DNA from: Gammaproteobacteria bacterium
Lineage (GTDB): Bacteria > Pseudomonadota > Gammaproteobacteria > GCA-002705445 > GCA-002716945
Assembly (NCBI GenBank): GCA_965660795.1
Contig: CBFIBF010000001.1
Coordinates: forward strand, 30,932-94,931
Length of the DNA: 64,000 nucleotides
Direction: 5' to 3'
Shown here: positions 1 to 64,000 of the stretch, piece after piece
How positions within the stretch are numbered: position 1 is the stretch's first letter
Layout of the letters: each line of letters begins with the position of its first letter
The notes under the pieces: model-generated
Databases searched by the model: none
Seen by the model: the letters and a program-made list of their open reading frames with translations, nothing else
What the model was told of the DNA's origin: nothing
Position numbers and translations under genes: made by a program

Positions 1-519
1 TCTGCTCTCTTTAAGACATCTATAAAAGCATGTTTTAATTGTTCTATCTTAATGTCTGGTGTCTCAATTATTATTGCTTTTTGATAATCAATTGCATTTG
101 TAACAACATAGAAATCTCGATAATTTCTTGGAATCTCCTCAAGTCTCTCCGAGGCATTTTTATATTTTTGATATTCTAATAACCTTTTAATTAGATTAGC
201 TCGTGGATCTTCTTCTTCATCTTCATCTGACTCAACTGGTAGTAAAAGCTTTGATTTAATTTCAGCTAATGTTGATGCCATAACTAAATAATCAGCTGCT
301 AACTCAAAATGCATATTTTCCATTATTGAAATATATCTCATATACTGTTCAGTAATTGGAAATATTGGAAGATCTGTTATATCTATATCTTGTTTTTTTA
401 TGAGATAAAGCAATAAATCTAATGGACCATCAAATTCTTCAAGAATAATCCTAAGGTATTCAGGCGGTATAAATAAATCCTCAGGTATATGAGAAATTTT
501 CTTACCATTGTAAACAGCG
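1..519 (-). CDS. scpA: Segregation and condensation protein A (ScpA), 3'-partial; gene continues off the window start. Putative TTG start at 519.
   Basis: Own translation of the minus strand gives ...EEFDGPLDLLLYLIKKQDIDITDLPIFPITEQYMRYISIMENMHFELAADYLVMASTLAEIKSKLL..., the ScpA/kleisin N-terminal signature. It is not in the ORF track because it runs off the edge. Only TTG is in frame upstream of the motif. Confidence 0.6.
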
Positions 520-525
520 GTTATA

Positions 526-1530
526 TTATTCAATATTTAACCCCATCAAATTATCAACATCAGATATCGTCTTAGTAGCAATTTCACGAGCCTTATCTGA
601 ACCAAGTTTAAGTGTATTGATAAGTAAATTTTTATCGTTTTTAATATCTTGAATACGAGAAGATATCGGTTCAATTAAATTAATAACAACATCTTTTAAT
701 TCTGATTTAAAATATGAAATTTCCTTTCCTGAAAATTGATCTATGACCTCGCTTTTATCCTGATTTGATACAGCGGTGTAGATATTTAAAAGATTATTAA
801 TTTCAGGGCGATTGCTAACCCCTTCAATATCTGATGGCATGTTGTGAGAGTCAGATTTTGCTTTACTAATTTTAGTAGCAATATCATCATTTGAATCAGT
901 CAATAATATTCTAGAATATTTAGATACATCAGACTTACTCATTTTGTTGCTTGCGTCTCTTAAACTCATTATCCTAGGAGCTTTTTCGTCAATAATTGGG
1001 TCGGGTAGCTTGAAGTAATCTGATTTGTAATCAGTATTAAACTTATGAGCGATATCTCTTGTAAGTTCAAGGTGTTGTTTTTGATCATCACCGACTGGTA
1101 CTTTATCAGCATGATATAATAATATATCTGCTGCCATAAGTACCGGATATGCATATAAGCCTAGTGATGCATTATCTCTATTTTTACCAGCTTTATCTTT
1201 AAATTGAGTCATGCGATTTAACCAGCCAACCCTTGCAGTGCAACTGAGATACCATGATAAGACACTGTGTTCTCTTACTGAGGATTGATTAAAAATAATA
1301 CATTTATTGGGATCTAAACCACATGCAAGAAATATAGAAAGAACACTGAATACATTCTCTCTTAATTCAGAAGGATCTTGAAATACCGTTATGGCATGCT
1401 GATCAACTATGCAAAATATTGAGTCTGCATTCTCCTGAAAAGTGAGGAACTGTTTAATGGCTCCGAGATAGTTGCCTAAGTGAATTTCACCAGTAGGTTG
1501 AACACCAGAGAAGACAATATTTTTAGACAT
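526..1530 (-). CDS. trpS: Tryptophan--tRNA ligase
   Basis: 334 aa with the class I aaRS HIGH-like motif (GEIHLGNYLG) and KMSKS; its length is typical for TrpS. Confidence 0.93.
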   Translation of the reverse strand: MSKNIVFSGVQPTGEIHLGNYLGAIKQFLTFQENADSIFCIVDQHAITVFQDPSELRENVFSVLSIFLACGLDPNKCIIFNQSSVREHSVLSWYLSCTARVGWLNRMTQFKDKAGKNRDNASLGLYAYPVLMAADILLYHADKVPVGDDQKQHLELTRDIAHKFNTDYKSDYFKLPDPIIDEKAPRIMSLRDASNKMSKSDVSKYSRILLTDSNDDIATKISKAKSDSHNMPSDIEGVSNRPEINNLLNIYTAVSNQDKSEVIDQFSGKEISYFKSELKDVVINLIEPISSRIQDIKNDKNLLINTLKLGSDKAREIATKTISDVDNLMGLNIE

Positions 1531-1618
1531 ACTTTTTATAAGTCATTTAGTAAATATTATCATAATACTGGATTTTATATAATCTATAATTTTTTATAGA
1601 TTTGAATATAATATTCAC

Positions 1619-1885
1619 ATGTCTGAAAAGCGTATGAAAATGATTAAACATGGTTTGACTGAACTTGAACCAATAGATATTAAGATTGAGGATGAGGGCC
1701 ATTTACATGTTGGACATGCCGGTGCTAAATCGGGAGGCCATTTTAAATTATATATTGTGTCAGAACATTTTAATAATTTGAGCTCTCTTAATAGGCATAA
1801 ACTAATTTATAAAACGTTAGATAAGCTTATGAAAACAGAAATACATGCTCTATCTATCACTGCTAAATCACCAGCAGAACTATAA
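1619..1885 (+). CDS. BolA family protein (YrbA/IbaG-like)
   Basis: 88 aa with the HAGAKSGGHFKLYIVSEHF...RHKLIY...IHALSI pattern of the BolA family. Confidence 0.7.
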   Translation: MSEKRMKMIKHGLTELEPIDIKIEDEGHLHVGHAGAKSGGHFKLYIVSEHFNNLSSLNRHKLIYKTLDKLMKTEIHALSITAKSPAEL

Positions 1886-2341
1886 CTTCAGTCTAAGAAC
1901 AAATGCGTCTTCTCTACCATTTTCCGAATCATAATAACCTTTTCTAACTCCAATTTTCTCGAATCCTAATTTACTATAGAGGGATTGTGCGATAAGATTT
2001 CTCGATCTAACTTCAAGTATAATATCTTGAGAGTTTCTTATTCGAGCATCATTAATAGTAAGCTCTATCAATGCTTGTCCAATTCCATTATTTCTAAAAT
2101 TTATATCGACAGTTAAATTCAATATATGAGTTTCGGGTAATGATATTTTAGAAATTATATATCCAACAAGCGTATCATCAATAAAAACAGAGTAAGAGTC
2201 ATATTTATATAAGATACAATCTCTCAGTATTTCTTTTGTCCACGGAAAACGATATGAATCAAGCTCTAACTTGTATATATATTCTAAATCATCAATATGC
2301 ATTGGATGATATTTAAAAAGTTCTGATTTTTTAACTGACAT
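1880..2341 (-). CDS. rimI: GNAT N-acetyltransferase, ribosomal-protein-alanine acetyltransferase-like
   Basis: 153 aa with a GNAT motif A (RNNGIGQALI). It is adjacent to a UDG, as in many genomes. Confidence 0.7.
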   Translation of the reverse strand: MSVKKSELFKYHPMHIDDLEYIYKLELDSYRFPWTKEILRDCILYKYDSYSVFIDDTLVGYIISKISLPETHILNLTVDINFRNNGIGQALIELTINDARIRNSQDIILEVRSRNLIAQSLYSKLGFEKIGVRKGYYDSENGREDAFVLRLKL

Positions 2342-2969
2342 TGATATGCTTTTTCATAAATAAAATATCTTCCCATACTTTACTTTTTTCACCAGGACTA
2401 CGTAGAAGATATGCAGGGTGATAAAATACAAGCATTGGTATATCAGTGTCCTTATAATAATGCAACTTACCACGCAGTGATGACATTGGTTCCGGAGTGT
2501 TCATTAATCGCTCAGCAGCTACTTTCCCTAATAAAATAATTACGGTTGGGGAGATTAGAGTAATTTGTTGGTCTAAATAGCTAGAACAGCAACTTATCTC
2601 ATTACTATTAGGATTTCTATTTTCTGGTGGCCTACATTTAACCGTATTAGTTATGTAAACATTTTCACGAGTAAGATTCATCGAAAAAAGTATTTCGGTT
2701 AATAGCCTTCCTGCTCTTCCAACAAATGGCTCGCCAGATAAATCTTCATCTTTACCGGGCGCTTCTCCAATAATCATGATTCTTGCATTAGTTGAACCCT
2801 CACCAAATACTACCTTGTTTCTAGTTTTTGACAGTTCACATTTATGACAATTTACTGCCATTAACTTCAATTCATCAATGTTAATTTGATTATAATTTGA
2901 TATGAGCTCATCACGCATCCAAGAAACGTCTATATTCATTAGACTTAATAATTCTTTTCTTCGAGACAT
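2331..2969 (-). CDS. Uracil-DNA glycosylase, family 4 (4Fe-4S type)
   Basis: The GEAPG motif (IIGEAPGKDEDLSGEPFVGRAGRLL), an N-terminal Cys cluster (CHKCELS) and the HPAYLLR C-terminal motif. Confidence 0.85.
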   Translation of the reverse strand: MSRRKELLSLMNIDVSWMRDELISNYNQINIDELKLMAVNCHKCELSKTRNKVVFGEGSTNARIMIIGEAPGKDEDLSGEPFVGRAGRLLTEILFSMNLTRENVYITNTVKCRPPENRNPNSNEISCCSSYLDQQITLISPTVIILLGKVAAERLMNTPEPMSSLRGKLHYYKDTDIPMLVFYHPAYLLRSPGEKSKVWEDILFMKKHINVS

Positions 2970-4513
2970 TAGATACCTGGTAACTTTTTAGTCTTAAGAT
3001 CTGGGTTTTGAAAAATCTTATTAATTGCATTTAGATATGCTAAAACTGAAGCTTTAACTATATCGGTGTCAGCACCATGTCCATTAACTATGAGGTCATC
3101 TTTTACAACTCGAACAGTTACTTCGCCTTGTGCATCTGTTCCTGAAGTAATATTGTTAACCGAATACAATTTAAGATCTACATCAATATCTATTAGTTTC
3201 TTGACAGCATTATAAGCTGCATCTACAGCTCCATCTCCATCAGCAGTAGCTTTTTTAATCTCGCCCTTAATGTTTAATGTTATATCAGCATGTGGCTTAG
3301 AATCGGAATTACAAATTACAGACATGTGATCTAACTGTATATCATCACCGGTTAATACAATATTATTAGATAGTCTTATAATATCCTCATCATAAATTTC
3401 ATGTTTTTTATCAGCAAGTTCTTTAAATCTATCAAACAAGTCATTTAATGATTCATCTGATTTACATTCAATATCTAATTCTTCTAGTTTCTGTTTAAAT
3501 GCATTTCGACCTGAATGTTTTCCGAGGACCAATGAATTACTTACCAAACCAATATCTTCTGCTTTCATAATCTCATAAGTTTCTCTAGATTTAATAATAC
3601 CGTCTTGATGAATTCCTGATTCATGTGCAAATGCATTTTTACCTACGATTGCTTTATTTGGCTGTACCGGAAAACCGGTAATGCTGGATACAAGTTTTGA
3701 ACAATTCATTATTTTTTTGGTATTGATTTGAGTATCACATGAAAAGATATCTGAGCGAGTTTTAACTGTCATGACTATTTCTTCTAAAGCTGCGTTTCCA
3801 GCTCTTTCTCCCAAACCATTAATTGTACATTCAACTTGTCTTGCTCCATTTAGCACTGAGGAAAGAGAATTTGAAACTGCTAGCCCTAAATCATTATGAC
3901 AATGAACAGAGAATATAGCTTTATCTGAGTTAGGAACGGTTTTTATGATATCGGATATGAGAGATCCAAATTGATGGGGTAAATTATAACCAACAGTATC
4001 AGGAATATTAATTGTAGATGCACCTGCATCGATCACTTTTTCAATAATTTTACACAGAAAACTAAAATCAGATCTCCCCGCATCTTCAGGCGAGAACTCA
4101 ACGTCTTGAACATGATTCTTTGCTAATTTTACAGCATGGACAGCATTATCAATAACCTGATCAGGGGTCATTTTTAATTTCATCTCCATATGTATTGGTG
4201 ATGTTGCAATAAATGTGTGAATTCTTGATAGCTTTGCATTCTTAAGAGCATCCGCCGCTCTTAATATATCCTTGTCTAATGCTCTTGCAAGTGCGCAAAC
4301 TGTTGATGTTTTAATAGTATCAGAAATTTCTTTTACAGCAGCAAAATCACCATTACTAGCAATAGGGAAACCTGCTTCAATAACATCAACATTTAAATCA
4401 TTTAGAGCTAAAGCAATTTGAATCTTTTCATCAATGTCCATAGAGGCTCCTGGACTTTGCTCTCCGTCTCTAAGGGTGGTGTCGAAAATAATTAAGTGAT
4501 CGTTATTTTTCAT
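2969..4513 (-). CDS. leuA: 2-isopropylmalate synthase
   Basis: 514 aa. IFDTTLRDGEQSPG at the N-terminus, HCHNDLGLAV, and a LeuA dimerisation/regulatory C-terminal domain. Confidence 0.93.
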   Translation of the reverse strand: MKNNDHLIIFDTTLRDGEQSPGASMDIDEKIQIALALNDLNVDVIEAGFPIASNGDFAAVKEISDTIKTSTVCALARALDKDILRAADALKNAKLSRIHTFIATSPIHMEMKLKMTPDQVIDNAVHAVKLAKNHVQDVEFSPEDAGRSDFSFLCKIIEKVIDAGASTINIPDTVGYNLPHQFGSLISDIIKTVPNSDKAIFSVHCHNDLGLAVSNSLSSVLNGARQVECTINGLGERAGNAALEEIVMTVKTRSDIFSCDTQINTKKIMNCSKLVSSITGFPVQPNKAIVGKNAFAHESGIHQDGIIKSRETYEIMKAEDIGLVSNSLVLGKHSGRNAFKQKLEELDIECKSDESLNDLFDRFKELADKKHEIYDEDIIRLSNNIVLTGDDIQLDHMSVICNSDSKPHADITLNIKGEIKKATADGDGAVDAAYNAVKKLIDIDVDLKLYSVNNITSGTDAQGEVTVRVVKDDLIVNGHGADTDIVKASVLAYLNAINKIFQNPDLKTKKLPGI

Positions 4514-4600
4514 AAAAATAGTTTATTCATATCTAGAGGCATTATACCTCAAGAGATTTAATGATGAAGAAGTAATATTCTAGTTAGCGATAAAAATTGT

Positions 4601-5374
4601 TTAACTTTGATTCTTAGATGACAATTTTGAGTCATAAATATTCTTTCTTCTTAGCCTTCTAAAAAGAAATAACATGGGGCCAGAAAAGCCATAAATCATA
4701 AAAAACATGAACAATACTTTAGGAGGGTCGAATGATATAAACGATATGCCCAGCGCTACAGCGAAAAGCATGACATGAGGTACTTTTTGTTTGAAATTAA
4801 AATCTTTAAAGCTCATATATGCAATATTACTAACCATTAAAACAGAAAGAGTTAAAATTAATAATATGGTTAATGTTAAATAGGAGGCTACATCTGCATT
4901 AATATCATTCAAGAACCATACATAGCAAATTAAAATAGCGGCAGAGGCTGGACTAGCTAGTCCAATAAAATATTTTTTATCTGCAGTTTGATTTCGAGAA
5001 TTAAAGCGAGCTAGCCTTATGGCAGTAGATGCAACATATATAAAGCATACTAGATATGAAATTTTAACTAAATAGCCTGAGGTATAAATAGATAGACTAG
5101 AAAGATAAATCAAAAGTGCGGGTGCTACGCCAAAACATAACAAGTCAGACAGGCTGTCGAAATATTCTCCAAAAGATGTTTGGGTATTAGTTAATCGTGC
5201 AACACGTCCATCAAGGCCATCCAAAATCATTGAAAATAAAATAAACACTGCAGCTTGGGTGAATAGCTCATTGATAGCTAAAATAATAGAATAGAAGCCA
5301 CAAAACATAGCTCCCAATGTGACAAGATTTGGAAGTAGATATACTGCAGAAATTTTATTAGATTTCTTATCCAA
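4601..5374 (-). CDS. pssA: CDP-diacylglycerol--serine O-phosphatidyltransferase (CDP-alcohol phosphatidyltransferase family)
   Basis: 257 aa, multi-transmembrane, with the DGLDGRVAR motif of CDP-alcohol phosphatidyltransferases. Confidence 0.8.
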   Translation of the reverse strand: MDKKSNKISAVYLLPNLVTLGAMFCGFYSIILAINELFTQAAVFILFSMILDGLDGRVARLTNTQTSFGEYFDSLSDLLCFGVAPALLIYLSSLSIYTSGYLVKISYLVCFIYVASTAIRLARFNSRNQTADKKYFIGLASPASAAILICYVWFLNDINADVASYLTLTILLILTLSVLMVSNIAYMSFKDFNFKQKVPHVMLFAVALGISFISFDPPKVLFMFFMIYGFSGPMLFLFRRLRRKNIYDSKLSSKNQS

Positions 5375-6901
<1,527 letters not shown>

Positions 6902-6905
<4 letters not shown>

Positions 6906-8632
6906 GCCAGTTCGGTCTCTTCATTAACAGAAGGGGCTAGATGCATCTCATGATGACCTTTGCCACTTACAATCATCGGATATACGTTTTCTGTTTGATC
7001 TGTAATTACATCAACAAATACTAATCTATTTTTGTAATCTAGAGCAGTTTTTAAATCTTTTTCAAGATTCTGTGGTTTGTCAATCACCATGCCTATGTGG
7101 CCAAAACTTTCTGCTAACTTAGCAAAATCAGGAATAGCATCCATATATGACATGGCATAACGACCTTCATAAAAGAATTCTTGCCATTGTCTGACCATAC
7201 CCATGTATCTGTTATTTAAGTTAATTATTTTAATAGGTAAACCATATTGTAAGCATGTTGACAATTCTTGAATACACATCAAAATACTTGCCTCGCCTGT
7301 AACGCAGATAACTTGCTCTTTTGGATATGCTAGCTGTGCGCCTATCGCCGCAGGAAGTCCAAATCCCATTGTTCCCAAACCGCCAGAATTAATCCAACGA
7401 TTAGGCTTATCAAACTTATAATATTGCGCTACCCACATTTGATGTTGTCCTACATCTGATGTTACAAAGGACTTTCCTTTTGAGATTTCATGAAGTGTTT
7501 CAATAACTGATTGAGGTTTGATAACTTTATTTGACTTTTTATATGATAAACACTTTTTATTCTGCCAAGATTTAATCTTTTCCCACCATTTCTCTAAAGC
7601 AATTTTATCTATATTTTTTTTATACTTTGTAGTGAACTCAATTATTTTTTTGAGAATATTTTTTGTATCACCGATTAGTGAGTGGTCAACTTCAATAATT
7701 TTGGATATTGAAGATGGGTCAATATCGATATGTATGATCTTTGCTTTTGGGCAAAATTGTTTAGTGTCTCCAGTTACTCTATCATCAAATCTCGCGCCAA
7801 CTGCTAACAATACATCACACTCATGCATTGCCATATTTGCTTCATAAGTTCCGTGCATTCCTAGCATTCCAAGAAACTGTTTATCAGACGATGGATATGC
7901 GCCTAATCCCATGAGCGTATTAGTAACAGGATAGTTAAGAAGTCTTACAAGTTTTGTTAATTCATTGCTTGCTTTGCTGAGGATAACGCCTCCACCAGTA
8001 TATATCATTGGTTTTTTTGCCTGACACAATAGCTTTGAAGCAATTTCAATTTTGTCTTGATTTTCTGTTTTTTTAACACTGTAAGAGCGTATTTTGATAT
8101 TTTTTTTATATTCAAAATTAATTTTTATTTTTGGATCAGTTAAGTCTTTTGGTATGTCAATAATTACAGGCCCTGGTCTACCTGTAGTTGCTATGATGAA
8201 TGCCTTTCTGAATGTTTCAGCAATAGACTCTCGATCATTAATTAAAAAGTTATGTTTACAAATGGGTCTTGTAATACCAGTTGCGTCAGCTTCTTGAAAC
8301 GCATCGCTTCCGACGTATTGTCTTGAAACTTGTCCAGAAATAACAATCATAGGTATCGAATCCATGTGTGCTGTAGCTATCCCGGTAACACAATTAGTAA
8401 TTCCAGGACCTGATGTTACTAAAACAACACCTGGTTTATTGCAGGCTCTTGCATAACCATCAGCAGCATGAGTTGCGCCTTGCTCATGTCTCACTAAGAC
8501 ATGTTTTATGTCTTTAGCAGCAAATAGTGCGTCATAGATGTGTAATACTGCGCCACCCGGGTATCCGAAAATAAACTCTACACCCTCTTTTTTGAGAGAT
8601 TCAATAATTATTTCTGAACCGCTTAACTTCAT
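6902..8632 (-). CDS. ilvI: Acetolactate synthase large subunit (ThDP-dependent)
   Basis: 576 aa with the ThDP-binding GDG...N motif region (SGGLGTMGFGLPAAIGA). It overlaps ilvH by 4 nt. Confidence 0.93.
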
Positions 8633-8634
8633 TG

Positions 8635-8865
8635 CTAGCTTTTTTTGATCAGAAAATAAAATTTATTGTCTCGAGTTTCTGAAGACAAAAGTTCATTACC
8701 TGTCTGTCCAGCAAACGATTCGAAGTCCATCACTGCACCTGGATCTGTAGAAATAACATGTAAGACTTGTCCTGATTCCATGGTATTTATTTCTTTCTTA
8801 GCTTTAATAATTGGCAATGGACAATTTAGTCCGCTTGTATCAAGTTCTTTATCAAAATCACTCAT
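8635..8865 (-). CDS. TusA-like sulfurtransferase (SirA/YedF/YeeD family)
   Basis: 76 aa with the CPxP motif (LNCPLPIIKAKK) characteristic of TusA. Confidence 0.8.
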   Translation of the reverse strand: MSDFDKELDTSGLNCPLPIIKAKKEINTMESGQVLHVISTDPGAVMDFESFAGQTGNELLSSETRDNKFYFLIKKS

Positions 8866-8993
8866 TTTTGCATTACCTCTTGAGTTATAATAATTACAAA
8901 GGTTTCTCTACAAATTAAACCTTTTACATAGGAATCTATATTAGTACATTTAGATTATTTAATATAGAGAAAGATACTATTGTGAGTGAATAA

Positions 8994-10415
8994 ATGTACA
9001 AGCTGCTTCTAACCTTAATTCTTGTAAGTTTTGTTATGAATGGACATGGGCATGAATCCGAAACATCACCTATGCTTGGAGATTCGTTGAATCGGACTAT
9101 CACTATTTCTGAAGAAGAAAGAATTGGTCGAAATATTTATAAAGTTTTGCAAAAAAATAACAACATCGTAAATGATGTTTTCGTATCAGATTACATAACA
9201 TATCTTGGAAACAAATTAAGCCGTAATACTCCATACAATAGGAATTATGTTTTTTTTGTAACTAGATCAAAATCAGTAAATGCTTTTGCTTTACCAGGCG
9301 GATATGTTGGATTTAATTCTGGTTTAATAACACTTACTCAAAATGAAGCACAACTAGCGGGTGTTGTTGCACATGAACTTGCTCACGTAGTATTAAGACA
9401 CAGTGCTGAAATGATAGCCCGTTCAAATGTAAACTCAATTCCAATGTGGATAGGAATATTTGCTGGCCTGTTAGCTGGCCAATCTGAAGCTAGTATAGCA
9501 TCCATTAAGTCAGGTATTGGCTTGTCGGTGCAGCAGAACATTAATCTTGTAAGAGAAAACGAAATAGAAGCAGACATATTTGCTGCACGGTTAATGCAAA
9601 ACAGTAATTATGCCCTTACAGAAATGGCCAAGTTTTTTAGACTTATGCAGGGTGATGCAAATAGTCAATCAAATTTTAATGAATACTTCATGACGCATCC
9701 ATTGTATTCGAATCGTATAAGTACAATTGCAAATAAGGGAAGACAGCAATCAGAGCCTATCGTTAATAGCACGGACGATTATGAGTACATAAAAAATATT
9801 TTGATATCTAGCGGAAAAAATCCGCAAGCTCTTAATAAAAAAGAAAATAGTTTGCCAGTCATAAATCATCGGCTTGCATTAAATTACTTCAAAGCTGGTG
9901 ACTATGATAAAGCAAAACAAACGATTCAAGAAAATTATAATTCAAATAATTATAATATATATATTTCGTCATTGATGGCAGACATACATTGGGCTATGGG
10001 TGAAAAAATTGAATCTAGAAAGATCATAAAAAAATTATTAGAAATTTATCCTAATAACAATGCAATAAATTTTCAGTTATTGAAACAAAATATTAAAGAC
10101 TCCTTCGACTTAGATAAAAGTGTTATGAAATTAAAAGATTTTACCAAAAAGAATAATAACAATCCGATGATTTACAATCTATTAGCAGAAGGCTCTGAAA
10201 AAATTGGAGATAAATACGGTACGAAGCTGGCGCTAATAAACTACTATAATTCGAAAGGTAATTTACCTATGGCGTATAGAGTAATTGATGATAGTATTAA
10301 TTCGAATTATTTAACTGATACACAGAAGAAAAATCTACTGAATATTAAAAATAGTATTCTTTGTAATTCAAATCCACCGTTGGAACCAGTTTTTGGGCCA
10401 AAAACCTGTAATTAA
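8994..10415 (+). CDS. Periplasmic M48 metalloprotease with TPR domain (BepA/YfgC-like)
   Basis: 473 aa with a signal peptide, HELAHVVLRH (HExxH), a downstream NEIEADIF Glu, and a TPR-like C-terminal half. Confidence 0.8.
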   Translation: MYKLLLTLILVSFVMNGHGHESETSPMLGDSLNRTITISEEERIGRNIYKVLQKNNNIVNDVFVSDYITYLGNKLSRNTPYNRNYVFFVTRSKSVNAFALPGGYVGFNSGLITLTQNEAQLAGVVAHELAHVVLRHSAEMIARSNVNSIPMWIGIFAGLLAGQSEASIASIKSGIGLSVQQNINLVRENEIEADIFAARLMQNSNYALTEMAKFFRLMQGDANSQSNFNEYFMTHPLYSNRISTIANKGRQQSEPIVNSTDDYEYIKNILISSGKNPQALNKKENSLPVINHRLALNYFKAGDYDKAKQTIQENYNSNNYNIYISSLMADIHWAMGEKIESRKIIKKLLEIYPNNNAINFQLLKQNIKDSFDLDKSVMKLKDFTKKNNNNPMIYNLLAEGSEKIGDKYGTKLALINYYNSKGNLPMAYRVIDDSINSNYLTDTQKKNLLNIKNSILCNSNPPLEPVFGPKTCN

Positions 10416-10456
10416 AAAATGTTTTAATAAACATCATTCATCTATATAATAAAGCC

Positions 10457-10792
10457 ATGAGAAAGCTAATATTGTTCATGTTTTTAGTGTTTATAGCTGC
10501 ACCTTCGATTTCTTATTCTGATGATATTGCAGAGGGCAAAAAGCTTACTTTTGATCGAAAGAAAGGTAACTGCTTGGCGTGTCACATGATTGATGATGGT
10601 GAATTAGCAGGAAACAATGGACCTCCCTTGCTAGCTATGAAAGCAAGATTCCCTGACAGAGAACTTCTTTTTCAACAAATTTGGGATCCTACTCAAACTA
10701 ACCCTTATTCTTTTATGCCTCCATTTGGTAAACATGGAGCGCTGACAAAAAATGAGATTAATAAGATAATTGATTATTTATACACACTTTAG
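10457..10792 (+). CDS. soxX: Sulfur oxidation monoheme cytochrome c SoxX
   Basis: 111 aa with a signal peptide and a single CLACH heme motif, first gene of a soxXYZA run. Confidence 0.75.
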   Translation: MRKLILFMFLVFIAAPSISYSDDIAEGKKLTFDRKKGNCLACHMIDDGELAGNNGPPLLAMKARFPDRELLFQQIWDPTQTNPYSFMPPFGKHGALTKNEINKIIDYLYTL

Positions 10793-10800
10793 GAAAACAT

Positions 10801-11262
10801 ATGAATAGAAGAAAATTTATAAAAAATAGCATACTGTTTGCTGGTACATTAGCGACTGTACCAACTTTAATTACTGCTAATAAAGCATACGCTTCTTGGC
10901 CGAAAAAGTCTTTTGATATCAAAGACCTTAATGACTCTGTAAGTAGTGTTTATGGTCACAATAACTTACAAGAATCATCTAAGGTAAAACTCAAGGCGCC
11001 GGAAATTGCAGAAAACGGAGCTATAGTGCCTATCAACGTATCAACAACTCTTGATAATGTTGAATCAATAATGATATTTGTTGAAAATAATCCACAACCA
11101 TTATCAAGTGGTTATCAGCTAACATCTCTAGCTGAGCCTGCAATAGGTACACGTTTGAAAATGGGAAAGACATCAAATGTAATGGCTGCTGTAAAGAGCG
11201 GTGACAAAGTGTATACATCTACACAAGAAGTCAAAGTAACCATTGGAGGCTGCGGAGGTTAA
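10801..11262 (+). CDS. soxY: Sulfur carrier protein SoxY
   Basis: Tat signal (RRKFIKNSILFAGTLA) and the C-terminal GGCGG swinging-arm motif. Confidence 0.92.
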   Translation: MNRRKFIKNSILFAGTLATVPTLITANKAYASWPKKSFDIKDLNDSVSSVYGHNNLQESSKVKLKAPEIAENGAIVPINVSTTLDNVESIMIFVENNPQPLSSGYQLTSLAEPAIGTRLKMGKTSNVMAAVKSGDKVYTSTQEVKVTIGGCGG

Positions 11263-11264
11263 TT

Positions 11265-11573
11265 ATGAGCACAATAAAAATGAGACCCAAAGAATCAAAT
11301 GGTGTTGTAACAGTCAAAGCTCTTATTAAACACCCCATGGAAACTGGGCAAAGAAAAGATAAAAAAACAGGCAATCTGATTCCAGCTCATTTCATTCAAG
11401 AGGTGCATGGTAAAGCTAATGGCAAGGAAGTAATAAAAATATACTGGGGTCCAGCTGTATCAAAAAATCCTTATCTAACATTTAAGTACAAAGGCAGCAA
11501 AGGTGATGAAATAGAATTGTCTTGGGTTGATAATCAAGGTAATCGTGACTCAGCCGTAGGAAAAGTTAAGTAA
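11265..11573 (+). CDS. soxZ: SoxZ
   Basis: 102 aa immediately after soxY; a SoxZ-like beta-sandwich sequence (IKALIKHPMETG). Confidence 0.85.
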   Translation: MSTIKMRPKESNGVVTVKALIKHPMETGQRKDKKTGNLIPAHFIQEVHGKANGKEVIKIYWGPAVSKNPYLTFKYKGSKGDEIELSWVDNQGNRDSAVGKVK

Positions 11574-12401
11574 ATGTTTAAAAAGCTTTTACTCCTTATC
11601 TTACTAACTCCATCATTATCAACTATGGCTAGTCCTGAAAGTGATTATGATGAATTTGTAAGTTACTTTGAAAATCGTTTTCCTGAAACACCATTCGAAG
11701 ATTATAAAAATGGTGTCTATTCAATAGATAAATCTGCAAGAGAACAATGGGAATCTATGGAAGAATTTCCTCCATACGAACTTAATATAGACAGAGGGGA
11801 AGAGCTTTTTAATATACCTTTTAAAAATGGTAATACATATGCATCATGTTTCGACAATGAGGGTAAAGGAATTAGACAAAATTATCCTTACTTCAACACA
11901 GATAAGAATAAAGTTGTCACACTCGAAGGCGCTATCAATGAATGCAGAGTAAAAAATGGTGAAAAACCACTCAGTTATTATAAAGGAAAGGAATTAGCTC
12001 ATGTTTCAGCCTATATGGCTTACACTTCTCGTGGTAACAAATTTAATGTTGAAGTGCCTAATACTGCAGAGGCATTAGAAGCATATGAAGATGGAAAGAG
12101 ATTGTATTTTACTAAAAAAGGACAGCTTAATTTTTCATGTGCAGATTGTCATGTCTATCAAACAGGTACAAAACTAAGAGCTGATATTCCAAGTCCAGCG
12201 ATAGGTCATCCTACACACTTTCCAGTTTACAGATCTGGAATGGGAAGACTGGTTACATTGCATGAGAGGTTTGCAGGATGCCTAAACCGTATTAGAGCTA
12301 AAAGTTTTAAAGCTGGTAGTGATGAACTAAATAATCTTGAGTATTTTACTACGTTTATGAGTAACGGCCTTGAAGTTAATGGACCAGGCTCTAGAAAATA
12401 A
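11574..12401 (+). CDS. soxA: Sox cytochrome c SoxA (monoheme type)
   Basis: 275 aa with a signal peptide and one CADCH heme motif. Follows soxZ directly (the soxZ TAA stop abuts the ATG at 11574). Confidence 0.8.
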   Translation: MFKKLLLLILLTPSLSTMASPESDYDEFVSYFENRFPETPFEDYKNGVYSIDKSAREQWESMEEFPPYELNIDRGEELFNIPFKNGNTYASCFDNEGKGIRQNYPYFNTDKNKVVTLEGAINECRVKNGEKPLSYYKGKELAHVSAYMAYTSRGNKFNVEVPNTAEALEAYEDGKRLYFTKKGQLNFSCADCHVYQTGTKLRADIPSPAIGHPTHFPVYRSGMGRLVTLHERFAGCLNRIRAKSFKAGSDELNNLEYFTTFMSNGLEVNGPGSRK

Positions 12402-12426
12402 TACATTTTAAAGATATACTTAAATT

Positions 12427-12927
12427 ATGCAGTCCGGGCATTTATCTAAATTTCTATCTATATCAATAATTACATTATTTTTGTCATCATGTGCAAACAT
12501 GCAAGCCATGCTTGATAGTCAAGCTGAAGAACAAAGAGAAGTATCTGTAGAACAAAAGCTTCAAGTATCAATTCCTCTGCCTGAAAACTCAAAGTATCTA
12601 GTGAGTAAAACTGTGATATTTGGTGAAGGTAATAAGTTCTCAGGAATTCTATACTTGCAACATGAAGGAGGCGCAGATGATATCGTTAGCTTCTATAGAA
12701 AGAATATGATTGCTGATGGATGGTCTGAAATTGGAATTGTAAGATCAAGATTTGTTCTTATCAACTATGAAAAAGAGAATAGATTCGCAACAATCAAAGT
12801 GCTAAGAGGAATGTTTGATAAATCAGAATCTGAGATAACTATTGGTCCTAAATCATCTTCCCAACTAGAGAAGAGCTTAGATGTTGATTCATCTGAATCT
12901 TCAGACGATCCTTTCCTCGTCCAATAA
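12427..12927 (+). CDS. Hypothetical lipoprotein
   Basis: 166 aa with a signal peptide and lipobox (LSSC), and an acidic, Ser-rich C-terminus. No family recognised. Confidence 0.5.
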   Translation: MQSGHLSKFLSISIITLFLSSCANMQAMLDSQAEEQREVSVEQKLQVSIPLPENSKYLVSKTVIFGEGNKFSGILYLQHEGGADDIVSFYRKNMIADGWSEIGIVRSRFVLINYEKENRFATIKVLRGMFDKSESEITIGPKSSSQLEKSLDVDSSESSDDPFLVQ

Positions 12928-12931
12928 ATTG

Positions 12932-13809
12932 TTAGTCAAAAATTATATCTATAACATCATCTAGATATATATCTCTAAAAAAATGATCTGCCCCATCAAT
13001 AAGAATATGAGAAATATTTGATTGATTGATTTGGTTTAGTTTTTTATAAGAATCTAGAAGAATTTCATCATCAGTTCCTGAGAAAATAGTTACCGATGAA
13101 TTAGTATCTTTTAATAAGTCAATGATACTAAATGTAAACGGATACAATGTCTGGTTTTTGGATAAATCTAAATAAGATCTAAATGTTGATGAAGATACTT
13201 TAGCGTTTTCACAAAATAAAAAATTAATGGAAGGATACTTATCAGAAATAATAAATTCATCTTTATTATTTATCAATGTTTCATAAGGAAGTTTGTGTTC
13301 TTGGTTATAGTAGTTTTTTGTTCCTAAATAAGTATCTATAACTGGAGCTAATAGATACGCTTTGATGTTATTGTTATTTATAAGAGCCATTGCTTGAACT
13401 ACATTAAATGCTCCTCTGGAGTGTCCTATAAAATATATATTTTTATAGTTTTGATTTTCTAGATATTTATACCAGGATACTATTTCATTGATAGATCTAT
13501 GTTCGTTATGAGTATGTACCCTATCACATGAAAGAAATTCACTAGTTCTATTGTCTATATCATAGCTCAAGTTAATGCTTAGAGAACTGTGACCGCGATC
13601 CAATATTCTCTGACTTAATGATTTTATAATCTCCATGTCCTTATAGCCTCGTGTTCCATGAACAAGAATGAATATAGTATCGCTTTGTGGGCCACTGGTT
13701 AAGGTAGCATTTAAGGTTAGACCATTATCACTTTTAATATTAATTATCTGATCATCTGATACAGTGATATTTGGGAAGAAGCTAAGGAAGAATAAAGCAT
13801 AAAAGAATA
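12932..13809 (-). CDS. Secreted alpha/beta hydrolase (esterase/lipase-like); the start codon is uncertain.
   Basis: It has the HG oxyanion motif (ILVHGTRGY), a GHSRG nucleophile elbow and a C-terminal DGADHFF. The track ORF 12932..13906 reads through the tRNA. There is no ATG, GTG or TTG in frame between the tRNA and the HG motif (the first ATG is at 13636), so the start is non-canonical (ATA at 13809 or 13806) or the gene is 5'-truncated. Confidence 0.55.
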
Positions 13810-13811
13810 TT

Positions 13812-13884
13812 ATAGGGCGTACAGGATTCGAACCTGTGACAAATGGCTTAAAAGGCCACTGCTCTACCAACTGAGCTAACGCCC
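13812..13884 (-). tRNA. tRNA-Lys (anticodon UUU)
   Basis: Reverse complement of 13812..13884 is GGGGCGUUAGCUCAGUUGGUAGAGCAGUGGCCUUUUAAGCCAUUUGUCACAGGUUCGAAUCCUGUACGCCCUA. It folds as a cloverleaf with D and T arms (T loop UUCGAAU) and anticodon loop CUUUUAA, and closely matches E. coli tRNA-Lys. No CCA is encoded. Confidence 0.9.
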
Positions 13885-13892
13885 CGAATATA

Positions 13893-15092
13893 CTAAATTT
13901 TATCAAGTGTCCTAATTTTTTCTGGAAGCACTTTTAAATCTATCAACGAATTTTTAAGAAGTTCAGAAAAACTGCTGTCTTCGTATACAGCTTTATAATA
14001 CTCGATTTTCATCATTAATGAAGCGCCAAATATTATTGAGATGAGCGTGATGATAGATCCTATGGCTAGTGTTGATACACCTGTCACTCCTTGGCCAATT
14101 GTACAACCAAGAGAGAGTACTCCTCCGATACCGATTAAAATGCCCCCTATTAAATGTCTTATAAAGTCATGTTTATTAGCAAACCACTCAAGTCTAAGGT
14201 TTTTACTGATAAGTGAATAAACAAATGAACCAAAGATAGTAGACAATAATGCTGTTACACCAAATGTTAGAAAGAATGAATTTAATCCACTGGTGGTATA
14301 CAACAAAGTTTCACCCATCGGATTAATAAATGTAAAGGATTGAACGCCAACTGCTGGGTAAGGTGTATCAAGAAAATCATTGTTTTCAATCCACGCTTGT
14401 CCAAGCTGGCCGCCTGTAAGTAACCAGGCAAAAACTACAACTAAGCCAACAACTATGCCAGATGTAATATTATCAGAGCTTAATTTCTTATTCGATGAGA
14501 ATATAAACTTGAATAGGAAAAATATTATTATTAATGGGATAAAGAGTGTTGAAAAGATATTTCCAGGGTCCAATCTAAAAATCGATGAAATTATAGTCTG
14601 AATTGATTGATCATTTATACCGAGCTTTGCAAGATCAGGACTTAATGGGCTCATCCAGCTATGGAACAGGAGTCCATAGAAATCAGTTCGAGTCATAAGA
14701 AGTGCCATTAGACCTGCGACAAGAAGAACAAATATTGACTTTAAATTACCTCCGCCTATTCTTATAAGTATCTTGTTACCACATCCGCTTGATAGGGTCA
14801 TCCCGATACCAAACATAATTCCACCAACTATATATCTTGGCCAGAATAAAACAGAGTTTCTGTATGGAATTCTTGAATCATTGACACTTATAGCTCCTAC
14901 AAATTCTAAAATGGTTACGCCCAATATCGCAATTGCGATTGCTAAAAACCATGCTTTTAATCTAGATGTATCCCCGATATTAACCAAATCAGACACTGCA
15001 CCCATAGTGCAGAAATTAGTTTTGTTAACAACGAAACCAAGAATAAACCCTAATATTGAAGTATAAATTAATATTGTTGTTGCTGATTCCAT
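13893..15092 (-). CDS. YeeE/YedE family transporter (thiosulfate or sulfur-compound uptake)
   Basis: 399 aa polytopic membrane protein with the conserved Cys motif FCTMGA and an internal duplication (GCTIGQG), typical of YeeE/TsuA. Confidence 0.8.
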   Translation of the reverse strand: MESATTILIYTSILGFILGFVVNKTNFCTMGAVSDLVNIGDTSRLKAWFLAIAIAILGVTILEFVGAISVNDSRIPYRNSVLFWPRYIVGGIMFGIGMTLSSGCGNKILIRIGGGNLKSIFVLLVAGLMALLMTRTDFYGLLFHSWMSPLSPDLAKLGINDQSIQTIISSIFRLDPGNIFSTLFIPLIIIFFLFKFIFSSNKKLSSDNITSGIVVGLVVVFAWLLTGGQLGQAWIENNDFLDTPYPAVGVQSFTFINPMGETLLYTTSGLNSFFLTFGVTALLSTIFGSFVYSLISKNLRLEWFANKHDFIRHLIGGILIGIGGVLSLGCTIGQGVTGVSTLAIGSIITLISIIFGASLMMKIEYYKAVYEDSSFSELLKNSLIDLKVLPEKIRTLDKI

Positions 15093-15129
15093 AGTACAAA
15101 ATCACAGTTTATATATTTTTAATAATTTT

Positions 15130-15804
15130 TCAATTTTTATATCTTGTAGGATCTTCAATCCCCGCCAATCTAAATCCTTCTTTTCTAAAATTGCAAGCAT
15201 CACATTTACCACATGCTCTTCCTTCATTATCCAGTTGGTAACAAGAAACTGTTTTAGAATAGTCAATACCTAGATTATAACCATATTTAATGATTTCTTT
15301 TTTTGACATATCAATTAAAGGCGTGTTGATACGTATATCAGAACCATTTACTCCTGACTTAGTTCCTAGATTGATTGAACCCTGTATACTCTTGATAAAT
15401 TCCGGCCTGCAATCAGGATAGCCAGAATAATCAATCTGATTAACACCGATAAAAATATCATAAATCTTGTATTTTTCAGCATAAGCTGAGGCGATAGATA
15501 AAAAAATTGTGTTTCTTGCAGGAACATAAGTAATTGGTATTTCATCATCAGTAGCGATAGGAACATCAATCTTTTCATCTGTTAATGCAGAACCGCCTAT
15601 TTGCGTGAGATCTATCTTAAAAATTAGTCCATCAATATCATAATGATTTAAATAATTCTGACTAGATTGAATTTCATAATTATGTCTTTGGTTATAATCA
15701 ATGGTTAAAGCAAGACATTTATAACCCTCTGAAATTGCATGATGTAGAACTGTAGTAGAATCTAAGCCGCCCGAAAATAGAACTATAGCTTTTTTATCGA
15801 CCAT
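15130..15804 (-). CDS. queC: 7-cyano-7-deazaguanine synthase
   Basis: 224 aa with PP-loop SGGLDS and the C-terminal CGKCDAC zinc site. Confidence 0.92.
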   Translation of the reverse strand: MVDKKAIVLFSGGLDSTTVLHHAISEGYKCLALTIDYNQRHNYEIQSSQNYLNHYDIDGLIFKIDLTQIGGSALTDEKIDVPIATDDEIPITYVPARNTIFLSIASAYAEKYKIYDIFIGVNQIDYSGYPDCRPEFIKSIQGSINLGTKSGVNGSDIRINTPLIDMSKKEIIKYGYNLGIDYSKTVSCYQLDNEGRACGKCDACNFRKEGFRLAGIEDPTRYKN

Positions 15805-16444
15805 TTATGTTACCCCAAATGACTTTATGAAGTTGAGTTTGCAATCTTACATTCAAAGAATGTTCAATAATAAGTTCTGCAAGTTCAGCAATGGGCATTT
15901 CATCATAGGATGGTGAGAATAAAACAGGACAATAATTATCTAAATTGAATTTAGAGATATATTCTTTTGCCCATATGAAATCATCTTTGTTACATATAAC
16001 AAACTTTATCTCATCTTTAGTTTTAAGATATCTGTAGTTTTCTGTTTTATTGTTATCAGATTCATTAGATGCAGGTGTCTTGATGTCGAGAATTATTGAA
16101 ACTCTGGAATCTATGGTTGAGATATCAAGGCAATTACTTGTTTCGATTGAAACTGAGTAATTTAAATTACATACTTTCTCTAAAAATAAAAATACATTTT
16201 TCTGAGCAAGAGGTTCGCCTCCGGTAACTGTGAGATATTTTGAATTATATTTTTTAAGTATTTTAATAATCTCATCGAATGACATTTTGGAGCCATCAGT
16301 AAAAGCATATTCTGTATCACAATATGAGCATCTCAATGGACATCCAGTTAGTCTAATAAATGTGGTTGGTAAACCCGTACGAGATGTTTCACCTTGTATG
16401 GAATGAAAAATTTCATTAATAATTAATGTATTTACCTTACTCAT
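15794..16444 (-). CDS. queE: 7-carboxy-7-deazaguanine synthase (radical SAM)
   Basis: 216 aa with GCPLRCSYCDT (CxxxCxxC); overlaps queC. Confidence 0.9.
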   Translation of the reverse strand: MSKVNTLIINEIFHSIQGETSRTGLPTTFIRLTGCPLRCSYCDTEYAFTDGSKMSFDEIIKILKKYNSKYLTVTGGEPLAQKNVFLFLEKVCNLNYSVSIETSNCLDISTIDSRVSIILDIKTPASNESDNNKTENYRYLKTKDEIKFVICNKDDFIWAKEYISKFNLDNYCPVLFSPSYDEMPIAELAELIIEHSLNVRLQTQLHKVIWGNINGR

Positions 16445-16944
16445 ATAGAATTAACTAGTTCAGGATAATTAATTTTTGTGTAACCATGACATAAGGCAAC
16501 TCCTAATGCATCAGACGCGTCCTCCTCAAGCTTTCTTCTTAGCCTAAGTTTGCGTTTAACATATTTTTGTACCTCATCTTTATCTGAAGCGCCATTACCA
16601 GTTATAATCATTTTAACTTTCCTAGGGCTATACTCAAAAACATCTCTTAATTCTCCACTGCAGGCTGATAGTGCAGCACCCCTTGCTTGGCCTAGCTTGA
16701 TAGCTGTACCGGCATTAACACTAAAAAAAACAGACTCAAGAGCAATCTCATCAGGTTGATAGATTTCAATCAATCTTTTTGTATTTTCATGAATAAGAGA
16801 TAATTTAATAGTGTATTTATTTTTAAGACCAGTTTTTAGCACTTCATGATGTATATATTCTGATTTGTTTTTATCATAGTGTATTATTCCGTATCCTGTT
16901 TTATTAGTTCCTGGGTCAATACCTAATATAATAGTCATGGTCAA
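16441..16944 (-). CDS. ruvC: Holliday junction resolvase RuvC
   Basis: 167 aa with ILGIDPGTNKTGYGII at the N-terminus (catalytic Asp). Confidence 0.92.
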   Translation of the reverse strand: MTMTIILGIDPGTNKTGYGIIHYDKNKSEYIHHEVLKTGLKNKYTIKLSLIHENTKRLIEIYQPDEIALESVFFSVNAGTAIKLGQARGAALSACSGELRDVFEYSPRKVKMIITGNGASDKDEVQKYVKRKLRLRRKLEEDASDALGVALCHGYTKINYPELVNSI

Positions 16945-17658
16945 CTATACTATATTAACGTTTGTGTAAATATTCTGAACATCATCTAATTCCTCGAGGT
17001 TATCGGTGAATAATTGAACTTGTTCAATATCACTATCAGATATATCACACATTGTAATTGGCTCTAAAATAAGCTCCTCGTCTTTTGTTTGTACAGATTT
17101 AGAATCGAAAAATGATTTAACAGCAAATAGTTGAGAGGGATTGGTATTGATAATGCAATTGTTTTCTGTTTCTTCATAATCTAATATTTCAATGTCATCA
17201 ATATGATTAATAAGATCATCCTCTGAAAAATCTACTAGTGTGAGTATTCCAATCTTTCTAAATAAATGAGCTACAGAACCTTTTGTTCCAAGGCTTCCAT
17301 TATATTTTGTAAGCGCATGTCTCACCTCAGATACCGTCCTGTTTTTGTTGTCTGTTAAACATTCAATAATTACAGCAATTCCTTTTGGGCCATAACCTTC
17401 ATAAGTGATTTCCTCAAATGAACTGTCACTTTGTCCAGAACCTTTTTTTATAGCTCTCTCAATAGTATCCTTTGGCACACTATTTTTATTAGCCTTTGTC
17501 ATTGCTAATCGTAATCTTGAGTTGCTCGAAATATCAGGACCACCCAACCTTACAGCAACAGTAATTTCCCTAATTATCTTTGTAAATACTTTGCCACGTT
17601 TATTATCTTGGGCTTTTTTTCTATGTTGTATGTTAGCCCATTTACTATGTCCTGCCAT
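16945..17658 (-). CDS. YebC/PmpR family DNA-binding regulatory protein
   Basis: 237 aa beginning MAGHSKWANIQHRK, in the conserved position upstream of ruvC. Confidence 0.92.
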   Translation of the reverse strand: MAGHSKWANIQHRKKAQDNKRGKVFTKIIREITVAVRLGGPDISSNSRLRLAMTKANKNSVPKDTIERAIKKGSGQSDSSFEEITYEGYGPKGIAVIIECLTDNKNRTVSEVRHALTKYNGSLGTKGSVAHLFRKIGILTLVDFSEDDLINHIDDIEILDYEETENNCIINTNPSQLFAVKSFFDSKSVQTKDEELILEPITMCDISDSDIEQVQLFTDNLEELDDVQNIYTNVNIV

Positions 17659-18650
17659 TATGATGCCCTCTGATTTTTGCTAAAAAATTTATCTTCAAAG
17701 TCTATCATTCTATTTATAGATTTCTTTGCTGCAATAATAGTTTCGCTGTCTAATGTTATTTCATTTTGAGTACTGAATATATTTTTAATTTTATCAAGGG
17801 TATTAAGATTCATCCATGGGCACCTCCCACAACTTTTACATGTAGCACCTTCACCTTCCGTAGGAGCCTCATAGAAATTTTTCTCAGGGGATAGTTTTTT
17901 CATTTGATAAAAGATTCCCTTTTCAGTTGCAACAATTATGTTTTTAGATTTACTAGATTTTGATGCATTAATTAATTTTGTTGTTGATCCAACTACATCC
18001 GCAAGTTGAATTATGCTTCGGGGGGATTCAGGATGGACAAGAACTTCACAATCATCAAGTTTATTAATCAGCTTTTTAAGCTCAATAGTTTTATATTCTT
18101 CATGAACAACACAAGATCCATCCCAAATTTTCATATCTATACCAGTTTGATCTTGGATGTATGAACCTAAATATTTGTCGGGTGCCCAGATTATTTTTTT
18201 ACCCGATTTTACTAGAGACTCTATAACAGGTATTGCAATACTTGAAGTAACAACCCAATCAGCAATTGCTTTAACTTTAGCACTAGTATTAGCATATACG
18301 ACAACTTCTCTATCAGGATATTTACCACAATATTCTTTAAATGATTTATAACTACAGCTTTCGTCAAGAGAGCATGTTGCGTCCTTATCAAGGACAAAGA
18401 TATTTTTTTCCGGGTTGAGTATTTTAGCGGTTTCACCCATGAACTTTACACCTGCAATAATTAGGTTTTGTTCTTTTTGTTGAGTACCAAATTTAGCCAT
18501 TTGCAAGGAATCTGCAACACATCCCCCCGTGTCTTCCGTTATCTTTTGTATTTGTGAGTCAACATAATAATGTGATATCAACTTGGCATTATTTTCTGAT
18601 AAGAATTTCTTTATCGAGTTCAATTGATTTGTGTAATTATCAGAATCCAT
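17658..18650 (-). CDS. nadA: Quinolinate synthase A
   Basis: 330 aa with three-repeat NadA architecture and a Cys cluster (CKSCGRCPWM). Confidence 0.88.
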   Translation of the reverse strand: MDSDNYTNQLNSIKKFLSENNAKLISHYYVDSQIQKITEDTGGCVADSLQMAKFGTQQKEQNLIIAGVKFMGETAKILNPEKNIFVLDKDATCSLDESCSYKSFKEYCGKYPDREVVVYANTSAKVKAIADWVVTSSIAIPVIESLVKSGKKIIWAPDKYLGSYIQDQTGIDMKIWDGSCVVHEEYKTIELKKLINKLDDCEVLVHPESPRSIIQLADVVGSTTKLINASKSSKSKNIIVATEKGIFYQMKKLSPEKNFYEAPTEGEGATCKSCGRCPWMNLNTLDKIKNIFSTQNEITLDSETIIAAKKSINRMIDFEDKFFSKNQRAS

Positions 18651-18652
18651 AT

Positions 18653-20410
18653 TTATGAGGGTTTACTTTTTTTAATATTTAGTTCTCTTAATTGCTCAGA
18701 ATTAATTTCAGTCGGTGCATCTGTCAACAAGCATGCTGACGATTGGGTCTTTGGAAAAGCTATAGTATCTCTTATCGAGGATAAATTTCTTAGCAGCATA
18801 ACAATCCTGTCTAAACCAAATGCAATACCCGCATGAGGGGGACATCCAAAACCAAGAGATTCAATAAAAAAGCCAAATTTACTCTGTATCTCCTCATCAG
18901 ATAAGTTAAGAGCTTTAAACACATTTAATTGAGTTGACTTATCATGAATACGAACTGATCCTCCACCTATTTCATTACCATTCAGCGTAAGGTCATATGC
19001 TCTTGATAATGTAGTGTCATCATATTCAGTGCATGTGCCTGATGGTGATGTAAATGGGTGATGAAGTGAGGTCAATTTTTTAGTTCCTTTTTCATACTCA
19101 AACATCGGATAGTCAACAATCCATGCAAATTTGTATCCATTCGATATTAATTCGAGGTCATTACCAATTCTAGTTATTAAGGCAGACATAGAATTATTAA
19201 CAACATCACTTTTATCTGCAGAAAAAAAGATTAAATCTCCATCAGATGCATCTACAGATTTTAGGATATTGGCTATCTCATCATTGGTTAAGAATTTTTT
19301 AATTGGAGAATTAATGCCAGTATCTATATCCTCGATATTTTCAATTTTTAGATATGCAAGACCTTTTGCTCCAAATGTTTTTACTAAATCAGTATATTCA
19401 TCAATATTTTTACGAGTTAATTTTAAGCCTCCCGGCACTTTGAGAGCAGCTATTCTACTATTAGGTCTATCAACACAATCTTTAAAAACTTTAAACTCAG
19501 TACTTTGTAAATAATTAGCTATATCTACTAAAAAAAGTGGGTTTCTAAGGTCGGGTTTATCACAACCAAATTTTAGAATAGCTTCTTTAAAGGTAATTCG
19601 CGGGAAAGTTAGTGATATCTTATCGTCAATAAGAGATTCAAATATTTTTTTCATTAAAGATTCAGATAATTCCATAATTTGATCTTCATTAAAAAATGCG
19701 CATTCAATATCAAGTTGAGTGAATTCAGGTTGGCGATCTGCTCTTAAATCCTCATCACGAAAACATTTTGCAATTTGATAATATTTATCAAAACCAGACA
19801 TCATTAACATCTGTTTGAACAACTGAGGAGATTGCGGTAAAGCAAAAAAACTTCCTTTATGTACTCTACTTGGAACTATATAATCTCTAGCTCCTTCTGG
19901 TGTAGGCTTAGTAAGTATAGGCGTTTCTATTTCATTAAAATCTATTTCTGATAAATGATTACGTATGACACTGTATAGCTTGGATCTAAATCTTAAATTA
20001 TTTTGCATCTCCGTACTTCTCAGATCAACATATCTGTACTGCAACCTTAAATCTTCGTTAATGCTATTGTCATTTACTTTGAATGGAGTAGTTTTTGATG
20101 TGTTAAGTATATCAACCTTATCAACTATTAATTCTATATCCCCTGTTGGCATATCAGGGTTATTGGTACCCTCTTTTCTTTTTGCAATAACTCCTGTTAA
20201 CTCGAGAACATACTCGGATCTAATAGATTGTGCTGTTTCAAAAATATCTTTAGCATCAGGATTGAAAACAGCTTGGACAAGGCCAGTATGATCCCTGAGG
20301 TCTATAAATATCACTCCGCCATGATCTCTGCGAGTATTCACCCATCCATTTAGGGTTACAGTCTCATTTAGATATTCAGAATCAATGAGACCACAGTAGT
20401 GTCTTTTCAT
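18653..20410 (-). CDS. aspS: Aspartate--tRNA ligase
   Basis: 585 aa with an N-terminal OB anticodon-binding domain and class II motifs (FRDEDLRADRQPEFTQLD, GGGSVRIH, GLDR). Confidence 0.95.
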   Translation of the reverse strand: MKRHYCGLIDSEYLNETVTLNGWVNTRRDHGGVIFIDLRDHTGLVQAVFNPDAKDIFETAQSIRSEYVLELTGVIAKRKEGTNNPDMPTGDIELIVDKVDILNTSKTTPFKVNDNSINEDLRLQYRYVDLRSTEMQNNLRFRSKLYSVIRNHLSEIDFNEIETPILTKPTPEGARDYIVPSRVHKGSFFALPQSPQLFKQMLMMSGFDKYYQIAKCFRDEDLRADRQPEFTQLDIECAFFNEDQIMELSESLMKKIFESLIDDKISLTFPRITFKEAILKFGCDKPDLRNPLFLVDIANYLQSTEFKVFKDCVDRPNSRIAALKVPGGLKLTRKNIDEYTDLVKTFGAKGLAYLKIENIEDIDTGINSPIKKFLTNDEIANILKSVDASDGDLIFFSADKSDVVNNSMSALITRIGNDLELISNGYKFAWIVDYPMFEYEKGTKKLTSLHHPFTSPSGTCTEYDDTTLSRAYDLTLNGNEIGGGSVRIHDKSTQLNVFKALNLSDEEIQSKFGFFIESLGFGCPPHAGIAFGLDRIVMLLRNLSSIRDTIAFPKTQSSACLLTDAPTEINSEQLRELNIKKSKPS

Positions 20411-20412
20411 AC

Positions 20413-20622
20413 TTATGTATCCGTTTTTTTCTCTGATTTCTTTGTCTTGAAGTCAGTTTCATACCATCCAGAACCTTTCAGTCTAAAACCAGAAGATGAT
20501 ACCATGCGCTCAACAGCACCGTTTTTACCACACTTACAATTAGTAAGTTTTTTATCTGATATTTTCTGCATAGCCTCGAATACCTTGTCACAGACTTTAC
20601 ATTTATATTCATATATAGGCAT
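20413..20622 (-). CDS. FmdB-family zinc-ribbon protein
   Basis: 69 aa beginning MPIYEYKCKVC, with a second CxC pair. Confidence 0.8.
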   Translation of the reverse strand: MPIYEYKCKVCDKVFEAMQKISDKKLTNCKCGKNGAVERMVSSSGFRLKGSGWYETDFKTKKSEKKTDT

Positions 20623-20720
20623 AGTTTTTGAGTGTGTTATTTATTGATTTTAATCGACATTATACAAAAAAAATCTTATTTTATCTCTTATAAATTTAGT
20701 GCTATAATGCCACAAATTTT

Positions 20721-21026
20721 ATGAAAGCTATATTTAAAAGCATAATCTTATTTTCCTTAACACTTTCCATATCGAACGCTGATGAGTATACAGGTAAAGA
20801 GAAATCTGAAACTTGTCTGGGCTGTCATGCTATTGAGGGGTACAACAATACATACCCCACATACAAAGTACCTAAATTAGGTGGGCAACATTCAGATTAT
20901 ATTGTTTCTGCATTGAAGTCCTATCAAAAAAGAGACAGAAACCATGAGACTATGCATGCAAATGCTTCAGGTCTATCTGATCAAGATATTATTGATATAG
21001 CTAAATATTTCGAGTCAATTCAATGA
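20721..21026 (+). CDS. Monoheme cytochrome c (cytochrome c4 half-domain-like)
   Basis: Signal peptide, CLGCHA, and a distal Met ligand region (RNHETMHANASGLSDQDI). Confidence 0.75.
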   Translation: MKAIFKSIILFSLTLSISNADEYTGKEKSETCLGCHAIEGYNNTYPTYKVPKLGGQHSDYIVSALKSYQKRDRNHETMHANASGLSDQDIIDIAKYFESIQ

Positions 21027-21349
21027 TCAGGATAAATTTCATATTAGTATTGCTTTTATTTGTTACTCATCCTTCTTTTGCTGATTCAAGCTTTGACCGT
21101 GGAAAAGAAAAGTCCGTCACATGTGCTGCATGCCATGGAGCAGATGGTAATAGCAACAACAAGATGTATCCAAGATTAGCAGGTCAATACAAAAATTATC
21201 TAATACATTCGTTGAAAGCATATAAATCGGGCGATAGAAAAAATGCAATTATGAGTGGTTTTGCAGCAGGCTTATCAGAGCAAGACATCATCGACTTATC
21301 GACATATTATTCTAAACAAAAAGGTCTTAAGATTATTCCAAAGAATTAG
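21023..21349 (+). CDS. Monoheme cytochrome c (cytochrome c4 half-domain-like)
   Basis: Own signal peptide, CAACHG, and PRLAGQ...RKNAIMSGFAAGLSEQDI. Its start overlaps the previous stop (ATGA). Confidence 0.75.
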   Translation: MIRINFILVLLLFVTHPSFADSSFDRGKEKSVTCAACHGADGNSNNKMYPRLAGQYKNYLIHSLKAYKSGDRKNAIMSGFAAGLSEQDIIDLSTYYSKQKGLKIIPKN

Positions 21350-24300
21350 TCATCCTTTTCTATTAAAATATATAAGGCAGGAATTAGATAGAGGGTGATA
21401 AAAGAGGCTAGTCCTATTCCGCCAAATACTACAATTGCCATTGCAAATCGACTTTCAGCACCAGCGCCACTACTCAAGATGAGAGGGATAGCACCCAGTA
21501 ATGTCGATAAAGTTGTCATAACAACTGGTCTAAATCTTAATAACGATGACTCTACAATTGCTTCTGCTTTTTTCATACCTTCTAGTTTTAATTGATTTGC
21601 AAATTCTACAACTAAAATACCATTTTTTGCGATAAGCCCAATTAACATTAAAAAACCAATTTGACTATAAACATTTAACGAAGTGCCTGTAACAAAAAGT
21701 GAATATATACCAGCTGTCAACGTAATAGGTATTGTTAAAATTATTATTAATGGATTTCTAAAACTTTCAAATTGTGCAGAAAGAACCAAATAAACAACTA
21801 AGACAGCAAGTATAATTGTTAGTTCAAGTTTGTAACCAGTTTCATAATATTCTTTTGAAGCACCTGCAAATGATAATTTTGCATTAGGAGGAAGAACATC
21901 TTTTGATTTGTTTACCAAATTATCGAGAGTATCACCAAGTGATGACCCTGGAGATATAGAAGAAGATAGAGTCACCGAGGGTAATCTGTTTACTCTTTTC
22001 AAACTATTACTGGTCCCCTCTTTGAAATTAGTAACTAAATTACTTAGAGGTATTAATTTATTAGTTGTACTTGATTTAATAAAAATATTATCCAAATTTC
22101 TTTCGTTAATAAGAAAATTATCATCTGCTTTTATGATTACGTTGTATGTAAGTCCATTGTATGAATAGTTAGTAACTTGTCTTGATCCATACAGCGACTC
22201 AAGTGTAGTAGCAATATCGTCGGCAGACACTCCAAGATTTGATGCTGCATCGCGGTTAATTTTCAAATTTAATCTTGGTTTATCAATCTTATAATCAATC
22301 CTAGCATTTCTTAAACAAATGTCTTGTGATATATCTTTTACTAAATTTCCCCAATCGCCCACTTCTTTATAATCATTTCCACTAATAACAACTCTCACGG
22401 GTGATTTGAACGGACTTTGACCTAAACTAGGTGGGTTAATGGTAAATATCATGGCTCCAGGCATTGATATTAGTTGCGGAAATATCTCTCGAACGATATC
22501 TTTTTGATGTCTAGATCTATCTTCCCATGGAACTAGTGATGCAAATATGAAGGCAGAGTTAACACTGCCAGGTTGTCCAGAAAAACCAGGTGCCACAATA
22601 GCAAAAACATTTTTGATTTCACCTTTTTTTACATATTCCATTAGAATATCTTCTACTTTTGTGACCATTTTATTTGTATATTCCAAGGAAGAACCTTCTG
22701 GAGCATTTACGGATACTATAAATAAGCCTCGATCTTCAGAAGGTGCTATTTCTTTTGATATGAATTGAAATAATAGTATAGATATTAGGATAAAAAAGAT
22801 GGTAACACTGTATACGATTTTCTTTCTAGATTGAGAAGCTATCAATGATTTACGATAAAAATCTTTGAATTTTAAAAACAATTGTCTCTGTGTATTATTT
22901 TTATCATTTTCAAGTAGTTTTGAGCACATCATTGGAGTTAATGTAAGTGCAATGAAACTTGAAATAATAACTGCGAAAGATAAAACTACCCCAAATTCTA
23001 TGAAAAGCCTTCCTGTTTTACCTCCCATAAAAGATAGAGGAAGAAAGACGCTTACCAGAACTAGTGTGGTAGCTATTACAACAAAAGTTATTTGTTTTGC
23101 ACCATTTATTGAAGCTGTGTAGTTGTCCTCTCCATTTTCTATCCTTCTTTTTATATTCTCCATTACAACAATGGAGTCATCTACTATCAAACCTATGGCT
23201 AATACAAGCGCTAAGAATGTAAGTACATTTAAAGAATAGCCAAATATATAAATAATGAAGAAAGTGCCTATCAGTGAAATAGGTATAGTAACAGCTGGTA
23301 TTATTGTAGCTGTCTTAGATGATAAAAAATAATAGATAATTAAGATAACGAGTATCATGGATACTGTCAGAGCAAATCGAATTTCGCTTATCGATTCATT
23401 TACAAATTTAGATTGATCATAACCAATTGACATGTCTATACTTTCAGGTAATGAGGGCTTTATGAGTGCGAGTTCTGATTTAATGTTATTTGCGACATCT
23501 AGAACGTTCGACTTGGTTTGTCTTACGATACCTAGTCCGATTGCACTTTTTTTATTTGCTCTTAAAAATCCTCTATCTGATTCAGGTCCGATTTCAACTC
23601 TTGCTACATCGGATAAATATATTTTAGAATCACCATAGTGTTTGATAACAACTTTATTATATTCTTCTAATGTCTTAAGCTTAGAGTCAAGTTTTAAACC
23701 GATCTCCCTCTCCTCGGATTCAAATCGACCTGCACCTCTTTCAATGTTTTCCTCTTTAATTGCTTTGATGACGTCTATTACAGTTAGCTGTCGAGATGAA
23801 ATTAATTCAGGATCCATCCAAACTCTTACAGAATACTTTCGCTCACCCCCTATAGTAATAGAAGCAACACCGGGTTGAATAGATAACCTATCAACAACAT
23901 TTCTCTCTAGGTAATCATTTAATTGAATTGAGGTTAATATATCGCTTGAGAAACCAATCCACATCATCGCTCGAGCATCAGAATCTGATTTAGCAATTCT
24001 AGGGCTATCTGCTTGATCAGGTAACAAGGCAGCTACTCTTGAAACTTTATCCCTAACATCATTTGCAGCTGAGTCTATTTTAGTTTGAAGAGTAAATTCT
24101 ACTCGAATTTTTGAAACCTCGTCTTTACTCTCAGATGTTATTTTTCTAATACCTGATATACCAGCTAATGAGTCTTCGATAATTTGAGTCACATCTCGTT
24201 CAAGTATCTTTGATGATGCACCCTTGTATACAGTGGTGACTGTAACAACTGGACGGTCAATATCTGGATATTCTCTTATTGTAAGTTTGTCATAGGAGGC

Positions 24301-24378
24301 TATGCCTATAAGCACTACGAATAAGCTCAGAACGGCAGCCAATACAGGTCTTTTTACTGTAGTTTCAGATATATGCAT
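21346..24378 (-). CDS. RND efflux transporter, inner-membrane permease (AcrB/HAE1-like)
   Basis: 1010 aa with a 12-transmembrane, two-large-periplasmic-loop architecture. Confidence 0.9.
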   Translation of the reverse strand: MHISETTVKRPVLAAVLSLFVVLIGIASYDKLTIREYPDIDRPVVTVTTVYKGASSKILERDVTQIIEDSLAGISGIRKITSESKDEVSKIRVEFTLQTKIDSAANDVRDKVSRVAALLPDQADSPRIAKSDSDARAMMWIGFSSDILTSIQLNDYLERNVVDRLSIQPGVASITIGGERKYSVRVWMDPELISSRQLTVIDVIKAIKEENIERGAGRFESEEREIGLKLDSKLKTLEEYNKVVIKHYGDSKIYLSDVARVEIGPESDRGFLRANKKSAIGLGIVRQTKSNVLDVANNIKSELALIKPSLPESIDMSIGYDQSKFVNESISEIRFALTVSMILVILIIYYFLSSKTATIIPAVTIPISLIGTFFIIYIFGYSLNVLTFLALVLAIGLIVDDSIVVMENIKRRIENGEDNYTASINGAKQITFVVIATTLVLVSVFLPLSFMGGKTGRLFIEFGVVLSFAVIISSFIALTLTPMMCSKLLENDKNNTQRQLFLKFKDFYRKSLIASQSRKKIVYSVTIFFILISILLFQFISKEIAPSEDRGLFIVSVNAPEGSSLEYTNKMVTKVEDILMEYVKKGEIKNVFAIVAPGFSGQPGSVNSAFIFASLVPWEDRSRHQKDIVREIFPQLISMPGAMIFTINPPSLGQSPFKSPVRVVISGNDYKEVGDWGNLVKDISQDICLRNARIDYKIDKPRLNLKINRDAASNLGVSADDIATTLESLYGSRQVTNYSYNGLTYNVIIKADDNFLINERNLDNIFIKSSTTNKLIPLSNLVTNFKEGTSNSLKRVNRLPSVTLSSSISPGSSLGDTLDNLVNKSKDVLPPNAKLSFAGASKEYYETGYKLELTIILAVLVVYLVLSAQFESFRNPLIIILTIPITLTAGIYSLFVTGTSLNVYSQIGFLMLIGLIAKNGILVVEFANQLKLEGMKKAEAIVESSLLRFRPVVMTTLSTLLGAIPLILSSGAGAESRFAMAIVVFGGIGLASFITLYLIPALYILIEKDD

Positions 24379-25286
24379 TATTCGCTAATTAATTTAATTT
24401 TTGAACCATCTTTAAGTTTTTCTTGACCTAGTGTTACAACAAGATCACCTTCATTTATGCCAGAAAGAATTTGTGTCATACCTTTATTGTTAATACCGGA
24501 TGTAATTTTTTTAAGTTTCGAAATACCTTCTTCAGCTACAAAAACATAACTATAATCCTTAGCAGTTAGAATTGACTCTTCAGGAACAAGAATAGCATCA
24601 GGAATTTCCTCAAGAATAATATCTATATTAAGCAAGAGACCTGGCCTTAATGTTCCATTTTTATTATCAATCAAAGCATATGATTTGATCGTTCTTGTTT
24701 GAGTATCGACTCTTTGATTAATATTAGTAATAACTCCAGTATATTTTTCTTCAGGAAATAACTTAGAATACGCAGTGTATTTGATAGGTTTCCTTAATTG
24801 AGGTAGGATTTTTTCTGGTAAATACAAAAATGCTTTCATGGTCACCATATCGTCAAGCGTTAATAATACGTCACCATTTTTTAATTCATCGCCAATTTTA
24901 AAATCAGTAATGCCCACAAACCCATCAAAGGGGGCAGATATAATTATTTCTCCGATGGATGAAGTTGATAGAATTGAAAAAAGCTTATCCCCTTGTTTCA
25001 CAAAAGATGATTCGTTAAAGAAAATATCATTTAAAATGCCACTTGTTTTTGATGTGACATCAAATGATCTATTAGCTTCTATCACTGATGTTGCAGGATA
25101 TATCTTATTTATAGGTTTAACTTCAGCTTCTCTCGCTATAACCGATATTACACGCGTCTTGTTAGCAAATGACTTATAGAATTGAATTTTGCTATATAGG
25201 GTGTAGCCTCCATAAACAAGACCTGAAATAATTAATAATCCTATTAACGGAAAAATTTTTATGTTTTTAATTTTATCTTGAAGCAT
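24378..25286 (-). CDS. RND efflux membrane fusion protein (periplasmic adaptor)
   Basis: 302 aa with an N-terminal anchor and biotinyl/lipoyl-like and beta-barrel regions. It is immediately upstream of the RND permease, with overlapping stop and start. Confidence 0.8.
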   Translation of the reverse strand: MLQDKIKNIKIFPLIGLLIISGLVYGGYTLYSKIQFYKSFANKTRVISVIAREAEVKPINKIYPATSVIEANRSFDVTSKTSGILNDIFFNESSFVKQGDKLFSILSTSSIGEIIISAPFDGFVGITDFKIGDELKNGDVLLTLDDMVTMKAFLYLPEKILPQLRKPIKYTAYSKLFPEEKYTGVITNINQRVDTQTRTIKSYALIDNKNGTLRPGLLLNIDIILEEIPDAILVPEESILTAKDYSYVFVAEEGISKLKKITSGINNKGMTQILSGINEGDLVVTLGQEKLKDGSKIKLISE

Positions 25287-25998
25287 TCTTAAACCAAATT
25301 AGTGAAATAAATCTTCCAGTAATACCGTCCTTTCTATAAGAGTAAAAACCCTCATCAAAAGTACATGACTTTGATATTGTAACATCAGTGATACCAATTT
25401 CAGATAATATATCATATGCAATATATCTTAGATTCATTTTATATTTACCAGTTTTTGTTTTTTTAAATCTTTTAGAATATTTTGGAAAGTGATTTAAAAC
25501 ATCCGCATCAACCTCATATTTATTTTGGGAAATACATGGTCCTAGCAATACTATGATATCTTCTCTTTGTGTATTTGAAAGTTTATTAAAAAAATTTTCA
25601 ATGATATTATCTCTAAGACCTTTCCAGCCAGCATGAATACAACCTATAATTGAACCCGCTTTATTAGTAATTAAGATAGGTATACAGTCTGCAGTCAAAA
25701 CTGCACAAGAAATTCGTCTATCATTTGAAAAAATAGCATCACTATCAACATAATTGCTATTAATTGATACATTATTGGCGAGGTTTGAATGAATCTGATT
25801 CATAAATACAATATGATTTATATTAAGTTGATTTTTTAGACAATTAATATTGGATTGAACATTTGTTTGATTATCTCCAACATTAAATGAGAAATTTGCA
25901 TGTTTGAATTTTTCTTTACTAAAACCAGAGTGATTGGTTGAAATAAAGAATTCTATGTTATTAGGAACTTTCCAGTCGATTTTATATTTAGTAATCAT
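25273..25998 (-). CDS. pgeF: PgeF/YfiH family purine nucleoside phosphorylase (laccase-domain protein)
   Basis: 241 aa with CAVLTADCIPIL and IHAGWKG motifs, downstream of rluD as in E. coli. Confidence 0.85.
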   Translation of the reverse strand: MITKYKIDWKVPNNIEFFISTNHSGFSKEKFKHANFSFNVGDNQTNVQSNINCLKNQLNINHIVFMNQIHSNLANNVSINSNYVDSDAIFSNDRRISCAVLTADCIPILITNKAGSIIGCIHAGWKGLRDNIIENFFNKLSNTQREDIIVLLGPCISQNKYEVDADVLNHFPKYSKRFKKTKTGKYKMNLRYIAYDILSEIGITDVTISKSCTFDEGFYSYRKDGITGRFISLIWFKNASR

Positions 25999-26939
25999 GA
26001 TATATATTCATGCATCTTATAAAGTAAAGAATTATATTTATCTGGATAGCTTGCATTGAATGATTTCATTCTTCCAGAAATATTATCTCTAAATGATAAA
26101 GAGTAAGCATGTAAGTATTGGCCAAAAGTTGGGTCAATATGATTTAGGAGATCTGGATATTTGTTAAAAATGTTTTTTCTATACCCATACAGCTTATCTC
26201 CAATAATAGGATGGTTGAGGAAGGACATATGTACTCTAATCTGATGAGTACGACCAGTTATAATTTTAATTTCAACATGAGATGAATTAACTAAATTAGT
26301 CAGTGGCTTTACAATAGATTTTGCATACTTGCCATTATTTGTGACAGCCATTTTTTTTCTATTTATTGAGTGTCTACCTATATTTTCTTCTATTGTAGTA
26401 GATTTATCTAATACTCTAGAAATAATAGCATGGTAAGTTTTTTCAAATTTATGCTCTTGTAATTGAGCGCTTAAGTAGTTGTGTGCAATCAGGTTTCTTG
26501 CGATTACAAGTACTCCAGATGTATCCTTATCAAGTCGATGGATAATTCCTGTTCGCGGGACATTAGCTAAATCTGGATATCTATAGTATATGGCATTCTG
26601 CAGAGTGCCAGTAAGATGACCTGGTGCAATATGCGTTACCATGCCAGATGGTTTGTTAACAACAATATATTCACTACATTCATATATCACATCAAGACGA
26701 ATATCTTCGGCAATTAAATTGACTTCAGGTACAGAAGTAATAACAATGGAAACATCACAACTTGATTTAATTACATCTTTTTGGGTACATGTTTTTCCGT
26801 CTATTTTAACGTTGTCGTTTTTTATCCATTTTTGGATAGTTGCTCTTGAGTACTCTGGGAAATGATTTTTAAGATGCTTATCAAGTCTATCCTCTTTATC
26901 TATCTCCAACGTAAAGTTGTAAACATTGTTTCCTTCCAT
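25995..26939 (-). CDS. rluD: 23S rRNA pseudouridine synthase RluD
   Basis: An S4 domain followed by the RluA-family catalytic motif HRLDKDTSGVLVIAR. Confidence 0.88.
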   Translation of the reverse strand: MEGNNVYNFTLEIDKEDRLDKHLKNHFPEYSRATIQKWIKNDNVKIDGKTCTQKDVIKSSCDVSIVITSVPEVNLIAEDIRLDVIYECSEYIVVNKPSGMVTHIAPGHLTGTLQNAIYYRYPDLANVPRTGIIHRLDKDTSGVLVIARNLIAHNYLSAQLQEHKFEKTYHAIISRVLDKSTTIEENIGRHSINRKKMAVTNNGKYAKSIVKPLTNLVNSSHVEIKIITGRTHQIRVHMSFLNHPIIGDKLYGYRKNIFNKYPDLLNHIDPTFGQYLHAYSLSFRDNISGRMKSFNASYPDKYNSLLYKMHEYIS

Positions 26940-26956
26940 GATATAATGATATACCC

Positions 26957-27799
26957 ATGAAAAAATTTAATCTTTCATTAATTGTATTTTTATTTTCTTT
27001 AAGTAGTTGTGCGGTTTTAGACAAAGCTAAAGTTGATCCTTATGAAGGAATGTCAGAAGTTGAATTATACAATGAAGGTTCAGGATTTCTAGCTAATGCA
27101 GACATTCCACAGGCAGTCACAGTATTTGAAATACTTGAAGCAAGATTTCCGTTTTCTACATATTCACAACAGTCAATACTTGATCTTGCATTTGCATACT
27201 ATGACTTTGGTCAAAAAGACGACACGATTGCAGAATGCGATAAGTTCATAGATTTATATCCAAATCATCCGAAGGTTGACTATGCTTATTACATGAGAGC
27301 TTTATCTAATCTCGAAAAAGAACAACCCTTTTTTCAAGAAATACTTGGTCAAGATATCTCGAAATATGACGTAACACGTCTAAAGAGAGCCTACAATGAC
27401 TTTCTCGAAATTGCTAATAGATTCAAAGGCAGTAAGTATGCTGATGATGCTGAAAATAGATTGATCTTTTTAAGAGATGCTATGGCGAAACATGAGGTTT
27501 ACATTGCAAATTACTATCTCAAACGTCGAGCATTTGTCGCATCAAGTGAGAGAGCAAAATATATGCTTGAGACTTATCCGGGGGCTCCTGTATCCAAAGA
27601 TGCACTTCTCATTTTGATAGATAGCTTTAATAATCTTGGATCATATAATTTAGCATTAGATAATGCAAAAGTACTTGTAACAAACTATCCAAATTATTCT
27701 TATAAAGTTAATCAAAATGGTAAAGTCCTAATTCATGATAAAAATATCAAAAAAGAAGAAAAGATAGAAAGCTCTTTCTTTGATTTAGATTTATTTTAG
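26957..27799 (+). CDS. bamD: Outer membrane protein assembly factor BamD
   Basis: 280 aa lipoprotein (LSSC) with TPR repeats, divergent from rluD as with yfiO in E. coli. Confidence 0.85.
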   Translation: MKKFNLSLIVFLFSLSSCAVLDKAKVDPYEGMSEVELYNEGSGFLANADIPQAVTVFEILEARFPFSTYSQQSILDLAFAYYDFGQKDDTIAECDKFIDLYPNHPKVDYAYYMRALSNLEKEQPFFQEILGQDISKYDVTRLKRAYNDFLEIANRFKGSKYADDAENRLIFLRDAMAKHEVYIANYYLKRRAFVASSERAKYMLETYPGAPVSKDALLILIDSFNNLGSYNLALDNAKVLVTNYPNYSYKVNQNGKVLIHDKNIKKEEKIESSFFDLDLF

Positions 27800-28545
27800 G
27801 ATCTAGGTATTTTGCACACTGGAATTGGCAACATTTTGTGTAGGTTGTTTTTACGAATAGAATCATATTTTTGTCTATTACCTGATTCTGCATTAATCAT
27901 TGCATCTTCTAATTCATCATATGACAATCCGAGCTGAGTCTCATCAGTTCGATCATCATCCCAAAGTCCATCGCGAGGGGGTGCTTCGATAATTCTCTGA
28001 TCAATCCCAAGACTTTGTGACAAACTTTTTACTTCAGATTTCATGAGATCAGCTATAGGAGCAATATCAACTCCTCCATCACCATATTTTGTATAAAAGC
28101 CAACGCCAAAATCTTCAATTTTATTACCAGTGCCAACTACGATTCCATTTTGAGCAGCAGCAACTTGATATAACGTAACCATTCTTAGTCTAGATTTAGA
28201 ATTGGCAAACCCTAGGTCAGATTTTTGATTTGCATCACAAATAGTTGAATTGAATATTTTATATGTAGATGTTAGATCAATATTAACAAGACTTGTATTA
28301 CTGAATTTCTCTTCTAGCCATTTACCATGCACGTGCCCTAGATTGGCAGCAACGGTATTATTATTAATGGGCATTGAAACAGCGAAAGTTTTTACTCCCG
28401 TCATACTTGCTAATGTACTTGTAAGTGAAGAGTCAATACCTCCGGATATACCAACAATCAAACTTTCTGCCGGTTTTGGCATATTACTTACGTATTGACT
28501 TATCCAATCAACTATATATCTAATTGTGTCCTGATCATTCTTCAT
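27796..28545 (-). CDS. nadE: NH3-dependent NAD+ synthetase
   Basis: 249 aa with PP-loop GISGGIDSS. Confidence 0.9.
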   Translation of the reverse strand: MKNDQDTIRYIVDWISQYVSNMPKPAESLIVGISGGIDSSLTSTLASMTGVKTFAVSMPINNNTVAANLGHVHGKWLEEKFSNTSLVNIDLTSTYKIFNSTICDANQKSDLGFANSKSRLRMVTLYQVAAAQNGIVVGTGNKIEDFGVGFYTKYGDGGVDIAPIADLMKSEVKSLSQSLGIDQRIIEAPPRDGLWDDDRTDETQLGLSYDELEDAMINAESGNRQKYDSIRKNNLHKMLPIPVCKIPRS

Positions 28546-28560
28546 TGATTCATTTAATAG

Positions 28561-28785
28561 TTGAAATTATTATGTAAAAATTCCATTATAAAAAATATGA
28601 AAATTATCCTATTACTGTTAGCTATAATTGTCGCTTATTTCTTACTCAAAAGGAACAAGCAATCTAGAGAAATAATTAAGGATACAAATGATATGGTTAT
28701 GTGTAGCCGGTGTGGTTTTCATGTACTCGAAAAAAATATATGTCGTACTGAAAGTCAAACCAATCAATGTCCAAATATAAAATGA
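28561..28785 (+). CDS. Small membrane protein with C-terminal Cys cluster (zinc-ribbon-like)
   Basis: 74 aa with one transmembrane helix, then CSRC...C...C. It is translationally coupled (ATGA) to a downstream 26-codon ORF. Confidence 0.45.
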   Translation: MKLLCKNSIIKNMKIILLLLAIIVAYFLLKRNKQSREIIKDTNDMVMCSRCGFHVLEKNICRTESQTNQCPNIK

Positions 28786-28862
28786 CTAGAAGACAACCAT
28801 TATTGCTGACTCTAATTATTATATTGATAATTGGGATAACATTAACCCTCATCCTTAGATAA
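28782..28862 (+). CDS. Putative 26-aa hydrophobic micro-protein (not in the ORF track)
   Basis: ATG at 28782 overlaps the upstream stop (ATGA). It encodes MTRRQPLLLTLIIILIIGITLTLILR, and its TAA overlaps the coaE ATG (TAATG). Called only on this coupling geometry. Confidence 0.3.
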   Translation: MTRRQPLLLTLIIILIIGITLTLILR

Positions 28863-29413
28863 TGAATTACCTTGTTACAGGACTTGTATGTTCTGGTAAA
28901 AGCACACTTCTAGATTTAGCAAAGAATTATAACTTCCAAACCTATAAATCAGATGAAATTGTCTCAAGTCTTTATCAAGATGAATATATAGCTAATAAAT
29001 TAAAAAATAATATAGGAATAAAAAAAACAAGGAAGAATTTTAAAGATGACATTAGAGATTATTTTTTTAAATCAAGAAAAAATAAAGAGGAAATTGAAAA
29101 TATTATTCATCCTATTGTTCATGAAATGGTCTCAGATATATTCAGTAAAAGTGATAATTCCATGATTGAAATTCCGCCTATAATAAATAATAAATTTCTT
29201 TTTAAGAAATATAAAACTATATATGTAGATGCGCCCGAGGAGATCAGGCGTAAAAGATATAATAAAAAGAATGATATAGATATCTTTAATCAACTTAATA
29301 GTATTCAAAATGACTATGAAATTATAAAAAAATACTGCAATATTATTCTTAGAAATATAGACAGTCCATGCTCACTAAATCAATATTTTAATGAAGGAAT
29401 TATCAAAGTATGA
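28862..29413 (+). CDS. coaE: Dephospho-CoA kinase
   Basis: 183 aa with P-loop GLVCSGKST, upstream of zapD as in the E. coli coaE-zapD-yacG-mutT locus. Confidence 0.7.
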   Translation: MNYLVTGLVCSGKSTLLDLAKNYNFQTYKSDEIVSSLYQDEYIANKLKNNIGIKKTRKNFKDDIRDYFFKSRKNKEEIENIIHPIVHEMVSDIFSKSDNSMIEIPPIINNKFLFKKYKTIYVDAPEEIRRKRYNKKNDIDIFNQLNSIQNDYEIIKKYCNIILRNIDSPCSLNQYFNEGIIKV

Positions 29414-30171
29414 ATAATTTTTCTGACATACACGCTTCAATTTATGAACAGCCTATTGATGAAAGAATCAGAAAGTTTCTTAGATTAGAAAATACTTATA
29501 TAAAGATAAATCATCATATGGATATTGATTCAAAGCATGATGCATATTCAACATTATTAAATATTTCCGATCTATTTATTAATTTAACTAGAAGTGAAAT
29601 AAAGCGGGATCTTATATCTGAGATTGAAGCTCAAAAAATACGATATCAAGAATATATCAAATTAGCTAGAGCGGATAAAATTAAATTAAGTTCAATAATG
29701 GAAAAACAACAAGCTATTCTTAAAACTCTACATGACTTAGAGGCAAATTATTTAAATGTCTTAAAAAATGATGAATTGTTTCAAACAATTATCAAACATA
29801 TTAATACTTCATGTGCTGATCTAGATTACTGGCTTTCTAGAGATCATGACTTTAGAAAAAACCAAATTAATCTGTGGTTAGAATTAGTTAAACCTATTGA
29901 AAACTCAATTTTCTTTTGCCTAGATCTACTCAGGAGAAGCTCTGAAACTGTAGAAATAACTGCTAAGGACGGAATGTATCTATTCAGAATGGATATAGAA
30001 AAAAAAATTAGGTTATTGAGGGTAACAATGAAAACAGATAATTATTTTTTCCCCAGGATAAGTGTAGGTCCTCAAAGAGCAACTGTTGCTTTTATGACAA
30101 TCGATGACAACAATAAAATAATAAGATTGAATAAAGATATAAATTTCGTGTTGGATTTCTGCTATATATAA
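29410..30171 (+). CDS. zapD: Cell division protein ZapD
   Basis: 253 aa beginning ...IYEQPIDERIRKFLRLE; ZapD (YacF) family. Confidence 0.85.
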   Translation: MNNFSDIHASIYEQPIDERIRKFLRLENTYIKINHHMDIDSKHDAYSTLLNISDLFINLTRSEIKRDLISEIEAQKIRYQEYIKLARADKIKLSSIMEKQQAILKTLHDLEANYLNVLKNDELFQTIIKHINTSCADLDYWLSRDHDFRKNQINLWLELVKPIENSIFFCLDLLRRSSETVEITAKDGMYLFRMDIEKKIRLLRVTMKTDNYFFPRISVGPQRATVAFMTIDDNNKIIRLNKDINFVLDFCYI

Positions 30172-31068
30172 TTAGAAGAATCTTATGCCTGATAAGCCAA
30201 AACCATGATTATTGCTACACGCAATTAGATCTTCATTTCGAGAGCTTGTTCCGCCGAGAGCGAGAGTTGGCTTGTTAGACAATTTTGATAAATTAGAAAA
30301 TCTCTGCCAACCCAGAGGCGAACTATCATCATGTGATTCAAGTACCGGTGATAACAATATAAAATTGAATGGTCGTTCGTTACACAATTTAATATCTTTA
30401 ATGTTGTGGCATGACGCAGAATATAATAGTGATTCTTCCTTCTGATAATTAACATTTCTTATGAAACAACTTTTGTAATGAATTCCGAAATATTTATCTA
30501 CCCAGTCAATGTTATGAGGATAATCAATGATTAAATTACCAGTAAAGTTAAATTCTAACAGTTTATCCTTGATATATTTTTTATAAAAACTATATGATAT
30601 ATCCCTTAGTCTTATGTGAGAGAATAAATTAAGATTTTCATAAGAGATTTGATTTAATGCTCCTTTAGATATAATTTTCAAAAGTTTTGGTATCTTTAGT
30701 AGGTTCAATATATAAAAATGTGTTGGCAGTACTTTATGTGACTCAAAATGCTTAAAATATATTATGTCCCTTCCCTCTTTGGATTTGATAGTTCCTGAAT
30801 ATTTATGAATTTTATAAACACTTATAATAATCAATCTGTTTATATAATTATGTTTAATCGATGTAATCAATTTAAATTTTTTTATATCAATATCTAATTC
30901 TTCTTTAAGCTCTCGAATAAGGCATTGGTTGGATGTTTCATTTGATTTCTTTTTTCCTCCAGGAAATTCAATATGACCTCTGTAAGGTTCCTGATTACGT
31001 TTTAGACATACATATGACGAATTAATTTGAATTAAAGCAATTGATATTTCAATTATTTCAGGATTCAT
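30172..31068 (-). CDS. mutT: NUDIX hydrolase (MutT-like) fused to a thiamine-phosphate-synthase-like (ThiE/TenI) domain
   Basis: N-terminal Nudix box GHIEFPGGKKKSNETSNQCLIRELKEELDI. The C-terminal half carries TenI/ThiE-like LLSPVLESHDD...ALGG...GFGLSGIRFF. It occupies the mutT position downstream of secA-argJ. Confidence 0.75.
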   Translation of the reverse strand: MNPEIIEISIALIQINSSYVCLKRNQEPYRGHIEFPGGKKKSNETSNQCLIRELKEELDIDIKKFKLITSIKHNYINRLIIISVYKIHKYSGTIKSKEGRDIIYFKHFESHKVLPTHFYILNLLKIPKLLKIISKGALNQISYENLNLFSHIRLRDISYSFYKKYIKDKLLEFNFTGNLIIDYPHNIDWVDKYFGIHYKSCFIRNVNYQKEESLLYSASCHNIKDIKLCNERPFNFILLSPVLESHDDSSPLGWQRFSNLSKLSNKPTLALGGTSSRNEDLIACSNNHGFGLSGIRFF

Positions 31069-32246
31069 TATGTAGTATATTCAGAATTTATACTGACATA
31101 TTCATGAGATAAATCAGAAAAATATATACTTTGTTGGCTCTTACCGTTATGTAAATCTAATGTAATTTCAATATTTTTCTTCTTCATAGATTTAGTAAGC
31201 TTTTTAGAACCAGCATCTACAGGTACGCCATCCCTGAAGCATAAAATATTATTAATCAATAATTTATTTTTGTTTGGATTAATAAATTGAGAGTCTATGG
31301 ATCCTAAACTTGCTATAATTCTTCCCCAATTTGGATCTGCACCATACATAGCAGTCTTTACTAGAAGAGAGTTAGAAATTTTTCTACCTATATTGAGTGC
31401 AAGAAGTTGATTTTTAGCGTTTATGATATTTAATTTTATAATTTTTGTCGCACCTTCACCATCTTTTACTATCATATTAGAAAGATGTACAAAAAAATCA
31501 GATGCACAAGATATAAATTTATTTTCAATTAATTTATTTTTAAAATTTAATTCAATATTCCCGCACGATGAGAAAACAACTGTGTCATTTGTTGACATAT
31601 CTCCATCAACAGAAATTGAATTAAAAGATAAATCTGCACATTTTTTAAGATACTTCTTAAGAAGCGATTTAGATAAATGTACATCTGTCTCAATGAATGA
31701 AAGCATTGTAGCCATGTTTGGCTCAATCATTCCTGCCCCTTTACATATTCCTCTAAAAGTAACGCGTTTATTATTGATGATATAAGCTTTTGTTAAATAT
31801 TTTGGAAATTTATCCGTAGTCATGATTGCTTTTGAAGCATTTTTAATACTTACATATTTATTGAAATCACTATTCTGTATAGATTTAATTATATTCCTCA
31901 TAGGAAGCTGTCTACCAATGATTCCAGTTGACATAACTAGAATATCTTCTTTATTACACGCAAGTTTCTCAGATAAAAGAAGAAGGATTTTATTACAGTT
32001 TTCCAGGCCTTTTTTTCCAGTACAGGCATTTGCATTACCAGAGTTTATGAATATATATAAAGTGCGACCAGTTTTTATGTGTTTTCTTGAGAGCATTACA
32101 GGGGCTGCAGCAAATTTATTTTTTGTTGATATCATGGCGGTAGTAGAGTTAGAAGGAAGCTGAATTAATAACCCATCAACACTATTGTTTTTTATACCTA
32201 ATTTTAATGTTATAAATTTTGAAGTCATGATAATTTCCCACAACAT
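31068..32246 (-). CDS. argJ: Bifunctional glutamate N-acetyltransferase / ornithine acetyltransferase ArgJ
   Basis: 392 aa with the autoproteolysis site ATMLSF (Thr nucleophile). Confidence 0.9.
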   Translation of the reverse strand: MLWEIIMTSKFITLKLGIKNNSVDGLLIQLPSNSTTAMISTKNKFAAAPVMLSRKHIKTGRTLYIFINSGNANACTGKKGLENCNKILLLLSEKLACNKEDILVMSTGIIGRQLPMRNIIKSIQNSDFNKYVSIKNASKAIMTTDKFPKYLTKAYIINNKRVTFRGICKGAGMIEPNMATMLSFIETDVHLSKSLLKKYLKKCADLSFNSISVDGDMSTNDTVVFSSCGNIELNFKNKLIENKFISCASDFFVHLSNMIVKDGEGATKIIKLNIINAKNQLLALNIGRKISNSLLVKTAMYGADPNWGRIIASLGSIDSQFINPNKNKLLINNILCFRDGVPVDAGSKKLTKSMKKKNIEITLDLHNGKSQQSIYFSDLSHEYVSINSEYTT

Positions 32247-34807
32247 TGTTTAAATTTTAAATTTGTTACAGGACATCTTTTATTTCTAGGAATCTCACCT
32301 TGATTGTTATTTAAAAGACAGGCTGGATCATTTGATTTTTTTTCTAGCAATGCTGAACTTTCATTGACTTCTTGCTTATTGATATAGGTATCAATTTTTA
32401 TCCTACAACAAATCTTTAATATTTCTTTGGTAATATCTGTTAGCATTAAATTAAACATTTCAAATGACTCTTTTTTATATTCATTTTTTGGATTTTTTTG
32501 AGCATATCCTCTTAAACCTATTGACTGTCGTAAATAATCCATTGAGCTTAAATGATTCCTATATTCCTCATCTAAAACAGCTAGAGAGATATTTCTTATG
32601 AGATCATCACTCTCATGACTTTTTAAATTAGCAAGCAATCCTTTTACTTTATTCTCGAGGAGGTTGTTTAACTCACTATACAGTGATTCTTTATCTAGTT
32701 GATTATTAACAATCATATTATCTAAATTAATATCAATTAGAAAATCAGATTTAAGAGTTTCGCTAAGATTTGATAGTTTTTTATCATGTGACATGAAAAT
32801 GTCTAAATTAAAATCTATAAAATCTTGAGAATAGTTTGAACAGATACTGGATATCAATGTTGTGCTATTGTTATCAAGTATAAAATCTCTTTGTTGATAA
32901 ATTAATTTTCTCTGTTCATTAGAAATATCATCATATTCAAGTAATGTTTTACGAATATCAAAATTATGAGCTTCAACTCTTTTCTGAGCATTCTCAATAG
33001 ATTTTGATACCCATTTATGCTCTATCGCCTCACCTTGCTCCATTCCTAATTTCTTCATGATTTCTGATACTTTATCAGACGCGAATATTCTCATTAAATT
33101 ATCTTCTAGCGATAAAAAAAATCTTGATATTCCTGGATCTCCTTGTCTGCCGGATCTTCCACGAAGTTGGTTATCTATTCTTCTAGACTCATGTCTTTCT
33201 GTGCCAATGACATATAAACCTCCGAGACTTTTTACCTTTTGATTATTTTTTTCCCACTCAACTAAATCCTTATCATTTTTCTTACCGCCCAAGACGATAT
33301 CAGTTCCTCTTCCTGCCATGTTTGTAGCTATTGTAATAGAATTAAGTGCACCTGCATTTTCGATAATCTCAGCCTCTTTTTGATGATATTTAGCATTTAA
33401 TACAGAATGATTAATTCTTTTACTCTTCAATATTTTTGATATTGCCTCAGATGACTCAACAGATGTAGTGCCTACTAATATAGGCTGTTGAGTTTTATTA
33501 ATTTCTATAATCTCATTTAATATCCTTTCATATTTTTCTTTTTGGGTCAGAAAAACCAGGTCCACCATATCATTTCTTATCATTTTTTTATGTGGAGGAA
33601 TTTGTATTACTTCAAGATTATAAATTTGATGGAACTCTTCTGCTTCAGTATCTGCGGTTCCTGTCATTCCGCAAATTTTATCAAACATTCTGAAATAATT
33701 CTGAAACGTGATAGATGCATAGGTCTGATTTTCTTGTTTGATAGAGACATTTTCTTTTGCTTCAATCGATTGATGCAAACCCTCTGACCACCTTCTCCCT
33801 GGCATCTTTCTTCCAGTAAATTCATCTATAATGATTATCTCATTATTCTCTACAACATAATCTTTGTCTTTTTTATAAATAAGATGAGCTCTAAGGCTAG
33901 AATCAATGTGGCTAAATAACTGAATATTTTCTATATTATAAATATCTGATGAAGATTCAATTAATCTATTTTTAAGTAAAAGTTTCTCAACTTGTGATTG
34001 TCCCTCTTCTGTTAAAGATACAGATTTTTGTTTTTCTTCAAGTGTGTAATTATCACCATCAATTGATAAAAAGCTTTGTATTATTTTATTGATGACAGAA
34101 TAAATTTTATTTATCTTATTATTCGAACCAGAAATAATTAGTGGTGTTCTAGCTTCATCAATGAGAACAGAGTCTACTTCATCAATTATTGCATAACTTA
34201 GTCTGGGCTGACATTTATGTTTTTTATCTAAAGCCATGTTATCTCTTAAGTAATCAAAACCAAATTCATTATTGGTGCCATAAATTATATTGGATTTGTA
34301 AACTTCTTCTCTTTGGTTTGGGGGTACTGTACTGTTAATGTAACCAACAGATAGTCCTAAGAACTCATAAATTATTCCCATCCACTTAGAATCCCTCTCA
34401 GCCAAATAATCATTCACAGTTACAATATATACAGGGTCGCCACTGAGTGAATTTAGATATGCAGGTAGAGTGCTTACAAGGGTTTTTCCCTCGCCCGTCT
34501 TCATCTCACTTATATTACCTTTATGTAATGCAATTCCTCCAAGTAGCTGCTCATCAAAATGTCTCATTCCAAGAGTTCTTTTTGATGCTTCTCTTACTGC
34601 CGCAAATGCATCAACAAGAATATCATCCAAGTTTTTGTTGGTAACGTAGTTCTGCTTTAATAGAGATGTAACTAATTTTAATTCATCATCAGATTTCTTT
34701 GCATATATTTCTTCTAAAGCATTGATTTGTTTAACTGTAGATGCGTATTCCTTGAGAACTCTTGAGTTACGGCTACCAAAAACTTGTTTAATTATGTTAC
34801 TAATCAT
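32225..34807 (-). CDS. secA: Preprotein translocase ATPase SecA
   Basis: 860 aa with DEAD-like motor motifs and a C-terminal zinc-binding tail (CPVTNLKFKQCCGK). Confidence 0.97.
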   Translation of the reverse strand: MISNIIKQVFGSRNSRVLKEYASTVKQINALEEIYAKKSDDELKLVTSLLKQNYVTNKNLDDILVDAFAAVREASKRTLGMRHFDEQLLGGIALHKGNISEMKTGEGKTLVSTLPAYLNSLSGDPVYIVTVNDYLAERDSKWMGIIYEFLGLSVGYINSTVPPNQREEVYKSNIIYGTNNEFGFDYLRDNMALDKKHKCQPRLSYAIIDEVDSVLIDEARTPLIISGSNNKINKIYSVINKIIQSFLSIDGDNYTLEEKQKSVSLTEEGQSQVEKLLLKNRLIESSSDIYNIENIQLFSHIDSSLRAHLIYKKDKDYVVENNEIIIIDEFTGRKMPGRRWSEGLHQSIEAKENVSIKQENQTYASITFQNYFRMFDKICGMTGTADTEAEEFHQIYNLEVIQIPPHKKMIRNDMVDLVFLTQKEKYERILNEIIEINKTQQPILVGTTSVESSEAISKILKSKRINHSVLNAKYHQKEAEIIENAGALNSITIATNMAGRGTDIVLGGKKNDKDLVEWEKNNQKVKSLGGLYVIGTERHESRRIDNQLRGRSGRQGDPGISRFFLSLEDNLMRIFASDKVSEIMKKLGMEQGEAIEHKWVSKSIENAQKRVEAHNFDIRKTLLEYDDISNEQRKLIYQQRDFILDNNSTTLISSICSNYSQDFIDFNLDIFMSHDKKLSNLSETLKSDFLIDINLDNMIVNNQLDKESLYSELNNLLENKVKGLLANLKSHESDDLIRNISLAVLDEEYRNHLSSMDYLRQSIGLRGYAQKNPKNEYKKESFEMFNLMLTDITKEILKICCRIKIDTYINKQEVNESSALLEKKSNDPACLLNNNQGEIPRNKRCPVTNLKFKQCCGKLS

Positions 34808-34826
34808 ATTTTATAGATAAATAAAT

Positions 34827-35123
34827 ATGGTTTATCATACAATAAATGAGAACTTTATGAAAAAAATATCGGATTTCATACCAAAGAAAGTAATTGATAA
34901 AAAAGAGAATATAGAAAGTTTAAATCTAATTCTTAATGATTCAATCGAAACCAACTTAAAGAATAAAATACGTGTGATCAACTACAGCGAAACATGCATA
35001 ACAATAGAGTGTGATGATACCTCAATTGCCAGTATCATGCGATTTGAAAAGGACAAATACTTGGATATATTTAACGAGAATGATTTAAGTAATATTAAAG
35101 AACTTAAAGTAAGAGTCAGATAG
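34827..35123 (+). CDS. DUF721 / DciA-like small protein
   Basis: 98 aa with an [31 protein letters not shown] pattern resembling DUF721. It lies between lpxC and secA on the opposite strand, which is where Pseudomonas-type genomes carry a DUF721 gene. Confidence 0.45.
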
Positions 35124-36024
35124 ACTCAGTCGTATGAGCAAATAATATTGGTGATTTTACTTCATCCTCTATTATCACTTCTTCCCATGCATTTTGATTA
35201 TTCACAAGTTCTCTAAGTAAAAGATTGTTCAAGTGATGGCCTGATTTAAAAGCTGAGAAAGAACCAATAATACTATGACCAAGAAGGTATAAATCACCAA
35301 TAGCATCAAGTATTTTGTGCTTAACAAATTCGTCCTTATATCTTAAGCCATCTTCATTGACGATTTTATAATCATCTATAACAATTGCATTATTAACGCT
35401 TCCGCCTAGCGCTAGATTATTTTTTCTTAACTTTTCAATATCCTTTGCAAAACCAAAAGTTCTTGCTCTACTAACTTGGCTAAGGTAAGAAACAGAAGAG
35501 AAATCAATAGTAGATGTTTGTGTATCTTTAGGAAATAAAGGGTGATTAAAATCAATGGTAAATTCTACTTTGAACCCATCAAATGGCTCAATTTTTGCCC
35601 ATTTATCAGCTTGCTTTACCTCAATGTCTTTTATAATTTTAATGAACTTCTTCGGATGATTTTGCTCACAAATGCCAGCAGATTGACATAAGAAAACAAA
35701 AGGTCTTGAGCTTCCATCCATGATAGGAACTTCGGGTCCATCTAGTTCAACACGTGCGTTATCAATACCTAAGCCTGCAAATGCTGATAATAAATGTTCG
35801 ACAGTAGAGACAGATTCTTCACCATTTGAAATAGTTGTCGACAATCTAGTGTCATATACGTTTTTCAAAGATGCAGATATTGGTGTGTTTGATAAATCCT
35901 TTCTAATAAAAACAATACCCTCGTCGGATTTCCCAGGACATATTTTTAAGTTTATTTTTTTACCAGTGTGAAGACCAACGCCTGTTGCAGTAATAGTGCT
36001 GGATAAAGTCCTTTGTTTTAACAT
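35116..36024 (-). CDS. lpxC: UDP-3-O-acyl-N-acetylglucosamine deacetylase
   Basis: 302 aa with N-terminal [17 protein letters not shown] and the HTTE C-terminal motif. Confidence 0.95.
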
Positions 36025-36088
36025 AAGATGATTCTACCAAAGTGTTATAATTGTTACAAATATATTAATATTAGACAATAAACAGGAA

Positions 36089-37333
36089 TCAAAGTTCCTT
36101 TTGAAAATAATCAGAGATTTTCTTTGCGTATTTATCAAGTATAGAGCCAAATTTTGACATATTTTTAGAGGAAGTTTTGTTTAATGTAAGCTCTTTATAT
36201 CTGTGCAATAGGAGTCCTACAGCGGTCGCATATCTTGTTTTACCTCTTAAGTCTTCGAGTCCTTTAATATGTCTAGGTGATCCAATTCTTGATGGTTTTT
36301 GGAAAAATGATTCAGCGAAAACATCTAACCCCTCAAGTTTAGATCCTCCACCTGTGAAAACTAACCCTGCTCTTATACTATTTGAATAACCGCTATTATT
36401 AATCTCTCTTTGTATCGCATCTAGGATTTCATTAGCCCTAGCAGTTATTATTTGAGATAGTATTGTTTTTGTAGTTTCAGTATCAGGTTTATCTGAGACT
36501 GATGGAACCGGTATTTTTATGTCTGTATCAACATTAGGGGCAACAGAACCAAACTGAATTTTCATCTCTTCAGCAGCCTCTAAAGATGTACTAAGAATAA
36601 TTCTAATATCTTTTGTTATCATCTGACCAGCAATAGGAATTACAGCAGAATGTTTTATGGTTCCATCAGTAAAAATTGCAATATCAGTTGTCCCACATCC
36701 AATATCAACAAGGCAAACACCTAAGTCACGCTCTTCATCAGACAATACTGCTTCAGATGAAGCCACAGGCTGAAGAACATAATCATTAATTTCTAAAAGA
36801 CTATTGTTAATACATTTAGTCAAATTTTTTTTAGCAGTAGATGATGTTGTTATTATGTGGACATTCGCCTCAAGTCTTGATCCAGCCATCCCTAATGGCT
36901 CTCTGATACCTGGTTGTCCATCAATTGTGAAGTGCTGTTCAATTGCATGCAGAATTTCTTGATCATTTGGTATTTGAATATTTTGCGCATTTATTAGAAC
37001 TTTTTGTTTGTCCTCTTGAGTTACCTCATCATTAAGTATGTTAACAGCGCCATTTCCATTGTAACTTTGAATATGGTTACCAGCAATTCCAGTGGTAACA
37101 GACTGAATATTACAATTAGACATTAAACTGGCTTTATCTTTAGCTCTTCTGATACTTGATACAGTAGTGTCAATATCTGAAATTATGCCTTTGTTTAAGC
37201 CTGAGCATGGTTCGCTACCTATACCTACTATCCTTAGCTCTCCTTTTTCATCTATATCAGCTACTAAACATAAAACTTTAGAGGTTCCAATGTCCAATGA
37301 AACAAGAGTATCAGTGCTTTTAACGTTTGCCAT
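36089..37333 (-). CDS. ftsA: Cell division protein FtsA
   Basis: 414 aa actin-like ATPase (LVSLDIGTSKV) with a C-terminal amphipathic membrane-targeting helix. Confidence 0.95.
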   Translation of the reverse strand: MANVKSTDTLVSLDIGTSKVLCLVADIDEKGELRIVGIGSEPCSGLNKGIISDIDTTVSSIRRAKDKASLMSNCNIQSVTTGIAGNHIQSYNGNGAVNILNDEVTQEDKQKVLINAQNIQIPNDQEILHAIEQHFTIDGQPGIREPLGMAGSRLEANVHIITTSSTAKKNLTKCINNSLLEINDYVLQPVASSEAVLSDEERDLGVCLVDIGCGTTDIAIFTDGTIKHSAVIPIAGQMITKDIRIILSTSLEAAEEMKIQFGSVAPNVDTDIKIPVPSVSDKPDTETTKTILSQIITARANEILDAIQREINNSGYSNSIRAGLVFTGGGSKLEGLDVFAESFFQKPSRIGSPRHIKGLEDLRGKTRYATAVGLLLHRYKELTLNKTSSKNMSKFGSILDKYAKKISDYFQKEL

Positions 37334-37361
37334 GTAACAATATTATATCTCATTTAAGTAA

Positions 37362-38012
37362 TTATTTGATAGCAAAACCATTAGAATATCTCATATCAAT
37401 TGACTTAATTTCTTGCTTAAAAACAAGCTTAAGTTTATCGAATGAAATTATCAATCTGTCTAAGTTTCGATTCAGATTTTCTCTATCTGATATTATAAGT
37501 AATGAATCTGTATAGATTTTTATCAAAGAGTTATGTATTTCAATTTTTGTTAAGCTAAGTTTAATTTTATCTAAATATGATTTACATGAGTCAAAAATAG
37601 CTCTAGATAGATAACTATCGTTAGTGCTGTCTGTGATAATTGGAAGTTCTATATTAGATAAATTATCTTCAATAACAGTCCCATCAAGTGTCAAAATTTT
37701 AGAGTTGTATACTGCCAGAGGTTTATGCTGTGTAATAGTGATTAATAGTTTCGATGGAAATGATTTTTTGATTTCAACATCTTTAATCCAAGCATCAGAT
37801 ATAATGGACTTTCTTAATTCATTAATATCTACAGATAATAAATTTTCACCTTGAAGAGTTGAAATAATAGCATTAATCTTTTCATAATCATAATTCGATT
37901 CTTGCGCTATTACATCGATTTCATCAATTGGATATATGAAATTATTTTTACCATAAAAAAATAAGATAGGTATTGATATTAATATTAATAAAGTAAATAA
38001 AAGCTTAGGCAT
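37362..38012 (-). CDS. ftsQ: Cell division protein FtsQ
   Basis: 216 aa with an N-terminal transmembrane helix and a POTRA-like domain, sitting between ddl and ftsA. Confidence 0.8.
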   Translation of the reverse strand: MPKLLFTLLILISIPILFFYGKNNFIYPIDEIDVIAQESNYDYEKINAIISTLQGENLLSVDINELRKSIISDAWIKDVEIKKSFPSKLLITITQHKPLAVYNSKILTLDGTVIEDNLSNIELPIITDSTNDSYLSRAIFDSCKSYLDKIKLSLTKIEIHNSLIKIYTDSLLIISDRENLNRNLDRLIISFDKLKLVFKQEIKSIDMRYSNGFAIK

Positions 38013-38910
38013 TGATACCTAATATTTCTATAATTAACTGATAATAGCTTAAGCCGCTCTCTTTGGCAGCCTTAGGTACAAGACTGTGATCAGTCATTCC
38101 AGGAATAGTATTAATTTCAAGTAGAACAGGTTTGTTATTGTCAACGAAAAAGTCTACTCGGGCCCAAGTATGGCAACCTAAACAATTAAATGCTTTCAAA
38201 ACAGAATCATGTATATCTCTAATTACATTTTTATTAAGATTAGGAAATGAAAATCTAGTTTTATCTGATTTATATTTTGCATCAAAGTCATAAAAGTTAT
38301 TAGATGGTTCAATTTCAATTATTGGTAAAACTTTATTATTAATAATTGCAGCTGTGTATTCTTGAGCATGGATTTTTTTCTCTATCATGAACTGTCTATT
38401 ACTACTATTACTTGAAAATTTATTAAAATCTTCAATATTTTGAATTAAAAAAATATTATTACTCGATCCTGAACAAGTATCTTTTATAAAAAAGGATGGA
38501 CCAAACTTTTCAATTAAATATTCATAACTCTGTTTGTCATAGATTAAAAAATCAGGTGTTAGCAGATTATTTTTAAGCCAGATGCTTTTTGTAAGATATT
38601 TATTGAATGATATTGCTGAAGATTTAGAGTCAGAGCCACAATACTTTATGTTTAATTTATCAAGATAACTTTGAACTTTTCCATCCTCACCGCCTTCGCC
38701 ATGCATGAGGTTAAATACAATATCAATAGATTGATTTTTTAAAAACATTTTTAAATCATCAAAACTGTCATTTACCATGTCATAGAGGATAACATTATGA
38801 TTATTGGTCTTTAGGGATTGGAATACATCATTGGAACTTTTAAGTGATATTTCTCTCTCATTAGACCAGCCTCCACCAAGAATACATATCTTAGAATCAA
38901 GGTTTATCAT
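38005..38910 (-). CDS. ddl: D-alanine--D-alanine ligase
   Basis: 301 aa ATP-grasp enzyme with Ddl motifs (LEINTIPGMT). Confidence 0.9.
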   Translation of the reverse strand: MINLDSKICILGGGWSNEREISLKSSNDVFQSLKTNNHNVILYDMVNDSFDDLKMFLKNQSIDIVFNLMHGEGGEDGKVQSYLDKLNIKYCGSDSKSSAISFNKYLTKSIWLKNNLLTPDFLIYDKQSYEYLIEKFGPSFFIKDTCSGSSNNIFLIQNIEDFNKFSSNSSNRQFMIEKKIHAQEYTAAIINNKVLPIIEIEPSNNFYDFDAKYKSDKTRFSFPNLNKNVIRDIHDSVLKAFNCLGCHTWARVDFFVDNNKPVLLEINTIPGMTDHSLVPKAAKESGLSYYQLIIEILGINA

Positions 38911-39743
38911 TTTATTAAAATCACCTCTTCTTTTAAATTAACATTATGTGTTAAGGAAACTATGTGTTTTACATAATCAAGAAGGTTTAGAAAATCCCAA
39001 TGAGTGCCTGTGCCGTCATTGATAAAATAATTTGAATGTTTCTTTGAGACATATATTCCACCTATCCTTTTACCTTTCAAGTTGGCAGATTCAATCAGTT
39101 CAGATGCGAAATCATGAGTAGGATTTTTAAAAATACATCCACATGATAATTGATTTACAGGCTGAGTAGCTTTTCTTTTGTAATCAAGATTATTAATCAT
39201 AGAGCTATCGAATTTAATTTTGGGATTATGTAACTTGATAGAAATAATAACCGCTTTGGGATCAATGCCTGAGTTCCTGTATGTATATTGAATATCTTTT
39301 TTAAATAGTGTTTGCAATCTTCCGTCTTTATCTAATAAATCAATACTATGAATATTATTTAATATTTCTTTTTCAAAAGCACCTGCATTCATAAAAACTG
39401 CTCCTCCTAAGGTTCCGGGAATACCATAGAGAAATTCATAACCTGATATTTGATGATTATATAAATATCTCGCTAGTTTAGTACAAGATATATTACTAGA
39501 ACATGAAATATACTCTTCATCATGAGAAAGATACTTGCTCATTTTTTTTAAACTCAAAATGATACCGTCATAATAATCTGTCACAAAACATACATTAGAC
39601 CCATTACCAATGCTTAGAACACTGTTATTATGAAGTATATTAGTCAGCTCTTCAGTATTCTCAGGACAACAGAATTCACGACAAGTACCCCCAAGACCTA
39701 TGGTGCTTATCTTTTTTAAAGGATAATTTTTATATGTCTGCAT
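38907..39743 (-). CDS. murB: UDP-N-acetylenolpyruvoylglucosamine reductase
   Basis: 278 aa with an FAD-binding domain and MurB C-terminal motifs (SCGCIFKNP). Confidence 0.88.
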   Translation of the reverse strand: MQTYKNYPLKKISTIGLGGTCREFCCPENTEELTNILHNNSVLSIGNGSNVCFVTDYYDGIILSLKKMSKYLSHDEEYISCSSNISCTKLARYLYNHQISGYEFLYGIPGTLGGAVFMNAGAFEKEILNNIHSIDLLDKDGRLQTLFKKDIQYTYRNSGIDPKAVIISIKLHNPKIKFDSSMINNLDYKRKATQPVNQLSCGCIFKNPTHDFASELIESANLKGKRIGGIYVSKKHSNYFINDGTGTHWDFLNLLDYVKHIVSLTHNVNLKEEVILIK

Positions 39744-41121
39744 TTGCTTTTATTAAATAAAGAATTTCTCTTATATCACCTGCTCCCTGAAGTACAACAA
39801 CACAATTTTCAAGATTTAATTTTTTTAACTCAGGAATTATGTTTTTTATAGATTTAACATAAACCTTATTTCTATTTCTGATTTTCTTAAACAAATATTC
39901 TGAATCATATGAGTTATTCTTTTCTCCTGCTGAATACGTTGGTAACAATAGCACTACATCTAATGATGACAATATTTCTGAGAATAACTTCCAGTGAAGT
40001 TTTGTTCTAGAGTATCTATGAGGTTGAAACACCATAACTATTTTTCTTTTAGGATATATTTCCTTAATTGTTTTAATTGTTGACTGAATTTCAGTTGGAT
40101 GATGTCCATAATCATCTATTATCGTAGGTTTAGAGTTTTTAATATTTAAATTATCATAAATATCGAATCTTCTGCTAGCTCCATAAAATGTCTTGAGGGA
40201 TTTCAGAGCTTTACGTGTATCTATACCTAGATGTATAGCTACTGAAACTGCAGCAAGAATATTATAAATGTTGTGCTTACCAAAAAGATTGGTTTGAACT
40301 GGGTAAACATGATTATCATAATGAACATCAAACATCATATATGTATTTGTGTACATAATTGACTTAGCTCTCAAGTCATTATTTTTAGTAAATCCATAAC
40401 TAAATATCTCTCTGTTTATATGTTTGAATAATTTGTTTGAGTTTTTATCATCACCATTCAAGAATACTTTTCCATAAAAAGGAATAGAGTTTATGTGTTT
40501 TAGAACAGATCTCTCCAGGTTTGTATAATTATTGTTATAGTTTTCTAAATGTTCTTTATCTAAATTAGTTAGCACAACAAGATGAGGTTGTAGTAATGAA
40601 AAAGTTGGATCACTTTCATCGGTCTCTGTCACTAGATAATGACTTTTCCCCAGATTAACATGAGGGTCATCTGTTTTAAGTTTACCTCCAATTAGATATG
40701 TTGGATCAAGATTATTTGAATACATAATATGACTTAACAAGCTTGTTGTAGTTGTTTTGCCATGAGAGCCAGTAATGGATATTCCATACTTTAATCTCAT
40801 TAGTTCAGCAAGTATCTCCATTCTAGCTAGAACAGTCAGGCCGGACTTAATAGAGTACTTTAGCTCGACATTGTTCTTACTAATTGCATTCGAATGTACA
40901 ACAATGTCATTAGTTTTAATATTTTTTGGATCATGCCCGATAAATATTTTGATTTTTCTCTCACGTAATCTAGTAATTGCAGTATTGATTTTAATATCGG
41001 AGCCTCTGACAGAAAAACCCATATTATGAAGTAACTCAGCAATACCCATCATACCTGCGCCTCCAATACCAATCAGAAAAAATGATTTATTTTTAAGATG
41101 TTGCGTTATTGAGTTTTTCAT
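39730..41121 (-). CDS. murC: UDP-N-acetylmuramate--L-alanine ligase
   Basis: 463 aa Mur ligase with an N-terminal GIGGAGMMGIAELL and the Mur ligase middle and C-terminal domains. Confidence 0.92.
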   Translation of the reverse strand: MKNSITQHLKNKSFFLIGIGGAGMMGIAELLHNMGFSVRGSDIKINTAITRLRERKIKIFIGHDPKNIKTNDIVVHSNAISKNNVELKYSIKSGLTVLARMEILAELMRLKYGISITGSHGKTTTTSLLSHIMYSNNLDPTYLIGGKLKTDDPHVNLGKSHYLVTETDESDPTFSLLQPHLVVLTNLDKEHLENYNNNYTNLERSVLKHINSIPFYGKVFLNGDDKNSNKLFKHINREIFSYGFTKNNDLRAKSIMYTNTYMMFDVHYDNHVYPVQTNLFGKHNIYNILAAVSVAIHLGIDTRKALKSLKTFYGASRRFDIYDNLNIKNSKPTIIDDYGHHPTEIQSTIKTIKEIYPKRKIVMVFQPHRYSRTKLHWKLFSEILSSLDVVLLLPTYSAGEKNNSYDSEYLFKKIRNRNKVYVKSIKNIIPELKKLNLENCVVVLQGAGDIREILYLIKANADI

Positions 41122-42184
41122 CTAGTTCAGGAATATTTTTTATGATTATATCACCTGAATCATTAGGAAAAAGATTTTTGGCATTTATTGCGATTTTTAA
41201 TAGATTCTTCTGGTTAGAGTATAGATGCTTTAGTGAGGATTTAAGGTTTTTCGAAAAATTTTTATTTTCTTCAATAAGGATAGCTGCACTCTTCTCAACT
41301 AAGTATTTGGCATTATGATATTGATGGTTATCTGTTGCATACAAAAAAGGGACAAGAATAGATGCTCTTCCAGAGTGTGATATCTCAGTTACAGTCATTG
41401 ATCCAGACCTAGATATCACAATATCTGCCCAATTGTACATCTCATCCATCTGATTTGAAAACTCAATAACCTCCGCCGATAGATTATTTTTTTTGTATCT
41501 ATTCTTAACTATTTCCAAGTTATTAGCACCTGATATATGCTTTACAGAAAACAAATCTTTATCATCAGATAAGCAGAATGGAATTACTTCATTAAAAAAT
41601 TTAGATCCTTGACTGCCACCAAAAATGAGTATATTAATCTTATTTTTTTTCATCGCATACTTAAGCTCAGGTTTTTCGATATTATCAAAACTGCTTTTAA
41701 TAGGATTTCCTGAGAGAATTATTTTGTTACTTGATGGAAACGTTTTAGGGAAGGTTTGAAATGTATTTCTGGATATTTTGTTATTTAGTTTATTTGCGGT
41801 GCCTGCTATTGAATTTGATTCATGAACATAAACTGGTACTCTCATCACAAAACCAGCAAAAGATACTGGCACACTAATATAGCCACCAAATCCAAGAATA
41901 AAAAGAGGCTTCTCCTTGTGAAGGATGACTAGGCTTTGAAAAAATGATTGAACAAGATTAAATAAACCTCTCATAGTATCAATGATGTTTTTACCTCTTA
42001 TGCCTGATGACTTAATATGCTTTATAGTTATATCTTTTCTTTTTACTATCTTATTTTCAATTCCATTCTTAGTGCCAATCCATATAATTTGCAGCTTATG
42101 ATTCAATAATTTTTCTGATACGTTAATTGCAGGAACCACATGTCCACCTGTACCACTAGCAACAATTAATATACTTTTTTTCAT
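41093..42184 (-). CDS. murG: UDP-N-acetylglucosamine--N-acetylmuramyl-(pentapeptide) pyrophosphoryl-undecaprenol GlcNAc transferase
   Basis: 363 aa GT28 glycosyltransferase with an N-terminal GGTGGHVVPA. Confidence 0.92.
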   Translation of the reverse strand: MKKSILIVASGTGGHVVPAINVSEKLLNHKLQIIWIGTKNGIENKIVKRKDITIKHIKSSGIRGKNIIDTMRGLFNLVQSFFQSLVILHKEKPLFILGFGGYISVPVSFAGFVMRVPVYVHESNSIAGTANKLNNKISRNTFQTFPKTFPSSNKIILSGNPIKSSFDNIEKPELKYAMKKNKINILIFGGSQGSKFFNEVIPFCLSDDKDLFSVKHISGANNLEIVKNRYKKNNLSAEVIEFSNQMDEMYNWADIVISRSGSMTVTEISHSGRASILVPFLYATDNHQYHNAKYLVEKSAAILIEENKNFSKNLKSSLKHLYSNQKNLLKIAINAKNLFPNDSGDIIIKNIPELDEKLNNATS

Positions 42185-42186
42185 TT

Positions 42187-43335
42187 TTAGTTATTCTGAA
42201 CAGCTTGACTAATGTTCTGTTTATTTTCTATTTGAATTCTTATCAAGATTCCAATATATGTAAACATAAGAAGTAAATTCGTACCTCCATAACTTATAAA
42301 TGGTAACCCCATACCTTTGGTAGGAAATAATCCTATATTTACTAAAACATGAATTGTAGTTTGCATAATAATTAAAAGAAAAATAGATAAAATAATATTT
42401 GATGAAAATTGAGATATATTCAACGTTCTTTTATAGAAAGTAAATATTCTTGTAAACAAAATAACATACAAGACTAATAACATTAATAAGAAACTGAAGC
42501 CTAATTCTTCTCCAATTATAGCGAGTATAAAGTCATTATACTGCTCTGGAAGATAAAATAATTTTTGCATACTAGACCCTAGCCCCTGTCCAAAGAGTCC
42601 TCCTGAAGATAGCGCAATTTGAGAGGCAATTATTTGATAGCCACCCCCTTGAGGGTCACTCCATGGATCTATAAATGCAAGTAATCTTTGAATTCTATAA
42701 GGATATAAAAAAATTAATAAAAAAATAGGTATAGCAGTGAAAGCAAGTAATTTGAAAAGGTGGGATATTTTTAAGTTGCTGAGAAAAGCAAACACTATAA
42801 ATGACATAAATAACAATATCATACTGCCGAAATCCCTTTGGGAAACAATTACCATCATTAAAATAGTTAAAAAAATGAATATTTTAAGAGAGTTTTTATT
42901 AAAATCATTTCTAACAATGAAACCAGACAACCAAATAAAAAAGAATAGTCTTGAGATTTCTGATATCTGTAATGTAAATATTCCAAGATTTATCCATCTT
43001 GTTGCGCCATTTACTGTTAAACCGATGCCTGGTATGTGAACTAATAAAGATAGAAAGATTGATAGTAACAGAAAGAACTGTCCATAATCGTAATATAGTT
43101 TCATTTTGATTCTTGATACAAAATACAAGACTATTAAGCCCAACATTATAAAAATTAAATGTTTATTAAAAAAGAAAAGTGGATTAGAAAATTTTCTTGC
43201 TGCAAAATCTGCTGTGGATGAGGTTATCATCACCAAACCAATTAGAAGAAGACTTGTAATACATATTAAAAAGATATTGTCTAGCCCTCTACTGTCAAAG
43301 AAGTCGAAAGTATTTTTTATTTTATTGATTAGCAT
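42187..43335 (-). CDS. ftsW: Peptidoglycan glycosyltransferase FtsW (SEDS family)
   Basis: 382 aa polytopic SEDS protein in the canonical dcw position. Confidence 0.9.
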   Translation of the reverse strand: MLINKIKNTFDFFDSRGLDNIFLICITSLLLIGLVMITSSTADFAARKFSNPLFFFNKHLIFIMLGLIVLYFVSRIKMKLYYDYGQFFLLLSIFLSLLVHIPGIGLTVNGATRWINLGIFTLQISEISRLFFFIWLSGFIVRNDFNKNSLKIFIFLTILMMVIVSQRDFGSMILLFMSFIVFAFLSNLKISHLFKLLAFTAIPIFLLIFLYPYRIQRLLAFIDPWSDPQGGGYQIIASQIALSSGGLFGQGLGSSMQKLFYLPEQYNDFILAIIGEELGFSFLLMLLVLYVILFTRIFTFYKRTLNISQFSSNIILSIFLLIIMQTTIHVLVNIGLFPTKGMGLPFISYGGTNLLLMFTYIGILIRIQIENKQNISQAVQNN

Positions 43336-44599
43336 GTTTCTTAACTAATGATTTAAAATGCTCGCCTCTTTCCATGTAGTCAGAGTAATGATAAAAACTA
43401 GATGTTCCAGGTGACATGAGTACAGTATCACCTGAAACTACATCTGATAAAATATAATATATTGCATCCTCTAGATTTTCTATATAAGACTTTTTAACCT
43501 TTACATCTAAGTCATTAATTAAAGTTTTATTCTCACCAATAATCACAAGAGATTTTACTTTTTCATTAATGATATCTATTAAACTCTCATATGATATTTT
43601 CTTATCATCCCCACCCATAATTAAAATAATATTTTCTTTCACTGAATTAAGAGCATTCAATGTAGAATCTGCGTTTGTAGATTTTGAATCATTGATGAAT
43701 TTTACTCCTTTATATGTACAAATTTCTTCAACTCTATGTTGTAAAAAATTACGCCTTGAAAAGGATTCGATAATTTTAGTTATAGAAAAATTTAGCTTTT
43801 TTAATATTGGTATACACGCACATAAATTTAATGCTTCATGCCTGCCAGTAATAGCATATTTTTCATCTTCAAAAACTATCATATTATCTTCATTGATAAA
43901 TAGATTATCTAATGCAGTATTATCTATTAAAAATTTATTTTTTTTAATTTCAAATGTCTGGCAATGATAATATTTTTTTAGCTTGCTATTTATAATCTGA
44001 AATTTTGAATTATTAAAAATTCTCAATTTCAAATTTATATAATTAGTTAAAGATTTATGCCTATCAATATGATCCATTGATATGTTTAGAACTATAGAAA
44101 TAAATGATTTTAATTTATTTATATACTCTAGCTGGTAACTTGATATCTCAAGAATGACATATTCATATGATTTTTCTAGAGAGTCAAACACTGATACCCC
44201 ATTATTGCCACATGCTATAGCGCTTATATCATTGTCATTCAAAATATCAGCTAACAAGTTTACAGTAGAGGTTTTACCATTAGTTCCAGTAACACATATA
44301 AATTTCGATGATGATAGTTTTTGAAGAATCTCTATGTCAGTAATTATTTTTGACTTTATAGTAAATAGACGTCTAACAATCGGATTTGAAGAGGAAATTC
44401 CTGGACTTATTACAATATAGTCAATATTTTTTAAATTAATTTCACCATGCTTTAAAATAATAATATTTTCTTTTATTTCTAAAATATCCTCTGTTACTAA
44501 TGAGGAATAAGTTACATCATTTTTTTTAAAAAATTCACTGCAATGTCTAAATGTTGTTCCTTTTCCTAATATTAAAAAAGAGGATTGAAAAATATTCAT
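43322..44599 (-). CDS. murD: UDP-N-acetylmuramoylalanine--D-glutamate ligase
   Basis: 425 aa Mur ligase with VTGTNGKTST. Confidence 0.9.
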   Translation of the reverse strand: MNIFQSSFLILGKGTTFRHCSEFFKKNDVTYSSLVTEDILEIKENIIILKHGEINLKNIDYIVISPGISSSNPIVRRLFTIKSKIITDIEILQKLSSSKFICVTGTNGKTSTVNLLADILNDNDISAIACGNNGVSVFDSLEKSYEYVILEISSYQLEYINKLKSFISIVLNISMDHIDRHKSLTNYINLKLRIFNNSKFQIINSKLKKYYHCQTFEIKKNKFLIDNTALDNLFINEDNMIVFEDEKYAITGRHEALNLCACIPILKKLNFSITKIIESFSRRNFLQHRVEEICTYKGVKFINDSKSTNADSTLNALNSVKENIILIMGGDDKKISYESLIDIINEKVKSLVIIGENKTLINDLDVKVKKSYIENLEDAIYYILSDVVSGDTVLMSPGTSSFYHYSDYMERGEHFKSLVKKHANQ

Positions 44600-45681
44600 C
44601 TAATCTTCAAAGTAGATAATGCGATGAGAACGAGAACGAATGTAATTATCCAAAATCTCATAATGATTTTAGGCTCTGACAAGCCTGAGAGCTCATAATG
44701 ATGATGAAGAGGAGCCATCTTAAAGATTCTTTTTCCATTTCGTAATTTATATGATGATACTTGAAGGATTACCGACAAAACTTCTGCAATAAAAATTCCG
44801 CTCATGATCGCAAATGCAAGTTCCTGTTTTAAGATAATAGCTAATAAGCCTAGAGAGCTGCCAAGTGATAAAGACCCACAATCGCCCATAAATATCTCGG
44901 CAGGATATGAATTAAACCAAAGGAAACCGAGACCAGCTCCGACTAATGAAGCTGAAAATATTGCTAATTCTCCAGAACCCTGAATATAAGGTATCAATAA
45001 ATATTCAGATATATTTACATTTCCATGAACATAAGAAAAAATAACAAACGCAGATGCGATTAGTATACAGGGTAAAATAGCAAGTCCGTCTAGGCCATCT
45101 GTCAGATTGACAGCATTTGATGAACCTACCAAAATAAATATAGACCAAGGTATAAATAAAATACCAAGTTGAAAGCTATTATCTTTTAAAAAAGGCATCA
45201 CAGAACTAATTTGACCAGTATCCATGTATATGAATAAGTAAATAGTAATCAGTGATGCAGAAATTATTTGAAATAAAAGTTTAAATCTTCCTTTAATGCC
45301 ATCGCTGTTTTTTTTTATTAGTTTCTTATAATCATCATAGAAGCCTATTAGTCCAAAACTTAAAATCCCAAATAGAAGTATAAGAACATATTGATTCCCT
45401 AAATCAGACCAAAGTATAGTCGAGATAACAACGCTAAATATTATTATAATACCTCCCATAGTAGGAGTTGTATTCTTATCACTGAGGTGACTTTGTGGGC
45501 CATCCTCTCTTATAGACTGATAAAATTGTTTACTTCTTAAAAAAGAAATAATATACGGACCAAGGATTAATGAGATGAGAAGTGATGTCAATGCACCCAT
45601 TACAATTCTGAGTGTCAGATATTGAAATACATTAAAACCTGAATTGAATTGAGATAGATATTCGAAAAAATTTAGAAGCAT
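44596..45681 (-). CDS. mraY: Phospho-N-acetylmuramoyl-pentapeptide transferase
   Basis: 361 aa polytopic protein with MraY motifs (NAVNLTDGLDGLA). Confidence 0.95.
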   Translation of the reverse strand: MLLNFFEYLSQFNSGFNVFQYLTLRIVMGALTSLLISLILGPYIISFLRSKQFYQSIREDGPQSHLSDKNTTPTMGGIIIIFSVVISTILWSDLGNQYVLILLFGILSFGLIGFYDDYKKLIKKNSDGIKGRFKLLFQIISASLITIYLFIYMDTGQISSVMPFLKDNSFQLGILFIPWSIFILVGSSNAVNLTDGLDGLAILPCILIASAFVIFSYVHGNVNISEYLLIPYIQGSGELAIFSASLVGAGLGFLWFNSYPAEIFMGDCGSLSLGSSLGLLAIILKQELAFAIMSGIFIAEVLSVILQVSSYKLRNGKRIFKMAPLHHHYELSGLSEPKIIMRFWIITFVLVLIALSTLKIR

Positions 45682-45684
45682 TGT

Positions 45685-47019
45685 CTATTTCAAACCTTCA
45701 GCTATTAAATCAAAACTCATAAATCTTGATGCTTTAATCAAAATTACACTATCACTATTAGATAACTGTTTTGCATGATTTATTAAATCACTCATATCAC
45801 TATAAGTATAACAGCGTTTTCCAAATATTGACTTAGCTTCAGATTTATAATTGCCCATGTATAGTAAATATTTTATACCTGAATCCTTTGCAAAACGAAA
45901 AATTTCTATATGATGCTCAAGAGCTGCATCACCTAGTTCTCCCATATCTCCCATAATAAATATTTTATCTTTATTAAAAATCTCAAGTTGCTTAATAGAC
46001 GATTTCATCGACATAGGATTCGCATTATAAGAATCATCAATTACAGTGGATTTATTTTTTGATATAAATTTGTAAAACCTACCTTTTACTCCTTTAAATG
46101 ATTGCAAGCCATTTTGAACATCCTTGATATTTGCTCCAGCTTCCATTGCTAATGAAACGCTAAACAACATATTGATAGGGAGATGGCCAGTAGTATATTT
46201 TTTATCAATACTGAAATCTCCTTTAACTGTAGTGAAATAAAAATCCGTCTCATTATTATATTTGATCATATAGTCCGCATTCTCTTTAGCTGAAATTGTG
46301 GTAATTTTTTTATCATTATTGAGTCTAGCCCACTTAGAATAATATAAGTCATCTTTATTTAAGATTACTTGATTGGTTCTTGGATGAGAAAAAATTTCCT
46401 CTTTTGTAGAAATAAGATTTTCTATATTTCCAAAAGATTGCATATGAGCTTCAGAAACATTTAATAATGTCGTCATATCAGGCTCGCATATATTAACTAG
46501 TTGAGAAATATCATTTTTTTTACTTGCTCCTAACTCATAAACACATTTATCAGTTTCGTTATTAAATGCCTTAAAAATTGATAATGGCAATCCAATATCA
46601 TTATTAAAATTTCCAATGGTAGTGCTAACATTGAATGATTGTTTTAATATTTCGGCAGTAAGCTTTGTTACTGATGTTTTTCCATTTGTGCCAGTAACTC
46701 CAATTGTAAATGGTTGCCCCATAGTTTTTTTTAGGTTGCATGCAATTACACCCAATGCGTCAATAGTATCATCACAAATAATATGAGGTATGTTGCGGCA
46801 CTCTTTTATTGCTGATTTATTGCAAACAATTGCTGATGCGCCATTTTTTATTGATTCATCTATAAAATCATGCCCGTCAAAATTATCTCCCTTAATAGCA
46901 ATGAATAGATCACCTTTTTTAACATCTCTGCTATCAATACTAATGTTATTAATAAAAGCATCTTCTCCATATAAACTTGAAGATAGAAATTTTGATATAT
47001 TTGTCAATTTAACTTCCAT
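45685..47019 (-). CDS. murF: UDP-N-acetylmuramoyl-tripeptide--D-alanyl-D-alanine ligase
   Basis: 444 aa Mur ligase (GVTGTNGKTSVT). Confidence 0.9.
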   Translation of the reverse strand: MEVKLTNISKFLSSSLYGEDAFINNISIDSRDVKKGDLFIAIKGDNFDGHDFIDESIKNGASAIVCNKSAIKECRNIPHIICDDTIDALGVIACNLKKTMGQPFTIGVTGTNGKTSVTKLTAEILKQSFNVSTTIGNFNNDIGLPLSIFKAFNNETDKCVYELGASKKNDISQLVNICEPDMTTLLNVSEAHMQSFGNIENLISTKEEIFSHPRTNQVILNKDDLYYSKWARLNNDKKITTISAKENADYMIKYNNETDFYFTTVKGDFSIDKKYTTGHLPINMLFSVSLAMEAGANIKDVQNGLQSFKGVKGRFYKFISKNKSTVIDDSYNANPMSMKSSIKQLEIFNKDKIFIMGDMGELGDAALEHHIEIFRFAKDSGIKYLLYMGNYKSEAKSIFGKRCYTYSDMSDLINHAKQLSNSDSVILIKASRFMSFDLIAEGLK

Positions 47020-48430
47020 TCTTACTTATTAGACCCTCTAAATAATCAATATCATTATGCTTTATTTTTCTGTTATTTTTTAGAATAAAGTTTTCATTAC
47101 CTTTACCTAGTATGAAATTTAATTCATTTTTGGTTGAGGTTTCAAAAAGATATTTTATTGCTTTTTTCCTGTTTTCAATAACCCTGACTTTATTTTTATG
47201 TACGATGCCAGAAATAATATCTTTTTTGATAACAGAAAATTTTTCGGTTCTAGAGTTATCTTCTGTCATTATTATTTCTGATGAGAATTTATCAACAATC
47301 TTTGCAGTTAACTTTCTTTTAGAAGTATCTCTGTCACCGCCACATCCAAATAAAGTACGAACTTTTTTATTTTTACAAAAATCATAAAATATATTTTTAT
47401 AAGCTTGTTCAGTATGTGCATAATCTATTAAAAATATACCATTATGTTTTGTAGATATAATATGTCTTCTACCTTTTAATGGTTTCAATCTGGATATAGA
47501 TTCTAATATTTCATCAATATTGAATTTCTCTAGCTTCATTAACGCGATTATTAATTTTATCGAATACTTATTGAAAGGATTCATTTTTGTTTTATGAAAT
47601 GATCCTAAGATATCTGTGTCTATAAAATTTTTTTTGTTTATTTTATTTTTTGAGATGTAATACTTTTGTTTACATTTATATTGGGAATTATCAATTTTTT
47701 TTAAATTTATACAATCATGATTCAATACTACTTTTATGCTCTGATTAATTATATTTAACTTTGAATGAATGTAATTCCTAAGAGTTTTATGATAATCAAT
47801 ATGGTCTTTTTCAATATTTGTTATTACTGAATAATCAAAATTTATACCATCTAACCTCCCTTGATGTAATCCTTGTGATGAACACTCAATGATAATGTAA
47901 TCGCATTTCTTCAGTGAAAAATTAATTATATTTTTATAAATTATATCAATTGGTGGTGTTGTATAATTATTTTGTAAAGTATTAGGGTATATGCCGATAC
48001 CCTCACTTGAAATTAATCCTACTTTTTTATTCTGTATTGTTAGTGAATCTGCAAGTAGTAATGACGTAGAAGTCTTTCCATTAGTTCCAGTAACTCCAAT
48101 AAGGCAAGGTAATTGCTTAATCTTCAATAAATCATATTTAAATAACTTACTATATGTACTGAAGATATCTTTTGATACCAAATAAGGAACCGATTTATTA
48201 AGAGTTTTGCGTGAGTAAATAAATGGAGTAATAAATCCGCTTGCGCCTTTTTCTATAGCATCTTTTATATTAGAAAAATTTTTTTTGGTGTTTTTCTCAA
48301 GTGATATAAATACTTGATTCTCTCTTAAATACTTAGAATTAATACAAAATCTATTTGATAAATACTTGTCATACCTTGTATTGCATAAGATAAATTTTTT
48401 ATATTGTTTTAATTTATCTTGAGCCTGCAT
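47009..48430 (-). CDS. murE: UDP-N-acetylmuramoyl-L-alanyl-D-glutamate--2,6-diaminopimelate ligase
   Basis: 473 aa Mur ligase (GVTGTNGKTST, GCGGDRD). Confidence 0.9.
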   Translation of the reverse strand: MQAQDKLKQYKKFILCNTRYDKYLSNRFCINSKYLRENQVFISLEKNTKKNFSNIKDAIEKGASGFITPFIYSRKTLNKSVPYLVSKDIFSTYSKLFKYDLLKIKQLPCLIGVTGTNGKTSTSLLLADSLTIQNKKVGLISSEGIGIYPNTLQNNYTTPPIDIIYKNIINFSLKKCDYIIIECSSQGLHQGRLDGINFDYSVITNIEKDHIDYHKTLRNYIHSKLNIINQSIKVVLNHDCINLKKIDNSQYKCKQKYYISKNKINKKNFIDTDILGSFHKTKMNPFNKYSIKLIIALMKLEKFNIDEILESISRLKPLKGRRHIISTKHNGIFLIDYAHTEQAYKNIFYDFCKNKKVRTLFGCGGDRDTSKRKLTAKIVDKFSSEIIMTEDNSRTEKFSVIKKDIISGIVHKNKVRVIENRKKAIKYLFETSTKNELNFILGKGNENFILKNNRKIKHNDIDYLEGLISKNGS

Positions 48431-50135
48431 ATTCTATATTGCTATCAATTCTCATGATATGTTGCATGAATTCACCAAAAACTGGCGCAGCATGATAACC
48501 GCCTGAGCCTTGTCTATCTTTTGGTTCTCTTATAATTACAGCTGCAACATATTTAGGTATAGGATCTCCGACGATGCCAACAAATAATGCATTGTGATTA
48601 TTGGTATTATATTTTCCATTTTTTAGTAGTCTTACTGTACCTGTTTTACCATATGTCGTATATCCATTAACTTTAGCTTTTTTTCCTGTTCCATCATCTG
48701 AGTGAACTACTTGCTTCATCATATTAAGAACGATTGATGTTTTCTTGCTATCTAACAACTGATGATCCTTCTCAAAGTGTAATTCGTTACTATTGATATA
48801 CTTTAATTGAGTATAATGCCCCTCATTAGCCAATATTGTATACGCGTTCACTAAATGCATTAATGATACAGATATACCATACCCATAACCAATACTGTGA
48901 TGTTCTGATTCGGATATTTCATTAGTTGTTGGTAACTTTCCATTTCTAGATCCTGGAAGGTCTATATATAGTGAATGTCCAAATCCAAATTTCTCAAGAT
49001 TACTGATTAGTTGTTTCTTTGATAGCATTGTTGATACTCTAGCCGCACCAATGTTGCTCGAGTACTTAATGATATCACCTGATGAAACTTTCCCTAAAAA
49101 TTTCCAATCCTTAATTTCTTTATCATCAAGCTTTATGATTCCTGGGGCAGTATCAATGATCGTATCATGATTAATCAGACTATGATGAAGTCCAGCATAA
49201 ATTATAAAGGGTTTTATGGTTGATCCTGGCTCTATCAAATCATGAATAATTCTGTTCTTGATTTTTTCACCTGAATAACTTGTTCTTGTTTCTGGATCAA
49301 AAGAAGGATAATTTGCCATTGACAAAATATTACCAGTAGCTGTCTCAACAAGAACAATAGATGCGCTGTCTGCCTCAAACTTCTTTACATATTTCTTCAA
49401 AACATCATATGCAATAATTTGTATTTGCTTATCAAGCGTAAGTGTTACGTCTAATCCAGCCTTAGATTTCTTTATGATTTCTAGCGTTTCAATTGCTCGA
49501 CCGATATTATCTTTTTTTATTTTTTTAATTCCATCTGAAGGTTTTAAGACTTTGTTTTTGGCAAGCTCAATTCCTTCTTGTCCTACATCATCAACATTAG
49601 TAAATCCTAAAACATTAGAAAATGCTTCACCTCCTAAATAAGACCTTTTACTCTCATTGATGAAATAAATATAAGAATTTTTATATTTTTCAATCTTTGT
49701 AAACTCTAATTTTGAAATATGTCTTTTTAAATAATATTCCTTTTTATCTTTATTTCTATATATTGCTTTGCTGATTTTCTGGTAAGGAATATCAATAATT
49801 TCTGAAATTTTTTTTAAATCATCTTTATATTCTGATGTATAAAGCTTGCTTGGATTAATACATAAAGTTTTTGAGGGCAATGACATTGCTAATATATTTT
49901 TATTTCTATCAAATATAATTCCGCGCTGCTCTTTAGTTATTATATTTTGTATCTGTCTTTTTTTCCCCTCATTGATTATATTTTGCTTGCAGGTACTTTC
50001 ATTGAAATAAAAGCAATCCGTGCCTTTGATTTGGATGAAATATAATCTAATAATAATTATTAGAAGTGTAATGGAGGCTATTATTACGAATAATAATAGT
50101 CTCCATTTTTCATTTTTTACTTTACTATCAATCAG
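48414..50135 (-). CDS. ftsI: Peptidoglycan D,D-transpeptidase FtsI (PBP3). The true start is unresolved: the track ORF starts at the first ATG (49886), but the transmembrane N-terminus lies upstream.
   Basis: The 490-aa track ORF has PBP dimerisation and transpeptidase motifs (STIKP, SSN, KTGT). The same frame stays open upstream to 50144 and encodes ...KWRLLLFVIIASITLLIIIIRLYFIQIKGTD...QRGIIFDRNKNILAMSLP. That is the canonical FtsI cytoplasmic, transmembrane and pre-PBP segment, but it has no in-frame ATG, GTG or TTG. Candidate starts are CTG at 50135 or ATT at 50132. Alternatively ATG at 50113 is one base out of frame at an A-run. Confidence 0.75.
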   Translation of the reverse strand: MIDSKVKNEKWRLLLFVIIASITLLIIIIRLYFIQIKGTDCFYFNESTCKQNIINEGKKRQIQNIITKEQRGIIFDRNKNILAMSLPSKTLCINPSKLYTSEYKDDLKKISEIIDIPYQKISKAIYRNKDKKEYYLKRHISKLEFTKIEKYKNSYIYFINESKRSYLGGEAFSNVLGFTNVDDVGQEGIELAKNKVLKPSDGIKKIKKDNIGRAIETLEIIKKSKAGLDVTLTLDKQIQIIAYDVLKKYVKKFEADSASIVLVETATGNILSMANYPSFDPETRTSYSGEKIKNRIIHDLIEPGSTIKPFIIYAGLHHSLINHDTIIDTAPGIIKLDDKEIKDWKFLGKVSSGDIIKYSSNIGAARVSTMLSKKQLISNLEKFGFGHSLYIDLPGSRNGKLPTTNEISESEHHSIGYGYGISVSLMHLVNAYTILANEGHYTQLKYINSNELHFEKDHQLLDSKKTSIVLNMMKQVVHSDDGTGKKAKVNGYTTYGKTGTVRLLKNGKYNTNNHNALFVGIVGDPIPKYVAAVIIREPKDRQGSGGYHAAPVFGEFMQHIMRIDSNIEYAGSR

Positions 50136-51261
50136 CTTGTTGTCTTAGAAATGCTGGTATGTCTATTGAAGTTTGATCTTCTTGTCCAGATAGATCTACA
50201 TGCTCAATATTATTATTGGAGTTTTGAAAGCTTTTAACACTGTTCATGTTTTCTTTAGGTTGTTCTTCTAAAGAAGGTTCAGTAGTTACAACATCTGCTA
50301 CATTGTTTTGTACAAAACCTGTTGCAATTATAGTAACTCTCAAGTCTCCTATATTATCATCTTCTTTAATACAGCCGGTGATAATCTTTGCGTCTTCATG
50401 TGCAATTTCTCTGATTTTATTTCCAATAACTTCAAATTCATCTGTAGTCAAATCTGAACCAGATGTAATGTTAACAAGAACGCCGCTTGCGCCTTTAAGG
50501 CTTATATTATCAAGTAAAGGGCTGCTAAGTGCTGTAGTAACAGCTTCCTCAGCTCTATTTTCACCAGATGAAACACCAGAGCCCATCATTGCCTTGCCCA
50601 TTCCTGACATTACGGTTTTAACATCTGCAAAATCAACATTCATAAAACCTCTAATAGTTATAATTTCTGTTATCCCTTTGACAGCACCTCTTAGCACGTC
50701 ATTAGCGTTTTCAAATGATGAAAATATGGATTCTCCTCCGCCATATACCTCTTTAAGTTTTGAATTTGGTATTACAATGAGTGAATCCACCCATTGTTCT
50801 AGATTATCTATGCCTTCTTGTGCATTTGCCATTCTCTCTGGACCCTCAAAATCGAATGGTTTTGTCACTACAGCAACTGTCAGTATACCTAAATCCCTAG
50901 CAATCTGGGCAATAACTGGTGCTGCGCCTGTGCCTGTTCCACCACCCATACCAGCGGCTATGAAAAGCATATCTGCTCCTTCAATTGACTCTTTTAGAGT
51001 TTCGCTTGCTTCAAGTGCTGCTTGTCTGCCTTTTTCAGGATCTGCGCCAGCTCCTAATCCTTTAGTTATTTCAGAGCCTATCTGAACCGTGACTGCGCCG
51101 TCTATATCCCTTAGGGCTTGTACATCAGTATTTGCAATTAAAAAATCTGCCCCATGAATTTGAGACTTAAGCATCGACATAATAGCGTTACCACCGCCAC
51201 CGCCTACACCAATAACTTTGATAACCGCATTTTGATTATAATTATTTACTATTTCAAACAT
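50128..51261 (-). CDS. ftsZ: Cell division GTPase FtsZ
   Basis: 377 aa with the GGGTGTG tubulin signature and the conserved C-terminal peptide DIPAFLRQQAD. Confidence 0.97.
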   Translation of the reverse strand: MFEIVNNYNQNAVIKVIGVGGGGGNAIMSMLKSQIHGADFLIANTDVQALRDIDGAVTVQIGSEITKGLGAGADPEKGRQAALEASETLKESIEGADMLFIAAGMGGGTGTGAAPVIAQIARDLGILTVAVVTKPFDFEGPERMANAQEGIDNLEQWVDSLIVIPNSKLKEVYGGGESIFSSFENANDVLRGAVKGITEIITIRGFMNVDFADVKTVMSGMGKAMMGSGVSSGENRAEEAVTTALSSPLLDNISLKGASGVLVNITSGSDLTTDEFEVIGNKIREIAHEDAKIITGCIKEDDNIGDLRVTIIATGFVQNNVADVVTTEPSLEEQPKENMNSVKSFQNSNNNIEHVDLSGQEDQTSIDIPAFLRQQAD

Positions 51262-51270
51262 GGTGTCCTC

Positions 51271-51540
51271 CTATTGATCCATATTCATGATTAAAATTCT
51301 TTCTTTATTTGGCAGCTGCATATTAAGAGCCTTACCTAGACTATTTTTCTGTAAAACTTTATCTGTAATGTCAGCTTTATCTTTTAGCAACTGTCGATAT
51401 GATTCAGATAAATAATAATGTTTCTTTTCGTTTTCAGATATTTCAATGTTCAAGATTCTATTTTGATATTTTATAAAAATCACTCCAAAAGCTGAAATGG
51501 TTATAAGTAAAATTAAAACAAAAGAAGCTGTCAAATTCAT
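51271..51540 (-). CDS. ftsL: Cell division protein FtsL
   Basis: 89 aa with a single transmembrane helix plus coiled coil, sited between rsmH and the downstream division genes. Confidence 0.75.
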   Translation of the reverse strand: MNLTASFVLILLITISAFGVIFIKYQNRILNIEISENEKKHYYLSESYRQLLKDKADITDKVLQKNSLGKALNMQLPNKERILIMNMDQ

Positions 51541-52469
51541 ATTGATTTCTCCAATACATTTATTTTTGCTGATCTTGATCTTATATTTTCTATGACTTCA
51601 CTTTGAGATGGTTTAATTTTTTTTATTAAGTTAAATAACTTTTTAAGAAATTCATTTTTTATAGGTATTTTTCTAGGTGTAGATAAATTATGATCGGTCA
51701 ATATCATAAAATCTTTTATAACTCGTTCTTCTAGTGAATGATAAGTTATAAGAACTAATCTACCTTTAGGAGCTAGTATGCTGTATGATTTTTCTAAGAT
51801 ACTTTTGAGAACATCTAGTTCCTTATTGACAAAGATTCTCAAAGCTTGAAAAGATCTGGTTGCATTATGTTTATTCTTATCATTAACTAAAACAGATTTG
51901 TTGATTATATTCACTAGCTCGAGAGTACTATTAATTGGGCTCAATGCTCTATGTTTGATTATGTTTTTAGCAATTCTTTTTGAGAATTTTTCCTGCCCAT
52001 ATACTCTTAAGATGCTCTCAATATCTTTTTCTGGTAACTCATTTATATATTCTGAGGCTTTTTTGCCATAATTTTGATTGAATCTCATATCTAAAGGCGC
52101 ATCTTTATTGAAACTAAACCCTCTGTCTGCATCATCTAAGTGGACAGAAGAAACACCAAGATCGAACAAAATACCGTTAACTGATCCATATACATTCCAT
52201 GTCCTAGCATATTCATCAAGAGAAGAGAAACATCCATGTTTTAGGGTAAACCTATTCTCTTGCGCAAATTGTTTTTTATTATAATCAATAGCATCCTTGT
52301 CTTTATCAACCGCAAAAATCTTTGCGTCCTGATTAGTATTCTCTAATATTGAAATTGAGTGGCCGCCATATCCAAGAGTAGCATCTATATATACTCCACT
52401 CTTATCGGTTATCAGATGCTTAATTGCTTCATTCTTCATTACTGGTATATGGAACTGAGTATTATTCAT
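51537..52469 (-). CDS. rsmH: 16S rRNA (cytosine1402-N4)-methyltransferase RsmH (MraW)
   Basis: 310 aa with a SAM motif (YIDATLGYGGHS) and conserved RsmH regions. Confidence 0.93.
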   Translation of the reverse strand: MNNTQFHIPVMKNEAIKHLITDKSGVYIDATLGYGGHSISILENTNQDAKIFAVDKDKDAIDYNKKQFAQENRFTLKHGCFSSLDEYARTWNVYGSVNGILFDLGVSSVHLDDADRGFSFNKDAPLDMRFNQNYGKKASEYINELPEKDIESILRVYGQEKFSKRIAKNIIKHRALSPINSTLELVNIINKSVLVNDKNKHNATRSFQALRIFVNKELDVLKSILEKSYSILAPKGRLVLITYHSLEERVIKDFMILTDHNLSTPRKIPIKNEFLKKLFNLIKKIKPSQSEVIENIRSRSAKINVLEKSI

Positions 52470-52656
52470 TTTCTTTAAAGCTTCTTATATGTTCATATGC
52501 AGATTTGATTCTTATAAATATTTTGATAGATTGGGAATCGTTCTTATTTTTGTCTGGATGATATTTTGACGCTAGTCTTCTGTAAGCTGCTTTTATTACA
52601 GACATGTCATCACTAGCATTTACTCCCAATATTCTATAGTCGTTATTAGTTATCAT
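52462..52656 (-). CDS. Stand-alone J-domain protein (DnaJ-like, 64 aa)
   Basis: DYRILGVNASDDMSVIKAAYRRLASKYHPDKNKND...IKSAYEHI is a complete J domain with the HPD motif. Its start overlaps the mraZ stop (ATGA) and its stop overlaps the rsmH start by 8 nt. Confidence 0.65.
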   Translation of the reverse strand: MITNNDYRILGVNASDDMSVIKAAYRRLASKYHPDKNKNDSQSIKIFIRIKSAYEHIRSFKENE

Positions 52657-53144
52657 ATACTTATGTCATTTAAAGCTTCTACATCATCCGTAGAGGTTGC
52701 CTCTTCACGCCATTTCTCAACATTGCGATCCCAAGAATTCTGATCCCAAATTTCAAATTTTTCACCTTGACCAATCAATATGACTTTTTTTGATAATGAT
52801 GCGTATTGTCTTAGTGGTTTTGAGATTAGAATTCTACCACTTGAATCAACATCAACGTCTTCTGCATGGCCAATTAAGAGTCTTTGAATTCTTCTAGCAT
52901 TTCTATTAAAGCTCGGTAAGTTACTGATTTTATCCTGAATCTTAGACCAAATTGTTGTTGGATATAAAAGTAGACATTTATCCTCAGTATCAATAGTTAT
53001 CACCATTGAGCCTTTTAAAAGGTTTGTAATATGTTCTCGATAGGAAATAGGAATACCTAGCCTGCCTTTTGAATCAAGGCTAAGATTGTGAATACCTTTG
53101 AATAGATTCTCCATTTTTCTCCACAAAATAACAAATAATGCCAT
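52653..53144 (-). CDS. mraZ: Transcriptional regulator MraZ
   Basis: 163 aa with duplicated MraZ/SpoVT-AbrB-like halves (GIHNLSLDSKGRLGIP / HAEDVDVDSSGRILI). First gene of the dcw cluster. Confidence 0.93.
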   Translation of the reverse strand: MALFVILWRKMENLFKGIHNLSLDSKGRLGIPISYREHITNLLKGSMVITIDTEDKCLLLYPTTIWSKIQDKISNLPSFNRNARRIQRLLIGHAEDVDVDSSGRILISKPLRQYASLSKKVILIGQGEKFEIWDQNSWDRNVEKWREEATSTDDVEALNDISI

Positions 53145-53287
53145 TTATCAACACTATATGACTTATTTTTAACATATGCAAGTAGTAATAGAGATAAACT
53201 AATGAAAATGTAGATAAATGAAGATTAAAATAACTAAAATATTAATTTTTATATATATTTCAGTTACTTATCGTATAATATTAATTA

Positions 53288-53616
53288 GAGAGAGTTAATC
53301 TATAAGCCGGGTTCTGTCGTGTACAGCTATTTATCTTGAATTATTGTCACCAATAATCTCATTAGCAGCAACCATGTGATTATATTGGGATGAATCACAA
53401 ATTTGCCTTGCTCCAAGTGGGGTTTACTTATGCCTACTTTGTTACCTCAGTAGCGGTAGGCTCTTACCCTACCTTTTCACCCTTACCTTTAAACAGGCGG
53501 TTATTTTCTGCAGCACTTTCCAAAACTCACGTTTTCCAGGTGTTACCTGGCACTTTTTCCCTGGAGCCCGGACTTTCCTCTATGTAATACATAGCAGCTG
53601 TATGATTAACTCTCGT
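53288..53616 (-). ncRNA. rnpB: RNase P RNA (bacterial type A)
   Basis: On the minus strand: GAGGAAAGUCCGGGCUCCAGGGAAAAAGUGCCAGGUAACACCUGG (P4 and the universally conserved region), and near the 3' end CGACAGAACCCGGCUUAUAG matching E. coli M1 RNA. The 5' segment 53614..53604 (GAGAGUUAAUC) pairs with the 3' segment 53300..53290 to form P1. It is locally GC-richer than its surroundings. The ends are approximate (about 10 nt). Confidence 0.88.
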
Positions 53617-53649
53617 TTGTATTATAGAATTTATAAAAGACATATCAAT

Positions 53650-54456
53650 CTATTTTCTAGCAACCAAGTATGCTATCCATGCAGGGTCAGCATCACATTT
53701 TTTCATCTTATAGAATTTCTCAGTTTCCTCATCTTTTTCCTCATCCCAGCCTTGCATATATATATCTACAGACTTAAACCCCGCCTCTTTCAGGCATTCC
53801 TGAATTTCAGGTAATGTCCATAATCTCCAATCGTAAGTAAATGCTCTTTTTTTCTTTGTTTTATCAGGGAATTCAAAATGTATATAACATTTTATTTCAT
53901 GAGTAATTGGATTGAATGATGATTGATCCCATACATAAGTGAAATTTTTATGTTTTGTTCTTTCCTCTAAAAGCTGATGAGCCTCATATCCACCAAAAGC
54001 ATCCAACAAAAAAAGACCATTTCTTTTTAGTTGAGAACGTGCGTTTTGGAAATATTTAATTAATTTAACCCTATCTTTAAAAACAAAATAACTAAAATTA
54101 GCAGCTAGTACACAGTCGACTTTATCATCTTTGTATTTAGAGGAATCTCCATAACATATTTTTATTCTAGACTGTTGATTTTGATCAAGTCTTCTCAAAG
54201 CAGTTTTTTTCGCTTGGTTTATCATTTGTTTATCATAATCCACAGCTATAGATGTATGTTTATTATTATCCATAACCCACTCAGTAGATATTAAAGCTGA
54301 AGCAGAAAAATCTTCTCGTAAGCTTACACATTTAGATTTATTATATTTTTTATATAACTTTTTAATAAAACCCACCTCAAATTCTGGACATTGAACTGAT
54401 TCTTCATAAAGTTGATTGATGTCAGCTGTGCGAGCAGTTAATTTTTTTTTCACCAT
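53650..54456 (-). CDS. Putative SAM-dependent methyltransferase-like protein
   Basis: 268 aa with a degenerate motif I-like LREDFSASALISTE and an NFSY (NPPY-like) segment, followed by an acidic/basic C-terminal tail. Weak family assignment. Overlaps the dusA 3' end by 35 nt. Confidence 0.4.
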   Translation of the reverse strand: MVKKKLTARTADINQLYEESVQCPEFEVGFIKKLYKKYNKSKCVSLREDFSASALISTEWVMDNNKHTSIAVDYDKQMINQAKKTALRRLDQNQQSRIKICYGDSSKYKDDKVDCVLAANFSYFVFKDRVKLIKYFQNARSQLKRNGLFLLDAFGGYEAHQLLEERTKHKNFTYVWDQSSFNPITHEIKCYIHFEFPDKTKKKRAFTYDWRLWTLPEIQECLKEAGFKSVDIYMQGWDEEKDEETEKFYKMKKCDADPAWIAYLVARK

Positions 54457-55393
54457 GATTTTCCTCGTTATTAAAATAATTTACGTCTGTAATTGGTTTA
54501 TCTGAATTTATTAATGTATGCAAATATTTTCTCCACTTCTTAGATAAGCTCGTGCCTTTATACAAATTTGTAAGATGCTTCAATGCATAAAGCTTATTAC
54601 CTCTTTCTTCAAAATCAAGTTGATTAATATATTTTTCAATAATAGATGGGGTCGATAAATTATTATCAAAAGAAAAAATCCTTTTTTCTAATTCAAGTAA
54701 AAACCTTGGATCATCATATATTTTTCTGCCAATCATAATTCCACCATAAATATTTAAAAGATGTGTAGCTTCATCCAAATTATCTATTCCACCATTTATA
54801 TATATTTTTAAATGTGGGAATTTATTTTTTAGCTTGAGCACGTCATCATATCTAAGAGGTGGAACTGATCTATTTTTCTTTGTGGATAAACCATTTAATA
54901 CTGCATTTCGAGCATGAATATAAAATATCTCACATCCAGCATCACTAGTGACATGAATAAATTTTTCTATATTTTCTAAATTTTGCTCATAACCTAAGCC
55001 AAGTCTTGTCTTTATTGATACGGGAAGATTAGTACATGATAGAATGGACTTGACATAACTTGCGACATCATCGGGGTTATCAATTTGGCACGCACCAAAT
55101 CCACCTTTAATAACTTTTGAGCTAGGACAACCAATATTTAGATTAATCTCATCAAATCCCATCTTTGCTAAGATATCAGAAGCTTGCATAAATTTATTTT
55201 TATCATTACCTGCAACTTGAGCCACTATTGGATGCTGATTTGAAGGTATGGCATAATTTCTAAAATTTCCTCTTAAAAGAGAATCAACTGTAATCATTTC
55301 AGTAAACAGTGTTATGTTAGGTGACATCAACCTAATCAGTTTTCTGAAGTACTTGTCCGTCCTTCCCACCATAGGTGCTAAGAATAATTTCAT
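54422..55393 (-). CDS. dusA: tRNA-dihydrouridine synthase (DusA-like)
   Basis: 323 aa with a LAPMVGRTDKYFR N-terminus and a TIM-barrel Dus catalytic Cys (NIGCPS). Confidence 0.85.
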   Translation of the reverse strand: MKLFLAPMVGRTDKYFRKLIRLMSPNITLFTEMITVDSLLRGNFRNYAIPSNQHPIVAQVAGNDKNKFMQASDILAKMGFDEINLNIGCPSSKVIKGGFGACQIDNPDDVASYVKSILSCTNLPVSIKTRLGLGYEQNLENIEKFIHVTSDAGCEIFYIHARNAVLNGLSTKKNRSVPPLRYDDVLKLKNKFPHLKIYINGGIDNLDEATHLLNIYGGIMIGRKIYDDPRFLLELEKRIFSFDNNLSTPSIIEKYINQLDFEERGNKLYALKHLTNLYKGTSLSKKWRKYLHTLINSDKPITDVNYFNNEENHGEKKINCSHS

Positions 55394-55443
55394 AATATGC
55401 CTTATAGTTTATCTATTTTGATTTATCAGCTTATAATATTGTA

Positions 55444-56052
55444 ATGTCGACTAAATTACAAAAAGATGATATTTCTATTGCCATTTTAGCTGGCGGAAAA
55501 TCATCAAGAATGGGTGGTAATAATAAAGGTCTCATGAAGCTAAATAATAAGCTTGTTTTGTCAAGGCTAATATCTATTGCATGTAATTACTCATCTGATG
55601 TTTTTGTTATTGCAAATGATCTACTAGATGAATATAGAAAAATTCATCAAAACGTTTATTCAGATATTCTTGAAGATTATCAAGGGCCATTATCTGGTAT
55701 ATACTCTGCGCTTTCGTATTGTAAAAATCAATATTTAATCACCTTGCCATGTGATGGACCATTCCTCTCTAAAGAATATTTTGAAACTTTGACTGAATTT
55801 AATAATGAAAAAAAGATCTTTGTAACAAAGACAGGTGATAGGCTTCAGCCTGTGCATGCAAGAATTGATACATCGCTAAAAAATAATTTAAAACTCTTCT
55901 TACAATCTGGAGAGAGAAAAATAGATAAGTGGTATACTTCATGCGGATATGAAGTGGTTTTATTTGATGAAAGTGATGAAATGTTTATAAATCTAAATAC
56001 AAAAATAGATATTGAAGAAAATATTGAATTAATTAAAAAACTATATGGATAA
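55444..56052 (+). CDS. MobA-like nucleotidyltransferase (molybdenum cofactor guanylyltransferase family)
   Basis: 202 aa with AILAGGKSSRMGGNNKGL and PCDGPFL, matching MobA motifs. First gene of the C1-cofactor cluster. Confidence 0.7.
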   Translation: MSTKLQKDDISIAILAGGKSSRMGGNNKGLMKLNNKLVLSRLISIACNYSSDVFVIANDLLDEYRKIHQNVYSDILEDYQGPLSGIYSALSYCKNQYLITLPCDGPFLSKEYFETLTEFNNEKKIFVTKTGDRLQPVHARIDTSLKNNLKLFLQSGERKIDKWYTSCGYEVVLFDESDEMFINLNTKIDIEENIELIKKLYG

Positions 56053-56575
56053 ACATAGAATAGCATGGTGTATTACTGGTTCGGGTCATTACCTAAAAGA
56101 ATCAATTGATCTTATGCTTACATTAAATCATGTAGATTTATATTTGAGTAAAGCAGGTGAAGAGGTACTCAAATGGTATGACTATGATCTTGATATTTTC
56201 AAGAAAAAGAAGATTAAAATATTCAAAGATATAACTGCCAGCTCGGCACCAGTTAGTTTATTATATGAGTCTGTTTATAAACTAGTTGTTATCTCGCCTG
56301 CTACCTCAAATACAATAGCTTTCATGGCACAGGGTATGTCTAATAACCTTGTGACAAATATGTTTGCACAAGCTGGTAAATGTGGAATTAAAACACTAGT
56401 TTTTGCATGCGATACTGAACCAGTTGTAATTACACAGGCACCTAAAAAATTAGTTACTTTATACCCAAGAGAAATAGATTTAAAAAATTTTAGAGCTTTG
56501 AAAAAATTTAAAAATGTATCCGTTGTTGATAACGTAGCATCTTTGAAAAAAGCTTTAAGTAAATTAATTAAATGA
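56045..56575 (+). CDS. Flavoprotein-family protein (CoaC/EpiD/AfpA fold); candidate dihydromethanopterin reductase (DmrX/AfpA-like)
   Basis: 176 aa with AWCITGSG and ISPATSNTIA, the two signature motifs of the FMN-binding flavoprotein family. Overlaps its neighbours (8-nt and 4-nt overlaps). Confidence 0.55.
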   Translation: MDKHRIAWCITGSGHYLKESIDLMLTLNHVDLYLSKAGEEVLKWYDYDLDIFKKKKIKIFKDITASSAPVSLLYESVYKLVVISPATSNTIAFMAQGMSNNLVTNMFAQAGKCGIKTLVFACDTEPVVITQAPKKLVTLYPREIDLKNFRALKKFKNVSVVDNVASLKKALSKLIK

Positions 56576-57954
56576 AAAATATTTTATTCATTACAGGTAA
56601 GTTGGCTGAAAAAGGCCTTAAGACAGTCCTTGATGGTATTGAAGAAAAAAAATTTAATTACAAAATAAAAAATCTTAATGTGAATGTAGCGGCTCTTTTA
56701 ACAACAGACATGATTGAGAGACGTATTGGTGATGTTAGTCAGTTTGATGAGATTATAATTCCTGGAAGAGTGCGTGGGGATATAGAACGTCTTGAAAAGA
56801 TTGTTAAAAAGAAGGTAACCAGAGGTCCTGATGAATTAAAAGACTTACCAATAATGTTCGGAGCAAAAGCTGTCAAATATGATCTTTCAAAATTTGAAAC
56901 AGCAATATTTGGGGAAATTACAGATGCATTAAATATGACTATTGAAGCTGTAATAGAAAGAGCAGAATATTTTAGATCAGAAGGAGCTGACGTAATAGAC
57001 ATTGGTTGTTTGCCAAATAAAGAATTCCCTCATCTTGAAGAATTAGTCCAGGAACTGAAAAATAGAAATTTCTATGTCAGTATTGATTCTCATAATACAG
57101 ATGAATTGATTCGTGGTTCTAAAGCTGGTGCAGATTATCTCTTAAGTATTAAAAGTGAGACATATCACATACTTGAAAACCTTGACTCATATCCTGTTCT
57201 TATCCCATCAGATAATAATTTACCTGAATTTTATAACCTAATTGATAGAGCTATAAAGGATAATTTAACTTTTATAGCGGATCCAATTCTGGACCCTGTT
57301 TCATATGGGTTTACTAAAAGTTTAATGAGGTATGTAAATTTGAGAGAAAAATATCCTGACATTCACATAATGATTGGTATAGGAAATATCACTGAACTTA
57401 CTCATGCTGATACTACGGGAATAAATATGATAATGCTAGGTATCGTAGAAGAACTCAAATTAAACCACATATTAACAACCCAGGTCAGTAGACATTGTTC
57501 GACGGTCATAAGAGAAACTGACCTTGCAAGGAGAATAATTCATGCGGCTTCTGAAAATAATATTACACCAAAGCATATAAATGATGGATTAATGGCAAAT
57601 CATGATCATAAAGATTATCCTTTATGCTCAGATGAACTAAGTGAAATGCAAACAAAAATCAAAGACAAGAACTATCGTATTTATGTCAATGATGATGGGA
57701 TACATTTATTTAATAAAAATATATACAAAGTTTTTAGTGACCCTTTTAAGTTTTATGAGTATCTTGATTTGAATGATGATACAGGGCATGCATTTTATCT
57801 TGGTGTTGAATTAGCAAGGGCACAAATCGCATTTCAATTAAAGAAGAATTATCATCAAGATGAGGAACTTACTTGGGGGTGTTTAGTTGATAAAGAAATT
57901 GATGATATGATAAGTGAAAAGAAATTAGGTCCGACATTCAAAAAAATAAAATGA
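56572..57954 (+). CDS. Dihydropteroate-synthase-like pterin-binding protein (H4MPT-pathway type) with a C-terminal extension
   Basis: 460 aa carrying Pterin_bind-like motifs (GADVIDIGCLPN, SIDSHNTDELIRGSKAGADYL, MIGIGNITELTHADTTGIN), followed by about 170 residues of unassigned sequence. Confidence 0.6.
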   Translation: MKNILFITGKLAEKGLKTVLDGIEEKKFNYKIKNLNVNVAALLTTDMIERRIGDVSQFDEIIIPGRVRGDIERLEKIVKKKVTRGPDELKDLPIMFGAKAVKYDLSKFETAIFGEITDALNMTIEAVIERAEYFRSEGADVIDIGCLPNKEFPHLEELVQELKNRNFYVSIDSHNTDELIRGSKAGADYLLSIKSETYHILENLDSYPVLIPSDNNLPEFYNLIDRAIKDNLTFIADPILDPVSYGFTKSLMRYVNLREKYPDIHIMIGIGNITELTHADTTGINMIMLGIVEELKLNHILTTQVSRHCSTVIRETDLARRIIHAASENNITPKHINDGLMANHDHKDYPLCSDELSEMQTKIKDKNYRIYVNDDGIHLFNKNIYKVFSDPFKFYEYLDLNDDTGHAFYLGVELARAQIAFQLKKNYHQDEELTWGCLVDKEIDDMISEKKLGPTFKKIK

Positions 57955-58523
57955 TTCATGAAGTAATTGTAACTACCTTTAATAAAAAGAAAGAGGTTCA
58001 CATAGCGCCAATGGGTGTAAAGTTTGTTGATTTTGATAACAAGCAATGTGTTCAAATTTCTCCATTCAAACCGTCTCATACATTAAATAATCTTATTGAT
58101 ACAAAAGTGGCTACAATTAATTATGTTGATAACGTGAAAGTGTTTGCTGGCATTGTCACAGAGGAAAAAAAGTCATGGGATTTAGATCAGGTTTCAGATA
58201 GTTGTGTGCCGCATTTGGATATTACAAATACATATATGAACGTTAGTGTTTGTCAGGAAAATGATGATGATGTAAGGCCAAATATTATATGTAATATAGA
58301 AAATACTAAAATACTAAGGCCTTTTATGGGCTTTAATAGAGCTCAGTTTTCTGTGATTGAACTAGCAGTGCTTTCTACACGATTAGGAAGAATAGAGGAT
58401 GATAAAGTAAAAAGAGAGTATGAGTATCTAAAAATAGGGATAGATAAGACTGCAGGTGAAGACGAAAGAGCAGCATGGAAATGGATAGAAAACAAAATTA
58501 TGAAATATTTTAATAATGATTAA
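57951..58523 (+). CDS. DUF447-like (flavin-reductase-like split-barrel) H4MPT-pathway-associated protein
   Basis: 190 aa with N-terminal EVIVTT...HIAPMGV, typical of the FMN-binding split-barrel / DUF447 family found in H4MPT gene clusters. Confidence 0.45.
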   Translation: MIHEVIVTTFNKKKEVHIAPMGVKFVDFDNKQCVQISPFKPSHTLNNLIDTKVATINYVDNVKVFAGIVTEEKKSWDLDQVSDSCVPHLDITNTYMNVSVCQENDDDVRPNIICNIENTKILRPFMGFNRAQFSVIELAVLSTRLGRIEDDKVKREYEYLKIGIDKTAGEDERAAWKWIENKIMKYFNND

Positions 58524-59220
58524 GATTCTTGGTAGTATCAAAGATGTTAGCGAGGCGAAGGTTATCTCGAAATACGATTTTGATATTATTGATATAAAAA
58601 ATGTCATGGATGGTGCACTTGGATATGTGGGAGATGACGTTGTAAGCAACATCTCTAAAATGTTTAAAAATAAAACTTTAAGTGTTACTGCAGGAAATGA
58701 TTTACATCCAAACTCACAAAAGCAGATATCCAGATTGATGTTGATGAATAAGCTTGGGGTTAAATATATTAAAATAGGAGTTTATGGTGTGGATAACATC
58801 AATGAACATAAAGAATTTTTAAAATCAGTTTCAGGATTATCAATCAAAGTTGTGGGTGTTATGTTTGCGGAGTATATTACAAATGAAAGTCAGATAGATT
58901 CATTTTGTGAATTAAATTATCACGGACTGATGATTGATACTGAGAACAAAAATGCTGGGTCTTCCATAGATATTCTTCCAGATCATCTTATTGAGTATTT
59001 CACTGAAAAATGTAGGCAACATAATAAGCTGTGTGGAATTTCAGGTTCCTTGTCATCAAAAAATTTAGAAAAGGTTTTTTCTTTTAGTCCTAATTTTATT
59101 GGATTAAGAGGTGCTATTTGTTCTCAATCTAAAAGAGAAACAATAGATTCTCTAAACTGTGAGAAAGTTTTAGAATATATTAAGAGAGTTAATCAGAAAA
59201 TGCATCTAAAAGTGGTTTAA
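58516..59220 (+). CDS. MfnB-like (5-formylfuran-3-yl)methyl phosphate synthase (DUF556 family)
   Basis: 234 aa with N-terminus MIKILGSIKDVSEAKVISKYDFDIIDIKNVMDGALGYV, similar to MfnB (MxLLVSP..EA..A...GADIIDVKNP.EGSLGA). Confidence 0.55.
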   Translation: MIKILGSIKDVSEAKVISKYDFDIIDIKNVMDGALGYVGDDVVSNISKMFKNKTLSVTAGNDLHPNSQKQISRLMLMNKLGVKYIKIGVYGVDNINEHKEFLKSVSGLSIKVVGVMFAEYITNESQIDSFCELNYHGLMIDTENKNAGSSIDILPDHLIEYFTEKCRQHNKLCGISGSLSSKNLEKVFSFSPNFIGLRGAICSQSKRETIDSLNCEKVLEYIKRVNQKMHLKVV

Positions 59221-60547
59221 CTTTAGAAATTGTCTCATTATACTCACTGCGAATGTCAGAATCATAGACAATTCCTCCTCCGCCCCAGAAATATAAATTA
59301 TTATCAATAGATAACATAGATCTGATTGATATATTTAAATCAGTTTTTTCATCAAAACTAATATAACCTATAGATCCACAGTATATCGATCTTTCATCAG
59401 GCTCAAGTTCCTCAATAATTTCCATCGCACGAAGTTTCGGAGCACCTGTAATTGAACCTCCTGGGAAAGCATCTCTTATCAGATTATAAATATTTGAACT
59501 TTCATCAATTTCTCCACTTATTGTACTCACAAGATGATGGACGTTAGCAAATGTTTCAATTTCAAATAATTTATCAACTTTTACACTACCCTTTTTACAG
59601 TTAATGCTCAAATCATTCCTAAGTAAATCCACAATCATCAAGTTTTCAGCCATATCTTTTTCAGATGATTTAAGATCATCGATGTTATTTTTGTTAATGA
59701 TTGGATTATCAGATATTGGTCTTGTTCCTTTAATGGGTTTAGTCTCAATGATATTATTTTTTATTGATAAAAATCTCTCTGGAGAGAATGATAAAATTTT
59801 CCCGTTATGCGAGTTAAAATAAACTGAATAGGGGGATGAAAAGGTTTTATTAAGCTGTTGATAAAGATTATATTCATCTCCCTCATATGCGAGTGAAAAT
59901 CTTTGAGCTAAATTAACCTGATAACAATCCCCTGCTTTAATATATTCTAGTATTTTCATGAGCTTCATCTCATATAAAGCATAATTCATATTTGATTCAC
60001 AGCTTGAAGTTATTTTAAAGGAATCTTTACTGTTTAATTTTTTATTTTCTGGAGAGTAATTGCTTATGCTTTTAATTAATGTATTAATTTCATAATAAAC
60101 GATAAAAGCTTTTTTTTTATGATAATCATAAATTACTGCCCAATCATAAATCCCGAAAGCAAAAGTAGGAAAGTTCAAGCTTTTATGTAAGCTTTTAATT
60201 TGATGTAGTTTTTTTCCATAATCATATGCAATATGTCCAATAGCACCTCCACAAAATGGAATATCATCAGCAGACTCACATTTATAATTACTCATTATCT
60301 CTCTAAGTAAATCAAATGGACATGTATCAATCTCCTTTGTAAAATTTTCATCCTCTATTAATAAAACAGAATCGTCTTTGAAAATAATTTTTTTTATGGG
60401 ATTCGATGTAATTATATCAAATCTTTGATCAGGATATTTTTCATAATTACTGTTCAAGAAAACAGCCCAGTCATTCTCTTTTATAAACTCAAAAATTTTA
60501 TGAGATGGTATATTAAAATCAAGTTCAATAAATTTATAATTCATCAC
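59189..60547 (-). CDS. Chorismate-utilising enzyme, aminodeoxychorismate synthase component I-like (PabB-like)
   Basis: 452 aa with C-terminal chorismate-binding motifs (FPGGSITGAPKLRAMEIIEELE, RSIYCGSIGY, GGGGIVYDSDIRSEYNET). Confidence 0.7.
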   Translation of the reverse strand: MMNYKFIELDFNIPSHKIFEFIKENDWAVFLNSNYEKYPDQRFDIITSNPIKKIIFKDDSVLLIEDENFTKEIDTCPFDLLREIMSNYKCESADDIPFCGGAIGHIAYDYGKKLHQIKSLHKSLNFPTFAFGIYDWAVIYDYHKKKAFIVYYEINTLIKSISNYSPENKKLNSKDSFKITSSCESNMNYALYEMKLMKILEYIKAGDCYQVNLAQRFSLAYEGDEYNLYQQLNKTFSSPYSVYFNSHNGKILSFSPERFLSIKNNIIETKPIKGTRPISDNPIINKNNIDDLKSSEKDMAENLMIVDLLRNDLSINCKKGSVKVDKLFEIETFANVHHLVSTISGEIDESSNIYNLIRDAFPGGSITGAPKLRAMEIIEELEPDERSIYCGSIGYISFDEKTDLNISIRSMLSIDNNLYFWGGGGIVYDSDIRSEYNETISKVKPLLDAFSD

Positions 60548-61583
60548 TTATCCTATTCAAAACAAAAGCAGGAAAAAGGTGTGACAGTGATTCTCCGCCA
60601 TTAATAGAAGTCTTTAGAATATGGTTAATATTCTTAAATTTATATCCGTTAGCAGTGCAGATATCTGAAATAATATTTACTCCTAATCCCAAACCAATTA
60701 CCTTAAAACTAGAATCTAAAAAATATTTATCAACTAAATATGATAAGTTTTTATTAATATTCTGCATTTGTCTGTAATGTAATTTATTGCACAAATAGTT
60801 CAAAAGTTTCTTTTTACTTTTATCATAGTCAAAACCAAATGATCTTGATACTCTTTTATATGAATTTATTACAGAATAATTTAAGCCATCTGCAGATTTA
60901 GAATAAATATCCTTATGGCATAATTTTTTTAATATAATATTTACGTCCGCCATTGTTGAAAAATTTTCTGGAATTATACTATACTCTCTATTTTTATAAT
61001 TAATATTATTCATGAGAGAGAATAATGGAGTCCTTGAACATCCAGTATATAAGAGTTCTCTATTTTGAATGCCACTGAGATCAGATGATCTTTGATTTAA
61101 AATCTTTCCATCCTTCAATAGGATAAAGTCACATGTAGTAGACCCTAAATCTATAGCAATTGCATTATCATAATAGTTAGATAAATAAAGGGCCGATGCA
61201 AACCAGTTATAAGATCCTATATAATCAGTATTAAATAGATTAGATTTTTTAATATCTATGAATCCATCTTTTGTGAACACGCTAGAGGTAATTTTTGTTT
61301 TTTTGATTTTATCTATTATATATTTAACACCCTTTTTTCTACTTTCAAAACAATCGCACATCTCAGCAGACATAGTAAAATAATTTTTGATTTGAGAATT
61401 TTTATTACTAAATTGATTTGTAACTCTGGTTATGATTTCATCTAGAGCATCATGTTCGCTCCAAAAGTCAAAATCAATAATGTCATACCAAATAATATTA
61501 TTTGATTCTGGTTCAGCACAGTATTTAATATGTGCGCCGCCAATATCCCATCCTATTTTTGTTATATAAGGTTTAATTGACAT
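60534..61583 (-). CDS. Hydantoinase/oxoprolinase-like H4MPT-linked C1-pathway protein (MfnF-type)
   Basis: 349 aa with an N-terminal GWDIGGAHIK actin-like-fold ATPase motif (the hydantoinase_A N-terminus) and a second ASKHG-like motif (AIDLGSTTCD). Confidence 0.5.
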   Translation of the reverse strand: MSIKPYITKIGWDIGGAHIKYCAEPESNNIIWYDIIDFDFWSEHDALDEIITRVTNQFSNKNSQIKNYFTMSAEMCDCFESRKKGVKYIIDKIKKTKITSSVFTKDGFIDIKKSNLFNTDYIGSYNWFASALYLSNYYDNAIAIDLGSTTCDFILLKDGKILNQRSSDLSGIQNRELLYTGCSRTPLFSLMNNINYKNREYSIIPENFSTMADVNIILKKLCHKDIYSKSADGLNYSVINSYKRVSRSFGFDYDKSKKKLLNYLCNKLHYRQMQNINKNLSYLVDKYFLDSSFKVIGLGLGVNIISDICTANGYKFKNINHILKTSINGGESLSHLFPAFVLNRISDEL

Positions 61584-62476
61584 GTTCTACCTGCTATATC
61601 ACATATGGTATCTTCAATATAATCAAGACAACTAGTATTCTTACACTTCTGTAACATTGACATGGATGTTGTATATCTTGGATTTACTTCGATAAGAAAA
61701 AACTCTCCCTTGTATTCAATAAAGTCTATACCCACAAAACCTCTAAGATTAGGAAGGATTGATATGACGTCATCAATAAATTTAAATATTAAATTTTTAT
61801 CAGTTGGATATAAATTGACTAGTATGGATTTAACTTGAATTCTATCCTTAGACACAGTCATATTATGTTTATTAATTGATAAAACTCTATAATTATTCTC
61901 AGATACATGAAGATTTACACTATGTGAATTTCCTGGAATATACTTTTCAGTAATTTTATTTAAATCTTCATATTTACCTTTTTTTACAAAATAAGTATCA
62001 GAACAACCACATCCGAATCTATCTTTTGTAATTAATAAAGTATTCTTTACATCTGAGTCATAAGTATCAGGATTAAGTATATTATTTTCAGTACAAATTT
62101 TCTTTAGCCTGATCTTATCAGTAGCAATTAATATCGTTCTTAAATCTGATAAATACAAGTTTTCTATATTGGGCGATAGCTTTTTTATATAATTATATGA
62201 TATGAAATCATTCTCAGGACATATGGGTATAAAATAATCATATTGGTTTATGAATTCTGCGTCATATATGAGTTGCAAATTATTTTGATTAACAATAATA
62301 GCTTCTTTTCTGTTGGCATATTTATGTCGGTAATCACAAAAGAAGCTTATTTGATATTTAGTTGTGTCAATAAGAGACCTTAGAATTATATTTGCTTCTG
62401 TGAGAAGATGATGGTCAAGTTTATTTTCAATCAACCCGCCGCCTGTAATATACTCAAATATAAGAATTCTTTTCAT
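61562..62476 (-). CDS. ATP-grasp ligase (MptN/MfnD-type)
   Basis: 304 aa with an ATP-grasp C-terminal motif (FFLIEVNPRYTTSM) and the small size typical of RimK-like cofactor ligases. Confidence 0.55.
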   Translation of the reverse strand: MKRILIFEYITGGGLIENKLDHHLLTEANIILRSLIDTTKYQISFFCDYRHKYANRKEAIIVNQNNLQLIYDAEFINQYDYFIPICPENDFISYNYIKKLSPNIENLYLSDLRTILIATDKIRLKKICTENNILNPDTYDSDVKNTLLITKDRFGCGCSDTYFVKKGKYEDLNKITEKYIPGNSHSVNLHVSENNYRVLSINKHNMTVSKDRIQVKSILVNLYPTDKNLIFKFIDDVISILPNLRGFVGIDFIEYKGEFFLIEVNPRYTTSMSMLQKCKNTSCLDYIEDTICDIAGRTCQLNLI

Positions 62477-62477
62477 T

Positions 62478-63155
62478 ATGAATATTATACCTGCAATTGA
62501 TATAAAAGGCGGAATGGTTGTAAGAGCTATGGGAGGGAATCGAAAATATTATCAACCGGTTCACATCAGCTTAAATCAATCATCAGACCCTATTGTTTTT
62601 ACAAGAAAGATTATTCAATTGTATCATCCGTCAGTAATATATCTTGCTGATCTAGATTCGCTAAATAATGATGGAGATAATACAAATATCATTATTGAAC
62701 TATGTAATTTATTCAAAAATATAATATTTTGGGTAGATGTAGGAAACAGGAAAATAAGTTCATTAGAAAAAAATAATATAATTCATATAATGTGCAGCGA
62801 ATGCTTAAAAAAAATAAAAAATTTTAATTATATTTATAAAAATCATATTTACTCATATGACTATAAGGACGGTATAATTGGCTTTAAATATTTTCAAAAG
62901 CTTGATTCTAAATATAAAAATAAAATTATATTAATGAATATGTCAGATATAGGTACCAGCAAAGGTCCAGATTACAAGCACATAAAAAGAACCCGTAGAA
63001 GCTCAAAAAAAGAATATTATGTTGCTGGAGGAATTAGCTCGGTTTTTGATATTATCAGGCTGCGCAATATGAAAGTTAATGGAGTGATTGTTTCATCTAT
63101 TCTATTTAATACAAAAACCAATAAATACTTAATAAAGAAAAGAGCCAGTAGTTAA
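62478..63155 (+). CDS. HisA/HisF-family (beta/alpha)8 barrel protein (HisA-like, H4MPT-cluster type)
   Basis: 225 aa with N-terminus MNIIPAIDIKGGMVVR (HisA-like phosphate-binding start) and a C-terminal AGGISS glycine-rich phosphate-binding motif. Confidence 0.55.
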   Translation: MNIIPAIDIKGGMVVRAMGGNRKYYQPVHISLNQSSDPIVFTRKIIQLYHPSVIYLADLDSLNNDGDNTNIIIELCNLFKNIIFWVDVGNRKISSLEKNNIIHIMCSECLKKIKNFNYIYKNHIYSYDYKDGIIGFKYFQKLDSKYKNKIILMNMSDIGTSKGPDYKHIKRTRRSSKKEYYVAGGISSVFDIIRLRNMKVNGVIVSSILFNTKTNKYLIKKRASS

Positions 63156-63185
63156 CTGGCTCTAATATCATCATATCAAAAATGA

Positions 63186-63698
63186 TTATTTTTCGAACGG
63201 ATGCTCTGTAGCTTTCTTAGCAACTACGTCTTGAGCTTTTGGCTCACCGCTAACAGCATTTTTAATAGCCATTTTTGTTGCTTCAAAATTATAATCATAG
63301 ATACGTTTGTTATCATCAGCGTCCCAATGAATAAACACACCTACACAGATGAAAATATCATCAGCCTCATCAGCTGGAATTGTTCCATCTTCTACACATT
63401 CAGTAACAGCTCTTGCAACTGCTGCTTGCGCTGGACCAAACATTTGAACTGCTTGCTTAGCGCCTTTGATTGTAACTTTGTTGAACATAGCTGTGCTAGG
63501 TTTACATGGTAAGTTAGGTGAAACTACAGCTAATAAAGATGTAAAACCATCTTTGTTATTACATAATGTGTTACAAAATGCATCTTCAACTGCAGAACCA
63601 CGTGGTCCCATTAATAAGTCGATATGTGAAATTTCGTTATCCCCACCTTCGGTTACAACAAGTGCTTCACCAACTAATACTTTGTCGACTACTGCCAT
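63186..63698 (-). CDS. fae: Formaldehyde-activating enzyme (5,6,7,8-tetrahydromethanopterin hydro-lyase)
   Basis: 170 aa that aligns along its whole length with methylotroph Fae from memory: VGEALV...[11 protein letters not shown]...AFCN...[23 protein letters not shown]....[14 protein letters not shown]...[10 protein letters not shown]....VGVFIHW.A.D...I..YN.EATK..I..AV.GEPKA. Confidence 0.88.
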
Positions 63699-63723
63699 TT
63701 TTATCTCCTATTTTTTTTGTTTA

Positions 63724-64000
63724 TTAATAAACGGACACTTCACTACTGGACTCTATACCAATGAAATAATCATATATCATCATCGATACAACCAATAGAT
63801 CAGCTGTTGTCCCTGGATTCACCCGAGCCATTTTAAAATGTTTATCAAGAGATATTAGATTTTTACCCCATGACTCATATCGAGTATCCCCGTCTAGTAT
63901 TTTTATCAAATCAGACGCCTCATTACTAGTCTTTTTTGCTATTTTATTGCCATATTTTCGTCTTAAATGAGAATCTGTGTACTTTTCTAGAGTTTTAAGG
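63724..64000 (-). CDS. CitG/MdcB-like triphosphoribosyl-dephospho-CoA synthase family protein, C-terminal part only. The gene starts beyond the window end; the TTG at 63909 used by the track is probably internal.
   Basis: The frame is open from the window edge: ...DTRYESWGKNLISLDKHFKMARVNPGTTADLLVVSMMI, matching the CitG C-terminal NLSPGGSADLLA region. Confidence 0.5.
   Translation of the reverse strand, partial: LKTLEKYTDSHLRRKYGNKIAKKTSNEASDLIKILDGDTRYESWGKNLISLDKHFKMARVNPGTTADLLVVSMMIYDYFIGIESSSEVSVY

Follow-up and report, generated by a model that had tools for sequence, protein, structure and literature searches.

A molybdenum cofactor guanylyltransferase gene overlaps a dmrB-type flavoprotein gene in the methanopterin cluster of a marine gammaproteobacterial clade

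Gene content of the locus

The window analysed here (the whole stretch of 64,000 nucleotides) carries two forward-strand genes, one for a MobA-like protein and one for a flavoprotein, that overlap by eight nucleotides (ATGGATAA; Table 1). At the junction, ...CTATATGGATAAACAT..., the ATG of the flavoprotein gene lies at 56045 and the TAA of the MobA-like gene occupies 56050–56052; both reading frames and their overlap are exactly as given in a preliminary description of this DNA. Position 56045 is the earliest start codon past the in-frame upstream stop. The next in-frame methionine is residue 24, which is already C-terminal of the conserved AWCITGSG motif, and the eight-nucleotide overlap with mobA is therefore real. 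The translation of the flavoprotein contains both of the PF02441-type motifs that had been ascribed to it, RIAWCITGSGHYL and VVISPATSNTIAFMA. Pfam places this protein in PF02441 (E = 1.9e-19) and the MobA-like protein in PF12804 (E = 2.8e-27).

Table 1. Features from the dus-like gene to fae, with the models and structures on which the assignments draw.
Feature	Position	Strand	Basis or remark
dus-like gene	54422–55393	-	divergent from mobA
AT-rich spacer of 50 nt between dus-like gene and mobA; presumably holds the promoter of the + strand unit	55394–55443		
mobA, molybdenum cofactor guanylyltransferase, 202 aa	55444–56052	+	TIGR02665, 1FR9, AlphaFold fold search
dmrB, predicted FMN-dependent dihydromethanopterin reductase, 176 aa	56045–56575	+	3WIS/4MWG, PF02441
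Dihydropteroate-synthase-like (DHPS-like; DUF6513 + pterin-binding), H4MPT biosynthesis	56572–57954	+	PF20123, PF00809, TIGR00284
DUF447 protein of H4MPT-linked islands	57951–58523	+	PF04289, PF20766, conserved order
MfnB-like (5-formylfuran-3-yl)methyl phosphate synthase, methanofuran/methylofuran branch	58516–59220	+	PF04476 (E 1.1e-39), NF002576
pabB, aminodeoxychorismate synthase component I	59189–60547	-	TIGR00553, 344.8 bits (cut-off 328.4)
H4MPT-linked C1 pathway protein, MfnF-like	60534–61583	-	TIGR03123 (E 1.8e-60), NF040623; both below cut-offs
ATP-grasp ligase, MfnD-like	61562–62476	-	PF02655; NF040722 (E 7.6e-19), below cut-off
HisA/HisF-related protein of H4MPT islands	62478–63155	+	TIGR00734 (E 1.2e-28)
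fae, formaldehyde-activating enzyme	63186–63698	-	TIGR03126, 235.6 bits (cut-off 118)

The genes that follow are packed equally tightly. The DHPS-like gene begins four nucleotides before the end of dmrB, the DUF447 gene overlaps the DHPS-like gene by four, and the mfnB-like gene overlaps the DUF447 gene by eight. A scan for consensus promoters across 55200–59400 returned 17 sites against 25.6 expected in shuffled sequence, and at 30% GC such promoter and terminator scans are uninformative. Past the end of the window lie a CitG-like gene and genes for MptN, Mch, an ATP-grasp protein, MtdB, RFAP synthase and FhcBADC. The dmrB unit is part of a full gene set for formaldehyde oxidation with H4MPT and methylofuran (fae, mtdB, mch, fhcBADC). 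One of the genes on the opposite strand, pabB, relates to the supply of pABA for the arylamine moiety of H4MPT.

Coding sequence makes up about 93% of the window. Counted from longest-ORF starts, 31 of its 51 same-strand adjacent gene pairs overlap, also where the neighbours are unrelated (GNAT/UDG and QueE/RuvC, for example), and for this reason the overlap between mobA and dmrB is undistinctive. It supports co-transcription or coupling of the two genes and carries little information on a common function.

The flavoprotein gene

The best solved relative of the flavoprotein is DmrB of Burkholderia xenovorans (3WIS/4MWG), which it matches over its full length with an E-value of 8.2e-48 and 51% identity at 169 aligned positions. 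UbiX-type chains, described as a probable aromatic acid decarboxylase and as flavin prenyltransferase UbiX, match at only 3.5e-3 and 6.3e-3, and the gap between these structures and DmrB exceeds 40 orders of magnitude in E-value. Among the NCBIfam models, AfpA (TIGR02699) gives 91.7 bits against a cut-off of 192.45 and DmrX/MJ0208 (TIGR02700) gives 90.3 bits against 251.35, whereas the CoaBC and CoaC models give only 21–23 bits (23 for CoaBC). The protein has the PF02441 fold together with the (A)W.(I/L)TG(S/A)G and PATSNT motifs, and residues W8, T11, G12, P85 and N89 are invariant in an alignment of 15 family sequences.

The gene context of dmrB was compared across 80 loci from species-representative genomes that encode a DmrB homologue. 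The DHPS-like gene directly follows dmrB in every locus that extends past it (75 of 75), and the DUF447 gene follows these two in all 66 loci that reach far enough. An mfnB-like gene then comes next in most loci with this arrangement. There is also a natural fusion protein (P0135) that joins a DmrB-like domain to a member of the same family as the HisA/HisF-related protein of Table 1. Within the methanopterin cluster, dmrB therefore heads a conserved unit consisting of dmrB, the DHPS-like gene, the DUF447 gene and usually the mfnB-like gene, and in the window it lies within an island of genes for H4MPT biosynthesis and C1 transfer.

The flavoprotein is a homologue of the archaeal AfpA and DmrX proteins, outside those two equivalogs, and an orthologue of B. 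xenovorans DmrB, the FMN-dependent enzyme that reduces dihydromethanopterin in bacteria (AfpA/DmrB type), and we predict the same activity for it; the Burkholderia protein and the gene context, and no equivalog model, stand behind this assignment. It is extremely improbable that the protein is instead another PF02441 enzyme, such as CoaC/Dfp, UbiX/Pad1 or an AfpA-type electron carrier, with no dihydromethanopterin reductase activity. Such a reading could draw on the scores under the curated cut-offs of both the AfpA and DmrX models and on the fact that the reductase role is read from sequence. However, it is opposed by the lead of DmrB over the UbiX-type structures, by the CoaBC and CoaC scores, and by the H4MPT biosynthesis genes that surround the flavoprotein gene at every locus with readable downstream sequence. 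The E-values of the UbiX-type chains and the CoaBC/CoaC scores rule out UbiX and CoaC/Dfp, the latter being the identity that the preliminary description had named as fatal to its proposal.

Since the protein falls in the AfpA/DmrB/DmrX lineage and not with CoaC/Dfp, the source organism most likely uses a flavin-type dihydromethanopterin reductase, as had been suggested. DmrB is a known enzyme class and its presence here introduces no new idea. Bacterial DmrB has already been described for beta-proteobacteria, where AfpA/DmrB can stand in for DmrA in a dmrA knockout; a solved structure contains FMN (PMC6193120).

Identity of the upstream gene

The upstream gene encodes a canonical MobA, the molybdenum cofactor guanylyltransferase, as judged by its equivalog score, its fold and the residues that we checked. 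Its product scores 155.9 bits with the TIGR02665 MobA equivalog over model positions 1–185 of 186, which passes the cut-off of 151.85 by a narrow margin. Its alignment to E. coli MobA (1FR9; E = 4.5e-23) needs no gaps and pairs residues 11–189 with residues 8–186 of the E. coli protein. An AlphaFold model (pLDDT 89.4) has the MobA fold, and in a search of PDB structures the first nine matches are all MobA proteins, from E. coli, Aquifex and Archaeoglobus, with TM-scores of approximately 0.81–0.87. The best match has an E-value of 4.9e-17 and TM-scores of 0.81/0.86, and identity in the fold alignment to E. coli MobA is about 29%.

We aligned the window MobA with 12 other sequences from its clade, a group of uncultured, low-GC, marine gammaproteobacteria with small genomes, whose identity to it reaches down to 39% by tblastn. 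In E. coli numbering, all 13 share L12, G14, G15, R19, K25, D71, G78-P79-L80, G82, D101, R155, N180 and N182. We take LAGG..R..K, D71, GPL.G and D101 to be the GTP/Mg site, following structure and mutagenesis papers on E. coli MobA. The residues that bind molybdopterin are presumably N180 and N182, together with R156 or the neighbouring R155. The C-terminal FxNxN motif, which we assume to be part of the molybdopterin-binding surface, is also present in the window protein. The exception among the checked residues is R156, which is replaced by lysine in all 13 sequences, next to the invariant R155. The second glycine pair of the LAGGxxxRMGG motif varies within the clade, with D, K, E or N at G21 and Y at G22 in two sequences.

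The preliminary description had also considered a CofC-like enzyme acting on a cofactor side chain and had proposed a structural comparison between the two families. That comparison falls on the side of MobA, as do the equivalog score and the residues. CofC/FbiD is absent from the Pfam matches and the 15 NCBIfam families matched, both at E <= 1e-3, and from the top 50 fold matches. Together with the mapped residues, these searches rule out a CofC-like identity.

Possible clients of MobA

MobA is expected to transfer GMP from GTP onto Mo- or W-molybdopterin, which would yield the (bis-)MGD cofactor. No MGD-dependent enzyme, no moa or moe gene and no molybdate or tungstate transporter was found in the scanned ORFs of the window or in the 10 kb past its right end (about 74 kb together). 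Pfam scans of 30 further window ORFs returned housekeeping genes, an RND efflux pump and sox-like genes, with no molybdenum enzyme and no moa or moe gene.

A formylmethanofuran dehydrogenase had been put forward as a consumer of MGD, and an Fhc/Fwd-like complex is encoded nearby. It is, however, very improbable that MobA supplies a genuine redox-active formylmethanofuran dehydrogenase made from these fhc/fwd-like genes. What speaks for such an enzyme is that the FhcB-like subunit, at 415 residues, is nearly as long as FwdB and retains an N-terminal CxxCxxxC, a motif lost from FhcB of M. extorquens. Yet ordinary methylotrophs in which MobA is not linked have this cysteine motif in FhcB as well. 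Moreover, the tungsten-ligand Cys118 of FwdB and the adjacent His119 align to lysine and phenylalanine in the FhcB-like protein of the clade (...SVCHGP... versus ...SDKFLK...), with no cysteine nearby, so that the protein has neither a metal-ligand cysteine (or selenocysteine) nor the adjoining histidine. It scores 160.8 bits with TIGR03129 against a cut-off of 327.8, and the gene calls between RFAP synthase and FhcC include nothing FwdD-like. Because the Cys/His ligands are missing, we reject the adjacent complex as the MGD consumer. The lysine and phenylalanine fit a non-redox Fhc, an enzyme type that releases formate and contains no tungstopterin, the formate being oxidised by separate formate dehydrogenases (PMC6926001).

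Most likely, MobA serves an MGD enzyme that is not linked to this locus, which would be a member of the DMSO reductase family encoded elsewhere in the genome. A formate dehydrogenase is the likeliest candidate; its substrate would be the formate that the Fhc complex gives off. In the literature on SAR86, Thioglobus, ARCTIC96BD-19 and Thioglobaceae we found no specific statement on formate dehydrogenase.

Adjacency of mobA and dmrB

MobA is encoded directly upstream of dmrB in all 19 clade loci of the scanned set and in three deeper members of the clade. In contrast, an HMM built from the clade MobA sequences detected no MobA-like ORF within 10 kb of dmrB at any of 65 loci outside the clade, where the gene upstream of dmrB varies. 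The pairing is confined to one clade and is therefore ordinary, and the idea that MobA is a gene of the H4MPT cluster fails in all 65 of these other lineages. The outcome that the preliminary description had said would refute it, MobA following other molybdenum enzymes and not this cluster, is borne out as far as gene position goes. Of the two non-clade MobA homologues with readable surroundings, one sits among genes for a tungstate/molybdate transporter, MobA, MobB, MoeB and AOR.

We consider it probable that a canonical MobA with an unlinked client and a bacterial DmrB heading the H4MPT unit lie side by side without a shared function. DmrB, as an FMN protein, would reduce 7,8-dihydromethanopterin to tetrahydromethanopterin in the last step of C1 carrier synthesis, and mobA would have reached its place ahead of dmrB in the common ancestor of a single genome-streamlined clade of marine gammaproteobacteria. 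Co-transcription of the two genes is probable and would stem from the loss of intergenic DNA, not from an action of MobA on methanopterin. Within the clade the whole neighbourhood, including the dcw cluster, mraZ, a methyltransferase gene and dus, is equally syntenic, and the persistence of the adjacency is therefore a matter of shared ancestry.

A possible but considerably less likely explanation assigns MobA the same chemistry and differs only in the cause of the adjacency. MobA would stay in the C1 operon for the sake of co-regulation, which would link MGD supply, and through it the maturation of a Mo/W formate dehydrogenase, to the synthesis of H4MPT and methylofuran and give a full formaldehyde-to-CO2 module. 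Selection for joint expression with the C1 genes would likewise give the pattern seen deep into the clade, where MobA is intact and abuts dmrB at a spacing of -11 to +16 nucleotides even as its identity drops to about 40%. In addition, a complete Fae/MtdB/Mch/Fhc set adjoins, and formate, the product of the pathway, is oxidised by separate formate dehydrogenases. However, the arrangement does not recur independently (MobA within 10 kb at none of the 65 other DmrB loci), the unrelated dus, methyltransferase and mraZ genes are just as fixed in position, and overlaps are the norm in this genome.

It is very unlikely, if slightly less so than a redox-active Fhc complex, that the clade has recruited MobA as a new CofC-like guanylyltransferase for a side-chain intermediate of H4MPT or methylofuran. 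The position of mobA as the first gene of a cofactor-biosynthesis operon and its overlap with dmrB would suit such a role, as would the variation at G21/G22 and the lack of a molybdenum enzyme in the approximately 74 kb examined. Against it, the protein passes the MobA cut-off and matches CofC/FbiD neither by sequence nor by fold, and R155, N180 and N182, presumably molybdopterin-binding, are invariant, with lysine at R156 throughout. No other H4MPT-using lineage sampled has such a gene in its cluster. To our knowledge, neither H4MPT nor methanofuran biosynthesis involves a nucleotide-activated intermediate. Taken broadly, a non-canonical part for MobA in the C1 module, whether in guanylylating an H4MPT or methylofuran intermediate or in supplying a pterin dinucleotide that the FwdB-like FhcB, still bearing its N-terminal Fe-S motif, has kept, is highly unlikely. 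If true, methanopterin-linked metabolism in bacteria would gain a new component from the MobA family.

Implications

These data document a full H4MPT/methylofuran module for formaldehyde oxidation in an abundant, uncultured and genome-streamlined clade of marine gammaproteobacteria; in the assembly collection, 1932 blocks are indexed for the Fae protein sequence of the clade alone. The module is predicted to use the flavin-type DmrB and not DmrA, which is useful for annotating marine C1 metabolism but adds a further lineage to an enzyme class already known. As the position of mobA illustrates, a tight overlap of two genes says little about a shared function when the genome is compact. Should a formate dehydrogenase be confirmed in these genomes, the operon would tie the cofactor supply of the last oxidation step to the supply of the C1 carrier, a modest regulatory curiosity.

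Comparison with known systems

The closest counterpart of the window DmrB is the B. xenovorans protein (3WIS/4MWG), with which it shares its length class, the PF02441 fold, 51% identity from end to end and the AW.ITGSG and PATSNT motifs. The dmrB genes of beta-proteobacterial methylotrophs also have the same neighbours (DHPS-like, DUF447 and mfnB-like). The two differ in their hosts, one beta-proteobacterial and the other an uncultured, low-GC marine gammaproteobacterium in which mobA precedes and overlaps dmrB. B. xenovorans DmrB forms a cage-like oligomer.

Archaeal AfpA (TIGR02699) and DmrX/MJ0208 (TIGR02700) have a homologous flavoprotein domain (E approximately 1e-26) and are regarded as the evolutionary source of DmrB (PMC6193120). 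However, the window DmrB falls far below the cut-offs of both families (192 and 251), and its match to the 234 positions of the DmrX model ends at position 142, leaving the C-terminal part unmatched. The DHFR-like DmrA of Methylorubrum extorquens carries out the reaction predicted for the window DmrB, the last step of H4MPT synthesis, but it has an unrelated fold and is NADPH-dependent without a flavin (PMC6193120).

The upstream protein resembles CofC/FbiD, the 2-phospho-L-lactate/PEP guanylyltransferase of F420 synthesis, in belonging to the same nucleotidyltransferase fold class and in being a guanylyltransferase of a cofactor pathway. It differs in giving no match to that family, which lies outside its top 50 folds, and in bearing the C-terminal FxNxN of MobA. 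With E. coli MobA (1E5K, 1FR9) it shares a gapless alignment over E. coli residues 8–186, TM-scores of 0.81–0.87 and, R156K excepted, the GTP, Mg and MPT residues. Unlike the E. coli gene, the window mobA has no mobB beside it, and G21/G22 of the RMGG motif vary among its relatives; its place is at the head of an H4MPT cofactor operon and not in a mob or molybdoenzyme operon.

The mobA–dmrB gene pair

We recovered, at the exact coordinates of the preliminary description, the two reading frames encoding a MobA-like nucleotidyltransferase and a flavoprotein, together with their 8-nt overlap and both flavoprotein motifs reported there (AWCITGSG and ISPATSNTIA). At the junction (CTAT ATG GAT AA ACAT), the flavoprotein ATG at 56045 lies 5 nt ahead of the mobA TAA at 56050–56052. 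The overlap is real, because an upstream in-frame stop makes 56045 the earliest possible start and the next in-frame methionine occurs only past the conserved N-terminal motif. Overlaps of 8, 4, 4, and 8 nt link mobA, dmrB, and the DHPS-like, DUF447 and mfnB-like genes in a chain. In the window 31 of 51 same-strand gene pairs overlap, functionally unrelated pairs among them. The mobA/dmrB overlap supports co-transcription rather than a common function, and co-transcription may either have regulatory value or be a mere by-product of genome compaction.

Features in the window and, for FhcB, in L087, a near-identical genome that continues past the window end
Feature	Position	Strand	Remarks
SoxA/TsdA-type cytochrome c gene	11574–12401	+	within 10457–12927
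TTG-start ORF	12932–13906	-	324 aa, no Pfam match
tRNA gene	13813–13885	-	
YeeE/YedE-type sulphur transporter	13893–15092	-	
PBP3/ftsI-like gene	48414–49886	-	
ftsZ	50128–51261	-	
ftsL	51271–51540	-	
DnaJ-domain ORF	52462–52656	-	64 aa; between mraZ and rsmH
RNase P RNA, bacterial class A	53287–53613	-	264.7 bits; between mraZ and methyltransferase gene
ORF, probably spurious	53390–53587	+	
ORF, probably spurious	53602–53814	+	
mobA	55444–56052	+	202 aa; PF12804 MobA-like NTP transferase, E 2.8e-27 (Pfam)
Flavoprotein gene (dmrB)	56045–56575	+	176 aa; PF02441 Flavoprotein, E 1.9e-19 (Pfam)
HisA/F-related gene	62478–63155		
FhcB-like gene	L087 3056–4303	-	~6.5–8 kb past window right end

The flavoprotein

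Judged by sequence comparison, the flavoprotein belongs to the AfpA/DmrB/DmrX lineage, in its bacterial DmrB branch. The closest solved structure, 3WIS/4MWG from Burkholderia xenovorans, deposited as 'putative dihydromethanopterin reductase (AfpA)', matches residues 5–173 with 51% identity over 169 positions (E 8.2e-48), and the runners-up in the PDB are a probable aromatic acid decarboxylase (E 3.5e-3) and the flavin prenyltransferase UbiX (E 6.3e-3). The nearest NCBIfam models are those for archaeal AfpA (91.7 bits) and MJ0208/DmrX (90.3 bits), both far under their curated cut-offs. The CoaBC/CoaC models reach only 21–23 bits, which, set against the match to B. xenovorans DmrB, eliminates a CoaC/Dfp identity. 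Structure match and family scores thus bear out the DmrB-type reading of the preliminary description, the profile search placing the protein with AfpA/DmrB/DmrX and away from CoaC/Dfp.

The AfpA group restored C1 growth of an M. extorquens dmrA knockout and was then renamed DmrB, and the DmrB crystal structure points to FMN in hydride transfer to H2MPT (PMC6193120). By orthology, the window enzyme would reduce H2MPT to H4MPT with FMN. The family is small: 1.84 billion cluster representatives, searched exhaustively, contained just 374 relatives at E <= 1e-3. DmrB is a known enzyme class; what is new is the lineage carrying it.

The conserved dmrB unit and the methanopterin module

A genome scan with one genome per species gave 574 confirmed relatives. 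Among the best 80 of these 574, which were used as loci, the DHPS-like (DUF6513) gene is next after dmrB in all 75 loci extending past dmrB, DUF447 follows it in all 66 that reach far enough, and an MfnB-like gene comes after DUF447 in most. DmrB would be produced together with biosynthetic enzymes of the pterin and furan branches. Independent support for a shared pathway comes from P0135, a 429-aa protein from the representative search in which a HisA/HisF-related domain (26% identity to the HisA/F-related protein of the window, E 5e-13) is naturally fused to a DmrB-like domain (42% identity, E 2e-37), and which ties the uncharacterised HisA/F-like protein of the H4MPT island to the reductase.

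In the window, dmrB is followed by genes for DHPS-like, DUF447, MfnB-like, PabB, MfnF-like, ATP-grasp ligase, HisA/F-related and Fae proteins, and L087 continues with CitG-like, MptN, Mch, ATP-grasp, MtdB, RFAP synthase, FhcB, FhcA, FhcD, and FhcC. By gene content, the organism thus has a complete H4MPT/methylofuran module for formaldehyde oxidation. Contigs of 1.04–1.2 Mb from reef and ocean metagenomes (e.g., GCA_038143675.1) encode the flavoprotein in identical form. Many cluster genes are fragmented in four pilon-polished long-read contigs, L001, L004, L005, and L086 (among them mobA in L005 and the DHPS-like gene in L001); near-identical genomes carry the genes intact, which suggests that the splits stem from indel errors in assembly and are not true pseudogenes.

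The MobA-like protein

The gene upstream of dmrB encodes a canonical MobA that evolves under purifying selection. The protein matches the whole MobA equivalog model TIGR02665 at 155.9 bits, narrowly above the cut-off of 151.85, and its NCBIfam matches include no CofC family. Residues 8–186 of E. coli MobA align to it without gaps (E 4.5e-23). We mapped the residues that we take, from structures and mutants, to be functional in E. coli MobA (L12, G14, G15, R19, K25, D71, G78-P79-L80, G82, D101, R155/R156, N180, and N182) onto the window protein and 12 other MobA sequences of its low-GC marine clade, the most distant having 39% identity to the window protein (tblastn). All are identical in 13 of 13 sequences except R156, which is lysine in every one. 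The second glycine pair of LAGGxxxRMGG (E. coli G21/G22; window residues 24–25) varies across the clade in loci L002–L030 (RMDG, RMKG, RMEG, RMNY), with all other key residues fixed.

An AlphaFold model (pLDDT 89.4, pTM 0.88) retrieved MobA from E. coli, Aquifex and Archaeoglobus as PDB matches 1–9 (TM 0.81/0.86), followed by IspD, GlmU and similar enzymes, with neither CofC nor FbiD in the top 50. The CofC-like alternative raised earlier finds no support in this fold search, the family scan or the mapped residues.

Association of mobA with dmrB

We searched all ORFs of 84 loci by tblastn and with a clade-specific MobA HMM. Within the marine low-GC clade (DmrB identity 70–100%), each of the 19 loci carries mobA immediately in front of dmrB, and no MobA-like ORF occurs within 10 kb of dmrB in the other 65, among them Methyloversatilis, Methylophilaceae, Ferrovum, Variovorax, Ancylobacter, Arenicellales, and Methylobacter. 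There the upstream gene, named by eye from N-terminal sequence without a family search, varies (e.g., large regulator-like ORFs, an adenylosuccinate-synthetase-like gene, a small kinase-like ORF).

The order is also kept in three deeper clade members, reached through MobA homologues of 44–46% identity, where ftsI, ftsZ, ftsL, rsmH, the DnaJ-like ORF, mraZ, methyltransferase and dus genes precede divergent mobA and dmrB. Because the entire synteny is intact, neighbours with no evident functional relation keep their places at least as well as the mobA–dmrB pair does, and common descent can account for the adjacency. Two non-clade MobA homologues had readable surroundings: P0383 is flanked by PEP carboxylase and an EamA transporter, and P0381 lies in a classical Mo/W setting (ABC transporter with TupA/ModA-like binding protein, MobA, MobB, MoeB-like, aldehyde:ferredoxin oxidoreductase). 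The special roles earlier proposed for MobA find no support in a canonical enzyme whose gene, among the 84 loci searched, adjoins dmrB in one clade only.

Neighbouring features

The dcw order is unusual (48414–53144, minus strand), with ftsZ between ftsL and the PBP3/ftsI-like gene; ftsZ usually lies at the distal dcw end, after ftsA. This placement and the DnaJ-domain ORF are kept in the deep clade members (L088, L090, L091). The two plus-strand ORFs overlapping the RNase P RNA or its flank are probably spurious.

The window is ~31% GC and ~93% coding and contains sox-like genes. Three small ORFs flanking the SoxA/TsdA-type gene could, from position alone, be soxY, soxZ, and soxX, and a YeeE/YedE-type transporter is close by. 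The organism, a marine gammaproteobacterium, probably oxidises sulphur. The TTG-start ORF, whose 5' end overlaps the tRNA gene, is probably mis-started or spurious.

A candidate client for MobA

The product of MobA, (bis-)MGD, would go to an enzyme of the DMSO-reductase family whose gene lies elsewhere in the genome; the scanned window ORFs and the 10 kb past the right end hold neither such an enzyme nor moa/moe genes. With formate as the end product of the neighbouring pathway, the obvious candidate would be a Mo/W formate dehydrogenase. Fhc is a hydrolytic complex that releases formate without tungstopterin, the formate being oxidised by separate formate dehydrogenases (PMC6926001). The clade FhcB-like protein (415 aa, near full FwdB length) is homologous to FwdB (5T5I, E 3e-14) and scores well under the TIGR03129 cut-off. 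FwdB Cys118, the tungsten ligand, and His119 (SVCHGP) align to K/F (SDKFLK). Because these residues are lost and Fhc is hydrolytic, the earlier suggestion that MobA supplies a formylmethanofuran dehydrogenase is unsupported. The clade protein keeps an N-terminal CxxCxxxC (Fe-S) motif that is absent from M. extorquens FhcB; however, FhcB of Ancylobacter, Variovorax and marine Betaproteobacteria, without MobA linkage, keeps this motif too.

What the first reader, a model, noticed from the sequence alone, without database searches (positions are those of the whole stretch)
58516..62476. Methanofuran-type biosynthetic genes (MfnB-like, MfnF-type hydantoinase-like, ATP-grasp) interleaved with H4MPT genes
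The N-terminus of the 58516..59220 product matches MfnB, the enzyme making the furan moiety of methanofuran. The 60534..61583 product has the hydantoinase-like fold of the MfnF-type H4MPT-linked family. The 61562..62476 product is a small ATP-grasp ligase such as MfnD or MptN. The methanofuran-side and H4MPT-side genes alternate between strands with overlaps. This suggests a single co-regulated module making both C1 carriers.
Basis: partly seen in the sequence, partly recalled or inferred. Interest (0 to 1): 0.5.

Follow-up and report, generated by a model that had tools for sequence, protein, structure and literature searches.

The report
Methylofuran and methanopterin cofactor gene island
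This is the well-known "archaeal-like" gene island that methylotrophic bacteria use to make the two one-carbon carriers methylofuran and dephospho-tetrahydromethanopterin, found here in ordinary form in an uncultured low-GC marine gammaproteobacterium.

Summary
All ORFs exist at the stated coordinates and match the stated families: MfnB/Orf22 (PF04476, E 1e-39, all six compared active-site residues kept), MfnF/Orf9 (TIGR03123, E 2e-60) and an ATP-grasp ligase.

The ligase is the MfnD-like "Orf1" paralogue. It is not MptN, MyfA or MyfB.

The neighbours are DmrB-type dihydromethanopterin reductase, Orf20, Orf19, PabB, Orf17 (HisA/F-like, essential for methylofuran in M. extorquens), Fae and the 3' end of orf7.

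Content and order (…orf7-fae | orf17 | orf1-mfnF-pabB | mfnB-orf19-orf20-dmrB) match the canonical island of Methylorubrum, Methylococcales and Methylophilaceae. Of the 82 loci analysed, 80 fetched with an alignment of this ATP-grasp protein and two by exact look-up of one of its homologues, orf1>mfnF recurs in 75 and orf17<>orf1 in 64. The assignment of these genes to methylofuran was published in 2021.

The genes are under purifying selection (dN/dS about 0.15).

It is not one operon. There are at least four transcription units on two strands, and co-regulation is untested. No mfnA, mfnC or mfnE lies in the window.

Verdict: an ordinary new member of a known kind, low interest. Minor oddities of this clade are mfnE missing from its usual place after pabB and mobA coupled to the operon.

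The parts
55444..56052 (+). mobA (molybdenum cofactor guanylyltransferase). It is the first gene of the + strand operon, overlaps the next gene by 8 nt, and is divergent from dusA across a 50-nt spacer.
   Evidence: TIGR02665 at 155.9 bits against a cut-off of 151.85, and PF12804. It is linked to the island only in the marine low-GC clade, in 5 of 82 loci.
56045..56575 (+). DmrB/AfpA-type flavoprotein, predicted dihydromethanopterin reductase (last step of dH4MPT synthesis).
   Evidence: PF02441 at E 1.9e-19 and TIGR02699 AfpA at E 3.7e-26. PDB 3wis/4mwg 'putative dihydromethanopterin reductase (AfpA)' at E 8.2e-48.
56572..57954 (+). Orf20: DUF6513 plus a dihydropteroate-synthase-like pterin-binding protein (H4MPT biosynthesis side).
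   Evidence: TIGR00284 at E 3.4e-49 and PF20123 at E 5e-25. It is 82-83% identical to the relatives' copy.
57951..58523 (+). Orf19: DUF447 protein, assigned to the H4MPT biosynthesis side by association only.
   Evidence: PF04289 at E 8.6e-18 and PF20766 at E 1e-12. It belongs to the known orf19-orf20-afpA-orf21-orf22 island (PMC3615186).
58516..59220 (+). MfnB/Orf22: 4-(hydroxymethyl)-2-furancarboxaldehyde-phosphate synthase, which makes the furan ring of methylofuran from two glyceraldehyde-3-phosphate.
   Evidence: PF04476 at E 1.1e-39 and PDB 4rc1 at E 1.4e-11. Window residues D26, K28, K86, D141, K145 and R207 align with Mj D25, K27, K85, D151, K155 and R217. dN/dS is 0.147 against L084.
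59189..60547 (-). PabB: aminodeoxychorismate synthase component I, which supplies p-aminobenzoate for the pterin cofactor(s). Last gene of the orf1-mfnF-pabB operon. GTG start.
   Evidence: TIGR00553 at 344.8 bits against a cut-off of 328.4, plus PF00425 and PF04715. mfnF>pabB adjacency occurs in 35 of 82 loci.
60534..61583 (-). MfnF/Orf9: hydantoinase-A-like enzyme predicted to join the furan pyrophosphate F1-PP to glutamyl-tyramine or glutamyl-tyrosine.
   Evidence: TIGR03123 at E 1.8e-60, NF040623 MfnF at E 6.2e-45 and PF01968. PDB 3c0b at E 3.5e-32. It sits directly after orf1 in 75 of 82 loci.
61562..62476 (-). Orf1: MfnD-like ATP-grasp ligase, predicted tyramine (or tyrosine):L-glutamate ligase. 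First gene of the - strand operon.
   Evidence: PF02655 at E 5.7e-24. NF040722 MfnD_Meth aligns over model positions 1-259 of 288 at 68 bits. PDB 3df7 at E 2.7e-11. It is distinct from the MyfA and MyfB paralogues. dN/dS is 0.155.
62478..63155 (+). Orf17: HisA/HisF-like TIM-barrel protein, essential for methylofuran synthesis in M. extorquens at an unknown step. Its start codon is 1 nt from the orf1 start, head to head.
   Evidence: TIGR00734 hisAF_rel at E 1.2e-28 and PF00977. The orf17<>orf1 pairing occurs in 64 of 82 loci. The genetics are in PMC8141765. dN/dS is 0.141.
63141..63163 (-). Terminator-like hairpin (9-pair stem, 5 G-C pairs, T-rich tail) just downstream of fae. It overlaps the 3' end of orf17.
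   Evidence: This is a consensus match only.
63186..63698 (-). Fae: formaldehyde-activating enzyme (formaldehyde + H4MPT gives methylene-H4MPT).
   Evidence: TIGR03126 at 235.6 bits against a cut-off of 118, and PF08714 at E 1e-64.
63724..64000 (-). 3' end (91 codons plus stop) of orf7, a CitG-like H4MPT-linked protein cut by the window end.
   Evidence: The translation matches the C-terminus of the PF01874 gene upstream of fae in L081.

Best explanation
The region is one half of the canonical proteobacterial 'archaeal-like' C1 island. It encodes enzymes for two cofactors of the H4MPT-linked formaldehyde oxidation pathway, plus Fae.

**Methylofuran side**
- MfnB/Orf22 condenses two glyceraldehyde-3-phosphate into the furan 4-HFC-P.
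- An unlinked aminotransferase (MfnC) and a kinase (MfnE) convert this to F1-PP.
- The Orf1 MfnD-like ATP-grasp ligase makes gamma-glutamyl-tyramine or gamma-glutamyl-tyrosine.
- MfnF/Orf9 couples that product to F1-PP.
- Orf17 is needed at an unknown early step.
- MyfA and MyfB then add the polyglutamate tail. In the closest relatives these genes lie just past the window end.

**Pterin side**
- PabB supplies pABA.
- Orf20 (DHPS-like) and Orf19 act in pterin-arylamine assembly.
- DmrB reduces H2MPT to H4MPT.

**Use of the cofactors.** Fae loads formaldehyde onto H4MPT. The finished methylofuran serves Fhc, which releases formate.

**Expression.** The genes are expressed from at least four tightly packed transcription units:
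1. mobA-dmrB-orf20-orf19-mfnB on the + strand.
2. orf1-mfnF-pabB on the - strand.
3. orf17 on the + strand.
4. …orf7-fae on the - strand.

**Status of each step.** Shown here: family membership, paralogue identity, conserved active-site residues of MfnB, conserved synteny and purifying selection. Inferred from the literature: every enzymatic step. The bacterial roles of Orf9, Orf22 and Orf1 are themselves assigned by homology (PMC8141765).
For: - **Family matches:**. PDB relatives are 4rc1, 3c0b, 3df7 and 3wis.
- **MfnB active site:** all six compared residues are conserved. Lys27 as the Schiff-base residue, and two Lys plus two Asp as essential, come from PMC6604932. Lys155 and R217 come from PMC11365854.
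- **Three ATP-grasp paralogue classes co-occur in most of the loci long enough to show them.** The window protein is best hit to the Orf1 class in all 82 loci.
- **MfnD model:** it aligns full length with Orf1-type proteins (68, 104 and 93 bits). It aligns only partially with OrfY-type proteins (37 and 26 bits). Orf5-type proteins hit MptN/RimK models. This agrees with PMC8141765.
- **Closest relatives:** they continue past fae with orf7, myfB, mch, myfA, mtdB, mptG and fhcB/A/D. This is the Mext_1830-1835 order of M. extorquens (PMC8141765).
- **Synteny counts:**
- **Purifying selection:** dN/dS is 0.14-0.16 for mfnB, orf1 and orf17.
- **Chromosomal context:** the dcw cluster and RNase P RNA lie next door. 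GC is uniform at 0.27-0.33 and the same flanks occur in relatives.
Against: - NCBIfam scores for the archaeal MfnB, MfnF and MfnD equivalogs are all far below the curated cut-offs. Identity of substrate and product with the archaeal enzymes is therefore not guaranteed.
- No mfnA, mfnC or mfnE is in the 64-kb window.
- mfnE is missing from the position it holds after pabB in 28 of 35 pabB-containing loci.
- fhc, mch, mtdB, mptG, myfA and myfB are seen only in relatives, not in the window.
- No expression or metabolite data exist.
- The roles of Orf19, Orf20 and Orf17 are known only by association or genetics.
Confidence: 0.88

Rival explanations
1. The ATP-grasp protein at 61562..62476 is a polyglutamate-elongating ligase (MyfA/OrfY or MyfB/Orf5) or an MptN-type H4MPT:glutamate ligase. 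It would not then be the MfnD-like first-glutamate ligase.
For: All of these are ATP-grasp enzymes of the same island. MyfA shares partial similarity with MfnD (PMC8141765). The window protein gives weak phmmer cross-hits to OrfY-type proteins at 16-40 bits.
Against: - Relatives carry separate OrfY-type (357 aa) and RimK/MptN-type (290 aa) genes in addition to the orthologue of the window protein.
- The window protein has no RimK/MptN family hit, whereas Orf5-type proteins score 173-213 bits on MptN_Meth.
- Its position, orf17<>orf1>mfnF, is that of the paralogue class most similar to MfnD, which PMC8141765 identifies as Orf1 (Mfla_1650) in M. flagellatus. The Mfla_1650 sequence itself was not compared.
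Confidence: 0.04
2. The MfnB-, MfnF-, Orf1- and Orf17-like genes serve methanopterin rather than furan-cofactor biosynthesis. This follows older annotations, such as the 'dihydroneopterin aldolase' and UPF0264 labels, and the proposal that MJ0703/Orf17 acts in H4MPT synthesis.
For: Some JGI records name PF04476 homologues 'dihydroneopterin aldolase'. TIGR03123 is named only 'H4MPT-linked C1 transfer pathway protein'.
Against: - The archaeal MfnB reaction is biochemically defined and the catalytic residues are kept (PMC6604932).
- The M. extorquens orf17 deletion loses methylofuran but still makes methenyl-dH4MPT (PMC8141765).
- The same paper treats Orf22, Orf21 and Orf9 as MfnB, MfnE and MfnF homologues.
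Confidence: 0.04
3. All the genes form one co-transcribed, co-regulated operon making both carriers. This is the strong form of the first reader's reading.
For: Extreme packing with overlapping stop and start codons and conserved linkage across phyla.
Against: - Genes lie on both strands in four blocks, so one transcript is impossible.
- A terminator-like hairpin follows fae.
- In other lineages the blocks are separated or rearranged (five separate islands in M. trichosporium, PMC3615186).
- The promoter scan was uninformative: 46 sites found against 58.8 expected.
Confidence: 0.1
4. The island is a decaying relic in a streamlined genome and no longer makes functional cofactors.
For: - mfnE is absent from its usual position.
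- The methylofuran genes are much more divergent from the nearest relatives (47-56% aa) than their H4MPT neighbours (65-85%).
Against: - All ORFs are intact with conserved lengths.
- dN/dS is 0.14-0.16 against close relatives.
- The MfnB catalytic residues are intact.
- Fae is 100% conserved.
- The same rate difference between families is seen in distant comparisons, so it is intrinsic to the families.
Confidence: 0.03

Closest known systems
'Archaeal-like' H4MPT/methylofuran gene cluster of Methylorubrum extorquens (Mext_1830-1835: myfA-mch-myfB-orf7-fae-orf17; orf19-orf20-afpA-orf21-orf22; orf9). Sources: PMC8141765, PMC3615186.
   Same: - Same protein families.
- Same orf7-fae-orf17 order.
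- Same mixing of furan-side and pterin-side genes.
- Orf22 = MfnB, Orf9 = MfnF, and Orf17 is essential for methylofuran.
   Different: - The window has an Orf1/MfnD-like ligase, which M. extorquens lacks.
- pabB is embedded in the island.
- The order is dmrB-orf20-orf19-mfnB without orf21 (mfnE) between.
- mobA is coupled at the head of the operon.
- Gene packing is much tighter.
Gamma- and betaproteobacterial layout (Methylococcales, Methylophilaceae, Thiodiazotropha, Methylobacillus flagellatus with orf1 = Mfla_1650 and orfY = Mfla_1659).
   Same: mptG-mtdB-myfA-mch-myfB-orf7-fae | orf17 | orf1-mfnF-pabB | mfnB-orf19-orf20-afpA is the same layout as in the window and its close relatives. The presence of Orf1 mostly goes with the tyramine type of methylofuran in PMC8141765: five of the six strains with an MfnD homologue make it, with exceptions in both directions.
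   Different: - In 28 of 35 such loci mfnE follows pabB. Here pabB overlaps convergent mfnB and mfnE is not in the window.
- Sequence identity to these lineages is only 21-31% for the methylofuran enzymes.
Archaeal methanofuran pathway MfnA-F of Methanocaldococcus jannaschii (MfnB MJ1099, MfnD MJ0815, MfnF MJ0840).
   Same: - Homologous enzymes for furan synthesis, Glu-tyramine ligation and coupling.
- MfnB catalytic residues are conserved.
- An uncultured archaeal contig (L074) even shows orf17-mfnD-mfnF linkage.
   Different: - All scores are below the NCBIfam equivalog cut-offs.
- The bacterial product is methylofuran with a long polyglutamate tail that acts as a prosthetic group of Fhc (PMC6926001).
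- The pathway runs oxidatively.

Membership tests
MfnB / 4-HFC-P synthase (PF04476, Orf22) | Full-length match to the family profile above the Pfam gathering score | tested here: met
   137 bits against a cut-off of 22.4, over residues 5-214 of 234.
MfnB / 4-HFC-P synthase (PF04476, Orf22) | Catalytic residues: Schiff-base Lys27, a second Lys, two Asp, plus Lys155 and Arg217 (Mj numbering) | tested here: met
   D26, K28, K86, D141, K145 and R207 align with D25, K27, K85, D151, K155 and R217 of 4rc1. Their roles come from PMC6604932 and PMC11365854. The numbering of D25, K85 and D151 is from my own recollection of Wang et al. 2015, Biochemistry.
MfnB / 4-HFC-P synthase (PF04476, Orf22) | NCBIfam equivalog cut-off for (5-formylfuran-3-yl)methyl phosphate synthase | tested here: not met
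   NF002575 scores 85 bits against 304. NF002573 scores 70 bits against 341. The best model is the unnamed subfamily NF002576 at 135 bits against 297. This fits a divergent bacterial clade.
MfnB / 4-HFC-P synthase (PF04476, Orf22) | Converts glyceraldehyde-3-phosphate to 4-HFC-P | not testable with these tools
   Needs an enzyme assay.
MfnF / Orf9 (TIGR03123, NF040623) | Profile match and hydantoinase-A-like fold | tested here: inconclusive
   E 1.8e-60 and E 6.2e-45, but below the cut-offs (204.9 against 244.1 bits; 153.8 against 520 bits). PF01968 is above its cut-off. PDB 3c0b matches at E 3.5e-32 over residues 10-308.
MfnF / Orf9 (TIGR03123, NF040623) | Conserved linkage to the other furan-cofactor genes | tested here: met
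   It lies immediately downstream of orf1 in 75 of 82 loci.
MfnD-like ligase (Orf1 class; NF040722) | ATP-grasp_3 domain with a full-length alignment to the MfnD model | tested here: met
   PF02655 at 85 bits. MfnD_Meth aligns over positions 1-259 of 288, but at 68 bits against a cut-off of 400.
MfnD-like ligase (Orf1 class; NF040722) | Orthology to the Orf1 paralogue rather than to MyfA or MyfB | tested here: met
   three paralogue classes, and the window protein belongs to the class that sits between orf17 and mfnF.
MfnD-like ligase (Orf1 class; NF040722) | Tyramine:L-glutamate ligase activity | not testable with these tools
   Not shown for any bacterial Orf1 either (PMC8141765).
MptN / MyfB (RimK-type glutamate ligase) | Match to RimK family or MptN profiles | tested here: not met
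   The window protein has no such hit at E<=1e-3. The true MyfB-type genes of the relatives score 173-213 bits.
Proteobacterial 'archaeal-like' H4MPT/methylofuran island | Gene content and order: orf7-fae-orf17, orf1-orf9-pabB, orf22-orf19-orf20-afpA | tested here: met
   Literature orders are in PMC3615186 and PMC8141765.
Proteobacterial 'archaeal-like' H4MPT/methylofuran island | Presence of the pathway enzymes Fhc, Mch and MtdB, and of MptG, in the same genome | tested here: inconclusive
   They are present next to fae in the closest relatives L001, L002, L081 and L082. The window ends inside orf7, so they were not seen for this genome.
Single operon | All genes on one strand without internal terminators | tested here: not met
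   There are four blocks on alternating strands, and a terminator-like hairpin follows fae.

The most novel reading that the evidence does not exclude
In this streamlined, Sox-carrying marine gammaproteobacterial clade the kinase mfnE has dropped out of the otherwise conserved orf1-mfnF-pabB-mfnE operon. At the same time a MobA-type nucleotidyltransferase has become translationally coupled to dmrB-orf20-orf19-mfnB.

If mfnE is absent genome-wide, activation of the furan phosphate F1-P for the MfnF coupling step would have to be done differently. One possibility is nucleotidylation by the MobA-like enzyme instead of pyrophosphorylation.

The evidence does not exclude this. The simpler readings are that mfnE sits elsewhere in the genome and that mobA serves formate dehydrogenase.
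Probability: 0.05. Interest if true: 0.55.

Novelty: new member of a known kind. Interest (0 to 1): 0.15.

Why it matters
It adds little mechanistically. The gene set, its order and the assignment of these genes to methylofuran and dH4MPT synthesis are already published.

Its modest value is ecological. It shows a complete-looking, selectively maintained H4MPT/methylofuran module in an uncultured, ~30% GC marine gammaproteobacterial lineage. That lineage also carries sox genes. Its closest species representative in the genome collection is only about 50% identical in the methylofuran enzymes.

This supports formaldehyde and C1 oxidation capacity in that plankton group. The Orf1/MfnD-like ligase also points, weakly, to the tyramine type of methylofuran.

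Tried and rejected
- **Exact look-up of the window MfnB product.** It is not on record. The nearest sequences are short Logan contigs with 97% (MfnB) and 90% (Orf1) aa identity.
- **Naming the organism.** Cluster-member names, an AspRS homologue search (closest short metagenome contigs 95-98%, every other lineage 76% or less, the two named hits carrying only a phylum-level or no organism label) and five literature queries gave nothing beyond 'uncultured marine Gammaproteobacteria'. TMED127/Methylaequorales (PMC12542740) is alphaproteobacterial, so it is not this lineage. A SUP05/Thioglobaceae affiliation is only a guess from the sox genes and low GC.
- **Promoter scan.** It found fewer sites than shuffles (46 against 58.8), so it is uninformative in AT-rich DNA.
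- **Recent horizontal transfer of fae.** I considered this because Fae is 100% aa identical to L001 while the neighbouring genes are about 50%. I rejected it as the simplest reading: the nucleotide identity is only 91%, with 42 silent third-position changes. Lower synonymous divergence (0.24 against 0.36-0.56) fits codon bias of a highly expressed gene, but occasional exchange is not excluded.
- **mfnE absence as evidence of loss.** This is weakened by the fact that mfnE's position varies across lineages. It is absent downstream of mfnF/pabB in 40 of 72 informative loci.
- **Papers not held.** Kalyuzhnaya 2005 (PMC1151760) and Wang 2015 (PMC4524034) could not be read.
- **Not run.** Structure prediction and fold search were not run, because sequence-level PDB matches were already significant.

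Full report
**Observation**

The window is AT-rich (GC 0.27-0.35) bacterial chromosome. It carries a dcw cell-wall and division cluster at 35-53 kb, RNase P RNA at 53287-53613 and sox genes near 10.5-12.4 kb.

From 55.4 kb to the window end lies an uninterrupted run of tightly packed genes.

Profile searches give the following.

| Coordinates | Strand | Assignment | Key evidence |
|---|---|---|---|
| 55444-56052 | + | MobA | TIGR02665, just above cut-off |
| 56045-56575 | + | AfpA-type flavoprotein | Closest solved structure is the dihydromethanopterin reductase DmrB, 3wis/4mwg, E 8e-48 |
| 56572-57954 | + | Orf20: DUF6513 + dihydropteroate-synthase-like | TIGR00284, E 3e-49 |
| 57951-58523 | + | Orf19 | DUF447 |
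| 58516-59220 | + | MfnB/Orf22 | PF04476 4-HFC-P synthase, E 1e-39, whole length |
| 59189-60547 | - | PabB | TIGR00553, above cut-off |
| 60534-61583 | - | MfnF/Orf9 | TIGR03123 and MfnF with a Hydantoinase_A domain |
| 61562-62476 | - | ATP-grasp ligase | ATP-grasp_3; best NCBIfam model is MfnD |
| 62478-63155 | + | Orf17 | HisA/HisF-related (TIGR00734) |
| 63186-63698 | - | Fae | Well above cut-off |

The last 277 nt of the window encode the C-terminus of a CitG-like orf7.

Solved archaeal homologues support these assignments:
- M. jannaschii MfnB, 4rc1.
- M. maripaludis Q6M145, 3c0b.
- A chain deposited as a putative ATP-grasp superfamily protein, 3df7.

**Are they the real counterparts?**

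*MfnB.* The HMMER alignment to 4rc1 maps window residues D26, K28, K86, D141, K145 and R207 onto Mj D25, K27, K85, D151, K155 and R217.
- PMC6604932 states that two lysines and two aspartates are essential and that Lys27 forms the Schiff base.
- PMC11365854 names Lys155 as catalytic and R217 as a likely phosphate ligand.

The protein therefore does not group with unrelated aldolases.

*The ATP-grasp protein.* This was the key ambiguity. Hemmann et al. 2021 (PMC8141765) describe three ATP-grasp proteins in these islands:
- MyfA (OrfY), which adds the second glutamate.
- MyfB (Orf5, RimK/MptN-like), which elongates the polyglutamate tail.
- Orf1 (Mfla_1650), the protein most similar to archaeal MfnD.

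I analysed 82 loci. Eighty were fetched from species-representative genomes with an alignment of this protein. Two were fetched by exact look-up of the homologue P0110.

Three separate paralogue classes co-occur in most of the loci long enough to show them. The window protein always pairs with the class located between orf17 and mfnF.

The NCBIfam models separate the classes:

| Paralogue class | Model | Alignment | Score |
|---|---|---|---|
| Orf1-type (window, L081, Methylomonas L027) | MfnD_Meth | end to end | 68, 104, 93 bits |
| OrfY-type | MfnD_Meth | model positions ~140-254 only | 37, 26 bits |
| Orf5-type | MptN_Meth / RimK | full | 173-213 bits |

The window ligase is therefore Orf1/MfnD-like. 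It is not MptN-like and not RimK- or glutathione-synthetase-like.

**Context in relatives**

The closest genomes are uncultured marine 'Gammaproteobacteria bacterium' MAGs from Tara Oceans and the Black Sea, with GC 0.29-0.33 (L001-L004, L081, L082).

They share the window's order gene for gene, including the mobA-dusA-methyltransferase-mraZ flank. Past fae they continue with orf7 (CitG-like), myfB, mch, myfA, mtdB, mptG and fhcB-fhcA-fhcD.

The stretch myfA-mch-myfB-orf7-fae-orf17 is exactly the Mext_1830-1835 order of M. extorquens (PMC8141765).

Counts across all 82 loci:
- orf1>mfnF is adjacent in 75.
- orf17<>orf1 is divergent in 64.
- mfnF>pabB is adjacent in 35.
- The whole layout recurs in Methylococcales, Methylophilaceae, Thiodiazotropha, Burkholderiales, Ancylobacter and Gemmatimonadales.
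- One uncultured archaeal contig (L074) shows the orf17-mfnD-mfnF core.

Because most of these loci were retrieved with the ATP-grasp protein itself, the counts describe the neighbourhood of orf1 homologues and are not an unbiased genome survey.

The same islands are listed for Methylosinus trichosporium in PMC3615186 (mch-orf5-orf7-fae-orf17; orf19-orf20-afpA-orf21-orf22; fhcCDAB; orf9-mtdB). Their wide distribution is reviewed in PMC5020050. The thing is therefore a textbook island, and the window cuts it roughly in half.

**Mechanism**

Following the pathway proposed in PMC8141765:
1. MfnB/Orf22 makes the furan.
2. An unidentified MfnC-type transaminase and MfnE/Orf21 give F1-PP.
3. An MfnD homologue ligates glutamate to tyramine.
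4. MfnF/Orf9 couples the two halves to MYFR-Glu1.
5. MyfA and MyfB build the polyglutamate tail.
6. Orf17 is genetically essential at an unknown early step. The deletion mutant still makes methenyl-dH4MPT.

On the pterin side, PabB supplies pABA, Orf20 and Orf19 belong to the H4MPT biosynthesis set, and DmrB reduces H2MPT. Fae then loads formaldehyde onto H4MPT. Methylofuran works as the prosthetic group of Fhc (PMC6926001).

In PMC8141765 an MfnD homologue is present in five of the six strains that make tyramine-type methylofuran, but also in one of the three tyrosine-type strains. Orf1 therefore points only weakly to the tyramine type. That prediction also needs an mfnA, which I could not look for outside the window.

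**Functional status**

Comparison with near-identical metagenomic contigs (L083, L084) gives these dN/dS values:
- orf1: 0.155
- orf17: 0.141
- mfnB: 0.147
- fae: 0

The genes are therefore maintained by purifying selection.

**Regulation**

The gene orientation imposes at least four transcription units:
1. mobA-dmrB-orf20-orf19-mfnB (+), with 4-8 nt start/stop overlaps.
2. orf1-mfnF-pabB (-), with 22- and 14-nt overlaps.
3. orf17 (+).
4. …orf7-fae (-).

Other features of the packing:
- mfnB and pabB converge with a 32-nt overlap. The same overlap is seen in L081 and L082.
- The orf1 and orf17 start codons are 1 nt apart, head to head. Each promoter and ribosome-binding site must therefore lie inside the other gene.
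- A 9-bp G+C-rich hairpin with a T tail follows fae.

Each of the two multi-gene operons mixes furan-side and pterin-side genes. The promoter scan is uninformative in this AT-rich DNA.

**What is missing or unusual**

No ORF of at least 110 aa in the window belongs to the MfnA (PF00282), MfnC (aminotransferase) or MfnE (NF040622) families. tblastn with five bacterial MfnE sequences found nothing in the window.

In loci that have pabB after mfnF, mfnE follows directly in 28 of 35. The exceptions include the whole window clade and another low-GC marine MAG, L068. Across all layouts, however, mfnE's position is variable: it is absent there in 40 of 72 informative loci. This is weak evidence for loss.

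Conversely, mobA is coupled to the island only in this clade, in 5 of 82 loci. The ordinary explanation is that MGD is needed by formate dehydrogenase, which acts downstream of Fhc.

The four methylofuran genes are much more divergent from the nearest relatives (47-56% aa) than the pterin genes (65-85%) or Fae (98-100%). The same ranking holds in distant comparisons, so it reflects family-specific constraint.

**Verdict**

This is a new member, from an uncultured marine lineage, of a well-described kind of gene island. Interest is low.

Noticed in passing
window 63186-63698 (-) against L001 8780-9292, L002 and L081: Fae is 100% (L001) or 97.6% (L002, L081) identical in amino acids to MAGs whose flanking orf17 and orf1 are only about 50% identical. 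Nucleotide identity is 90-91%, with 42 silent third-position changes. Synonymous divergence is about half that of neighbouring genes (0.24 against 0.36-0.56). This indicates extreme constraint and codon bias, or occasional exchange.
   Followed up: partly
window 59189-59220, and loci L002-L004, L068, L081 and L082: mfnE (Orf21) follows pabB in 28 of 35 pabB-containing loci. It is missing there in the window clade, where pabB overlaps convergent mfnB by 32 nt. There is no MfnE-like sequence anywhere in the 64-kb window.
   Followed up: partly
window 55444-56052 (+): A bona fide-looking mobA overlaps dmrB by 8 nt and heads the dmrB-orf20-orf19-mfnB operon. This linkage occurs only in the marine low-GC clade, in 5 of 82 loci.
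   Followed up: partly
window 62476-62478: The start codons of divergent orf1 and orf17 are 1 nt apart. They are 0 to 20 nt apart, or overlap by 2 nt, in the other lineages looked at. The two promoters and 5' UTRs must therefore be embedded in each other's coding sequence, which could allow transcriptional interference or antisense effects.
   Followed up: no
window 35116-52469 (-): The dcw cluster has an unusual order. ftsZ (50128-51261) sits between ftsL (51271-51540) and ftsI (48414-49886), and ftsA (36089-37333) is followed directly by lpxC (35116-36024). FtsI as called is short (490 aa) and appears to lack an N-terminal membrane anchor. A 241-nt gap precedes it.
   Followed up: partly
window 10457-15092: Sulfur-oxidation genes lie here: cytochrome c, SoxY and SoxA/TsdA-type cytochrome on the + strand, and a YeeE/YedE-like sulfur transporter at 13893-15092 on the - strand. 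The host therefore combines thiosulfate oxidation genes with an H4MPT-linked C1 module.
   Followed up: no
window 12932-13906 (-) and 13813-13885 (-): The mechanical ORF (TTG start, 324 aa, weak DUF676 hit) overlaps tRNA-Lys(UUU) on the same strand. Its true start is probably downstream of the tRNA.
   Followed up: no
L074 (uncultured archaeon contig) and L073 (Promethearchaeota MAG): The archaeal contig L074 carries orf17-like, mfnD-like and mfnF-like genes in the same arrangement as the bacteria. This suggests that the Orf17-MfnD-MfnF linkage is shared with at least one archaeal lineage. It fits a role for the Orf17 family in furan-cofactor synthesis in archaea too.
   Followed up: no

Follow-up and report, generated by a model that had tools for sequence, protein, structure and literature searches.

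The right-hand end of the 64-kb stretch of DNA analysed here (the window; GC ~31%) carries genes of tetrahydromethanopterin (H4MPT) and methylofuran metabolism, ending with fae and the truncated 3' end of a CitG-family gene (Table 1).

Table 1. Island features in the window and, past position 64000, in the same-species contig L003
Feature	Position	Strand	Evidence and remarks
mobA, molybdenum cofactor guanylyltransferase	55444..56052	+	TIGR02665 155.9 bits, cutoff 151.85
AfpA/DmrX-like flavoprotein, candidate dihydromethanopterin reductase	56045..56575	+	TIGR02699 91.7 and TIGR02700 90.3 bits, both below cutoff; PF02441 70.3 bits
Dihydropteroate-synthase (DHPS)-like protein, DUF6513 + pterin-binding domain	56572..57954	+	TIGR00284 167.7 bits, below cutoff; PF20123 88 bits
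DUF447 protein, conserved island member	57951..58523	+	PF04289 64.8 bits; PF20766 48.4 bits
4-HFC-P synthase, MfnB-like, orf22-type	58516..59220	+	PF04476 137 bits; NF002576 135 bits
pabB, aminodeoxychorismate synthase component I	59189..60547	-	TIGR00553 344.8 bits, cutoff 328.4
MfnF-like 'H4MPT-linked C1 transfer pathway protein', orf9-type	60534..61583	-	TIGR03123 204.9 bits, cutoff 244; NF040623 (MfnF) 153.8 bits
ATP-grasp ligase, MfnD-like (tyramine-glutamate-ligase-like)	61562..62476	-	NF040722 68 bits, below cutoff; PF02655 85.4 bits
HisA/HisF-related barrel protein, H4MPT/methylofuran gene set	62478..63155	+	TIGR00734 (hisAF_rel) 100.4 bits, below cutoff; PF00977 76.3 bits
Terminator-like hairpin	63141..63163	-	9-bp stem, T-rich tail; 23 nt past fae stop codon
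fae, formaldehyde-activating enzyme (5,6,7,8-tetrahydromethanopterin hydro-lyase)	63186..63698	-	170 aa
CitG-like/fae spacer	63699..63723	-	25 nt; Shine-Dalgarno AGGAGA 5 nt before ATG (direct reading)
CitG-family gene, 3' end	63724..>64000	-	Last 91 codons, open frame, truncated at window edge
L003 CitG-like	beyond 64000	fae strand	Full protein, 296 aa
L003 RimK/MptN-like glutamate ligase	beyond 64000	fae strand	182.5 bits
L003 Mch	beyond 64000	fae strand	TIGR03120 408.3 bits, cutoff 228.8
L003 ATP-grasp protein	beyond 64000	fae strand	Between mch and dehydrogenase gene
L003 MtdA/B-family dehydrogenase	beyond 64000	fae strand	Mpt_N PF09176 122 bits
L003 MptG, beta-RFAP synthase	beyond 64000	fae strand	Below NCBIfam trusted cutoff
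L003 FhcB	beyond 64000	divergent	160.8 bits, below NCBIfam trusted cutoff
L003 FhcA	beyond 64000	divergent	706 bits, cutoff 392.75
L003 FhcD	beyond 64000	divergent	431.5 bits, cutoff 292.6
L003 FhcC	beyond 64000	divergent	FhcC fragment in same-species contigs, 89 bits

The fae locus and its neighbours

The fae product matches the formaldehyde-activating enzyme model TIGR03126 at 235.6 bits (cutoff 118.05; profile positions 2-160 of 160) and PF08714 at 217.7 bits (cutoff 27; positions 1-158 of 159). Against Fae of Methylorubrum (Methylobacterium) extorquens AM1, known from a crystal structure (PDB 1Y5Y chain A), it scores 227 bits with 106 of 162 residues identical (65%), query residues 4-168 aligning with chain residues 3-165. 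A preliminary description of this DNA had reported that the 170-aa product aligns with Fae end to end, and all three comparisons agree. At the level of sequence, the similarity to known family members is far above chance. The archaeal Fae-Hps fusion model NF009833 aligns only through its N-terminal 155 positions (of 392), and below its cutoff; the protein has the sequence of the stand-alone, ~170-aa form rather than that of the archaeal fusion. The window gene is by these scores a canonical Fae, predicted to condense formaldehyde with H4MPT. In the public assembly collection, 1932 indexed blocks contain the identical protein.

A terminator-like hairpin shortly past the fae stop codon, one of two terminator-like sites found in a consensus scan where 0.4 were expected, suggests that fae closes its transcription unit. 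The convergent HisA/F-like gene ends within the hairpin. A promoter scan of the minus strand detected no sigma-70 consensus ahead of fae. In M. trichosporium, fae1 reads ~24,000 against ~70 for orf7, an excess of the kind that an internal promoter would produce.

The truncated gene next to fae matches PF01874 at 54.7 bits over profile positions 210-284 of 284, the C-terminal quarter, and is 95.6% identical to residues 206-296 of the full-length CitG-like protein in L003. The preliminary description had named it as a CitG-like gene following fae; the family assignment stands, whereas the coding strand places the gene upstream of fae. Against the CitG/MdcB equivalog models TIGR03125 and TIGR03132, the full-length L003 protein reaches only 31.3 and 28.7 bits (cutoffs 272 and 282), and the window fragment, at 19.2 bits, is likewise well under the cutoffs of 272-282. 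On these scores the gene belongs to the broad Pfam family only and does not qualify as a true CitG/MdcB equivalog. It resembles the CitG/MdcB triphosphoribosyl-dephospho-CoA synthases through the PF01874 match over its C-terminal part but, unlike them, does not adjoin citrate lyase or malonate decarboxylase genes.

In a set of 90 fae loci spanning Alpha-, Beta- and Gammaproteobacteria, 87 have a CitG-like gene as the immediate upstream neighbour of fae and 78 have mch ~3 kb upstream of it. On synteny and the AM1 annotation, orf7 is presumably the CitG-like gene of the AM1 cluster. With the published methylotroph island order mch-orf5-orf7-fae, these counts support the earlier proposal that the gene belongs to H4MPT clusters, and its position between a RimK-type ligase (orf5/myfB) and fae suggests that it is the orf7-type CitG paralogue of C1 islands. 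An alternative assignment to orf21, the MfnE homologue according to PMC8141765, was rejected, as synteny with mch-orf5-orf7-fae puts the gene at orf7. No link between MfnE and CitG was found in the literature searched, and no relative of the CitG-like protein was found by sequence in the PDB.

On the other side of fae, positions 55444-63155 hold a series of cofactor-biosynthesis genes. The 4-HFC-P synthase makes the furan moiety of methylofuran, and PabB provides the p-aminobenzoate from which the H4MPT arylamine is made; the DHPS-like protein is presumed to act in coupling the pterin to the arylamine. Together with genes beyond the edge, the H4MPT/methylofuran biosynthesis set comprises MptG, PabB and DHPS-, AfpA-, MfnB-, MfnF-, MfnD- and RimK/MptN-like proteins, of which MptG and the RimK-like protein are encoded outside the window. 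Several of these proteins, and likewise FhcB and MptG, fall short of the trusted cutoffs of NCBIfam and were assigned by family resemblance and synteny. Of the corresponding products in methylotrophs, Orf22, Orf9, Orf5 and OrfY have been assigned as homologues of MfnB, MfnF, MyfB and MyfA, respectively (PMC8141765). The gene for mobA opens the plus-strand run 55444-59220 and overlaps the flavoprotein gene by 8 nt, a linkage kept in two further contigs, L013 and L014; it may serve a molybdenum-dependent formate dehydrogenase encoded elsewhere in the genome.

Partner genes in same-species contigs

Fae is accompanied in the window by none of the enzymes that would act after it. Pfam scans of all open reading frames of at least 110 aa detected no Mch, MtdB or Fhc in the 64 kb, and conspecific Mch, MtdB, FhcA-D, MptG and RimK-like proteins used as tblastn queries found no match there. 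The preliminary description had noted the absence of mtdB, mch and fhcABCD from the 8.5 kb then in view, an observation that thus extends to the whole window, and it had offered two explanations: either the genes lie just past the edge, or this organism uses Fae and H4MPT differently, for instance for formaldehyde trapping only.

Ten long contigs carrying the identical Fae were fetched for comparison. Four contigs (L002, L003, L006 and L009) show 96.5-96.9% nucleotide identity to window positions 53.2-64.0 kb over 10.8 kb, and on this identity they belong to the same species as the window. L003 is contig JAYQMH010000001.1 (1.2 Mb) of GCA_038143675.1. In all four, window position 64000 maps to locus position 9701, and the 9.7 kb beyond carry the partner genes (Table 1). 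On the fae strand these form the same-strand run mptG-mtdA/B-ATPgrasp-mch-rimK-like-citG-like-fae, of which fae is the final gene; on the divergent strand of L003 follow, moving away from fae, fhcB-A-D-C. The Mpt_N dehydrogenase of L003 aligns end to end with the MtdA structure 1LU9 at 154 bits, the references compared being MtdA only. The first of the two explanations thus holds in four same-species contigs of ~97% identity, and the second does not: mch, the MtdA/B-family gene and the fhc set stand next door. A downstream set of mtdB-type, mch and fhc genes amounting to an ordinary complete pathway, the outcome that the preliminary description had itself set against its proposal, is what the conspecific contigs contain.

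The layout is identical in eight more distant contigs of ~72% nucleotide identity (L001, L004, L005, L007, L008 and L010-L012), and the island gene order is likewise the same in L013 and L014. The contigs nearest to the window measure 0.2-1.2 Mb and derive for the most part from assemblies of Great Barrier Reef seawater. In L001, L002 and L004-L010 several island genes, such as those for the MfnF-like protein, PabB, the DHPS-like protein, FhcD and the RimK-like protein, are called in two or three pieces. L003 and the window have these genes uninterrupted, and the splits, in Great Barrier Reef hybrid assemblies, look like residual Nanopore frameshift errors rather than pseudogenes.

A probable formaldehyde-oxidation island and its alternatives

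We consider it highly probable that window positions 55444-64000 are the right-hand half of a complete ~18-kb island for H4MPT/methylofuran-linked formaldehyde oxidation, cut by the window edge. The apparent lack of partners is an artefact, as the window ends inside the gene immediately upstream of fae. Completeness was read on four same-species contigs of ~97% nucleotide identity rather than on the window's own continuation, and we infer from this similarity that the window's own genome continues in the same way. In the intact genome the coding order would be fhcC-D-A-B and, divergently, mptG, the mtdA/B-type gene, the ATP-grasp gene, mch, the RimK-type ligase gene, the orf7-type CitG-like gene and fae, after which would come the terminator and then the cofactor-biosynthesis genes of the window.

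Fae joins formaldehyde to H4MPT to give methylene-H4MPT, MtdB oxidises this to methenyl-H4MPT, Mch converts the latter to formyl-H4MPT, and the Fhc complex passes the formyl unit on to methylofuran, from which formate is then released by hydrolysis. Acting in succession, Fae, the MtdA/B-type dehydrogenase, Mch and Fhc would oxidise the host's formaldehyde to formate. We infer that the pathway runs in this dissimilatory direction, in a sulfur-oxidising marine gammaproteobacterium with a very small genome. The formaldehyde probably derives from methanethiol or other C1 compounds, by analogy with what the literature proposes for order GCA-002705445.

A genuine loss of mtdB, mch and fhc in this strain, unlike its relatives, would leave Fae either with the sole role of trapping or sensing formaldehyde, or as a remnant. 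The one point in favour of such a loss is that none of these genes lies inside the window, and we regard it as very improbable. The full set stands directly upstream of the CitG-like gene in all four same-species contigs and in all eight contigs of related lineages, while the window itself breaks off within an intact, in-frame CitG-like gene 95.6% identical to that of its conspecifics. A full set of intact cofactor-biosynthesis genes has moreover been maintained in a genome of ~1.2 Mb, and extreme purifying selection (dN ~0) acts on Fae, all of which argues against a trap or a remnant.

The island could instead be complete but serve assimilation or a facultatively methylotrophic lifestyle, supplying a serine or RuMP-type cycle with formate or methylene units, and not dissimilation and detoxification only. 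There is precedent for this in alphaproteobacterial methylotrophs, in which H4MPT-derived formate enters the serine cycle. We judge it unlikely here, given that Pfam scans found no hps/phi or serine-cycle gene within the 64 kb and that the genome is very small. Against it also stands the example of two North Sea species of order GCA-002705445, which combine 1.1-Mb genomes and complete tetrahydromethanopterin-pathway sets with no clear serine or RuMP assimilation pathway (PMC8371827 supplement).

The complete, dissimilatory island agrees with what has been described for the order. Methanethiol oxidase was detected in metaproteomes of its North Sea members, and genus GCA-2705445 from the Fram Strait combines methanethiol oxidase, a complete H4MPT pathway and sulfur oxidation. 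The order, defined in GTDB, is a low-GC group recovered abundantly from the Great Barrier Reef. In metagenomes from the North Sea, the Fram Strait and the Great Barrier Reef, its free-living marine genomes are very small (~1.1 Mb) and low in GC. On GC content, genome size, habitat and the reef origin of related contigs, the host of the window probably belongs to this order. One difference lies in the sulfur genes seen: the Fram Strait population is reported with dsrAB and soeABC, whereas the window shows soxXYZA. The pathway is complete, of an ordinary kind and already described. If the host does belong to order GCA-002705445, its biology has been published; if not, this is a standard island in another marine gammaproteobacterium. 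The apparent "Fae without partners" was a false lead, now removed, and carries little weight as a discovery. Of some descriptive value is that a compact single island of ~20 genes in ~18 kb has been kept in a ~1.2-Mb genome, which points to the importance of formaldehyde oxidation for an abundant uncultured marine group.

The closest known system is the 'archaeal-like' H4MPT/methylofuran cluster of M. extorquens AM1 and other proteobacterial methylotrophs, which comprises fae, mtdB, mch, fhcABCD, mptG, orf5/myfB, orf7, orf9, orf17, orf19-22, orfY/myfA, afpA and pabB. The catalytic enzymes are the same, with Fae 65% identical to that of AM1. Also shared are the local order of mch, a RimK-type ligase at the orf5/MyfB position, a CitG-like gene at the orf7 position and fae, and the same kinds of cofactor genes (MfnB-, MfnF- and MfnD-like ATP-grasp, HisA/F-, DHPS- and AfpA-like, PabB and MptG). 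Unlike the AM1-type cluster, the island here has a true mobA translationally coupled to the flavoprotein gene, and many of its biosynthesis proteins are too diverged for NCBIfam cutoffs. Another difference is that an MfnE-type kinase (orf21) did not turn up in the island; nor did an MfnC-type transaminase. In M. trichosporium the genes are spread over five separate islands, whereas here they form one ~18-kb island in a ~1.2-Mb genome with 31% GC.

A high-identity block over fae and the rest of the window

A 60-nt sliding comparison with the ~72%-identical sister lineage revealed a sharply bounded block of ~840 nt (window ~63171-64000; L003 9690-10530) that starts within the CitG-like gene, ~290 nt short of its end, and closes just beyond the fae stop codon, so that it covers the last part of the CitG-like gene and all of fae. 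Identity within the block is 82-100%, against 45-75% in the flanks. The Fae proteins of the two lineages are 100% identical, whereas neighbouring proteins are 50-89% identical. Synonymous divergence (dS) is 0.44-0.54 for fae and 0.52-0.65 for the CitG 3' segment, compared with 1.4-2.3 for the CitG 5' part and mostly saturated values for other genes. The CitG C-terminus shows no special conservation when set against a third lineage (49% amino acid identity).

Codon bias of a very highly expressed gene probably contributes to the low divergence of fae. Purifying selection and codon bias alone were rejected as the explanation of the identical Fae, since they leave unexplained the equally low dS of the adjoining, less constrained CitG 3' segment, and a recombination tract fits the block better than constraint alone. 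From these divergence patterns we tentatively suggest, with a little less than even confidence, that homologous recombination has swapped the ~840-nt block between two deeply diverged, streamlined marine gammaproteobacterial lineages. If so, the pattern would point to one allele of a highly expressed C1 enzyme having spread by a selective sweep across an abundant clade of the ocean.

The remaining ~55 kb of the window hold housekeeping genes (ilv/leu, a dcw cluster, secA, an acrB-type pump, tRNA synthetases and the RNase P RNA) together with sox genes; no rRNA genes were found in the 64 kb. The sox genes (10457-12401, plus strand) encode the thiosulfate-oxidation carriers and cytochromes soxX (92.8 bits), soxY, soxZ (133.4 bits) and soxA, and a TsuA/YeeE-like sulfur transporter is encoded nearby (13893-15092, minus strand). 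Taken together, soxXYZA and the TsuA-like transporter suggest that the host oxidises sulfur in addition to formaldehyde; a soxB gene did not turn up in the 64-kb window. For two open reading frames beside the sox genes, 12427-12927 (plus strand) and 12932-13906 (minus strand), neither Pfam nor NCBIfam gave a match. As annotated, the second runs into tRNA-Lys (13813-13885), so that its real start should lie further downstream. A 268-aa methyltransferase-domain protein without an NCBIfam match (53650-54456, minus strand) adjoins dusA.

The dcw cluster (35116-53144, minus strand) has an unusual gene order. Rather than following ftsA, ftsZ (50128-51261) lies between an ftsL-like gene (51271-51540) and ftsI (48414-49886), and lpxC comes immediately after ftsA (36089-37333). 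At 490 aa, the ftsI reading frame is N-terminally short, with a gap of 242 nt to ftsZ.
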